A stretch of 32,000 bases of DNA from Dickeya solani IPO 2222 (lineage in GTDB: Bacteria > Pseudomonadota > Gammaproteobacteria > Enterobacterales > Enterobacteriaceae): assembly GCF_001644705.1 (NCBI RefSeq), contig NZ_CP015137.1, positions 600,001 to 632,000 of the forward strand. The letters are read 5' to 3'. Shown piece after piece: positions 1 through 32,000 of this stretch. How positions within the stretch are numbered: the first letter of the stretch is position 1; the number at the start of each line of letters is the position of its first letter. The notes beneath the pieces were generated by a model. That model was not told where the DNA came from and searched no databases. It saw only the letters and a list, made by a program, of their open reading frames with translations. The position numbers were made by a program, and so were the translations under genes.

Positions 1-541
1 GGGGCGTTATCTGCTGCTGTAAACGGCTACGACTGTCGAGTAGGCTACACATCACCCATTCTGAGCGCTGTAACGAAAGATGTAAGTTATACAAATAGGA
101 GCCGTCGGTATCGGTAAAACCTTCAATGACAATTTGTTTAAACCACTTTTGCCCTTCCTCGCTGTTTGCGGCCTCCAACACCAGCGGCACAACATCCTGT
201 AGCGCTTTCTGACCGTCAGCATTGAGGAAAAAGCGGTTGTGGTCGAAGCGGCCCGCTTCACCAAAGCTGATACGGTTATCACGGCAATCAACAACAATGG
301 TTTTATTGAGGTTGCGGGCGTGCAACTCTAAACGCTCACAAAGGCGGGTAATATCCTGCCCGCGTAATTTCTCACCCTGCTCTACACGCTGGATCCGCTG
401 CGTCACCGAGCTTAATGAAGCAACCATGACGACCAGAAACAACACCATCATGGCCATCATTAGATCCGCATAGGAAATCCAGAAGGGTTTCTCTGCTTCA
501 TCCGTGCGCCGGGTCTTAATACGAAATGTTTGACCGAACAT
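1..541 (-). CDS. zorB: ZorB-like MotB/OmpA-family stator subunit; first 180 codons present, 3' end runs off the left window edge
   Basis: Absent from the ORF track because no stop is reached. Hand translation from the ATG at 541-539 gives MFGQTFRIKTRRTDEAEKPFWISYADLMMAMMVLFLVVMVASL... It has a single N-terminal TM helix with the MotB/ExbD/TolR-type Asp (Asp26 in YADLMM), then an OmpA/MotB-like segment (IVIEGFTDTDGSYLYNLHLSLQRSEWV). It starts 13 nt after the upstream stop, behind a G-rich RBS. Confidence 0.7.
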   Translation of the reverse strand, partial: MFGQTFRIKTRRTDEAEKPFWISYADLMMAMMVLFLVVMVASLSSVTQRIQRVEQGEKLRGQDITRLCERLELHARNLNKTIVVDCRDNRISFGEAGRFDHNRFFLNADGQKALQDVVPLVLEAANSEEGQKWFKQIVIEGFTDTDGSYLYNLHLSLQRSEWVMCSLLDSRSRLQQQITP

Positions 542-554
542 AATTCAGCCCCCC

Positions 555-2744
555 TTATGCCGACACTTTAGAAAGCACTTCTTCAAGGGTTTCAATACTT
601 TCACCAAGCTCGTCAATACCGCTTCCCAGACGTTTAACGGCGCTGTCTAAATTGGCATCCAGCGCCCCTAACGTGGTATCCAGGCTTGTTTTCATGCCGT
701 CCGAGAACTGATTGAATCCATTAGCCAGCACCTGTCCTGCGTTTTCGAGGAACTCTTTCGCTTCGCGGTTGTAGTCATGCAACCCTTCATTGTGCTGTTT
801 CAGTTCTTTCAGGAATTGGCTACGTGCCTCCAGCTCAGACTGGGCATTGGCAATAATGCCTTCCAGCAGCGTGATTGATTTTGCGACCGCCTCACGGTTA
901 TTACGATAATCCGCCACCACCGAGCTAAGCTCCTGGCTGGCCTGGCTCAATGTATTTCCCGCGCCTTGCGCCTTAGTAAGAACATCAGCAGTAAGATGAT
1001 TAGCGTCTTTAACCTTGTCTCCCGCGGTTTCAAAACGCTCAGCAGCGAGGCGCATTTTATCGGCTCCGGTATTCATATCCTGCAAGTGAGCAGACGTCTG
1101 CTCTGCCAGTTTGCGCAGCGTACTTTCCGTAGCGCCCTGCTGTTCATTCAACGCATTAAGCAGCGAGCGGACTTGTTCGTCAAAACCGGCAATAATCTGC
1201 TGAGTTTCCTGATGAAGAGAGGTCTGAGTATCCTGCTGATGACTAGCCAGTTGCTGCTGCCCCTGTTCAAGCTGAGTAAACAATGAGCCCAGTTTTTCGC
1301 CTAACGCCTCAACGGACGCCGCCATTTGTTTCATGGTTTCACTTTGGCCTTGCTGGGACGTTTGCTGGATAGAGTCAATAAACGCTTTCATTTGCTCAGC
1401 CATCGCTTTTTCACGCACTTCACTGTCGGCAAATATTTTTTCCAGCTGCTGCGCCATCCGCTCACCCGCGCCTTCACCTTCGGCACCAATTTTGGCGACG
1501 GACGATTGCAAGCTGGCAAGCATATCGTTCATCCCAGCCTGCATCGCTACCTGTCCGGATTTCATCTCATTCAGTAGCTGTGACATCAGCTCAGCGCTGC
1601 CCTGCCGAGTGTCTTCACTGGCATTACGCATATCCTGTAACAAACCGGCAAAACCCGATTGCATAGCCTCAATCGCGCCAACAGATTGCCCCATCATCTG
1701 CTGCATATTTTCGAACTGCTTGCCAAAGGTATTGTCGAGTTTTGACATAAATGCCGTCAGGACATCCTGCAACATGTTCTGTACCTGACCCGACTGATCG
1801 CCACTGGCCGTCTGTACCGCACCCGCAATTTTATCTAACGGCGACTTCAGACTATTTTCGATGGCACCACTCACTTGCTCGGCAAATTGCTGACCAGTAT
1901 CCCGGTAGGTGGAAGATAAGGTGTGCGCTAGTTTTTCATTTTCAGCGACCTGACTTGCCACCAGGTTCTGCAGCATATCGCGGAGATCGGTCACCAGGCT
2001 GTCTTTAAGCTGCTTGGCCTGAGTGGCACTTTCATTGCTCGATTTCACCAGCTCGGCAAGATATTCTTCACCCACACCGGTTTCAAATAACTGATCAACA
2101 GCGGCGGTAAACTGTTCGAGATATTTATAGCACTTCGCTATCGACAGCTTTTCCAGCCACGTAACAAGAATAGACGCCGCGATGGCGGTAAACGACCCCA
2201 AAAAGGCATAAAGCACATCTCGCAGGAGCGCCGCCACGCTGCTGGTAACTTGCTCAGGCGTACTGGGGTCGAAATGATTTAAACCAATCATCAATCCGTA
2301 AAACGTACCGATAATCCCGACTCCTGTCAGGATCCCTGGCAGGTGCTTAAAAAACTCGGTATTAAGCGGAATATCAATCAATTGCTGTTCAGTGAAAAAT
2401 GCCGCTGCGGGGGCCGTTGCCCGCACATCTTTTAATTTCAATTCACCGTCGACAAGCGTTTTTTGTTGATGGAGTGACTCTGCAAACTCACGCCAGGAGT
2501 GCGCAAGCGGCGTCCCGGTAAATAACTCGCTAAGCTTTTGCAGCTTTACTACCGTTGTCTCATTCTTCCAGCCTGAAATGATTACTGACTGCTTCTTCAG
2601 TTTATTGATAATCTTAATTGCCCGATAAACGTACAAAGCAGCAAAAAATACCAGCGCGACAGCAACGACAATAATAACGACCAGCGGAACCTTTTCAGGT
2701 TGTACGGAGGTCAATATAGTTAAAAACGAGTTAAGCCATTCCAT
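555..2744 (-). CDS. zorA: ZorA-like MotA/ExbB/TolQ-family proton-channel protein with a very long C-terminal helical tail (729 aa)
   Basis: The ORF has an N-terminal TM (VPLVVIIVVAVALVFFAALYVY) and a MotA/ExbB signature (LPGILTGVGIIGTFYGLMIGL) followed by a further TM (LGSFTAIAASILVTWL). After that come ~520 aa of Q/A/E/L/S-rich sequence typical of an extended coiled coil. It is directly followed by a MotB-like gene. There is no flagellar, Tol or Ton context. Confidence 0.7.
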   Translation of the reverse strand: MEWLNSFLTILTSVQPEKVPLVVIIVVAVALVFFAALYVYRAIKIINKLKKQSVIISGWKNETTVVKLQKLSELFTGTPLAHSWREFAESLHQQKTLVDGELKLKDVRATAPAAAFFTEQQLIDIPLNTEFFKHLPGILTGVGIIGTFYGLMIGLNHFDPSTPEQVTSSVAALLRDVLYAFLGSFTAIAASILVTWLEKLSIAKCYKYLEQFTAAVDQLFETGVGEEYLAELVKSSNESATQAKQLKDSLVTDLRDMLQNLVASQVAENEKLAHTLSSTYRDTGQQFAEQVSGAIENSLKSPLDKIAGAVQTASGDQSGQVQNMLQDVLTAFMSKLDNTFGKQFENMQQMMGQSVGAIEAMQSGFAGLLQDMRNASEDTRQGSAELMSQLLNEMKSGQVAMQAGMNDMLASLQSSVAKIGAEGEGAGERMAQQLEKIFADSEVREKAMAEQMKAFIDSIQQTSQQGQSETMKQMAASVEALGEKLGSLFTQLEQGQQQLASHQQDTQTSLHQETQQIIAGFDEQVRSLLNALNEQQGATESTLRKLAEQTSAHLQDMNTGADKMRLAAERFETAGDKVKDANHLTADVLTKAQGAGNTLSQASQELSSVVADYRNNREAVAKSITLLEGIIANAQSELEARSQFLKELKQHNEGLHDYNREAKEFLENAGQVLANGFNQFSDGMKTSLDTTLGALDANLDSAVKRLGSGIDELGESIETLEEVLSKVSA

Positions 2745-3638
2745 TTTTCATCCCGAGTCAACAACAGATTATTTTTCTGATAATTACCCACCGGCACTCA
2801 TAAAAAAGCGTTATGGTGAAACAGTAAATTGATATGCAGTTTTCAAATTCCGGAGAAGAGGTGACGCCAGCAAAATAGAGTGAACATCAATAATCCCTTA
2901 ACCCACAGCGCCAGTTCTTCTTCCTCTTCAAGCAATCAGATTCTTCGCAAATCATAACCTGCTGCACAAGGATAACAAGTAGAAAATGGTCAACCAGTCC
3001 TTCTAAAACATATGGTGTACATTCCCACCCGAACAATAACACAATTAATTATCCAGCTAATTATAAAGCAACATAACCATCATTTGAAAATAGCTTCTTA
3101 TTTCTATAAATTCCGTTAAGAAAGAATAAAAAACAGGAATGACATTTCATGACGAATCTGCTGCATATGACTAAAATCACTCTACCTCTACAAGTTCATC
3201 CCCGCCAGCAAGCCGGTCTATATGCCATTTTTTAGGTTCAAGGAAAGAAGGTGACGACGTTTAATGAAAGAGTCAGATTTTCAAGATCTATTTCGCCGCC
3301 ATTATTTACTTTTAATTCACGCAAAATGGGCACGGTATTTTGATGGGACACAAAACCGACCTTGCTGGCGAAGACCGAGTCTAACGCGATGTTGATCACT
3401 TCTCCTGTATATCTGTGTGGTGATAACTACCCAATAGCAGATCCCATCCGCATCACTTTCTACTAACCTAAAAAAATAAAAATTTCTGGCCAGGAAAATC
3501 CGTCAAACAAAAAACAGCCACACATCAGATAAATCTTATAAATTCATCTAATTGTAATAATCTTTAGAAAATTTTCACTTATTTTTCAGCTAGTTTCACT
3601 GTAATAACACCATGAATTGGCCTACCTGAACTGAGAGA

Positions 3639-4512
3639 CTACGCTCTAAACACATGCCCCCGATGCCATTCCACAAACTGCTCTAACGGGTAATACTCGC
3701 GTTTTTTGGGCATAAAAAGCGGTTTTCCTTCAAAATCCCAGAAGAGTCGTTCGACAATCTTGCTGCCGTTAACGCCATCAGAAACCATCAATTTCATTTC
3801 GTCAGTAATACCGATAACACCGATATCAAATGCACAGTGGTGTACCGAGCATAAGGCCAGTCCATTAGTTACGGTACAGGGGCCGCCGTATTGCTTCCAT
3901 TTGATGTGCGCGGCTTCCAGGCCGACAGGTGTCGTATCGTAGCGTAAATCATAGCCGCATACCGCACAGCGGTATTGATACGCACGTAACACTGTCTGAC
4001 GAAAATGGGGATCGCGGGATTATCTGACATCCTCTATCGACAGTTCCAGGCGACTGGCAATCACTGCCTGCACACTCTCAGGAAAATGTTCACTCAAAAT
4101 CTGCTGGGCCAGTTTCTCAATGAGCCGTGGCTGTTTTTTTAACAGTTGATAGCTGACTTCATCAAAACCACCCATGACATCATGTTGAATAAGCTCACGG
4201 TTAGGCGGCTCTTTACTGCCTTTCTGCGGTGAGCAACGATCATCATTCTGTAATTCCCAGAAACCATCGCCTCGCAGCCGCCAAAATGGCATCTCCGGGT
4301 AATGAGTCCGCCGCTGTGGCCCAAAGCTGTTCAGCAGTGTCAAAAGGTTAGGGCGAATTTCATTGCCGTAATGAAACAGGCGCGGATGCCCTTGCTGATA
4401 GGCTGATAACACATAAAGCAGCAACAGCGGCTTTATGTGACGCACGCTGGTCGCCTTTACGCCACATAGACATGTTAGTAATTGCTGTTTGAAGGGCTTG
4501 AACGGATGGCAT
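3639..4512 (-). pseudogene. Decayed SBD-HNH (McrA-like, phosphorothioate-DNA-dependent type IV) restriction endonuclease gene
   Basis: Three minus-strand ORF pieces join into one ~290-codon frame. (1) MPSVQALQTAITNMSMWRKGDQRASHK starts at the ATG 4512-4510. (2) It then shifts frame at the A-run at 4432-4434 into KPLLLLYVLSAYQQG...MPFWRLRGDGFWELQ...IEDVR. (3) An in-frame TAA at 4020-4022 follows, and the same frame continues as SRDPHFRQTVLRAYQYRCAVCG...LEAAHIKW...NGLALCSVHHCAFD (HNH_2-type motif). Confidence 0.6.
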
Positions 4513-4568
4513 ATCTACATGATGGCAGGGAATATTTATTGCGATTTTGCTCGCAAAATCAGTGGTGC

Positions 4569-5038
<470 letters not shown>

Positions 5039-5142
5039 TTAACCATGAATTGGAGAACGCGCTATCTTGACCCATGACAAGGCGGCCCGAGCGTTAGCCT
5101 CTTTATAATCAGGCCTGTTTGTCTTCTCACTGGTGTGAAAGT

Positions 5143-6264
5143 ATGGCTTATCAACTTAACCTTAACTGGCCCGAATTTTTAGAAAAATACTGGCAAAAAC
5201 AACCCGTTGTATTAAAGAATGCCTTCCCGAACTTCGTCGATCCCATTACGCCGGATGAACTGGCGGGGCTGGCGATGGAGCCGGAGGTGGACAGCCGCAT
5301 CGTCAGCCATGCGAATGGTCAGTGGCAGGCGTGGAACGGGCCGTTTGAGCAGTTTGATCATTTAGGGGAAACCGACTGGTCCCTGTTAGCCCAGGCGGTT
5401 AATCACTGGCATGCCCCGTCTGCCGAGCTGGTGCGTCCGTTTCGCGTGCTGCCGGACTGGCGTTTAGACGATCTGATGATCTCCTTTTCCGTTCCGGGCG
5501 GCGGCGTCGGGCCGCATATCGACCAGTACGATGTGTTTATCATTCAGGGGATGGGCCGCCGCCGCTGGCGCGTTGGCGATAAGCTGCCGATGCGCCAGTT
5601 CTGCCCACATCCGGCGCTGCTGCACGTTGATCCTTTCACGCCGATCATTGATGAAGAGCTTGAGCCGGGCGACATTTTATATATTCCGCCGGGCTTCCCG
5701 CACGACGGCCTCACCTTCGAAACCGCGTTCAACTACTCGGTGGGCTTTCGCGGGCCAAACGGCAGGGATTTAATCAGCAGCTTTGCCGACTATGCGCTGG
5801 AGAACGATCTCGGCGGCGAGCACTACAGCGACCCTGACTTAACCTGCCGGGAACATCCGGGCCGGGTGGAAGGGTATGAACTCGACCGTCTGCGCGCGAT
5901 GATGATCGACATGCTCAATCAGCCGGAAGATTTTAAACAGTGGTTCGGTCGCTTCGTGACAACGCCACGCCACGAGCTGGATATCGCCCCCGCAGAACCG
6001 CCCTACCAGCAGGATGAGATTGCCGACGCCCTGATGTCCGGTGAAGTCTTGATTCGTTTAAGCGGGTTGCGGGTGCTGCATGTGGGCGATAGCGTCTTCA
6101 TCAACAGCGAAAGGCTGGAAACCGTCGCCCCGGAAGCCGCCGATGCACTGTGCCGTTACACCACTCTCGGCAAAAAAGAATTCGGCGAGGCGCTGCATAA
6201 CCCGGCGTTCATTGCAGAGTTAACCGAGCTGGTTAATCAGGGCTACTGGTTCTTCGACGAATAG
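5143..6264 (+). CDS. roxA: Ribosomal protein uL16 Arg-hydroxylase, JmjC/cupin oxygenase (YcfD/RoxA)
   Basis: MAYQLNLNWPEFLEKYWQKQPVVLKNAF...SFSVPGGGVGPHIDQYDVFIIQG.GRRRWRVG...EPGDILYIPPGFPH aligns almost end to end with remembered E. coli YcfD. I prefer the ATG at 5143 over the TTG at 5119 used by the ORF track. Confidence 0.9.
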   Translation: MAYQLNLNWPEFLEKYWQKQPVVLKNAFPNFVDPITPDELAGLAMEPEVDSRIVSHANGQWQAWNGPFEQFDHLGETDWSLLAQAVNHWHAPSAELVRPFRVLPDWRLDDLMISFSVPGGGVGPHIDQYDVFIIQGMGRRRWRVGDKLPMRQFCPHPALLHVDPFTPIIDEELEPGDILYIPPGFPHDGLTFETAFNYSVGFRGPNGRDLISSFADYALENDLGGEHYSDPDLTCREHPGRVEGYELDRLRAMMIDMLNQPEDFKQWFGRFVTTPRHELDIAPAEPPYQQDEIADALMSGEVLIRLSGLRVLHVGDSVFINSERLETVAPEAADALCRYTTLGKKEFGEALHNPAFIAELTELVNQGYWFFDE

Positions 6265-6350
6265 TTCTTCTACGAATGGTTCGTCGATAAAAAGCGTGCC
6301 ATAAAAAGTGGGATGGAAAGAGCGGCGGTAATATACCCGGTCTGCTAGCC

Positions 6351-6377
6351 TAAAGTTTGAACAGAAAAGACCGATAC
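6351..6377 (+). promoter_or_regulatory. Candidate sigma-28 (FliA) class-3 flagellar promoter
   Basis: TAAAGTTT-N11-ACCGATAC compared with the consensus TAAAGTTT-N11-GCCGATAA. The -35 element is perfect, the spacer is exact, and the -10 matches 6 of 8. It lies ~140 nt upstream of the YjfB-family ORF. Confidence 0.55.
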
Positions 6378-6514
6378 CGAAAAGAAGCTGGCACAACATG
6401 CTGCCAGCGCATCGGTGTACTGATGAACATCATATTGATGGACGTCGTCCCGGTGGGCAGGAGAATATCCCTGCCGTATCGGTACTCCCCAGACCCAGAC
6501 ATAGGATAATCAAG

Positions 6515-6703
6515 ATGGATGTTTCACAGATCGCATCACTTTCCACTGGTCTTAGCAACATGCAACTCAGCAGCGAGATCAGTACCACTGTTCTAAAGAA
6601 ATCGTTAGACAATCAGAAAGATACGGTAAACAGTCTCATTCAGTCGATCCCGCAATTGCCCGCCAATCCGGCAATCGGCCGTAACATCAACACCACGGCA
6701 TAA
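6515..6703 (+). CDS. YjfB-family small putative motility protein (62 aa)
   Basis: MDVSQIASLSTGLSNMQLSSEISTTVLKKSLDNQKDTVNSLIQSIPQLPANPAIGRNINTTA matches the YjfB_motility pattern (MDVS.IAS.ST...Q.....S..VLKK..D....). The internal ATG at 6515 has an AGGA RBS. The 5' extension in the ORF track is probably untranslated. Confidence 0.7.
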   Translation: MDVSQIASLSTGLSNMQLSSEISTTVLKKSLDNQKDTVNSLIQSIPQLPANPAIGRNINTTA

Positions 6704-6730
6704 TCGCTTCCATAACGGTTTTGCAAACAA

Positions 6731-6765
6731 ATAGCAGCTACTCAACTAGCTGCTATTCATTTATT
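6731..6765 (+). terminator. Rho-independent terminator after the yjfB-like gene
   Basis: A 10-bp perfect stem (ATAGCAGCTA 6731-6740 pairing with TAGCTGCTAT 6747-6756) with a 6-nt loop, followed by the T-rich tract TCATTTATTT. Confidence 0.6.
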
Positions 6766-7027
6766 TGCCCCAACCCATCGTAATACTGAGGATATAATCC
6801 CTTGAGGTCTTATCTTCTCCGGTAAAACCCTTCCCCTATTGACCTCGTTATACAGTCAGTTGCCGGTGCATTGGCGGTGTTACCCGGCTCATTTCCCTGG
6901 CCGCTGCAAATCGGTTTATGCTGGCTTATCATTCACACCGCTCACTGACTTATGTCCGCTTTTGGGGATTCACCCGATTGCCGCCCTTCACGTTTAACGC
7001 ATTTTTTGGAATATCACGCCTGTATGT

Positions 7028-8143
7028 TCAAAGGCCAACAGCCTTACGAGACAGGCCGACCAGCATGTCGCGCGATTTGATCTTGCGGGCGAGAAATGGC
7101 GCCCGGAATTGACCGAATGGCAGCGAGGTCAGGCCGTCATTCCGACCCAGCGTGACGATCATGATTTTGCCCATACCTTTGCCGGGGTTCGCCGGTTTAT
7201 AAGGCTTCAGCCTGATCTGGGATGACGGTTTCGCCGCGATTAATGCCCTGATATTCGTAACAATCGACTTGGCATGCAACCCAGCGACAATCGCCAGCCG
7301 GTTTTCAGGCAAGTGAGTGATATCACCGGCAGCAAACACCGTTTCATGCCCTTTCACTCGGAGATAGTGGTCAACGGTGATCAGACCATCGTGCTGTACC
7401 GCGTCAGGCCATGACCTGGCGACAAAATCAGTCACCGGCTTCGCTCCCGCCGCCCAGATTACAGCATCGGCGGCGAGCACCAGCCCCGACTGGGTGATGA
7501 CCTTACCGTCCTGAGGCTGTTCTCCCGGCGCAGGCGACACGACGCGATCATCGAGTGCAAATTTAACCCCCTTGGCGCGCAGATCTTTTTCCGCCCAGCG
7601 AGGAAATTTATCCGGCGCATTGTTCAGTATGGATTTGCCACTGTGGACCAGAGCGATCGCCAAACCGGGGAACGCCTCGCACAACTCTGCGGCGATCTCA
7701 ATACCGACCGGCCCTCCGCCCGCCACCACAACGGCGCTGGCTTCGCGGAGGCGTTTGTTCATCGACTTGATTTCGGCGGCGCGGCCTACGCCCAACGGCG
7801 CCTGTGCTTTGATGAGCGGGTCGATATACGCTGACCCTGTTGCGATCACCGCATAATCGAATGGCACCGTGTCTTCGCGGCCATCCGCCAGCGCCACACG
7901 CGCACTATGGTCAGTCAGCATCACCACTTTCCCTTGTATGTGTTGCGCCATGCCAAGGAAGCTGTCATAGGGAATGCGTGCAGCCAACCCGTCAGGATCA
8001 ACCAACAGGCGCGGAACCGCCATCGGCACTTCCCAATACGTTTTTGGATCAACGAGGGTCACGTTCGCCGCATCACGCAACTGATAGGCGATTTGATGCC
8101 CCGCCGCCCCGCCACCAATAACAAGGACTGATTTCTTTTGCAT
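7028..8143 (-). CDS. FAD-dependent pyridine nucleotide-disulfide oxidoreductase (NDH-2/AIF-like)
   Basis: N-terminal Rossmann motif VLVIGGGAAGHQIA, a second dinucleotide motif VVVAGGGPVGIEIAAEL, and a C-terminal AAGDIT motif. An AAGGAAG RBS is present. Confidence 0.8.
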   Translation of the reverse strand: MQKKSVLVIGGGAAGHQIAYQLRDAANVTLVDPKTYWEVPMAVPRLLVDPDGLAARIPYDSFLGMAQHIQGKVVMLTDHSARVALADGREDTVPFDYAVIATGSAYIDPLIKAQAPLGVGRAAEIKSMNKRLREASAVVVAGGGPVGIEIAAELCEAFPGLAIALVHSGKSILNNAPDKFPRWAEKDLRAKGVKFALDDRVVSPAPGEQPQDGKVITQSGLVLAADAVIWAAGAKPVTDFVARSWPDAVQHDGLITVDHYLRVKGHETVFAAGDITHLPENRLAIVAGLHAKSIVTNIRALIAAKPSSQIRLKPYKPANPGKGMGKIMIVTLGRNDGLTSLPFGQFRAPFLARKIKSRDMLVGLSRKAVGL

Positions 8144-8167
8144 ACCGGCACTTCCTTTCGAATTACG

Positions 8168-9028
8168 TTATGACCGCAACGCGGTGCGGCGGTTAAGCGC
8201 GGCGAACGCCGGGCTGTGTTGTAGTTGGTCAATCGTACGTTCACCTTCGACGAGCGCATCGATACTGGTGTGGACTGAATAGGCGCCCGTCACGAGCGGG
8301 TACGGATGTTTAGCCGATGAACCGATGACCAGTTCGACATCACCCTCGGCGGTCATTTCGATTGCCTCATTCCCTTGTGCGAACACCGCCAGCTCACGCT
8401 CAAGCACCGCCTCACCGACGCGCAGCTTGCCGCTATTCAGCGCCAGCCACGCCGTATCGTGATCGGCACCGGGTTGGTAGATCCAGCGCTCGCCGTCGGT
8501 CAGACGAACATGAAGATAGGTGATGGACACGGGCAACTGAATCGGGCTGGTTGCGCTGCCGTAGCGTCCAAGCAGGATACGCGCCGGCCCGTCGCGCTCG
8601 ATCCGTTCCGGTTCCAGATACAGACTCTGCGCAGGAGCAAGCTCAAGCGATGGCGGAAGCGCGATCCAGAGCTGATACCCGCGCATCATGTGGTCAGGCG
8701 CGGGCTCGCCGGCGTGCCATACCCCGCTTCCGGCGCGCATCCACTCGACCGATCCCGCAGACATCGCGCCCTGCTTTCCGGTGGTATCGCCATAGGTCAT
8801 GCTGCCTTCCAGGAAGGTAGTGAGCGTCGCAATACCCGAATGAGGATGAGGTCTGAAACCCGTACCGGTTGACGGTATGGACTCGAACAGATCCAGGAAA
8901 ACGAACGGTTTGACCCGTTGCCCCAGATCGCCAGGCGTCATCAGCCGGGTGAGTGGACCAAGACGTTGACCCGACGTACGGTGAACGATGGCGCGCGTTG
9001 CCGCAGAAAAAGCCAGAGGGTGTGCCAT
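8168..9028 (-). CDS. Pirin-family bicupin protein
   Basis: Contains the FRPHPHSGIATLTTFLEG cupin metal motif and a WIALP motif. I prefer the ATG at 9028 (MAHPLAF...) with an AAAGG RBS, because the longer ORF-track start translates through the tandem repeat. Confidence 0.8.
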   Translation of the reverse strand: MAHPLAFSAATRAIVHRTSGQRLGPLTRLMTPGDLGQRVKPFVFLDLFESIPSTGTGFRPHPHSGIATLTTFLEGSMTYGDTTGKQGAMSAGSVEWMRAGSGVWHAGEPAPDHMMRGYQLWIALPPSLELAPAQSLYLEPERIERDGPARILLGRYGSATSPIQLPVSITYLHVRLTDGERWIYQPGADHDTAWLALNSGKLRVGEAVLERELAVFAQGNEAIEMTAEGDVELVIGSSAKHPYPLVTGAYSVHTSIDALVEGERTIDQLQHSPAFAALNRRTALRS

Positions 9029-9040
9029 AAGCGGTACCTT

Positions 9041-9118
9041 TTGGAAGCGAAGAGCAAGATGTTGAAACGAGAAGCCAGATGTTAAAGCGAAAGCCAAATG
9101 TTGAAGCGAAAGCCAGAT
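9041..9118. repeat. Four tandem ~19-20-bp direct repeats, consensus GTTGAAGCGA(G)AAGCCAGAT
   Basis: Read directly from the sequence: TTGGAAGCGAAGAGCAAGAT / GTTGAAACGAGAAGCCAGAT / GTTAAAGCGAAAGCCAAAT / GTTGAAGCGAAAGCCAGAT. They lie in the azoR-pirin intergenic region and end 13 nt before the pirin start codon. Confidence 0.85.
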
Positions 9119-9190
9119 CGAGCGGCGCCGATACCCATCAATGACCGGTCGGCACCGCGCAACGCAACGCCGGTAAACCCAGACGGTAAG

Positions 9191-9802
9191 TCAGGCGATA
9201 AGCGCGTCGATTTCCACTCTGGCCTTTGCCATCGCGGCGGTTTTCGCTTCATCGCCCAGTGCCAGACCTTCCGCACGAATAATGGTGATGTCGGTCAGAC
9301 CGATGAAATTGAGCGCGGCCGTCAGATAGGGTTCCTGATGATCGAATTGAGCCGCAGGGCTGTCGCTGCTGTAGATGCCGCCGCGTGCCGAAGCGATGAA
9401 AACCTTCTTGCCTGCCGGCAGCAGCCCTTCCGGCCCATGTTCGGTGTAGCGGAAGGTATGCCCGGCGACCAGCACGCGATCAATCCAACCTTTTAGCTGG
9501 GAAGAGATCGAGAAATTGTACATCGGCGCGCCAATGACGATAACGTCGGCGGCGAACAGCTCGTTGATGTAAGCGCCGCCGAGGGCGATGTCCTGCCCAA
9601 GCGCCGGCGTGCCGGGCGTTCCGCCCTGAAAGACGGCGAGATGGTCGGGGGACAGGTGCCATGCCGCATCAGCGACAAGATCCCGACGAATAACGGTTTT
9701 CCCCGGATGAATGTTGAGTTGTCTGGCTACAATGTCGGCCGACAGCAGGCGGCTCACGGAATGGCTGCCAAGAATGCTGGAATCAATATGCAGGATGCTC
9801 AC
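9191..9802 (-). CDS. azoR: FMN-dependent NADH-azoreductase / quinone reductase
   Basis: ILHIDSSILG...APMYNFSISSQLKGWIDRVLVAGHTFRYTEHGPEGLLPAGKKVFIASARGG aligns with remembered E. coli AzoR (AcpD). GTG start with an AAGGAG RBS. Confidence 0.85.
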   Translation of the reverse strand: MSILHIDSSILGSHSVSRLLSADIVARQLNIHPGKTVIRRDLVADAAWHLSPDHLAVFQGGTPGTPALGQDIALGGAYINELFAADVIVIGAPMYNFSISSQLKGWIDRVLVAGHTFRYTEHGPEGLLPAGKKVFIASARGGIYSSDSPAAQFDHQEPYLTAALNFIGLTDITIIRAEGLALGDEAKTAAMAKARVEIDALIA

Positions 9803-9937
9803 TGGTAGATCTCCTTAACAAGGCCGGAACAGGCCGGTGAGTGGATGACGACTGGAGTATTTCACCCTGCAATAAATCTGAATAGACGCTATATTTTTAT
9901 ACATACCATCTCAATTTCAGATACATCAGGATTCCAA

Positions 9938-10846
9938 ATGCTCGATGGCGTATCGCTGGATCAATTACGAACGTTCATTACTGCGGTTGATGAAGGAAGT
10001 TTCTCGGCGGCGGCGCGCCGACTCAGGCGTGCGCAATCCGCCATCAGCGAGCTGGTGCGCAGTCTGGAAGAACAGCTCGACGTTACGCTTTTTGATCGCA
10101 CCGGCCGCTACCCGCGGCTGACGCCGGTGGGCACCGCGTTACTGGCCAACGCCCGCGATATCGTTGCCGGCGTTGATGCCATGAAATCACGCGCCAAAGG
10201 CATGGCCGCCGGGCTGGAGCCCGAGCTGACCATCGTGGTTGACGTTTTCTACCCCATTGACGTGCTGACTAACGCGGCCAAAGCGTTTCGTGAACAGTTT
10301 CCCAACGTGCCATTACGCATCTATGTTGAGGCATTGGGTGCGGCGTATCAGCCGGTACTGGACCGGCATGCCAGCGTTGGGATCGTCAGTTTTCTGCCGG
10401 TGACGCCACCGGGCATCGTCACCGAGCCATTAGGCCGCATCACCCTCGCCATGGTCGCCGCCGCGGACCACCCGCTCGCCGCATTTCAGGGGCCGATCCC
10501 CAGACAGGAACTCGCCAGGCATGTCCAACTGGTACTGACCGATCGCTCAGAGCACTCCAGGGGGCGAGAGTTTGGCGTCATGTCCCCCAAAACCTGGCGG
10601 CTGGCGGACCTGTTTGCCAAACATGCTTTTTTGCTCAATGGGTTGGGATGGGGCGGCATGCCGATGCATACCATCCAGTCGGACCTTGATAGTGGCCGGC
10701 TCGTTAAACTCACCATCGAAGATGAACCCGTCAACGAACCGTCCATGCTGATGTCGGCCGTGTATCGGATTGACAACCAGCCAGGTCCCGCCGGTCGCTG
10801 GCTTATCGAGCACATGACCGCATGCTCCCGCCACCGATCAGCCTGA
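9938..10846 (+). CDS. LysR-family transcriptional regulator, divergent from azoR
   Basis: The N-terminal wHTH LDQLRTFITAVDEGSFSAAARRLRRAQSAISELVRSLEEQLDVTLFDR is followed by a LysR substrate-binding domain. The ATG at 9938 has a CAGGA RBS; the ORF-track start at 9845 is an unlikely extension. Confidence 0.85.
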   Translation: MLDGVSLDQLRTFITAVDEGSFSAAARRLRRAQSAISELVRSLEEQLDVTLFDRTGRYPRLTPVGTALLANARDIVAGVDAMKSRAKGMAAGLEPELTIVVDVFYPIDVLTNAAKAFREQFPNVPLRIYVEALGAAYQPVLDRHASVGIVSFLPVTPPGIVTEPLGRITLAMVAAADHPLAAFQGPIPRQELARHVQLVLTDRSEHSRGREFGVMSPKTWRLADLFAKHAFLLNGLGWGGMPMHTIQSDLDSGRLVKLTIEDEPVNEPSMLMSAVYRIDNQPGPAGRWLIEHMTACSRHRSA

Positions 10847-10851
10847 ATGCG

Positions 10852-10879
10852 CGGTGCAGCGGCGGACGCCGCTGCACCG
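10852..10879. terminator. GC-rich perfect hairpin between convergent genes (terminator-like, no U-tract)
   Basis: CGGTGCAGCGGCG (10852-10864) pairs with CGCCGCTGCACCG (10867-10879). It sits 6 nt after the LysR stop. It lacks a flanking T-run on either strand, so its function is uncertain. Confidence 0.35.
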
Positions 10880-10930
10880 GTAAGCCGTATCCCGCAACAG
10901 CGGATAAGGGAAAAGGTTATCGCCCCGGCG

Positions 10931-11689
10931 TCAGTGGGCACGTAATTCAGACAAGAATTTCTGCGCCCGTTCACTCTGCGGATGAGTAAAAAAGTCTTCG
11001 GGCTTGCCGGTTTCGATAAGGGTTCCCCTGTCCATAAACCAAATGGTATCCGCAACGTCACGCGCAAAATTCATTTCATGTGTGACGCACATCATCGTCA
11101 TGCCGTCACGGGCCAGACTCTTCATCACCTGCAAAACCTCCCCGACCATTTCCGGATCCAGCGCGCTGGTCGGTTCGTCAAACAGCATGACCGGCGGGTC
11201 CATCGCCAGCGCCCGTGCAATCGCGACACGCTGCTGCTGTCCCCCGGATAGCTGACCGGGATAGGCATCCGCCTTATCCGCCAGACCAACCCGCTCAAGC
11301 AGTTCCACCGCACGGATGCGCGCTCGTGGGCGACCGTGCTTTCTCACGTTAACCGGTGCCAGCATGATGTTATCCGCCACGGAAAGATGAGGGAACAGAT
11401 TGAAACTCTGGAAGACAAACCCGACATTACAACGATAGTCGTTAATATTCAGGTTGGCGGAATGTATATCCCGGCCATCAAAATTAATGATGCCACTCTG
11501 AATTTCTTCCAGCCGGTTTACCGTTCGAATCAAGGTCGACTTCCCCGACCCTGATGGCCCGCAAACCACCACCACTCCACCTAATCTGATCTCTGCCGTG
11601 ATATTATTGAGGGCGTGATAATCGCCGTACCACTTATTCACGCCGACAAAGGTAATCATCGGAGGAGAGTTATGTTTTATCGTTGACAT
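10931..11689 (-). CDS. Polar amino-acid ABC transporter ATP-binding protein (GlnQ/HisP-like)
   Basis: Walker [10 protein letters not shown], signature [15 protein letters not shown], Walker [13 protein letters not shown]-loop VTHEM. Confidence 0.9.
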
Positions 11690-11715
11690 AAAAATACCTT
11701 AGAATGAATAACCGC

Positions 11716-12420
11716 TCAGGAAATTCCAGCACGCTTATAAGAAATACGACGTTCGATATAACGTGAAAACTGAGTCAAGAAATAACCCAATATGAAATAG
11801 ATAATCGCCAACAGAAAAAACACCTGAAAAGATTTAGTGAGCAGTGCATTGTTAATCTGATTCGCCGCATACGTCAATTCATTGACGCTGATAATGTAAG
11901 CCAGAGACGTATCTTTAATAACGGATATAAACTGCCCAATTAATGCAGGGATCATGTTATACAGCGCCTGAGGTAAAATAACTTTTTTTATCGACTGGAT
12001 ATAGCTTAACCCTACCGCACGTGACGCCTCCATCTGCCCTTTCGGCAATCCCTGGATCCCGGCTCGTATAATTTCTGAAATATAAGCCCCTTCATAAATG
12101 ACCAGGGTGATCAGCATGGTCGAAAAACCGCTGATGGCGTGACCAATTAATGCCGGAACAAAAAAATAAACCCAGAAAATAAACATAAGCAGCGGCACAC
12201 CACGCACCAGGTACACCATCCAGGTCGCCGGACGGCTTAACCAGGGGAACGGGCTGATACGCGCCATCGCCAGCAGGACGCCCAGCGGAAAAGCCAATGC
12301 GATTCCCAGTGCAGACAATATCAGCGTGATCACAATCCCGCCGAGAGGCCCTTCCGGGTATTGTCCGATTAACAGCAACAGTCCGTTATCGCGTAAGATA
12401 TGTATCATATCGTCCATCAT
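11716..12420 (-). CDS. Amino-acid ABC transporter permease (His/Glu/Gln/Arg/opine family)
   Basis: Multi-TM protein with the EAA-type loop (EASRAVGLSYIQSIKKVILPQA). Its start overlaps the upstream permease stop by 1 nt (TAATG). Confidence 0.85.
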   Translation of the reverse strand: MMDDMIHILRDNGLLLLIGQYPEGPLGGIVITLILSALGIALAFPLGVLLAMARISPFPWLSRPATWMVYLVRGVPLLMFIFWVYFFVPALIGHAISGFSTMLITLVIYEGAYISEIIRAGIQGLPKGQMEASRAVGLSYIQSIKKVILPQALYNMIPALIGQFISVIKDTSLAYIISVNELTYAANQINNALLTKSFQVFFLLAIIYFILGYFLTQFSRYIERRISYKRAGIS

Positions 12421-13112
12421 TACCTCGACTGAATACGATAACGTTGTTCAAGCACACTTCCCGTGTACATAATAAGTAGCGAAACCGCGAGATAAATCAG
12501 TGTCGCCAATAAATACACTTCCACGGTGTGGAATGACTCACTTTCTATTTCCCGGGTAACATAGGTCAGTTCGGTCAGCCCAATCGCCATTGCCAGACTG
12601 CTATTCTTGAACAGTAAAACGGAATGATTCACCAATGCCGGCAAGGCTATCCTCAGAGCCTGAGGAATCATCACCAGACGGGCCGTTTTGAGATAACTCA
12701 AACCAAGCGCCCGTGACGTTTCGTACTGCGCATAAGGAATAGAACGAATACCTCCCCGTAAATCCTCCGACATATAGGCTGACATGGTTAGCCCGATGGA
12801 GATAAACGCACACAGAAATTCACCGTGGTGTTCGTTAATCCAGCGCTGCATGTCGGCGGGAAGCAGAGCGGGAATACCGAAATACCAGATAAATAACTGC
12901 ACCAGCATAGGAACGTTCTGGTGGTATTCCACATAAATTGCCACAATAGGGTGAAACAGTTTTTGATTACTCATCCGAATAATCGCTAATACTGCACCAA
13001 GCACCATTGCCAGCAACCAGGAGCACAGCGACAACCCCAGCATAGTGAGAAACCCACTCATAATCCTTGAGGGATAATCCCCGCTTAGCAGGACAGAAAA
13101 ATCCAGCGACAT
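12420..13112 (-). CDS. Amino-acid ABC transporter permease (His/Glu/Gln/Arg/opine family)
   Basis: Multi-TM protein with the EAA-type loop (ETSRALGLSYLKTARLVMIPQALR). Confidence 0.85.
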   Translation of the reverse strand: MSLDFSVLLSGDYPSRIMSGFLTMLGLSLCSWLLAMVLGAVLAIIRMSNQKLFHPIVAIYVEYHQNVPMLVQLFIWYFGIPALLPADMQRWINEHHGEFLCAFISIGLTMSAYMSEDLRGGIRSIPYAQYETSRALGLSYLKTARLVMIPQALRIALPALVNHSVLLFKNSSLAMAIGLTELTYVTREIESESFHTVEVYLLATLIYLAVSLLIMYTGSVLEQRYRIQSR

Positions 13113-13183
13113 AGTTCTAACCTTTAATCATGCTACTCAAGATAACGCTGTTATTTTAGGTAGGGCACAATGAAGCATTGATA

Positions 13184-13996
13184 TTAATCAATAGGTTTGA
13201 TAGTAAAAGTCCGCTGCAATTTATAAGGTGTATTGGGACCTACCCATTTATCAAAAATTTTGGTTGCTTCGCCAGACTTTTCCATATTCCCGAGAATTTC
13301 ATTTACCTTGTCAATGAATGCGGTTTCGCCTTTACGCATTCCCAGCCCCCAATGCTCAACCATAATTTCCGGCTCAAGAATATCGAGGCTGTCTTTGCCC
13401 GTAAGCTGATTTTTATATTTCACCAACATCAGTTCGCCAAGCGCAATGCCATCAACTTTACTTTGCTGCAACGCCAGAAACGCGGTCGGCGGGTCCTGGA
13501 ATGTCATGGTAGGCGATGCAGGCAGGACTTTTTTAACCGCCATTTCCGAGGTTGATCCTTTAGGTGCGCTAATGCGTTTTCCTGACAACGCATAAATATC
13601 CTTGAACCCGTCACTATGCCGCGCGGCAATTTTTGTCAGACTGAGATAATATTGATCGCTATAGGCAATCTGCTGAGCACGTTCGGGCGTCCATCCCAAC
13701 GCCGCCGCCAGAATATCAACGCGCCCCTGAATCAATTCAGGAATACGGGCCGGGACGGAAATTTGTTTCAGTTCCAGTTTAACGCCCAAACCGTCAGCGA
13801 TGGATTGACAAAAATCCACGTCATACCCCTCCAGCTGCCGAGTTTCCGGATGAGTAAAGCTAAATGGTTCGGTAGTACCTAACGTACCACACACCAATAC
13901 GCCTTTAGCTTTTATATCAGCCAGCTGATCGGCCGAAGCCTGCATGGTGGTAAAAATAGAGCCAAATACAATTAACGATGCAAGTAAGCGACGCAT
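13184..13996 (-). CDS. Periplasmic polar amino-acid-binding protein (SBP family 3)
   Basis: Signal peptide MRRLLASLIVFGSIFTTMQASA. The mature part has SBP_bac_3 features (KGVLVCGTLGTTEPFSF...GYDVDFCQSIADGLGVK). GAGGA RBS. Confidence 0.85.
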   Translation of the reverse strand: MRRLLASLIVFGSIFTTMQASADQLADIKAKGVLVCGTLGTTEPFSFTHPETRQLEGYDVDFCQSIADGLGVKLELKQISVPARIPELIQGRVDILAAALGWTPERAQQIAYSDQYYLSLTKIAARHSDGFKDIYALSGKRISAPKGSTSEMAVKKVLPASPTMTFQDPPTAFLALQQSKVDGIALGELMLVKYKNQLTGKDSLDILEPEIMVEHWGLGMRKGETAFIDKVNEILGNMEKSGEATKIFDKWVGPNTPYKLQRTFTIKPID

Positions 13997-14087
13997 ATAA
14001 TTTCCTCTTGTTTTACATTTATCATGTGTAATACCCCGGTCTAAATATCATCCTACTCAGAGTTAAAAATAAAAAAAACGATTTAAA

Positions 14088-14129
14088 TTTATTGTTTTAA
14101 ATTCCAAAAAGAGATTTAATAACAATAAA
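14088..14129. promoter_or_regulatory. AT-rich 15/16-bp inverted repeat in the SBP / LysR-1 divergent control region
   Basis: TTTATTGTTTTAAAT (14088-14102), an 11-nt loop, then ATTTAATAACAATAAA (14114-14129). This gives 15 bp of complementarity with one bulged T, ending 21 nt before the LysR start. Confidence 0.35.
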
Positions 14130-14150
14130 CTCATTTATGCCGGTGCAAAC

Positions 14151-15050
14151 ATGACATTTAAACAACTAGAAGCACTCTATTGGGTCGCACAGTTAGGTGG
14201 CTTTCAGCTTGCTGCACTAAAATTGCACACAACGCAGTCAGCAATATCAAAAAGAATACAGGAGCTGGAAAATATATTAGGCATTCCACTGTTTGACAGA
14301 AATCAGCGCGCCTCCCGATTAACGGAAAAAGGCGAAGAAATGTTAATTCTGGCAAAAAGAATTCTGGATATGCGCGCATCAGCATTAGAGCAAATCAGCT
14401 CTCCTGATATCATTGAGCGCTCCATTCGAATCGGCGTTACAGAATTAACGGCAATGACCTGGCTGCCGCGCCTGGTTAGCCTGATACAAAGTCACTATCC
14501 GCGTGTGACGCTGGAACCTGATGTTGATATGAGCATTAATCTCAGAGAAAAATTACTGACTGATCATATTGATTTAATGATCGTGCCTGACGCATTTGCA
14601 GAACCACAGCTGGTATCTCAACCGGTTGGAAAAGTCGATAACGTATGGATGTGTAAGCCGGGTTTGCTTGATAATACAGGTGAGACGATTCGCCTGCACG
14701 AATTAGGCGAGCATAAATTACTCATGGATAAATCAGGACCTGGGTTGATCTATCACCGCTGGTTTAAAATGCTTGGTTTTAGCCCCGAGCATAAAATGGT
14801 GAGTAACAGTATCGTGGCACTATTGGCGCTGACAATATCAGGATTAGGGATAAGCTATTTCCCCAAAAATTGCCTTCAAAGGCTGGTTGACGCGGGAATG
14901 CTAGTCGAACTGAATGTCACCCCGGTACTCCCGCCAATAACCTATGTTGCCATCTATAAATCAGATGTTCGCAGCGAACTGATATCGTCGATTATCATGC
15001 TGGCACAAAATTGCTGTAACTTTAATACGATACTCAGTAGTGACCTATAA
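14151..15050 (+). CDS. LysR-family transcriptional regulator (paralogue 1, 299 aa)
   Basis: wHTH FKQLEALYWVAQLGGFQLAALKLHTTQSAISKRIQELENILGIPLFDR. It shares the block GVTELTAMTWLP and the same length with the LysR at 19943..20842. Confidence 0.85.
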   Translation: MTFKQLEALYWVAQLGGFQLAALKLHTTQSAISKRIQELENILGIPLFDRNQRASRLTEKGEEMLILAKRILDMRASALEQISSPDIIERSIRIGVTELTAMTWLPRLVSLIQSHYPRVTLEPDVDMSINLREKLLTDHIDLMIVPDAFAEPQLVSQPVGKVDNVWMCKPGLLDNTGETIRLHELGEHKLLMDKSGPGLIYHRWFKMLGFSPEHKMVSNSIVALLALTISGLGISYFPKNCLQRLVDAGMLVELNVTPVLPPITYVAIYKSDVRSELISSIIMLAQNCCNFNTILSSDL

Positions 15051-15102
15051 TAAAAAATCACTACTGTAAAATACCATCAGGTATCCACTATGCTTAGCGT
15101 TT

Positions 15103-15133
15103 AAAAAACCTCTTCTTATTACCTCAGAAGAGG
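15103..15133 (-). terminator. Rho-independent terminator of the catabolic operon (after the dehydrogenase gene)
   Basis: On the minus strand: CCTCTTCT, a 9-nt loop, AGAAGAGG, then TTTTTT. On the plus strand the stems are 15109-15116 and 15126-15133, with the A-run at 15103-15108. Confidence 0.7.
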
Positions 15134-15180
15134 CTTAACGAAGCAACAATCATCGGTCGTCACGTAACAACCCACACCGC

Positions 15181-16455
15181 TTACCCCGGATAAATACCTC
15201 TTTCTTTTCTTGCGGTCAGAATACGTTCACAGGCAACAATATAAGCCGCGGTTCTGAGGGTACACTGTTTTTCTTTGGCTTTATCCCAAACGTGATGAAT
15301 AGCATCGCGCATAATGTTATCCATACGCGCATTGATTTCGTCCTCTGTCCAGAAATAACTGGCGATATCCTGCACCCACTCAAAATAACTGACGGTAACC
15401 CCACCGGCATTGCAAATCACATCTGGCACCACCGTTATGCCACGCTGCGCCAAAATATCATCTGCATCCGGATACGTCGGTCCATTAGCGCCTTCAAGCA
15501 CCAGTTTACATTTAAGCCGTTGCGCCCGTCCGGCGGTAATTTGCCCCTCCAGCGCCGCCGGGATGACGATATCTGCCTCAACATCCCAGAAAGACTCATC
15601 CGCAATCGGTTCTGCCCCCGGAAAACCGGCAATCACTTTATGCGTTTTAAACCAGCTCACTAACGCGTCAATCGCTATGCCATGACCGTTATACAACGTG
15701 CCGGAATGATCCTGCACACACACCACCTGTGCACCCGCCTCGACAAACAGCAAAGCGGCTTCGCTGCCGACATTACCGAACCCCTGAACCGCGACACGGG
15801 AACCCGCCACATCAATATTCAATTGCGTGGCCACTTCCCTGCCGGTCACGAAAACGCCGCGCCCGGTCGCTTTTACTCGCCCCAGAGAGCCGCCCAGATG
15901 CACCGGTTTGCCGGTGACGACCCCGGTCACGGTGGCGCCAACATTCATGGAATACGTGTCCATGACCCACGCCATCACCTTGGCGTTCGTACCGACATCC
16001 GGAGCCGGAATATCCTGCTGCGGCCCGATGATCAGGCTGATCTCACTGGTGTAACGCCGGGTCAACCGTTCCAGTTCGCTTTCCGACAGCTTTGCCGGGT
16101 CAACCCGAATACCGCCTTTAGCGCCGCCGAATGGCAAATTCAGTGCCGCCGATTTAATGGTCATCCAGGCCGACAGCGCCATCACGTCGTTCAAATCGAC
16201 GTTCGGATGATAGCGAATGCCGCCTTTTCCCGGCCCCCGTGACAGGTTGTGCTGCACGCGGAAACCTTCAAAATGCCGAATCGTCCCGTCGTCCATCACG
16301 ACCGGGATGTCCACAATCAGTGCGCGTTTGGGGTGACGCAATGTATCAATCCAGGGAACCAATTCGCCCAGATAAGGCGCCACTCTATCGATCTGAGCCA
16401 GATAGGTGTGCCATGCATTCGCATCATGTTCATTTACATAAGAAAGCTGAGACAT
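15181..16455 (-). CDS. Glu/Leu/Phe/Val dehydrogenase family; ~424-aa catabolic (RocG/GudB-like) glutamate dehydrogenase type
   Basis: Contains [11 protein letters not shown]...[16 protein letters not shown] (catalytic Lys-Gly motif) and the nucleotide fold [12 protein letters not shown] prefer the ATG at 16455, which sits 9 nt after AAGGAG; the ORF-track start at 16473 lacks an RBS. Confidence 0.85.
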
Positions 16456-16493
16456 TACCAGACGCTCCTTCATTCATTATCGGCAGTACATCA

Positions 16494-17759
16494 TCAGCGG
16501 CTTGTCAACGCCTGCTGGTGCCGCTGCGCATCAAACTTGCTTTCCCATTTCGCAATTACCAGCGGTGCCAGCTCGTTGCCTAATACATTTAATGCGGTAT
16601 TCGGCATATCCATTAAGCGGTAAACCCCGGCGATAAACGCAATTCCTTCCAACGGAATTCCGACACTGGATAATGTCACGGACAGAATGACAAACATAAA
16701 TCCCGGTACACCCGCTGCGCCTTTCGAGGTAATCACCATCGTCGCAACCAACACCAACTGGTCTGACAGCGAAAGATGGATGTTATAAATCTGAGCGATA
16801 AATAATGTTCCAATCCCCAAAAATAATGACGCGCCATCCAGATTAAAGGAATATCCCGTCGGGACGACAAAGCTGGTAATGGATTTATCGGCGCCGAAGC
16901 GTTCTACTTTCTGCATGATCTGCGGCAATACCGAGGCGGAACTGGCGCTTGAGAATGCCAGAACCAATTCACTGCGAATAAACTTGATCAGTGAAAAAAC
17001 ATTGATGCCGGAAAAGCGGGCAATCAGGCCGAAAATCACCAGAACAAATAATAATGCGGTGATATAGGTGGTAACAATCAGCTTAACCAACGGCAACAGT
17101 GATGCTGCGCCGAATGTCGATACCGTCACCCCCATCATGCCAAAAATACCGATCGGCGAGTACGCCATAATCATACTGGTGACGCGAAACATGGCATCCG
17201 CAATACCGGAAAAGACCGTAATGATGGTCTCTTTTTTCGATTTTTCTACCGCAGTCAGCCCCAAACTGAATATGACGGCGAAGAAAATCACCGGCAGAAG
17301 ATTACCGCTCGCCATAGCGGAAACAATATTATCGGGAATAATACCAAGAATAACCTGCCCCAGCCCGTGGCCATGCGCCGCCGTGCCGCCGATACCTGAT
17401 ACCGGGGTTTTCACCACCGATGACATATCGACACCTTCTCCCGGTTTGATCACATTGCCCACCACCAGCCCGCACAGAATGGCTATCGTGGTGACACTGA
17501 GGAAATAGGTTATCGTTTTTATGCCAAGGCGCCCCATCGATTTGCTGTCGCCATGTCCGGCAATGCCGACGATAAGACAAGAAAAAACAATCGGGATAAC
17601 AATCATCTTCATCAGCTTGATAAAGATATCGCCAGCCGGTTGCAAGACTTGCTCAATGATCCAATGACTGTATTCCTGATGTTGATTTAAAAAAAGTCCG
17701 ATACAAATACCGAGAAATAATCCGATAACTATTTGCCATAGTAATGATATTTTTGGCAT
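16494..17759 (-). CDS. Dicarboxylate/amino acid:cation symporter (GltP-like glutamate/aspartate transporter family)
   Basis: Collinear with remembered E. coli GltP: PAGDIFIKLMKMIVIPIVFS...VPTGYSFNLDGASL...ITSKGAAGVPG...DMPNTALNVLGN. Confidence 0.85.
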   Translation of the reverse strand: MPKISLLWQIVIGLFLGICIGLFLNQHQEYSHWIIEQVLQPAGDIFIKLMKMIVIPIVFSCLIVGIAGHGDSKSMGRLGIKTITYFLSVTTIAILCGLVVGNVIKPGEGVDMSSVVKTPVSGIGGTAAHGHGLGQVILGIIPDNIVSAMASGNLLPVIFFAVIFSLGLTAVEKSKKETIITVFSGIADAMFRVTSMIMAYSPIGIFGMMGVTVSTFGAASLLPLVKLIVTTYITALLFVLVIFGLIARFSGINVFSLIKFIRSELVLAFSSASSASVLPQIMQKVERFGADKSITSFVVPTGYSFNLDGASLFLGIGTLFIAQIYNIHLSLSDQLVLVATMVITSKGAAGVPGFMFVILSVTLSSVGIPLEGIAFIAGVYRLMDMPNTALNVLGNELAPLVIAKWESKFDAQRHQQALTSR

Positions 17760-17925
17760 AGATTTACCCTAATTAATTGGTTGTTTTGTGTGTTTGCTTT
17801 TATTGTTGTCTCTTTAATACCTCACGTTGCCGGGCGGTTGTGACTCCAGCCGCCGACATCAGCACGCGACTGGAGCGCACCCGGTTGCCGCCTGCCTGCA
17901 ACGCGAATTATTTAGGTAATAATGG

Positions 17926-19143
17926 TTAACTCAATTGACTGACTGCCGTTTTGATGCGCCGGCATCCTTCATTAATAGCGTCAAGCGAACTGGCAAAGGA
18001 AATTCGCAGGAAGGGAGACATGCCGTAAGCCCGGCCGCCTACCGTCGCAACGCCGCCGTGGGCCAATAGGTATTCGACCACATCATCATCACTCTCCAGC
18101 GCTTTTCCTGACGCGGTGACTTTACCCAGCAGCCCGCCGACATTGACATACAGATAAAACGCCCCCGCCGGCGGCGCGAAGCTGATGCCAGGTATATCGC
18201 TCAAGGCGGAGACAACCACATCACGCCGTGCTTTATAAACCTCCAGCATGGCTTTCACCGGTTGCTGCTCGCCGGCAAATGCGGCGACCGCTGCCGCCTG
18301 ACTGACCGAAGAAGGGCACGTTGTCGTCTGCGAAAGCAGTTTAGCCATCGCGGAAATCAGCCACGCCGGCCCGGCACCAAAACCAAGACACCAGCCAGTC
18401 ATGGCGTAGCCTTTAGACGCGCCATTAACAATCAGCAAGCGATCGCGCAGGTCCGGCGCCACTTCCGCCATGGAAATATGCTGGTGACCGTCATAAACAA
18501 AATGCTCGTAAATCTCATCCAGCATAATCAGCACATGCGGGTGCTGACGCAGCACCTCCGCCAGACGACTCAATTCCTGATGCGAATACACGGCGCCGCT
18601 CGGGTTATTGGGGTAATTGATCACAACCCATTTGGTCGCCGGCGTAATGGCCCGGCTCAGTGCTTCGGGCGTCAATTTGAACTGATTGACCTCATCCCCT
18701 GTAATAACGACAGGAAATGCGTCATTCAGTACCGCCAAATCGGGATAGGAAACCCAGTAAGGGGCATGAATAATGACCTCGTCCTGTGCATTCAGCGTAG
18801 CGGCGAACGCGTGAAAAATAATATGTTTTCCGCCGCTGCCGCACACAATTTCATTCAGACCATAATCCAGCCGGTTATCCCGTTTTAATTTCTGGGCGAT
18901 AGCGTTTCTCAGCGCCACGGTGCCGCTTGCCGACGTATAGTGGGTTTCGCCCTGCGTCATGGCGGTGATAGCGGCGTCGATAATATGCTGCGGCGTATCG
19001 AAATCCGGTTCGCCGATAGTGAAATTAATAATGTCTTTCCCTTCACTGCGCAGTCTGCTCACCAATTCGTTGGCCGCAATGCTGGGAGACGGTTTAATGC
19101 GTTTTAAGCGATGGGAAAGCCATGCCGAGTCAGTCATGATCAC
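17926..19143 (-). CDS. PLP-dependent class I/II aminotransferase (aspartate aminotransferase-like)
   Basis: Contains IINFTIGEPDFDTP, NYPNNPSGAVY and SKGYAMTGWCLG (the PLP-lysine SK motif). The GTG start overlaps the upstream stop (GTGA); the alternative ATG is at 19137. Confidence 0.85.
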   Translation of the reverse strand: MIMTDSAWLSHRLKRIKPSPSIAANELVSRLRSEGKDIINFTIGEPDFDTPQHIIDAAITAMTQGETHYTSASGTVALRNAIAQKLKRDNRLDYGLNEIVCGSGGKHIIFHAFAATLNAQDEVIIHAPYWVSYPDLAVLNDAFPVVITGDEVNQFKLTPEALSRAITPATKWVVINYPNNPSGAVYSHQELSRLAEVLRQHPHVLIMLDEIYEHFVYDGHQHISMAEVAPDLRDRLLIVNGASKGYAMTGWCLGFGAGPAWLISAMAKLLSQTTTCPSSVSQAAAVAAFAGEQQPVKAMLEVYKARRDVVVSALSDIPGISFAPPAGAFYLYVNVGGLLGKVTASGKALESDDDVVEYLLAHGGVATVGGRAYGMSPFLRISFASSLDAINEGCRRIKTAVSQLS

Positions 19144-19796
19144 AGATATCCTTTTTCCTGCAGCAGGTCGGTATACCAGGAGGCATCGCCCGCTGCGATT
19201 TGTTGTTTAACCTGCTCTTCTTTCTCAGCATGTTTGGCGGCAAGTGATACCAGCGCCGCTTTAAATTCATAGGCAAAGCAGACAATGCCATCTTCGTCGC
19301 CAACGATAATATCGCCCGGCGCAATGACCTGACCGCCCACACAGACCGGCGTATTGATTTCACCCGGTCCATTTTTAAATGGGCCTTTATGGATAATACT
19401 TCGCGCATAGCAAGGCGTATTTTCAAAGCTGGCCGCATCACGAATTGCGCCATCGACAATAAAGCCTACGCAACCCCGTCGCACGCAATCCAGTTTTATT
19501 AATTCGCCGATGACAGCATTATTTTCATCGCCCTGAGCATCAATCACCAGAACATGTCCGGGCTGAATCATGGTCATGGCTTTATAGACCAGCAAATTGT
19601 CGCCACCACGCACCTTCACGGTTAATGCCGTACCGATAAGTTTGCCGGTTTTATTTATCCGCTGGAGTCCTTTCACGCCGATATTACGCGACATGTTATC
19701 GCTGAGATGAGGGGTCACCACATACGTAAAAGCGTCACGTTCATCCGCACTCATCGGGGGGACGGCTGGATTAACAATACTGCCGGGATTCGCCAT
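19140..19796 (-). CDS. RraA-family protein; class II 4-hydroxy-2-oxoacid aldolase / oxaloacetate decarboxylase type (HMG/CHA aldolase-like)
   Basis: Contains VRGGDNLLVYKAMTMIQPGHVLVIDAQGDENNAVIGELI...GFIVDGAIRD...GDIIVGDEDGIVC, the RraA/aldolase fold signature. I take the ATG at 19796 as the start (MANPGS...); the ORF-track TTG at 19814 is the alternative. Confidence 0.75.
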   Translation of the reverse strand: MANPGSIVNPAVPPMSADERDAFTYVVTPHLSDNMSRNIGVKGLQRINKTGKLIGTALTVKVRGGDNLLVYKAMTMIQPGHVLVIDAQGDENNAVIGELIKLDCVRRGCVGFIVDGAIRDAASFENTPCYARSIIHKGPFKNGPGEINTPVCVGGQVIAPGDIIVGDEDGIVCFAYEFKAALVSLAAKHAEKEEQVKQQIAAGDASWYTDLLQEKGYL

Positions 19797-19920
19797 ACTT
19801 TTCTCTAATATCAAATGGTTATTAAATAGCGCTCATCACTGAACCTGTTCAATTCATCCCGATATTAATCGTAGATTTTCACCATTTTTAGCGATATTTT
19901 AACATGAAACATCATCACTT

Positions 19921-19934
19921 TTTTTCATGAAAAA
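19921..19934. promoter_or_regulatory. Perfect 14-bp palindrome TTTTTCATGAAAAA upstream of LysR-2
   Basis: Read directly from the sequence. It ends 8 nt before the LysR-2 ATG, inside the 128-bp divergent control region shared with the aldolase operon. Confidence 0.3.
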
Positions 19935-19942
19935 GAGCCTCA

Positions 19943-20842
19943 ATGATCACATTTAAACAGATGGACGCACTGATTTGGATTGTCAACATGGGCAGTTTCG
20001 AAGCGGCGGCGAGCAAGTTAAACATGTCACAATCCGCTATTTCCAAACGCATTCATGAAATTGAGGAGGCGTTTGATATCGAGATATTTGACCGCAAAAG
20101 CAGGAATGCCCGTCTGACGCATAAAGGCCGGGAACTGCTGGATTATTGCCAGGATATCGTCACCCGCCGTGATGCCATGCTGGAACGAATCAGTAATAAG
20201 AAAATCTTATTTAGCAATCTGCGACTTGGGGTAACGGAATTAACCGCGATGACATGGCTTCCGGGGCTTATTGAGAATATTCGGGCGGACTATCCCAAGG
20301 TACAGATTCACCCGACGATCGATGTCAGCTTTAACCTGTTTAACCAGCTCAATAATGACTTGCTGGATATTATTATCGTTCCTGATATCTATAACGATAC
20401 CCGGTTTATCAATACGCCATTAAAAAGCGTGGAGAATGCCTGGATGTGCTCTCCAACGCTGATACCGCCGCATAAAGAGCTGAGCCTTAGCGACATTGCA
20501 AACTATTCATTTCTGACACAGGGCACGCAATCCGGAACGGGGCTGATTTATGAACGCTACTTTGCCAGCCGCAATCTGGTATTAAATAAAACCATTGTTT
20601 GCAGTAACCTCATCGCCCAGGTTGGGTTGGCCATTGCCGGGCTGGGCATCACCTATCTCCCCGCCCGTGCTCTGCATCATTTGATTACCCAGGGGAAACT
20701 TGGCGTTATCAAATTGAAACCCGCCCCGCCGCTTGTACGTTATGCCGTCATGTACCGTGCCGACCGGAATGTGGGTCTGATGCCGGATATTGCCAACATC
20801 GCCGCCAGTAACTGTAATTTTGATCATTTCCAGTTGTCCTGA
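19943..20842 (+). CDS. LysR-family transcriptional regulator (paralogue 2, 299 aa)
   Basis: wHTH FKQMDALIWIVNMGSFEAAASKLNMSQSAISKRIHEIEEAFDIEIFDR. It shares GVTELTAMTWLP and collinear blocks with the LysR at 14151..15050. Confidence 0.85.
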   Translation: MITFKQMDALIWIVNMGSFEAAASKLNMSQSAISKRIHEIEEAFDIEIFDRKSRNARLTHKGRELLDYCQDIVTRRDAMLERISNKKILFSNLRLGVTELTAMTWLPGLIENIRADYPKVQIHPTIDVSFNLFNQLNNDLLDIIIVPDIYNDTRFINTPLKSVENAWMCSPTLIPPHKELSLSDIANYSFLTQGTQSGTGLIYERYFASRNLVLNKTIVCSNLIAQVGLAIAGLGITYLPARALHHLITQGKLGVIKLKPAPPLVRYAVMYRADRNVGLMPDIANIAASNCNFDHFQLS

Positions 20843-20852
20843 CAGCGGGATA

Positions 20853-21926
20853 CTACTGGCTCAACCGGTGCGCAATCAACCGCAGTTCTTCGGCGATTTG
20901 CTGCAAATCGCGCTGTGCATCAATGCGGGGGCCGGTGGAATTGCGGATCACCAGCCTGGCCGGCAGGATGGACGACGATCGCTGCACATCGCTGTCGTTG
21001 GCATTCAGCAGACGGTGCACCGCTTCCTTGCCCTGCAGGTCGAGGTCCAGCGAGACGGTGGTCAGCGCCGGATGGAAAAACGAACTTTCATACGTACCAT
21101 CGTAACCAATCACCGATTTCTGGCCGGGAATGGTCAGCTGATTCTGATGAAACGCACTTAATACGCCGAGCGCCATCTGATCGTTAGCGACCAGTACCGC
21201 GCTGAACTGCGGCGTTTCGCGCAGCATCTGCAGTGCGCCGGCGTAGCCGCTTTGCGCATCCCAGTTGCCGTGAATCACCGTTATCGGCGTCAGGCCGTAC
21301 CCATCCAGGGTTTCCAGCCAGTTTTTCAGTCTCAACCGCGCTGAAACCGAACCGGCCGGCCCCGCCAGCAAAGCGAAGTCGCGGTGCCCCAGTTCATACA
21401 GATACTTCACGCTGGCTCGCGTGCCGTCCGCCGGATTAAAAGAGACGTTGAACACCGAACTGTAGGGGTCAACGTCCAGAAACAGGCACAGAATATCGTC
21501 ATTATCGGCGGCAATACGCTCCGCCTCTTCCGTCTCCAGCGGCACGTTGATGATAACCTTATCAACCCGCTGTGACTTGAGTTCGTTGATAGAATCCTGA
21601 ATGCCATGATTGACGTTCTCATCAATCATGGAAATCAGCACCTGATAACCTTCCGTATTTGCGTATCTTTTCACCGCCGCCGCCACTTGCGAAGGCGCGT
21701 GTAATGCCAGCGACGTCGTCACCAGCCCTATCGTCATGCTCTGCTTACCCACCAGTTGCTGGGCCAGCCGATTGGGAACATAACGCAACAGCTCGATGGA
21801 CTGCTCTACCTTGCGGCGCGTGGACTCGGAGACATTCGCAGATTTATTCAATACCCGCGATACCGTCTGATAAGAAACGCCCGCGTGGCGGGCAACATCT
21901 TCTAACGTAGCGCTTTTCGACTTCAT
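20853..21926 (-). CDS. ganR: LacI-family repressor of the galactan locus
   Basis: ATLEDVARHAGVSYQTVSRVLNKSANVSESTRRKVEQSIELLRYVPNRLAQQLVGKQS is near-collinear with remembered E. coli LacI, including the recognition helix YQTVSRV. It also has LVANDQMALG and VIGYD motifs, and it is adjacent to the gan genes. Confidence 0.85.
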   Translation of the reverse strand: MKSKSATLEDVARHAGVSYQTVSRVLNKSANVSESTRRKVEQSIELLRYVPNRLAQQLVGKQSMTIGLVTTSLALHAPSQVAAAVKRYANTEGYQVLISMIDENVNHGIQDSINELKSQRVDKVIINVPLETEEAERIAADNDDILCLFLDVDPYSSVFNVSFNPADGTRASVKYLYELGHRDFALLAGPAGSVSARLRLKNWLETLDGYGLTPITVIHGNWDAQSGYAGALQMLRETPQFSAVLVANDQMALGVLSAFHQNQLTIPGQKSVIGYDGTYESSFFHPALTTVSLDLDLQGKEAVHRLLNANDSDVQRSSSILPARLVIRNSTGPRIDAQRDLQQIAEELRLIAHRLSQ

Positions 21927-22021
21927 GGTCGGGTTTCCCGTCGTGGTTTTACCGGGATTGTAACAGCTGCCCCAGCGAAAAAACCATGTTCTGAACCCTA
22001 TTCAGGCCAATTTATATGCAA

Positions 22022-22036
22022 GTATTACGTTCACAT
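22022..22036. promoter_or_regulatory. Candidate distal GanR operator (inverted copy of the 22160-22174 site)
   Basis: GTATTACGTTCACAT is the exact reverse complement of ATGTGAACGTAATAC at 22160-22174. It contains a TGTGAAC half-site resembling the lac operator half-site TGTGAGC. Confidence 0.4.
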
Positions 22037-22159
22037 ATCAAAAACCCGTGATGGGCATCACCAATCATTACAAAACAAAATGATTTATTTGCATTAAATC
22101 ACAATAAAACAACGAATCCGTTGCTCAGTTTTACGCTTAGGCATTTTATTGATCGCGTA

Positions 22160-22174
22160 ATGTGAACGTAATAC
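22160..22174. promoter_or_regulatory. Candidate proximal GanR operator in the ganL leader/promoter
   Basis: ATGTGAACGTAATAC. The GTG-N9-CA spacing is the same as in lac O1. It lies 20 nt upstream of the ganL ATG and downstream of a possible TTGCTC-N17-TTTTAT promoter (22121-22149). Confidence 0.4.
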
Positions 22175-22193
22175 ATAACAACAAGAGGCCATC

Positions 22194-23465
22194 ATGAACA
22201 CCAAACTCCTTACTCTCTCTACCGCTCTCACCGCCATACTGACCTCGCCGGCATTACTGGCGGCAGAGGCAACCACCGTCCCCATTGATTTTCACGGCTA
22301 TCTGCGCGGCGGCGTAGGGGTGTCCAATGATGGCGGCATGTCGCAATGGCAAAAAAACAAAGTGGGCCGTCTGGGTAACGAAAACGATACCTATGGCGAA
22401 GTGGAACTGGGCTCGGAGGTGTACAAAAAGAACGACGTCAGTTTCTATGTCGACAGCATGGTCAGCATGGTGTCGGATGGCTCCAACGATAACGAAACCA
22501 CCATTGGCGATGACGCCCAGTTCGGCCTGCGCCAGTTGAATCTGCAAATCAAGGGGCTGGTCCCCGGCGACCCTAACGCCATGATTTGGGGCGGTAAACG
22601 CTACTACCAGCGTCACGATCTGCACATTATCGATACCAAATACTGGAATATATCCGGCTCCGGCGCCGGGATTGAAAACTATACCCTCGGCCCCGGCGCG
22701 CTCTCCGTCGCCTGGATCCGCGGCGACGCCAACGCGGTTGACGACCGCATCAACGGCAACAGCAACGTCAACATCAACTATGCCGATATCCGCTATGCCG
22801 GGCTGAAACCCTGGAAAGGCGCCTGGACGGAATTCGGCATCGACTACGCCATGCCGAACACCACCAAAAAACAGAAAGACTTCGGCGGCCTGTATGACGC
22901 GGACAACGGCGTGATGCTGACCGGCGAAATCAGTCAGGACATGCTGGGCGGTTACAACAAGGTGGTGCTGCAATACGCCAATAAAGGGCTGGCGCAAAAC
23001 ATGGTGTCGCAAGGCGGCGGCTGGTATGACATGTGGAATCAGGTTAACAGCGCCACCGGCTATCGCGCCATCAACACCGGTCTGATTCCGCTCACCAGCC
23101 GGTTGTCGTTTAACCATGTGTTGACCTGGGGTTCGGCTAACCACATCAATGAAGCAACCGACACCACCCGGCTACTGTCGCTGGTAGGGCGTCTGCAATA
23201 CCAGTTTACCGATTATGTGCGCGGTATCGGCGAAGTGGGTGCATTCACCCAGAAAGACAACTTCAAAAACGGCACCTCGTTTAAACAAAGCGGCGAGAAA
23301 TACACGCTGGCACTGGCGCTGGCGGCCGGCCCGGCATTTATGTCACGCCCGGAATTGCGCCTCTACACCTCTTATCTGAACGACAGTCAGGACGGCAAGC
23401 CATTCAAGGACGGCACCGCCAATAACACCTGGAACGTTGGCGTACAGGTTGAGGCCTGGTGGTGA
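22194..23465 (+). CDS. ganL: Maltoporin (LamB)-family oligogalactan porin
   Basis: Signal peptide MNTKLLTLSTALTAILTSPALLAAEA, LamB-type start IDFHGYLRGGVG, a beta-barrel-like alternating sequence, and the C-terminal WNVGVQVEAWW. AAGAGG RBS. Confidence 0.85.
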   Translation: MNTKLLTLSTALTAILTSPALLAAEATTVPIDFHGYLRGGVGVSNDGGMSQWQKNKVGRLGNENDTYGEVELGSEVYKKNDVSFYVDSMVSMVSDGSNDNETTIGDDAQFGLRQLNLQIKGLVPGDPNAMIWGGKRYYQRHDLHIIDTKYWNISGSGAGIENYTLGPGALSVAWIRGDANAVDDRINGNSNVNINYADIRYAGLKPWKGAWTEFGIDYAMPNTTKKQKDFGGLYDADNGVMLTGEISQDMLGGYNKVVLQYANKGLAQNMVSQGGGWYDMWNQVNSATGYRAINTGLIPLTSRLSFNHVLTWGSANHINEATDTTRLLSLVGRLQYQFTDYVRGIGEVGAFTQKDNFKNGTSFKQSGEKYTLALALAAGPAFMSRPELRLYTSYLNDSQDGKPFKDGTANNTWNVGVQVEAWW

Positions 23466-23548
23466 TCGACGCGATATACGGAATACCCTGTTCTCCGGAG
23501 GTTGTTTTCATCATTATTATCTGAGTTATTGACGCTGTTGTTTTTTTT

Positions 23549-23581
23549 GAGGATAACCAGCCGGGTTATCCTCTTTTTTTT
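23549..23581 (+). terminator. Rho-independent terminator after ganL
   Basis: GAGGATAACC (23549-23558) pairs with GGTTATCCTC (23563-23572), with a 4-nt loop, followed by a run of nine T. Confidence 0.75.
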
Positions 23582-23626
23582 ATTTATCCATATATTATTT
23601 ATTATCCTGCCGTTATTGACGAGCTA

Positions 23627-23941
23627 TTATTCCGGGCGGGAAAAATGGTCCTCTAATAATTTGCGTAACGTATCTGACTGTTTACCGAATATGGCATGAA
23701 CCTGCTGCCCAAGAATAATCACGCCCAGCGCACCTTCCTGCTGTAACCCTTGCGAGTCAACCAAGCTCAGGTTTTTTACCGTCACACGCAGCCGGGTAAT
23801 ACAGGCATCGACCTGTTCGATATTATCCCACCCGCCAAACCACCGCAGCAGACGCTGAATCTGCTGTTTGTCGTCGTCGCTTAATTCAGGCGTCGGCTTC
23901 GGATGAGAGAAATAGCGCATAACAGAATGCAGACTTACCAT
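23627..23941 (-). CDS. Stand-alone PTS EIIB(Glc)-like domain protein (104 aa), last gene of the gan operon
   Basis: [59 protein letters not shown] is collinear with the remembered PtsG IIB domain ([20 protein letters not shown]...GVQAIFGTKSDNL). The phospho-Cys is conserved. The ATG at 23941 sits 7 nt after GAGGAG, and the ORF-track extension is Arg-rich junk. Confidence 0.75.
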   Translation of the reverse strand: [104 protein letters not shown]

Positions 23942-24053
23942 GATCACACTCCTCTGAAGGCATCGTACACGACGACGCCCGCCGGCGCGGCGGGTCATCG
24001 CTCAAGAGAAAACGCCCATGCCGGCATCGGCGATGGGCGCAGGCTGAACGCCG

Positions 24054-26111
24054 TCAGACCAGACGGCGGCGAATCACCCGGCAATCCCAGGCGGAAAGGA
24101 CAACGTCCACCAGCGGCAACCCGGTCAGCATATCGCTATGCCCGGCGGGCAGTTGGATTGGCTGCGGCAGCGCGCTGTAGTTTTCGATGAAGATAAACTC
24201 TTCGTCGCCGTTGGTACGGCGATGGGCCGTTACCGCCGGCGGCAGCGGGATATCCAACGCCCGCGGCAGAGCCAGCTCACGGATGATGGCGGCAAAGAAA
24301 TCGCGCTGGAACGCCAGATCGTTACGCGAAGTCACGTACCAGGCCTTCCCTGCGCCGACGCGGTTTACCGTCACCGCCGGCCGGCCGGCGTAGAAATCGT
24401 CACAGTAGCTGGCGAGCGCCGTCGCGCCTTCAAGGTGGATCAACTCGCACAGGTGGCGCGCCTGATACGGCCCTTTCAGCCCGATGTCATTGTCCGCCAG
24501 CCCCAGTACCCGGTTGTATTCACCGTCGGCCAGACAGTCGATCTCTTCTGACCAAATCCCCAGCACTGAACGCAGCGGACCGGGAAATCCGCCCTGATAA
24601 CACAGGTCGCTTTCATTAACGATACCGCTCCAGTAGGTCACCACCACCTGCCCGCCTTGCCGCACAAACTGCTCGACACGCTCGGCAAAACCCGGGCGCA
24701 CCATGTACAGCATCGGCGCAATCAACAACCGGTAGCCGCTGAAATCGCAGTCGGCGTTGATGATGTCCGCCGCGATCCCCTGTTCCCAGAACGGGCGGTA
24801 ATGTTCCGCCACGGTTTTTTCGTACTCCAGCCCGGCATTGCGCGGCCCCTGCGCGTCATCCATCGCCCAGCGGCTTTCCCAGTCAAACAGGATAGCCACC
24901 TGCGCCTCTACCCGGCTGCCCGCCACCGCACCCAACTGCGACAAAATCTGACCGAGCTGCGCCACTTCGCGGCCGACGCGAGTATCGACATGGCCGACAT
25001 GATCCACCACCGCGCCGTGGAATTTCTCCACCGAGCCGCGGCTCTTACGCCACTGGAAATACTGCACCGCATCCGCGCCGTGCGCCACCGCCTGTAGCGA
25101 GGAGAGAATATGCATGCCCGGCTTCTTGAGCTTGCTGAGCGGCTGCCAGTTGGTGACGCTGGGGGTCGACTCCATCAGCACAAACGGTTTGCCCTGCTTG
25201 AGCGAGCGCATCAGGTCATGGAACATCGCGATATAACAGGCCAGCGTGGCGTCGTCCTTGTCGCGGTGCCACATCGGGTAGCTGTCCCAGGAGATGAAGT
25301 CCAGCACGCGCGACAGCTGCCAGTAATCGTAATCATAGAAATACTCCATGAAATTGGTGGTGACCGGGATAGCCGGGTTCACCCGCTTCAGCGGGGCGAT
25401 TTCCTGCGTGCAGAAATCGGTCGCCTGCGCGGTATTAAAGCGTCTCCAGTCGAGGTTCAAGCCGTGAATGGACACTTCCCCCTGCGGCGCCGGCGATTCA
25501 ATCTGCGACCAGTCGCTGTAGGTATGACTCCAGAAATCGCTCCACCAGGCATGATTGAGGTTGTCCAGCGTCTGATAGCGTGCCTGCAGCCAGGTGCGGA
25601 ACGCCTGCTGACAGCGATCGCAATGGCACTCGCCGCTGTATTCATTGGAAATATGCCAGCCGATCACCGCGGGGTGATGCCCGTAGCGCTCTGCCAGCAG
25701 CGTATTGATTTTCGCTACTTTATCGCGGTACACCGGCGACGACAGACAGTGGTTATGGCGACCGCCGTGCAGCGCCGGCACCCGGTCGCGCCCTACGCGC
25801 AGCACTTCCGGATAACGTTGCGACATCCATGCCGGACGCGCGCCGCTGGGCGTAGCCAGAAACACCGCAATGCCCTGCCGATATAATTTATCAATCACCT
25901 CATCCAGCCAGTCGAACCGATACACGCCTTCCTGCGGCTCCAGTTTGGCCCAGCTGAAAATACTGACCGACATCACATTGCATTTTACCTGCTTCATCAT
26001 GGCGATATCGTCATCAATAATGCCGGGGTAATTCTCCCATTGCTCCGGATTATAATCAGCGCCATGTAATAACCCATCGACCTTCGGATTCAAAGGTGGA
26101 AATCGTTTCAT
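24054..26111 (-). CDS. ganB: GH42 cytoplasmic beta-galactosidase / exo-beta-1,4-galactanase
   Basis: The 685-aa protein begins LHGADYNPEQWENYPGIIDDDIAMMKQVKCNVMSVSIFSWAKLEPQEGVYRFDWLD, typical of GH42. It has the acid/base NEY (WHISNEYSGEC) and a Cys cluster (CHCDRC). No signal peptide. Confidence 0.9.
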   Translation of the reverse strand: MKRFPPLNPKVDGLLHGADYNPEQWENYPGIIDDDIAMMKQVKCNVMSVSIFSWAKLEPQEGVYRFDWLDEVIDKLYRQGIAVFLATPSGARPAWMSQRYPEVLRVGRDRVPALHGGRHNHCLSSPVYRDKVAKINTLLAERYGHHPAVIGWHISNEYSGECHCDRCQQAFRTWLQARYQTLDNLNHAWWSDFWSHTYSDWSQIESPAPQGEVSIHGLNLDWRRFNTAQATDFCTQEIAPLKRVNPAIPVTTNFMEYFYDYDYWQLSRVLDFISWDSYPMWHRDKDDATLACYIAMFHDLMRSLKQGKPFVLMESTPSVTNWQPLSKLKKPGMHILSSLQAVAHGADAVQYFQWRKSRGSVEKFHGAVVDHVGHVDTRVGREVAQLGQILSQLGAVAGSRVEAQVAILFDWESRWAMDDAQGPRNAGLEYEKTVAEHYRPFWEQGIAADIINADCDFSGYRLLIAPMLYMVRPGFAERVEQFVRQGGQVVVTYWSGIVNESDLCYQGGFPGPLRSVLGIWSEEIDCLADGEYNRVLGLADNDIGLKGPYQARHLCELIHLEGATALASYCDDFYAGRPAVTVNRVGAGKAWYVTSRNDLAFQRDFFAAIIRELALPRALDIPLPPAVTAHRRTNGDEEFIFIENYSALPQPIQLPAGHSDMLTGLPLVDVVLSAWDCRVIRRRLV

Positions 26112-26244
26112 AAAACATCCTTAATACTGAATAGGCAGACGGTATATTCCCTGTATTTCGATATGCAGGCAGACGGCAACCACATCATTCCCCAACAATA
26201 AGCCGGGGCCGCCAACGCGCCTGCACATGAAGTATGACGGGTAT

Positions 26245-27444
26245 TTACTTAAAGACTTTTATCGAAGGCAGCGCTTCCCCCTGACAATTAAATAACGCCT
26301 GATTTTCACGCGCGTTGCCCAATTTCCAGTGGTCATTGATATAGCCCATGCCGGCTTCGGTGGCCCAGGTATTTCCCGGCGGCGTTATCCAGGTCGGTTC
26401 CCAATAAAACATGCCTTTACCGCGCTTATTGGGTACATCGATCACGCTTTGCATCAGGTCACGAATAAAATCGGCCTGCCCTTGCACGCTGGCGGGGTAA
26501 CCGCCCGCCGCCGCTTCCTCGGCGCCAAAGCTGTTTTCGGCGTTGTCGCAGTTAGCCAGGGTATAGCCGTAGGCGGCCTCAACCACGATCACATCTTTGT
26601 TGTAGCGCTGGCTGATGTCGTCCATGTTGGCCTTCAGCGCGCTGATCGGGCCGTTCCAGTAGGTGTACATCGACAGACCAATCACATCGAACGGCACGCC
26701 GCGTTTGGTGATTTCATCAAACCACCAGCGGAAAGTGTCGTTCTTGGTGCCTTCCGCCAGATGCAGCATGATCTTGACCTGCCCCGGCGAACTGAGGTTT
26801 TCACGCAAGCCGGCGATCGCCGCAGTCAGCAGGCCGGCCAGCCGGTCAAACTCGCCGCCGCCCTGCCCCCAGCTTTTGCCTTCCGGCCACAGAATGCCGC
26901 CGTTGATCTCATTGCCGATCTGCACCATATCCGGCAGCACCCCTTCCCGCTTGAAACGGGCAATGGTGTCGCGGGTATAGTCATGAATGACAACTTTCAG
27001 TTGATCGTACGATAGATGAGCCCAGGCTTTCGGCTTGAACTGCTTGCCGGGGTCGGTCCAGAAGTCGCTGAACTGAAGGTCCAGCAACAGCTTCATATCT
27101 TGCGCTTTGGCGCGTTTGGCCAGTGTCAACGTGGTTGCCAAATCGTTATCGCCGCCGCCGTAAGGACGTCCGGCGGCATCGCGGGGGTCAACCCACAAAC
27201 GCAGCCGGATATAATTAACGCCATTCTTTTTCAGCAGCGCGACCGGGTCTACGCGCACATGGTTTTCGTCATAAAATATACCGCCCTGACGCTCCACTTC
27301 CAGCAAGGTAGAAATATCCGCGCCCTTGATAAAATCGGCCGGGGCATTGCGCAGTGGTTTTATCACGACAGACTCCGCCGCCATCAGCGGCACGGCGCCC
27401 AGCGCCAGGGAAACAGCCAGTAATGCGGGTATCATCTTTTTCAT
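26245..27444 (-). CDS. ganA: GH53 periplasmic endo-beta-1,4-galactanase
   Basis: Signal peptide MKKMIPALLAVSLALGAVPLMAAES. GH53 blocks: KGADISTLLEVE, VRLRLWVDP, VQIGNEINGG (catalytic NE) and VVEAAYGYT. I prefer the ATG at 27444, which sits 8 nt after AAGGA; the alternative is 27453, which overlaps the ganG stop. Confidence 0.88.
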   Translation of the reverse strand: MKKMIPALLAVSLALGAVPLMAAESVVIKPLRNAPADFIKGADISTLLEVERQGGIFYDENHVRVDPVALLKKNGVNYIRLRLWVDPRDAAGRPYGGGDNDLATTLTLAKRAKAQDMKLLLDLQFSDFWTDPGKQFKPKAWAHLSYDQLKVVIHDYTRDTIARFKREGVLPDMVQIGNEINGGILWPEGKSWGQGGGEFDRLAGLLTAAIAGLRENLSSPGQVKIMLHLAEGTKNDTFRWWFDEITKRGVPFDVIGLSMYTYWNGPISALKANMDDISQRYNKDVIVVEAAYGYTLANCDNAENSFGAEEAAAGGYPASVQGQADFIRDLMQSVIDVPNKRGKGMFYWEPTWITPPGNTWATEAGMGYINDHWKLGNARENQALFNCQGEALPSIKVFK

Positions 27445-27449
27445 GGTGA

Positions 27450-28364
27450 TCATCCTTTGGTACTGCCTGAGGTCAGGCCGGAGACAAAATATTTTTGCAG
27501 CATCAGGTAAAGCAGCGCGACCGGCACGGCAATCAGCACCGCGCCGGCGGCGTAGGTGGTGTAACTGGCGCCCATTTTCTGCGCCACCAGGTTGTACAAG
27601 CCGATGGGTAGGGTGTACTTATCCGGGGTGCGCAGGATGGTGCTGGAGAGAATGAAATCCCCCAGCGGGCCGGTGAAGGAAAACAGCGCCACCACGGCGA
27701 TGATCGGCTTGGACAAGGGGATAATGATTTCAATGAAGATACGAAAATTGCCCGCCCCGTCCATGCGTGCCGATTCGTCAAGCTCGCGGGGAATGGCGTC
27801 CAGATAGCCTTTCATCAAATAGGTGTTCATCGGGATCATGCCGGCGACATAAATCAGCACCAGCGCCAGATGGCTATTGATCAACCCCAGCAGCTGCGAC
27901 AGCACAAAAATGGCGATCAGCGCCGAGAACTGCGGGATCATCTGCAACAACAAAAACAGCATCAGGCCGTTTTGCCGCCCCTTAAAGCGGAAACGGGAAA
28001 ACGCGTAGGCGGTAAAGCTGACGCTTAACAACGTCAGCACCATAGTCAGGAAGCTGATTTTCATCGAGTTCCAGTACCAGGTCAGGTAATTGACCTGACC
28101 GTTGAACAGATCCGCGTAATGCTGAAAGGACGGATTATCCGGAATAATCGAGGTGCTCAGCAGGCTGTTGCCGGCATTGAGCGACGCCCCGACCGTCCAC
28201 ACCAGCGGATAAATGATCACCACGGACACCGCGATGATCACCAGCCAGGATAGCGAAAGCCGAATCGCCTTCTCGCGTTTGATACTTTGACGATTAACAC
28301 CCTGACGATTAACACCCTGACGATTAACGCCCTGACGAGTAATACCCTGAGTCGTCGCCATCAT
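27450..28364 (-). CDS. ganG: MalG-like ABC permease for oligogalactans
   Basis: Six-TM permease with the EAA loop DESARMDGAGNFRIFIEIIIPLSKP. The start MMATTQG at 28364 follows the ganF stop and a GGGGAAA RBS. The ORF-track extension to 28478 overlaps ganF. Confidence 0.85.
   Translation of the reverse strand: MMATTQGITRQGVNRQGVNRQGVNRQSIKREKAIRLSLSWLVIIAVSVVIIYPLVWTVGASLNAGNSLLSTSIIPDNPSFQHYADLFNGQVNYLTWYWNSMKISFLTMVLTLLSVSFTAYAFSRFRFKGRQNGLMLFLLLQMIPQFSALIAIFVLSQLLGLINSHLALVLIYVAGMIPMNTYLMKGYLDAIPRELDESARMDGAGNFRIFIEIIIPLSKPIIAVVALFSFTGPLGDFILSSTILRTPDKYTLPIGLYNLVAQKMGASYTTYAAGAVLIAVPVALLYLMLQKYFVSGLTSGSTKG
28291..28350. repeat. In-frame 15-bp tandem repeat x4 inside the 5' end of ganG
   Basis: CGATTAACACCCTGA x2, then CGATTAACGCCCTGA, then CGAGTAATACCCTGA. 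On the minus strand this encodes TRQGV-NRQGV-NRQGV-NRQ upstream of TM1. Confidence 0.9.
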
Positions 28365-28371
28365 TTTCCCC

Positions 28372-29679
28372 TTACGCCATCTCATCGTTCTTGAACGACC
28401 GGGTCGCCCGGAATTGCCACAGCGCCAGCCCGACGACAAAAATCGACAGCAGGATGGTGATGGTGGCGGCAATCGCATACTGGGACGACGACATCGTCAG
28501 CTTGTAAATCCAGGACACCAGAATGTCGGTGCCCCCGGCATTGGAACCGGCGACGGCGGGGCCGCCGTTGTTGAACAGATAGATGATGTTGAAATTGTTA
28601 AAGTTGAAGGTGTACTGGGTGATGATGATCGGCGCGATGGAGTACAGCACCAGCGGTAACGTGATGGTGCGCAGTTGCGTCCAGCGACTGGCGCCGTCCA
28701 TGGTGGCCGCCTCGTACAGATCGTCCGGAATGGCCTGCAACACGCCGGTGGTCATGGCGAACACAAACGGGAAGCCGAGCCAGGTCTGCATCATGATCAA
28801 CGCCGTTTTGGTCCAGAACGGATCGGTCAGCCAGGCTTTCGGGCTGATGCCCACAGACGCCAGAATGGCATTGTTGATGACGCCGAACGAATCGTTGAAC
28901 ATACCGGCGAACACCAGAATGGTGACAAACCCCGGCACCGCCCACGGCAGAATGAAAATAGTGCGAACCAGCGGTTTAAAGCGCAGGTCTTTCTGGTTAA
29001 CCAGGATCGCCAGCAACACCCCCACCGTGCACTGCAACGTGGTCGCCAACAGCGTCCAGACCACCGTCCACTGCAACACATCGAAAAAGGTCGAGCGCCA
29101 GATGCTGAGGGTAAAAATGCTGACGAAGTTCTTCATTCCGACCCACTCCACCAGTTTGGCGGGCGGCGTGTGGTACAGGTTGTAGTTGGTAAACGCGATG
29201 GCGAAACCGAACAGGATCGGGAAAATCACCACGAACACCAGCAGGATGAACCCCGGGGTAATCATCAGGTAAGGAAAGCCCTCGCTCAGCAGCAGGCGGT
29301 ACTGCTGCCGCACGCTGTTAAGCGCCAGCCCGTCATCCCGCCGTTTGCCATTGCGCCAGGCGTCGTTTATCGACACGGCGTAGATCAGTACGCCAAAGGC
29401 GATGATCAGCAGGCTGATGATCCCTTCCGCCAGCAAGAAGATGGAGTTGTCGCGCGGCACCTCTTCCCCCAGGGTGTATACGCCCCACAGCCCGGTGCGC
29501 AGAAAGTCATGAAACACCCCCAGATAACTGCCGAGCAGTACCAGAAAAATCATGCCTTTCGCCCACTGGCGATGATAAAACTGCCCGCCGCCGGGCAGCA
29601 CCGCGCACAACGCCGCCACCCAGGCGTGGCGCCGGGTGCGCTTTTCCCCGGACAGGGGTTCGCCGGAACTGATAATCAC
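28372..29679 (-). CDS. ganF: MalF-like ABC permease for oligogalactans
   Basis: 435-aa multi-TM protein with the EAA loop EAATMDGASRWTQLRTITLPL. The GTG start is preceded by AAGGAG at 6 nt. Confidence 0.85.
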   Translation of the reverse strand: MIISSGEPLSGEKRTRRHAWVAALCAVLPGGGQFYHRQWAKGMIFLVLLGSYLGVFHDFLRTGLWGVYTLGEEVPRDNSIFLLAEGIISLLIIAFGVLIYAVSINDAWRNGKRRDDGLALNSVRQQYRLLLSEGFPYLMITPGFILLVFVVIFPILFGFAIAFTNYNLYHTPPAKLVEWVGMKNFVSIFTLSIWRSTFFDVLQWTVVWTLLATTLQCTVGVLLAILVNQKDLRFKPLVRTIFILPWAVPGFVTILVFAGMFNDSFGVINNAILASVGISPKAWLTDPFWTKTALIMMQTWLGFPFVFAMTTGVLQAIPDDLYEAATMDGASRWTQLRTITLPLVLYSIAPIIITQYTFNFNNFNIIYLFNNGGPAVAGSNAGGTDILVSWIYKLTMSSSQYAIAATITILLSIFVVGLALWQFRATRSFKNDEMA

Positions 29680-29752
29680 ACGCTGCTCCTTCTAGTCGCG
29701 GGAGGTCGCCCTCCCGCTCGATGTGGCCTACTGCGTTAACGGATGACGGTTA

Positions 29753-31018
29753 TTACTGATTGCTGGCCTGCATCGCCTCGACCTGCATCTTGATTTGCTT
29801 CACGGCGTTATCGAGCGCCGCTTTCGGCTCCTGTTTGCCGGTCATACTCAGCTCCAGCGCCGCGTTGGCCGGCCCCCAGACTTCGCCCATTTCAGGAATG
29901 CCCGGCATCGGCACGGCTCTGGCGGCCTGGATGGCGACCGCACTGGCTTTTTCGTCGTTTTTAATCAGCGGATCGTCAATCATGCTTTTTTGCGGCGGGA
30001 TCTCACCGGTGCGTTGATAGCGAACCTTCACGTAGCGCGGCTGATTGATGAATTCGATAAACCGTTGCGCCAGCGCGTTGTCCTTACTCCAGGTCGATAC
30101 CACATACCCTTTCACGCCAAGGAACGAGCTCATCGGTTTGCCGTCCGGCAGCAGCGGCAGCGGCGCGACACCGTAATGAATGCCGGCGGCTTCGTAAGGC
30201 TGGAACGCCCAGGGGCCGTTGATCACCGCCGCTGCTTTTTTCTCGGTGAACAGCGAATCGATGGCGTTCAGCCCGTTATCGCCGATGATCCCCGCCGGGA
30301 ACAGCTTATCGGCGTAGAATTTGCGCAGCAGCGTCACCGCCTCCACCGCGCCCGGCGTGTTCAGGCCGATATCCAACGGGTTGAGGCCGCTTTTGTCGTT
30401 TTTGTCGTTTTTGTCGTTTTTGCCGGGGTCTTTTTTACCAAAGATGTAGCCGCCCATCGGCCCGATCGCGCCCCAGCTGTAGTAGATCTGATCGAACTTC
30501 GCCAGCAGCCCGAATTTGCTCTGCGCCTGCTGCTGCCGGGAAAAGTCATACCACTCCTGCAGGCTGGCCAGCGGTTTGCTCACCAGATCTTTGTTGTAAA
30601 TCAGCACCAGGGTTTCCACCGCTTTCGGCAGGCCGTAGACCTGGTTGTTCATGCGAAATGCCGCCATCGACGCATCGGTGAAGCTGTCTTGCGCGGCCTT
30701 ATCGAGTTTCAGCGGCGCAATCAGCCCCTGCACCACCGCACCGCCCAGTTGATCGTTGGGGATCACCAGCACATCGGGGCCGATGCCCGCCGGGCCGTCC
30801 AGCCGCAGTTTTTCCAGCTGCTGGGCATACGGCATTTCCTGCAGGTTCACTTTGACGTCGAACTGTTTCTCGAAATCCCCGACGGCATCCTTGATGCCAT
30901 CCGATTTCCGGATATCTTCCCAAACGGTCAGCTGCTGCGCGGCATGTACCGGAAAGGCCACCAGTTGGCCGGCAGCGGTGGCGGAGAGAAGCAGGGCGGT
31001 AAGCGTTTTGGTTTTCAT
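29753..31018 (-). CDS. ganE: MalE-like periplasmic galactan/oligogalactan-binding protein
   Basis: Signal peptide MKTKTLTALLLSATAAGQLVAFPVHAA. MalE-like blocks: LTVWEDIRKSDG, GPDVLVIPNDQLG and INGPWA. The ATG at 31018 has a GAGG RBS, and the ORF-track start at 31045 is an extension. Confidence 0.85.
   Translation of the reverse strand: MKTKTLTALLLSATAAGQLVAFPVHAAQQLTVWEDIRKSDGIKDAVGDFEKQFDVKVNLQEMPYAQQLEKLRLDGPAGIGPDVLVIPNDQLGGAVVQGLIAPLKLDKAAQDSFTDASMAAFRMNNQVYGLPKAVETLVLIYNKDLVSKPLASLQEWYDFSRQQQAQSKFGLLAKFDQIYYSWGAIGPMGGYIFGKKDPGKNDKNDKNDKSGLNPLDIGLNTPGAVEAVTLLRKFYADKLFPAGIIGDNGLNAIDSLFTEKKAAAVINGPWAFQPYEAAGIHYGVAPLPLLPDGKPMSSFLGVKGYVVSTWSKDNALAQRFIEFINQPRYVKVRYQRTGEIPPQKSMIDDPLIKNDEKASAVAIQAARAVPMPGIPEMGEVWGPANAALELSMTGKQEPKAALDNAVKQIKMQVEAMQASNQ
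30392..30418. repeat. In-frame 9-bp tandem repeat x3 (TTTGTCGTT) inside ganE
   Basis: Three perfect copies plus a degenerate fourth (TTTGCCGGG). On the minus strand this encodes GKNDKNDKNDKSG. Confidence 0.9.
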
Positions 31019-31184
31019 TATTGACCTCATGTGAAGGTATAACATTTTTAAGCAAAAAACCTGGCACTTCGCATTAATAAACGCATCATTGCTGATTAAA
31101 TAGGGCTTTAAAGACCCTTCATTCCACCAAAGATGATGTTATACGCTACGCTAAGCATAGGGATATGACGACAGGAAAGTGGCT

Positions 31185-31200
31185 ATTGTGTGATCACAAT
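31185..31200. promoter_or_regulatory. Palindromic operator-like site in the ganE / ganK divergent region
   Basis: ATTGTG-TGAT-CACAAT has 6-bp perfect arms, and the core TGTGATCACA is itself a perfect 10-bp palindrome. The arms match the outer arms of the lac operator (AATTGTG...CACAATT), but the spacer is shorter. Confidence 0.35.
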
Positions 31201-31291
31201 TGCAGAAATGAAACATGCCGATAGGGCGCTAAAAACAAGGTGGTTATAGTCATCTCAACGTAAAATCGCCGTCAGGTTTGCCTACGATATT

Positions 31292-31307
31292 TGTTATACG
31301 TAATACA
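31292..31307. promoter_or_regulatory. LacI-family-type pseudo-palindrome upstream of ganK
   Basis: TGTTATACGTAATACA is 12/16 self-complementary around a central CG. It overlaps the 12-mer ACGTAATACATA (31298-31309), which is also present at 22166-22177 in front of ganL. Confidence 0.35.
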
Positions 31308-31375
31308 TACACTTGTCGGCGCGACCCGGCCCGCCCCTGCGGTCGCCGTATTGATAACCCGTTGAGGAAAAACGG

Positions 31376-32000
31376 ATGTCCAGCATATGCTTAAAAAATG
31401 TCACTAAACGCTTTGGCAAAACTGAAACGCTGCACAATATCAATCTGGATATCCAGGCGGGTGAATTCGCGGTGTTTGTCGGGCCTTCCGGCTGCGGCAA
31501 GTCCACGTTGCTGCGGATGATCGCCGGTTTGGAAGAGGTTAGCGATGGCAAGATTCTGATTGATGACGAAGTGATGAATGACGTCGCGCCGGCCCACCGC
31601 GGCGTGGCGATGGTGTTCCAGTCCTACGCGCTATACCCGCACATGACGGTGGCGGAAAATATGGGTTACGGGCTGAAGGTCAACCACGTACCGAAAGCGG
31701 AGATTCGCCATCAGGTCGAAATGGTCGCCAAAACCTTGCAGTTGTCCCACCTGCTGGACCGCAAGCCTAAACAGCTGTCCGGCGGCCAGCGCCAGCGCGT
31801 CGCCATCGGCCGCGCCATCGTGCGCAACCCGAAAGTGTTCATGTTCGACGAACCGCTCTCCAACCTCGACGCCGAACTGCGGGTCGACATGCGCCTGCAC
31901 ATCGCCAAGCTGCATCAGGAGCTGAAAACCACCATGGTGTATGTCACCCACGACCAGGTGGAGGCGATGACGCTGGCCGACAAAATCGTGGTGATGAACA
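31376..32000 (+). CDS. ganK: MalK/MsmX-type ABC ATPase of the galactan transporter; 3' end beyond the window
   Basis: Absent from the ORF track because no stop is reached. Hand translation from the ATG at 31376 (GAGGA RBS) gives [53 protein letters not shown]...[16 protein letters not shown]...[12 protein letters not shown]...[20 protein letters not shown]. Confidence 0.88.

Follow-up and report, generated by a model that had tools for sequence, protein, structure and literature searches.

Does the motor-like gene pair cut by the left edge of the DNA analysed here belong to an anti-phage system, and if so, to which type, with which effectors and in what state of preservation? The window, a 32,000-nucleotide stretch of the chromosome of the potato pathogen Dickeya solani, carries at its left end zorA and the 5′ part of zorB, i.e. 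the first two genes of zorABCD, and we assign this locus, with a probability of about 0.93, to a canonical type I Zorya anti-phage operon that is complete and of which zorA and zorB form one half. The Zorya reading is real and correct, yet already known, as the exact proteins have been annotated before: NCBI names the identical sequences ZorA1, ZorB1, ZorC and ZorD [Dickeya solani], the components of a type I Zorya, and the exact ZorA protein is present in the D. solani IPO 2222 genome and on D. solani contigs. With type I Zorya already characterised structurally and mechanistically, and with PGAP/NCBIfam and PADLOC labelling the very same D. solani proteins, the assignment adds little beyond bookkeeping. 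Its modest practical weight comes from the host, against which phage biocontrol is directed: should the type I Zorya be functional, its presence in the dominant clone, together with its absence from this site in the divergent subgroup, would be relevant to the choice or engineering of therapeutic phages. In the library searched, a literature search combining Dickeya and Zorya retrieved incidental mentions only and no experiment on the Dickeya system.

The zorA-zorB pair in the window

An earlier note, made from the letters of the window alone, had described a 729-residue protein with a long tail rich in Ala, Gln, Leu, Ser and Glu, and this description is borne out by the zorA reading frame (Table 1). 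The protein, which begins MEWLNS, combines a membrane motor and membrane-proximal domain (residues 1-222) with a long helical cytoplasmic tail (residues 223-729), and features hydrophobic segments at about 21-39, 137-155 (GILTGVGIIGTFYGLMIGL, corresponding to TM2) and 177-195. The tail is rich in Ala (11.6%), Gln (11.0%), Leu (10.8%), Ser (9.3%) and Glu (9.1%), has a single Pro and is free of Cys and Trp. Against the NCBIfam ZorA1 equivalog (NF041794) the protein scores 1394 bits over profile positions 1-728 of 729 (cut-off 750), against PADLOC ZorA1 it scores 1248.5 bits end to end, and it aligns ungapped over residues 1-727, tail included, with PDB 8qyd_A (E = 1e-301, 66% identity). The MotA-like nature of the proposed MotA/ExbB/TolQ core stands because of these ZorA profiles and the solved homologue, but the general Pfam family lends it nothing, with MotA_ExbB in our local Pfam copy returning no match at E ≤ 0.01. 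The helicity claimed for the tail is upheld by the ungapped alignment to the EcZorA tail solved by cryo-EM, and an AF2 single-sequence monomer model is likewise helical throughout the tail. That model is of low confidence (mean pLDDT 43, pTM 0.23) and too poor for fold comparison or independent fold confirmation.

Plus-strand reading frames antisense to zorA (966-1286, 1326-1577, 1333-1788 and 1751-2008) are taken to be spurious, because they lie wholly inside this strongly conserved gene. A megablast search of window positions 1-3300 against 5426 E. coli genomes gave no match, and a distant-mode search of E. coli genomes recovered zorA1 at about 70% identity.

The zorA stop codon occupies positions 555-557 and the next ATG lies at 541, and the gap is therefore exactly 13 nt, a spacing also found between E. 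coli zorA1 and zorB1. Translation of positions 2-541 on the minus strand yields 180 codons without a stop, with zorB continuing past coordinate 1. The fragment spans the transmembrane (TM) helix with Asp26, within FWISYADLM, as well as the greater part of the OmpA-like domain for peptidoglycan binding; the earlier note had likewise described a MotB-like gene with Asp26 and an OmpA-like region that runs off coordinate 1. Pfam MotB_plug (28.3 bits, cut-off 24) and OmpA (residues 99-169, 27.4 bits, cut-off 27.2) both match, PADLOC ZorB1 scores 262.4 bits on the window fragment, and PDB 8qyd_F aligns at E = 1e-103. Judged by the PADLOC scores of ZorA1, end to end, and of ZorB1, on the fragment, the resemblance is not one of chance.

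Table 1. Coordinates of the zor genes and neighbouring features, in the window unless contig L001 is named
Feature	Position	Strand	Basis
zorB, 5′ part, codons 1-180 of 247	1..541	-	translation, PADLOC ZorB1, PDB 8qyd_F
zorA-zorB intergenic spacer, 13 nt	542..554	-	sequence; GGGGGG ribosome-binding site
zorA (ZorA1), 729 aa	555..2744	-	NCBIfam NF041794, PADLOC ZorA1, PDB 8qyd_A
zor upstream region, ~252 nt, AT-rich, presumed promoter and 5′ UTR	2745..2996	-	homology to L004 and L019; GC 39.6%
phosphorothioated-DNA-binding (SBD-HNH) restriction endonuclease pseudogene	3639..4445	-	NCBIfam NF045808, Pfam HNH_2, PF26340
internal ~220-nt fragment of IS21-family (ISSen3-like) istA transposase gene	4627..4847	-	plasmid DNA identity
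right boundary of variable islet	5055		core common with D. solani RNS05.1.2A begins, 88 nt upstream of roxA
roxA	5143-6264	+	
zorA on L001	10001-12190		co-directional, order A-B-C-D
zorB on L001	12204-12947		co-directional, order A-B-C-D
zorC on L001	12944-14629		co-directional, order A-B-C-D
zorD on L001	14629-17871		co-directional, order A-B-C-D

Effector genes and comparison with EcZorI

The first 12.7 kb of the window (1-12744) are 100% identical to the D. solani contig L001, which continues past the left edge of the window; subtracting an L001 coordinate from 12745 gives the window coordinate. There we find the remainder of zorB, whose 247-residue product is identical to the window fragment over residues 1-180, followed by zorC (561/568 aa, with an EH signature) and zorD (1080 aa, encoding an Snf2 ATPase/nuclease), so that the leftward flank does carry the effector genes that had been expected beyond coordinate 1. 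The 3′ end of zorB, zorC and zorD lie outside the window, and the identical contigs suggest that they are present in its own genome. All four proteins exceed the curated NCBIfam equivalog cut-offs for type I Zorya, with the full-length ZorB reaching 432 bits (NF041788, ZorB1; cut-off 400), ZorC 830 bits (NF041789; cut-off 490) and ZorD 1805 bits (NF041790; cut-off 1500) in addition to ZorA1 above. ZorC further matches Pfam EH_Signature (113.8 bits) and ZorD both SNF2-rel_dom and Helicase_C, and the solved structures 8r68_A and 8qy7_A match ZorC and ZorD, respectively, over their full lengths. The effectors are thus the canonical pair, and the new partner that the earlier note had entertained, and with it a truly novel variant of Zorya, is essentially excluded. 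Two reading frames after zorD, of 137 and 45 codons, were considered as new Zorya partners and rejected, with no homologue in 20+ other Zorya loci and no PADLOC match; the former matches the phage family phrog_18617 and the latter is a Zn-ribbon.

The four genes and their order are those of EcZorI from E. coli NCTC9026 (Hu et al., Nature 2024/2025, PMC11946911; PDB 8QYD, 8QYH, 8QYK, 8QYY, 8R68, 8QY7 and 8QYC), as are the 13-nt zorA-zorB spacer and the overlaps of zorB with zorC and of zorC with zorD. Protein lengths in D. solani and EcZorI are nearly superimposable (ZorA 729/729, ZorB 247/246, ZorC 561/560, ZorD 1080/1080) and the matches run end to end, at identities of 66% for ZorA, 85% for ZorB, 47% for ZorC and about 61% for ZorD. 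We further checked 36 EcZorI residues listed in PMC11946911, not all of which were individually mutated there, and found 35 of them kept. The sole exception is ZorA Y220F, a position that in EcZorI ligates Ca2+ via the backbone. ZorA retains 18 of its 19 (E86, E89, H92, R108, P126, P136, I144, T147, P163, E164, S184, D217, E227, Y228, L250, L254, L258 and L261), and ZorB keeps M1, F2, D26, V46, R49, R52, four Cys and the peptidoglycan-binding residues Y151, N152, L155 and R159. In the effectors, the equivalents of EcZorI ZorC E400 and H443 (at 404 and 444), of ZorD E651 and of the ZorD DEAQ box 730-733 (at 732-735) are all conserved.

Apart from the Phe at ZorA position 220, the D. solani copy differs from EcZorI in its host (Pectobacteriaceae) and its chromosomal site, and it is known from sequence. 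The same operon architecture is found in E. coli E24377A, whose type I Zorya (RefSeq zorA1, zorB1, zorC and zorD) shows identities of 67, 85, 44 and 63% and was reportedly the system tested by Doron et al. in 2018. The identity of ZorC to its E. coli counterparts is no more than 44-47%, and target range and partner contacts may therefore differ. The E. coli cassette adjoins a type I restriction-modification system and a gene for a UvrD-like helicase, unlike that of D. solani, which lies beside roxA and has as neighbours a dead phosphorothioation (PT)-dependent restriction endonuclease and a scrap of IS21.

A foreign islet beside roxA

As had been proposed, the zor cassette resides in a defence islet adjoining roxA: 10.9 kb long and with a GC content of 46.5% vs 55-56%, this islet is foreign and accessory, and extends leftward to about 5850 nt past window coordinate 1. 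The comparison of roxA-flanking regions reveals that it is not core there: in two strains from the RNS05.1.2A subgroup of D. solani (L030 and L033), L001 positions 1-7690 and 18595-22042 align at 98.3-98.8% and nothing between them aligns, the roxA-mscS site holding different cargo and the Zorya islet being absent from it. The islet was found in the clonal IPO2222-type lineage of D. solani. A search for flanking direct or inverted repeats and att sites around it gave only short, chance-level matches.

ZorA and ZorB at least 90% identical to those of D. solani occur, by 90% clusters, in Kosakonia radicincitans, Dickeya fangzhongdai, D. dadantii and Enterobacter sp., the last represented by loci L004 and L019. 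In both Enterobacter loci (87-89% overall in L004, 85-87% in L019), homology starts exactly at the zor upstream region, and in L004 the stretch that begins 252 nt before zorA and closes with zorD is 87% identical in DNA. Farther flanks are unrelated between these near-identical cassettes, and zorABCD together with its promoter has therefore moved horizontally as a unit. The locus thus illustrates neatly how a defence cassette, with about 250 nt of promoter, travels between genera. Relative to the L004 cassette, all four zor genes display dN/dS values of 0.02-0.07 and are under purifying selection. The upstream region, correctly singled out beforehand as an AT-rich spacer, contains a putative sigma-70-like site (TTGTTA-16-TATGAT at 2978..2951), proposed from its match to the consensus.

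The site where the cassette inserted is a hotspot in which dead defence genes occur as well. The decayed nuclease noted earlier is a phosphorothioated-DNA restriction endonuclease in a single frame, interrupted by one in-frame stop at 4020-4022 and missing about 22 N-terminal profile positions (NF045808, 418 bits vs cut-off 180, profile 23-284 of 284), with PF26340 (DNA-SBD_ScoMcrA) matching the called 141-aa piece. The insertion sequence remnant, likewise recognised before, is 88-89% identical to istA genes annotated in over 2700 plasmid records, the match covering only 35% of the 615-nt query, and gives a weak NCBIfam IS21 match (22 bits). The 53-aa reading frame at 3238-3399 and the DNA at 2990-3640 found nothing in NCBIfam, Pfam, PADLOC, PHROGs or plasmid DNA; the former may resemble the N-terminus of large defence helicases. 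At the gathering threshold, Rfam returned nothing for the whole window.

Predicted action and competing readings

By homology to EcZorI, five ZorA subunits around two ZorB in the inner membrane would form a proton-driven rotary motor, a 5:2 rotary principle established for EcZorAB (PMC11946911). The 66% ungapped identity to 8QYD points to a ZorA5B2 assembly whose tail of about 500 residues would bundle into a helical pentamer about 70 nm long. Perturbation of the envelope by a phage could allow the periplasmic OmpA-like dimer of ZorB to anchor to peptidoglycan, upon which proton flow via ZorB Asp26 and the ZorA Thr147/Ser184 filter would turn ZorA around ZorB. The tail would carry the signal to the cytoplasm and recruit and activate ZorC and ZorD, the former an EH-signature protein that binds DNA and the latter an Snf2 ATPase/nuclease subject to autoinhibition; together the two may degrade incoming phage DNA near the membrane. 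The requirement of phage protection for all four genes, proton-motive force and tail integrity has been demonstrated for EcZorI only, and stoichiometry, rotation, trigger and actual protection in Dickeya would follow by analogy.

ZorAB has in common with the 5:2 motors MotAB, ExbBD and TolQR a membrane subunit whose partner carries both a TM Asp and a peptidoglycan-binding domain of OmpA-like type. The weak Pfam MotB_plug and OmpA matches on ZorB, together with weaker PADLOC hits to ZorA2, ZorA3, ZorB2 and ZorB3, could be taken to mean that the pair is a non-defence stator or a subtype II or III Zorya. We consider the probability of this negligible, as the NCBIfam MotB profile NF006548 reaches 20.3 bits vs a cut-off of 277, Pfam MotA_ExbB does not match ZorA at E ≤ 0.01, and the profiles place the pair in Zorya rather than MotAB/ExbBD. 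Unlike in those motors, ZorA carries its tail of about 500 residues, ZorB is without plug or linker, and the partners are nuclease effectors rather than a flagellar rotor. Type II Zorya (zorABE) was rejected, with the ZorA2 profile NF041792 at 47 bits vs a cut-off of 700 and with zorC and zorD directly after zorB. The subtype, which had been deemed impossible to judge from the window, can in fact be told from these two proteins, because both clear the type I equivalog cut-offs and the ZorA2 score stays far below its own. Decay of the type I cassette itself is more plausible, although still improbable: its genes would look intact and yet, sitting among dead defence genes, give no protection in D. 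solani. Such a silent remnant would fit the nonsense mutation in the neighbouring endonuclease, the reduction of the IS21 copy to a fragment of about 220 nt, the splitting of zorC or zorD in some assemblies (L029, and L002/L031, which are IFB0487), and the report that one type I system, driven by its native promoter, did not protect against the phages tested (PMC11890865). The full-length, EcZorI-sized reading frames, their nearly complete set of checked residues and the low dN/dS argue against it, as do the intact zor genes of most contigs among the matches listed. In L029, moreover, the cassette is 99.95-100% identical and the alignment breaks at the splits, which look like assembly indels; for IFB0487 the same explanation is an assumption only.

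For an active type I Zorya, the manner of immunity is disputed. Over-expressed Zorya I led to culture collapse at a multiplicity of infection (MOI) of 5 and to protection at 0.05 (PMC11890865), in line with population-level, abortive-type immunity in which infection at high MOI ends in growth arrest or cell death, whereas EcZorI from its native promoter was described as a direct defence without dormancy or death, with ZorC and ZorD recruited to ZorAB foci (PMC11946911). We regard population-level immunity as the less likely alternative to direct, local degradation of phage DNA; the sequence itself does not discriminate between the two.

Tentatively, presence or absence of the islet could determine differing phage susceptibility between D. 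solani lineages, and the phage range could differ from that of EcZorI, as ZorC is only about 45% identical to the E. coli proteins. Were this so, the difference would have consequences for the control of potato blackleg with phages.

The ZorA-ZorB pair and its effector genes

By profile and template matching, the gene pair at the left end of the window is part of a type I Zorya system with the canonical effectors zorC and zorD. An earlier note had proposed ZorA and ZorB and left the subtype open, and its description proved correct to the base upon re-examination of the ORF, the intergenic gap, the membrane segment, the long tail and Asp26. ZorA features three hydrophobic segments (residues about 21-39, 137-155 and 177-195), followed by 507 residues in which A, Q, L, S and E are abundant and proline occurs only once, while zorB starts after a gap of 13 bases with a GGGGGG ribosome-binding site before its ATG and encodes a single transmembrane segment (residues 28-46), Asp26 ahead of it, and MotB_plug and OmpA regions with weak yet above-threshold Pfam matches. 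In database searches ZorA matches the PADLOC ZorA1 model end to end (1248.5 bits) and chain A of the E. coli ZorAB complex (8qyd_A, E=1e-301) over 727 ungapped residues, and the 180-residue ZorB fragment matches ZorB1 (262.4 bits) and chain F of the same complex (8qyd_F, E=1e-103). The predicted helicity of the ZorA tail rests on this gap-free alignment to the solved homologue; a single-sequence AF2 model also renders the tail entirely helical but, at a pLDDT of 43, adds nothing reliable.

Because the D. solani contig L001 is 100% identical to window positions 1-12744, it could be used in place of the sequence beyond the left edge, and the leftward extension and profile checks proposed in the earlier note revealed both effector genes there. 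Following zorA, the contig encodes a 247-aa ZorB, a 561/568-aa EH-signature ZorC whose gene overlaps zorB (PADLOC ZorC1, 814 bits), and a 1080-aa Snf2/ResIII/Helicase_C ZorD whose gene overlaps zorC (ZorD1, 1531 bits). All four proteins pass the NCBI curated type I equivalog cut-offs (ZorA1 1394 against 750, ZorB1 432 against 400, ZorC 830 against 490 and ZorD 1805 against 1500), whereas the rival ZorA2 and flagellar MotB profiles remain far below theirs (47 against 700 and 20 against 277, respectively), and the subtype is therefore settled as type I with canonical effectors. PADLOC model PDLC02854, labelled DpdE, scores 1613 bits on the same ZorD, above the best ZorD1 model, whereas the NCBIfam DpdE profile yields only 29 bits; PDLC02854 seems to derive from ZorD-like sequences, which could lead to mislabelling between Dpd and Zorya systems.

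Comparison with E. coli type I Zorya

As a standard for comparison we used EcZorI, the type I system of E. coli NCTC9026 (PMC11946911; PDB 8QYD, 8R68, 8QY7). Identity to it is 66% for ZorA (motor 65%, tail 66%), 85% for ZorB, 47% for ZorC and 61% for ZorD across its first 898 residues, and the corresponding values for ZorA to ZorD against the E. coli E24377A operon are 67, 85, 44 and 63%. The proteins differ in length from those of the E. coli type I operons by no more than one residue, and the genes are spaced identically. We then compared each of the positions to which the EcZorI study (PMC11946911) assigns a structural or functional role, not all of which were individually mutated there. 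Retained in ZorB are M1, F2, D26, V46, R49, R52, the four disulfide cysteines and the peptidoglycan-binding residues Y151, N152, L155 and R159; in ZorA, the Ca2+-site residues E86 and E89, the ion-filter residues T147 and S184, the hydrophobic ring L250, L254, L258 and L261, and H92, R108, P126, P136, I144, P163, E164, D217, E227 and Y228; in ZorC, E400 and H443; and in ZorD, E651 and DEAQ 730-733. The sole difference is Y220F in ZorA, at a position that provides a main-chain ligand in EcZorI (PMC11946911).

By homology to EcZorI, ZorA5B2 would act as a motor in the inner membrane, powered by protons, and its ZorB dimer would contact peptidoglycan only upon phage envelope perturbation. Rotation would then pass along the ZorA tail and recruit ZorC and ZorD, which would bind phage DNA and degrade it close to the membrane. 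The literature disagrees on whether this leads to direct (PMC11946911) or population-level (PMC11890865) immunity, and sequence alone does not decide between the two.

Pairwise dN/dS values against the cassette of Enterobacter sp. L004 are 0.029 for zorA, 0.022 for zorB, 0.065 for zorC and 0.053 for zorD, indicative of strong purifying selection on all four genes. In some assemblies the zor genes are in pieces, namely in Enterobacter sp. EA-1 (L019), where only one ATG-initiated ORF of at least 150 aa is found across the cassette, in D. solani IFB0487 (L002 and L031) and in CM001860 (L029). The CM001860 cassette is 99.95-100% identical to the intact version, and its splits look like indels from assembly, not true gene inactivation.

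A variable islet beside roxA

Exact look-up of RoxA also retrieved the D. solani genomes RNS05.1.2A (CP104920) and A623-S20-A17, which belong to a divergent subgroup of the species; on each side, their flanks are 98.3-98.8% identical to those of L001. In both, however, roxA is separated from an mscS-family gene by a different insert of 6.5 kb (L033 3447-9912 and L030) that encodes a LysR regulator, a dienelactone hydrolase, a cyclophilin-like protein, an MFS transporter, DUF6622 and a tail-fibre-assembly (Caudo_TAP) remnant. The roxA-mscS site in D. solani is a replacement hotspot. The GC content of the islet is 46.5% versus 55-56% in the flanks, and a search for flanking repeats around it found none. 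The proposal of a defence islet inserted beside roxA is supported.

Features of the window and its left flank (window numbering unless marked L001)
Feature	Position	Strand	Details
zorB, 5' part	ATG at 541, runs off coordinate 1	-	180 codons without stop
zorA	555-2744	-	729 uninterrupted codons; N-terminus MEWLNS; stop 555-557
AT-rich stretch	2997-3638		
Orphan 53-aa ORF (MINIALDSVFASKVGFVSHQNTVPILRELKVNN...)	3238-3399	-	within the AT-rich stretch
Phosphorothioated-DNA-binding (SBD-HNH) restriction endonuclease gene, inactivated	3639-4445	-	NF045808, 418 bits
IS21-family (ISSen3-like) istA internal fragment	4627-4847		~220 nt; 88-89% identity to copies on >2700 enterobacterial plasmids
Variable segment (L001 versus L030/L033)	L001 7691-18594 (10.9 kb)		window 5054 leftwards to about 5.85 kb past the edge
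zorD	L001 14629-17871		
137-aa ORF and 45-aa Zn-ribbon ORF	L001 17991-18543		shortly after zorD; about 5.2-5.8 kb left of coordinate 1
Sugar-uptake cluster	~20850-31050		includes MalF/MalG-like permeases
LacI-family regulator	20853-21926		sugar-uptake cluster
Maltoporin-like porin	22194-23465		sugar-uptake cluster
GanS-like substrate-binding protein	29753-31045		sugar-uptake cluster; below cut-off

The neighbours named in the earlier note as a decayed nuclease and an IS remnant correspond to the endonuclease gene, which has an in-frame stop at 4020-4022 and lacks about 22 N-terminal profile positions, and to the istA piece, around which IS ends and istB are absent. Gene callers either break the endonuclease into two pieces, of 141 and 117 aa, or do not call it at all. 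Neither the AT-rich stretch nor its 53-aa ORF matches anything in NCBIfam, Pfam, PADLOC, PHROGs or plasmid DNA; the ORF may resemble the N-terminus of large defence helicases and could then be another gene remnant. Of the two ORFs after zorD, the longer matches a phage family of unknown function (phrog_18617); both are absent at every other Zorya locus examined, and we reject them as Zorya parts and consider them probable phage debris.

Distribution and other window content

The zor cassette shares 85-89% DNA identity with the Enterobacter loci L004 and L019, in a block that begins exactly 252 nt upstream of zorA and stops where zorD ends, and the flanks of both loci are unrelated. The exact ZorA sequence is found on many public contigs, including those of D. 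solani IFB0417 (CP051459), IFB0487 (JABAOP) and IFB0311 (JABAOO) and of GCA_016404945, which a study of Dickeya isolates from Switzerland mentions, while relatives of at least 90% identity occur in D. fangzhongdai, D. dadantii, D. dianthicola and Kosakonia. A search with ZorA of a genome-contig collection in which the source genome may be masked returned no D. solani locus even though IPO 2222 encodes the exact protein, so that absences in that search should be read with caution. NCBI already names the exact sequences 'type I Zorya anti-phage system protein ZorA1 / ZorB1 / ZorC / ZorD [Dickeya solani]', and a literature search on Zorya in Dickeya returned incidental mentions only. The feature is real and had been correctly interpreted; the cassette itself is an ordinary, previously annotated representative of a family that has been well characterised, and its only added value is local, in that it flags a lineage-specific defence islet in a pathogen that is important to agriculture and targeted by phage biocontrol.

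Elsewhere in the window, the 685-aa and 402-aa proteins of the sugar-uptake cluster have no NCBIfam match at E<=1e-10. The cluster looks like ordinary core metabolism and is consistent with the Dickeya galactan (gan) utilisation locus.

Follow-up and report, generated by a model that had tools for sequence, protein, structure and literature searches.

The nearest structurally solved relative of the enzyme considered here is an HMG/CHA aldolase; for aldolases of this type, the roles of the catalytic residues have been described, and the same active site decarboxylates oxaloacetate via the same enolate intermediate (PMC5065237). Non-aldolase chemistry also occurs on the RraA fold, as in the dehydratase/decarboxylase FlDet (PMC8563752). 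In the animal hydroxyproline route, HOG aldolase splits HOG into pyruvate and glyoxylate (PMC3188589). Here, we analyzed a 32-kb window (32,000 nucleotides) of the chromosome of Dickeya solani IPO 2222, in which ten genes with intact ORFs lie between positions 10931 and 20842. The ORFs and their Pfam and NCBIfam assignments confirm an initial annotation of this DNA in the placement and order of these genes, in the terminator, and in the pair of LysR paralogues. On balance, we favor the reading that the cluster is a LysR-controlled "import, transaminate, cleave" catabolic module. The module is real, widely conserved, and uncharacterized; in the literature, we found no publication describing it and no biochemical or genetic data on any of its members, in line with the initial view that this arrangement is not a named pathway.

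The RraA-AT-SDF-GDH operon begins with the gene for the RraA-like protein (19140 to 19796, minus strand; PF03737), which has 218 aa in the D. solani annotation with its start at 19796; a longer ORF reaches 19814. Judged by profile scores, the protein is a member of a separate, unnamed subfamily (NF004850; 242 bits, above the cut-off of 231). An assignment as a LigK/ProA equivalog was discarded based on the TIGR02798 score of 103 bits (cut-off 304.5). The best PDB match is the HMG/CHA aldolase 3NOJ (E 8e-25). In an alignment of 17 orthologues, E98-X20-R119-D120, E193, N67, and K141 are invariant, and E98/R119/D120/E193 correspond to D102/R123/D124/E199 of 3NOJ, i.e., the residues that serve catalysis and metal binding in the HMG/CHA aldolase are kept, whereas three pocket residues of 3NOJ are changed (H75 to Tyr, T145 to Pro, and R195 to His). 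The initial annotation had called the protein an RraA-type aldolase and would have abandoned this idea had the metal and substrate residues of the aldolase clade been missing; both the metal ligands and the catalytic Arg are present. We infer that the protein is an RraA-fold, metal-dependent, pyruvate-forming C-C lyase, i.e., an aldolase and/or a beta-keto-acid decarboxylase. The AF2 model (pLDDT 57) was too poor for inspection of the pocket.

The next gene encodes a class I-beta AspAT-like aminotransferase (17926 to 19137, minus strand; PF00155; 403 aa as annotated). Its annotated ATG at 19137 lies 2 nt past the RraA stop, and an alternative GTG start at 19143 would create a GTGA overlap; the overlap of start and stop reported initially thus holds for the GTG but not for the annotated ATG. 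Translational coupling of the two genes is compatible with either start. The aminotransferase scored 556 bits against the aspartate transaminase model NF004769 (cut-off 617), has a conserved GGK/GAK Lys, and matches aspartate aminotransferases A (6F77; E 7e-122) and B (6F35; E 5.5e-114) in the PDB.

In a conservation scan of 80 species loci, the core of the module consisted of a LysR regulator, the RraA-like gene, and the gene for the AspAT-like aminotransferase. In 48 of these loci, the RraA-like gene is immediately followed by the aminotransferase gene, which supports the reading of the two as a conserved functional pair. In 40 of the 48, a transporter gene in the same orientation follows RraA-AT (SDF/GltP-like in 17 and orthologous ABC in 23), and both transporter types are present in D. 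undicola, Cupriavidus basilensis, Pandoraea terrae, and Burkholderia cepacia. Besides the RraA-like protein and the aminotransferase, no further enzyme recurred across the module loci and, therefore, two enzymes seem to be enough for the pathway. Aldehyde dehydrogenase genes lie near some RraA-like family members without consistent linkage, and no glyoxylate-handling genes were linked to the module in the loci compared. In Methylobacterium nonmethylotrophicum, a pyruvate carboxylase gene lies within a few kb of the RraA-like gene, and in B. cepacia such a gene is located after the operon. The module had been said to make sense in a plant-associated bacterium; it is present in Dickeya but also in Acinetobacter ursingii, Pluralibacter gergoviae, and Achromobacter and, thus, is not confined to plant associates.

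A second operon on the minus strand encodes an ABC importer of the polar amino-acid type, with an ATP-binding subunit (10931 to 11689; PF00005; GlnQ and EhuA are the nearest NCBIfam models, both below cut-off), permease 2 (11716 to 12420; PF00528; TIGR01726 HEQRo permease domain, 82.7 bits with a cut-off of 42.2), permease 1 (12420 to 13112; PF00528; TIGR01726, 66.3 bits with the same cut-off), and a periplasmic SBP_bac_3 substrate-binding protein (SBP; 13184 to 13996; PF00497; best PDB match AncQR 4ZV1, E 7e-33). The SBP reached no NCBIfam equivalog and is far from Glu/Asp-binding models (73 bits; cut-off 375), and its motifs are conserved among orthologues. Orthologues of the importer directly follow RraA-AT in 23 of the 80 loci, including Brenneria, Achromobacter, Herbaspirillum, Variovorax, and Paraburkholderia among others, with identities of 46-66% for the SBP and 67-78% for the ATPase, the latter being encoded by the last gene of these operons. 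Because the orthologues act as the in-operon transporter in these loci, we assign the importer to the same pathway as the RraA-like protein and the aminotransferase, as had been proposed from the D. solani locus.

The SDF-family (GltP-like) symporter (16494 to 17759, minus strand; PF00375; 421 aa) scored 543 bits against the GltP model NF008440, under the cut-off of 638. In an alignment to GltPh structures, its Y380, D384, and N387 occupy the positions of D390, D394, and R397, i.e., the Asp for the amino group is kept, whereas the Arg that holds the distal carboxylate of Glu/Asp is replaced by Asn. Among the 150 nearest family representatives, this Arg is kept in 125, and only the two closest have the same Tyr/non-Arg signature. 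Because the R397 equivalent is Asn, the D. solani carrier is not a canonical Glu/Asp symporter, and the designation "GltP-type" in the initial annotation applies at the family level only. The gamma-proteobacterial SDF carriers of the module, including that of D. solani, lack this Arg, whereas those of Burkholderiales retain the canonical D-D-R signature; therefore, the argument against Glu/Asp fails for the carrier family as a whole.

The last gene of the operon encodes a hexameric-type glutamate dehydrogenase (GDH; 15181 to 16455, minus strand; PF00208 and PF02812), the best PDB matches of which are the glutamate dehydrogenases 4XGI (E 1.5e-182) and 3AOE. Its length of 424 aa, counted from Met7 of a 430-aa ORF with an alternative start at 16473, agrees with the approximate length given earlier. 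Among the 80 loci, GDH is part of the module operon only in Dickeya and A. ursingii and is absent from most versions, suggesting that it is a lineage-specific add-on; the proposed recycling of 2-oxoglutarate by GDH is coherent as an accessory function but not general. Downstream of GDH, an intrinsic minus-strand terminator (approximately 15098 to 15140) with a stem of ~15 paired bases followed by U6 (dG -15.7 kcal/mol; z -3.1 [-3.14]) closes the operon cleanly, as noted initially.

LysR-A (14151 to 15050, plus strand) is divergent from the ABC operon and LysR-B (19943 to 20842, plus strand) from the RraA-AT-SDF-GDH operon; both have 299 aa and contain PF00126 and PF03466. Along their whole length, the two have 39% identity (E 1e-80), and they have the block GVTELTAMTWLP exactly in common, which bears out their earlier description as paralogues; a third LysR encoded next door is only 27% identical. 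LysR-A-type regulators (45-58% identity) are encoded divergently upstream of an RraA-like gene in Herbaspirillum, Variovorax, Rhodoferax, and other Burkholderiales, where they mostly precede RraA-AT(-ABC) operons, and in gamma-proteobacterial loci, the gene for a LysR-B orthologue (51-90% identity) is either divergent from the RraA-like gene or immediately upstream of it. Upstream of the ABC operon, AATTTAAATCGTTTTTTTT (14071 to 14089, minus strand) is related to an A(A/T)ATCG(C/T)TTTT box in LysR-A-type promoters of other genera; in the eight LysR-A-type intergenic regions aligned, the T-C-G and T4 columns are invariant and a -10-like hexamer lies ~20 nt downstream, making AATTTAAATCGTTTTTTTT a candidate LysR-A-type operator. 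The candidate LysR-B operator AAATATCGCTAAAA (19886 to 19899, minus strand; ~90-103 nt upstream of the RraA-like start) occurs as a single exact copy in the window; 29 further loci among those fetched, belonging to Dickeya, Brenneria, Acinetobacter, Pantoea, Pluralibacter, and Pseudomonas, match it at 14/14 positions between -71 and -153. The box of the LysR-A-type promoters is related to this 14-nt box.

In the module that we favor, a polar amino acid would be taken up by the GltP-like proton symporter, the ABC importer, or both, and the aminotransferase would transfer its amino group to 2-oxoglutarate. The resulting 2-oxo acid, a 4-hydroxy-2-oxo acid or a beta-keto acid such as oxaloacetate, would be cleaved by the Mg2+-dependent RraA-fold lyase through a pyruvate-enolate intermediate into pyruvate plus glyoxylate, pyruvate, another aldehyde, or CO2. 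In Dickeya and A. ursingii, the operon GDH would remake 2-oxoglutarate and free ammonium, and the two paralogous LysRs would govern the two transcription units via related operators overlapping the -35 regions. The gene content, the conserved gene pairing, the catalytic residues, the signature of the transporter, and the operator motifs are observations; all reaction steps, the direction of flux, and the LysR effector are predictions. The gene set for import, transamination, and cleavage proposed initially is conserved, but the specific substrate named with it was not borne out, and the substrate is most likely other than plain glutamate or aspartate.

That substrate had been proposed to be 4-hydroxyglutamate or 4-hydroxy-4-methylglutamate, which would be converted to 4-hydroxy-2-oxoglutarate or HMG and then to pyruvate plus glyoxylate or two pyruvates. 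Nothing in our analysis identifies either compound, and we consider this route possible but doubtful. The conserved catalytic residues in common with 3NOJ, the nearest solved relative, speak for it, as does the order of transaminase and aldolase, which resembles the way in which the animal hydroxyproline route ends (PMC3188589); moreover, pyruvate carboxylase near the module in B. cepacia and M. nonmethylotrophicum would be sensible if pyruvate were the sole product. The gamma-proteobacterial carriers without the Glu/Asp-type Arg fit a modified side chain, but such substrates retain the distal carboxylate, and the Arg loss is not specifically explained. The three changed pocket residues, the lack of LigK/ProA equivalence, and the absence of linked glyoxylate-handling genes also argue against this route, and we found no paper linking such amino acids to module genes. 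Conversion of aspartate via oxaloacetate to pyruvate by RraA-like decarboxylation, with GDH in Dickeya and Acinetobacter deaminating both formed and imported glutamate, is unlikely but a live rival because the same active site in HMG/CHA-type aldolases decarboxylates oxaloacetate (PMC5065237). It agrees with the near-equivalog score of the aminotransferase for aspartate transaminase, with the HMMER scores placing it very close to 6F77 and 6F35, and with the D-D-R signature in Burkholderiales; organic-anion MFS carriers and 2-hydroxyacid dehydrogenases encoded beside RraA-like paralogues in Pseudomonas and Bacillales loci would fit oxaloacetate derived from malate-like acids. By contrast, the missing Arg in gamma-proteobacterial carriers and the distance of the SBP from Glu/Asp-binding models argue against aspartate, and, with aspartase, AspC, and regulated Glu/Asp uptake already available in such bacteria, a separate module that brings its own LysR and importer would duplicate existing functions. 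A neutral gamma-hydroxy amino acid, e.g., homoserine or 4-hydroxynorvaline, giving a 4-hydroxy-2-oxo acid and then pyruvate plus an aldehyde, is distinctly improbable: the Tyr/Asn (or Thr) found where Asp/Arg would be expected is reminiscent of carrier family members for neutral amino acids, such as ASCT1/2, and of Arg mutants of GltPh and EAAC1, the GGK/GAK Lys could be explained by the 2-oxoglutarate/glutamate half-reaction alone, and aldehyde dehydrogenase genes lie near some family members, but this linkage is inconsistent and Burkholderiales carriers keep the Arg.

Two further readings were considered. We give almost no credence to the idea that the RraA-like protein regulates RNase E and adjoins the aminotransferase gene by coincidence; it belongs to the Pfam RraA-like family, but RraA equivalog models scored far under their cut-offs (68 versus 136 bits and 28 versus 241 bits), the enzyme motif is intact, and the gene is tightly coupled to, and co-conserved with, the aminotransferase gene. 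A distinct, albeit unfavored, possibility is that the cluster in the main D. solani lineage is a decaying relic in which a disabled aminotransferase keeps the pathway from running. At the PLP-phosphate-binding Arg of the GW[R]LG motif (Arg266 in pig AspAT numbering), the gene has a TGT (Cys) codon (18388 to 18390, minus strand), whereas Arg is present in each of the 62 further homologues compared from the fetched loci. Under D. solani accessions, 43 contigs carry the exact Cys form; Arg is retained in D. dadantii strains and in a second D. solani form (6 contigs). However, all ten ORFs are intact, the other catalytic motifs (SK Lys, NNPSG, and DEIYE) are present, and partial activity can remain when one phosphate ligand is lost. 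For the catabolic module that we favor, the Arg-to-Cys change of the main D. solani lineage is probably damaging and, because of it, the pathway may run poorly or not at all in the IPO 2222 genome.

Finally, Pseudomonas loci have a further, divergent RraA-AT pair (29-31% and 44-47% identity, respectively) beside the main RraA-like gene, and such a pair is also present in Cupriavidus consociatus; the second Pseudomonas RraA copy examined has D-X20-R-D.

An ORF scan combined with Pfam and NCBIfam scans recovered, in place, all of the genes named in the initial annotation of the window. On the reverse strand, the RraA-like gene (19140-19796; 218 aa, identical to the annotated Dickeya solani protein) is followed by genes for a class I aminotransferase (AT; 17926-19137; 403 aa as annotated), an SDF/GltP-like carrier (16494-17759), and a glutamate dehydrogenase (GDH; 15181-16455 or 15181-16473). 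The gene for the LysR-type regulator LysR-B (19943-20842; 299 aa) is divergent from this operon. The four genes of a polar amino acid ABC importer (10931-13996, reverse strand) are divergent from that of a second regulator, LysR-A (14151-15050; 299 aa). The AT start had been described as overlapping the aldolase stop; two starts are possible, and the overlap (GTGA) exists for a GTG two codons upstream, whereas the annotated ATG lies 2 nt past the RraA stop. The clean terminator proposed for the operon end was confirmed as a stem of ~15 paired bases followed by U6 (ΔG, −15.7 kcal/mol; z, −3.1). The GC content at 11 to 21 kb is 42 to 56% compared with 55 to 61% in the flanks, and Rfam gave no match to RNA elements across 10.5 to 21.5 kb. 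A GC-rich hairpin at 17842-17905 (reverse strand) lies in the 166-nt gap between the AT and carrier genes, which as a whole has a ΔG of −51 kcal/mol (z, −3.0). This hairpin is present once in the window, is not followed by a T-run, has no Rfam match, and is not conserved in Dickeya undicola; it could be an mRNA-stabilizing or processing element.

Starting from an alignment of 17 RraA-like relatives, we fetched 80 species-level loci from reference genomes and located homologues of ten window proteins in each of them. An AT with at least 50% identity is encoded directly downstream of the RraA-like gene in 48 of the 80 loci, and in 40 of these 48 a transporter gene comes next in the same orientation. 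The transporter is an SDF carrier in 17 loci (Pseudomonas, Acinetobacter ursingii, D. undicola, Cupriavidus basilensis, and Pandoraea terrae); Pantoea and Pluralibacter loci, which were fetched separately, have the RraA-AT-SDF arrangement too. An orthologue of the ABC system in the window takes this place in 23 loci (Brenneria, Achromobacter, Herbaspirillum, Variovorax, Paraburkholderia, a Burkholderiaceae genome, and two metagenome-assembled genomes), with 46 to 66% identity for the periplasmic binding protein (SBP) and 67 to 78% for the ATPase. Both transporters occur together in D. undicola, C. basilensis, P. terrae, and Burkholderia cepacia. The suggestion that the neighboring ABC importer belongs to this pathway finds good support in its orthologues following RraA-AT. 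By comparison, the GDH (PF00208, 276 bits; PF02812, 187 bits; solved GDH 4XGI, E value 1.5e-182) had been placed in the pathway, and it does lie within the operon in Dickeya and A. ursingii, but among the loci examined only there, and hence it is accessory. We refer to the RraA-like gene, the AT gene, an importer, and a LysR gene as the module.

When naive ORFs from the loci were clustered all against all, several clusters were spurious antisense ORFs of high-GC genomes, and no further enzyme recurred with the module; two enzymes seem enough to reach central metabolism. A gene for a DAO-type FAD oxidoreductase follows the ABC ATPase gene only in Burkholderia sensu lato (Burkholderia locus L086, Caballeronia locus L034, and Paraburkholderia locus L067); this enzyme is accessory rather than part of the core module and might channel a D-isomer of the substrate, or an N-substituted version of it, into the same keto acid. 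The RraA-AT-SDF operon of B. cepacia is followed by a gene for pyruvate carboxylase. Pseudomonas loci have, adjoining their main RraA-like gene, a second and divergent RraA-AT pair (29 to 31% and 44 to 47% identity), which is also present in Cupriavidus consociatus; its RraA-like protein in the Pseudomonas locus L003 has D-X20-R-D. An RraA-fold enzyme paired with a transaminase is therefore a design that recurs. The Pseudomonas loci L003 and L004 (6000-13000) contain three RraA-like paralogues within 6 kb, all with [D/E]-X20-R-D; one is paired with an AT paralogue, and two lie to either side of an anion-type MFS carrier; the regulator there is of the LysR-B type, with the 14-nt box described below carrying two mismatches. 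Our literature searches found no papers describing the module, and a 2026 paper on 4-methyleneglutamine and Pseudomonas makes no mention of an aminotransferase, an aldolase, or a LysR.

The RraA-like protein matches PF03737 (134 bits; cut-off, 24.5) and NF004850 (242 bits; cut-off, 231), a family whose only NCBIfam label is "hypothetical protein." NF004850 was the strongest family for 17 of 17 clade members, with a best E value of 1.8e-83 compared with 2.3e-39 for the next family. The protein scored below the cut-offs of both LigK/ProA aldolase models (TIGR02798 and NF006731; 103 versus 304.5 and 121 versus 179 bits, respectively) and far below those of the true RraA models (NF006875 and TIGR02998; 68 versus 136 and 28 versus 241 bits, respectively). 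It shares the Pfam fold family with true RraA, the RNase E regulator, but exceeds it by ~60 residues, has a helical extension at the C terminus that carries the trans-subunit Glu, and retains the enzyme motif, which E. coli RraA is said, in work of Mazurkewich et al. from 2014, to lack. AlphaFold2 on the 17-sequence alignment gave a mean pLDDT of 57, too poor for fold comparison.

The best solved relative of the RraA-like protein, and a member of the same RraA-like fold family, is the Pseudomonas putida HMG/CHA aldolase 3NOJ (HMG, 4-hydroxy-4-methyl-2-oxoglutarate; CHA, 4-carboxy-4-hydroxy-2-oxoadipate; E value 8e-25), of the ProA/LigK/GalC type that acts in the protocatechuate 4,5-cleavage and gallate pathways. 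We mapped residues using the 3NOJ alignment and published roles (PMC5065237) and judged invariance over 17 orthologues. In 3NOJ, Arg123 is essential and stabilizes the enolate, Asp124 is a metal ligand, and Glu199 is a metal ligand contributed by the adjacent subunit (PMC5065237). The metal and catalytic residues of the aldolase are kept, in that E98-X20-R119-D120 and E193 are invariant, with R119, D120, and E193 corresponding to these three residues and E98 being a conservative change from Asp102 at the first motif position. The pocket residues N71, K147, G101, and G144 are also kept, whereas His75, Thr145, and Arg195 are replaced by Tyr, Pro, and His, respectively. This combination of kept catalytic and metal residues with a changed pocket is what we would expect of an active metal-dependent, pyruvate-forming lyase with a differently lined distal pocket, which the RraA-like protein very probably is. 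Its chemistry would resemble that of HMG/CHA aldolase, with Mg2+ and a pyruvate enolate leading to aldol cleavage or oxaloacetate decarboxylation. The HMG/CHA aldolase active site also decarboxylates oxaloacetate via the same enolate intermediate (PMC5065237), and another RraA-family enzyme is a dehydratase/decarboxylase (PMC8563752); an aldolase and a decarboxylase are not separable from sequence alone. Unlike the genes for HMG/CHA aldolases, the RraA-like gene is coupled to genes for an aminotransferase, transporters including amino acid importers, and LysR regulators, and aromatic meta-cleavage genes (lig, pmd, and gal) are absent from the window and the fetched loci.

The partner enzyme is very strongly matched by class I-beta aspartate aminotransferases (AspATs; Thermus AspAT belongs to this class), with HMMER E values of 7e-122 for AspAT A (6F77) and 5.5e-114 for AspAT B (6F35), and has the PLP Lys, the GGK Lys, and the NNPSG and DEIYE motifs. 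It differs from them in being operon-coupled to the lyase and in scoring just under the cut-off of the aspartate-transaminase equivalog NF004769 (556 bits; cut-off, 617). All AT orthologues keep the GGK/GAK lysine, which in Thermus AspAT (K109) is the ligand of the distal carboxylate; because the half-reaction with 2-oxoglutarate/glutamate requires this lysine anyway, it is uninformative on the other substrate. In this D. solani strain, the GW[R]LG motif has a Cys (Cys250; codon TGT at 18388-18390, reverse strand) in place of the Arg (Arg266 in pig AspAT numbering) that binds the PLP phosphate. Among the homologues examined in the fetched loci, the 62 others all have Arg at this position. The exact Cys-form sequence is present on 43 contigs under D. 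solani accessions, while the Arg is kept in a second form from D. solani (6 contigs) and in several Dickeya dadantii strains, which are 98 to 99% identical. With Cys at the phosphate-binding position, the AT is probably weakened or inactive in the main D. solani lineage.

The carrier was initially annotated as a GltP-type symporter. It does belong to the SDF/DAACS family over its full length (PF00375), as do the Glu/Asp symporters E. coli GltP and archaeal GltPh, but it falls below the cut-off of the GltP equivalog NF008440 (543 bits; cut-off, 638) and departs from GltP in its binding site. When aligned to GltPh structures, GVYRLMDMPNT of the carrier corresponds to GIDAILDMGRT of GltPh. The equivalents of T398, N401, and D394, the last of which binds the amino group, are kept; R397, which in GltPh binds the side-chain carboxylate of aspartate, is Asn (Asn387; Thr in Pseudomonas copies), and its partner D390 is Tyr (Tyr380). 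At D390/D394/R397, the signature is Y-D-N in Dickeya, Acinetobacter, Pantoea, and Pluralibacter, Y-E-T in the Pseudomonas fluorescens group, and Y-D-T in the Pseudomonas gingeri group, such that every gammaproteobacterial operon copy examined has Tyr and a non-Arg residue; Burkholderiales copies have the canonical D-D-R. We searched the carrier against 1.84 billion cluster representatives and examined the 150 nearest, among which 125 have Arg at the R397 position, 89 have D-D-R, and ~30 have a DctA-like D-S/T/N/A-R, while only the two closest have the Tyr/non-Arg signature. This rarity marks the carrier as a distinct subclade with a remodeled site. Such a site speaks against plain Glu or Asp as cargo in gammaproteobacteria; this argument is not general because the Burkholderiales copies are canonical.

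The second importer is of the PAAT/HEQRo type and complete in one unit, with an SBP_bac_3 protein, two TIGR01726 permeases, and an ATPase. None of its subunits reached a substrate-specific NCBIfam equivalog model, and a motif comparison of the SBP, while revealing well-conserved orthologues, gave no ligand inference.

LysR-A and LysR-B each have an N-terminal HTH_1 and a LysR_substrate domain. They are paralogous, as initially proposed, with 39% identity over their full length (E value 1e-80) and the block GVTELTAMTWLP in both, while a third LysR just left of the cluster is only 27% identical to LysR-A. Between the genes for LysR-B and the RraA-like protein, we identified a 14-nt candidate operator, AAATATCGCTAAAA (19886-19899, reverse strand), which occurs once in the window. 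Exact copies, at −71 to −153 relative to the start of the RraA-like gene, are present in 29 further fetched loci, which belong to Dickeya, Brenneria, Acinetobacter, Pantoea, Pluralibacter, and Pseudomonas, including Pseudomonas loci in which an MFS carrier gene rather than an aminotransferase gene follows the RraA-like gene. A related box, AAATCGTTTTTTTT, at ~14071-14089 in the intergenic region between the LysR-A and ABC genes, matches A(A/T)ATCG(C/T)TTTT, which is found in LysR-A-type promoters of Herbaspirillum, Variovorax, Rhodoferax, a Burkholderiaceae genome, and Dickeya (region A); a −10-like hexamer lies ~20 nt downstream of the LysR-A-type box. These two boxes suggest that the operators of the paralogous regulators are related without being the same. 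In Dickeya, two versions of the module seem to have merged, one with LysR-B and RraA-AT-SDF and the other with LysR-A and the ABC genes.

We rate the module as a probable amino acid catabolic operon that uses an uncharacterized RraA-fold subfamily and a putatively re-specified glutamate-transporter homologue. From the observed gene linkage, catalytic residues, and signatures we infer all reaction steps, and on balance we favor a scheme of import, transamination, and cleavage. A polar amino acid would be taken up by either transporter and transaminated with 2-oxoglutarate, and the RraA-fold lyase would cleave the resulting 2-oxo acid to pyruvate and a small co-product; in Dickeya and Acinetobacter, the GDH would close the 2-oxoglutarate cycle and release ammonium. 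This logic resembles the terminal steps of animal hydroxyproline catabolism, in which AspAT acts on 4-hydroxyglutamate, followed by HOGA1. HOGA1, a Schiff-base aldolase of class I from the DHDPS family, is not an RraA-fold metal enzyme. In the animal route, an AspAT-type enzyme makes the 4-hydroxy-2-oxo-dicarboxylate and the aldolase yields pyruvate and glyoxylate. PMC3188589 describes the splitting of HOG into pyruvate and glyoxylate by HOG aldolase in animal hydroxyproline degradation. The bacterial module differs in having importers and regulators of its own.

Within the import-transaminate-cleave scheme, several substrates can be considered. 4-Hydroxyglutamate or 4-hydroxy-4-methylglutamate, proposed in the initial annotation, fits the animal precedent and the kinship of the lyase to HMG/CHA aldolase, while the distal pocket is changed at three positions relative to 3NOJ; we regard this proposal as possible but doubtful. 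Aspartate, with the lyase decarboxylating oxaloacetate, would suit the closeness of the AT to AspATs and the canonical Burkholderiales carriers, but the predicted remodeling of the gammaproteobacterial carrier speaks against it, and we consider it rather unlikely. A neutral γ-hydroxy amino acid would be compatible with a carrier that has Asn or Thr at the R397 position, while in Burkholderiales copies Arg is present; this option appears quite improbable. The remaining probability falls to other substrates, such as 3-hydroxy- or 3-methylaspartate and sulfonated or D-amino acids. Independently of the substrate, the Arg-to-Cys replacement in the AT could have rendered the pathway non-functional in this D. 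solani lineage; the invariance of the Arg elsewhere points in this direction and the otherwise complete set of AT motifs does not, and we hold this only as a minority view.

More speculatively, and with clearly less confidence than in the general scheme, NF004850 may be the first case of an RraA-fold lyase whose physiological role lies in amino acid catabolism; together with a dedicated AspAT paralogue, it would degrade a plant or microbial non-proteinogenic γ-hydroxylated or γ-substituted amino acid. Uptake would be by a GltP-derived carrier with the carboxylate-binding Arg/Asp changed to Asn(Thr)/Tyr, and this unnamed route would be common among soil and plant-associated Proteobacteria, with an operator conserved at 14 of 14 positions across bacterial orders. 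Enzyme-competent RraA-like proteins are widespread, and their role outside aromatic meta-cleavage is largely unknown. The module, which is itself widespread, cleanly delimited, and directly testable, gives the whole NF004850 subfamily a defined, testable setting, in which it has one partner enzyme, either of two importers, and a regulator whose candidate operator is sharply conserved. The identity of the substrate would name a new catabolic route in Pseudomonas, Achromobacter, Burkholderia, Herbaspirillum, Dickeya, and Brenneria, would explain a natural re-specification of a glutamate-transporter binding site, and would show if the emerging potato pathogen D. solani lost a capacity by one point mutation. 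If the substrate is plain aspartate, the module may prove to be ordinary aspartate catabolism, and the gain would be a modest improvement in annotation.

The cluster is chromosomal Dickeya DNA, and a megablast search of 14151-20842 against plasmids and E. coli genomes gave no match. The lower GC content had suggested a foreign island; in D. undicola, the cluster occupies the same position and its proteins are 87 to 94% identical compared with 87 to 91% for left-flank proteins, and therefore recent transfer is not demonstrated. Further left, a 729-aa ORF at 555-2744 has a weak apolipoprotein-like repeat match and adjoins a region (2000-4000) with a GC content of 41 to 45% and no ORF of at least 150 aa. 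In the right flank (20853-27453), the Pfam scan identified a LacI-type regulator, a LamB-type porin, a GH42 beta-galactosidase, and a GH53 galactanase rather than sucrose genes (ScrR/ScrY). This set looks like a galactan utilization locus that is not part of the module. The LacI-type regulator and the LamB-type porin are 97 to 99% identical in D. undicola compared with the 87 to 94% of the cluster.
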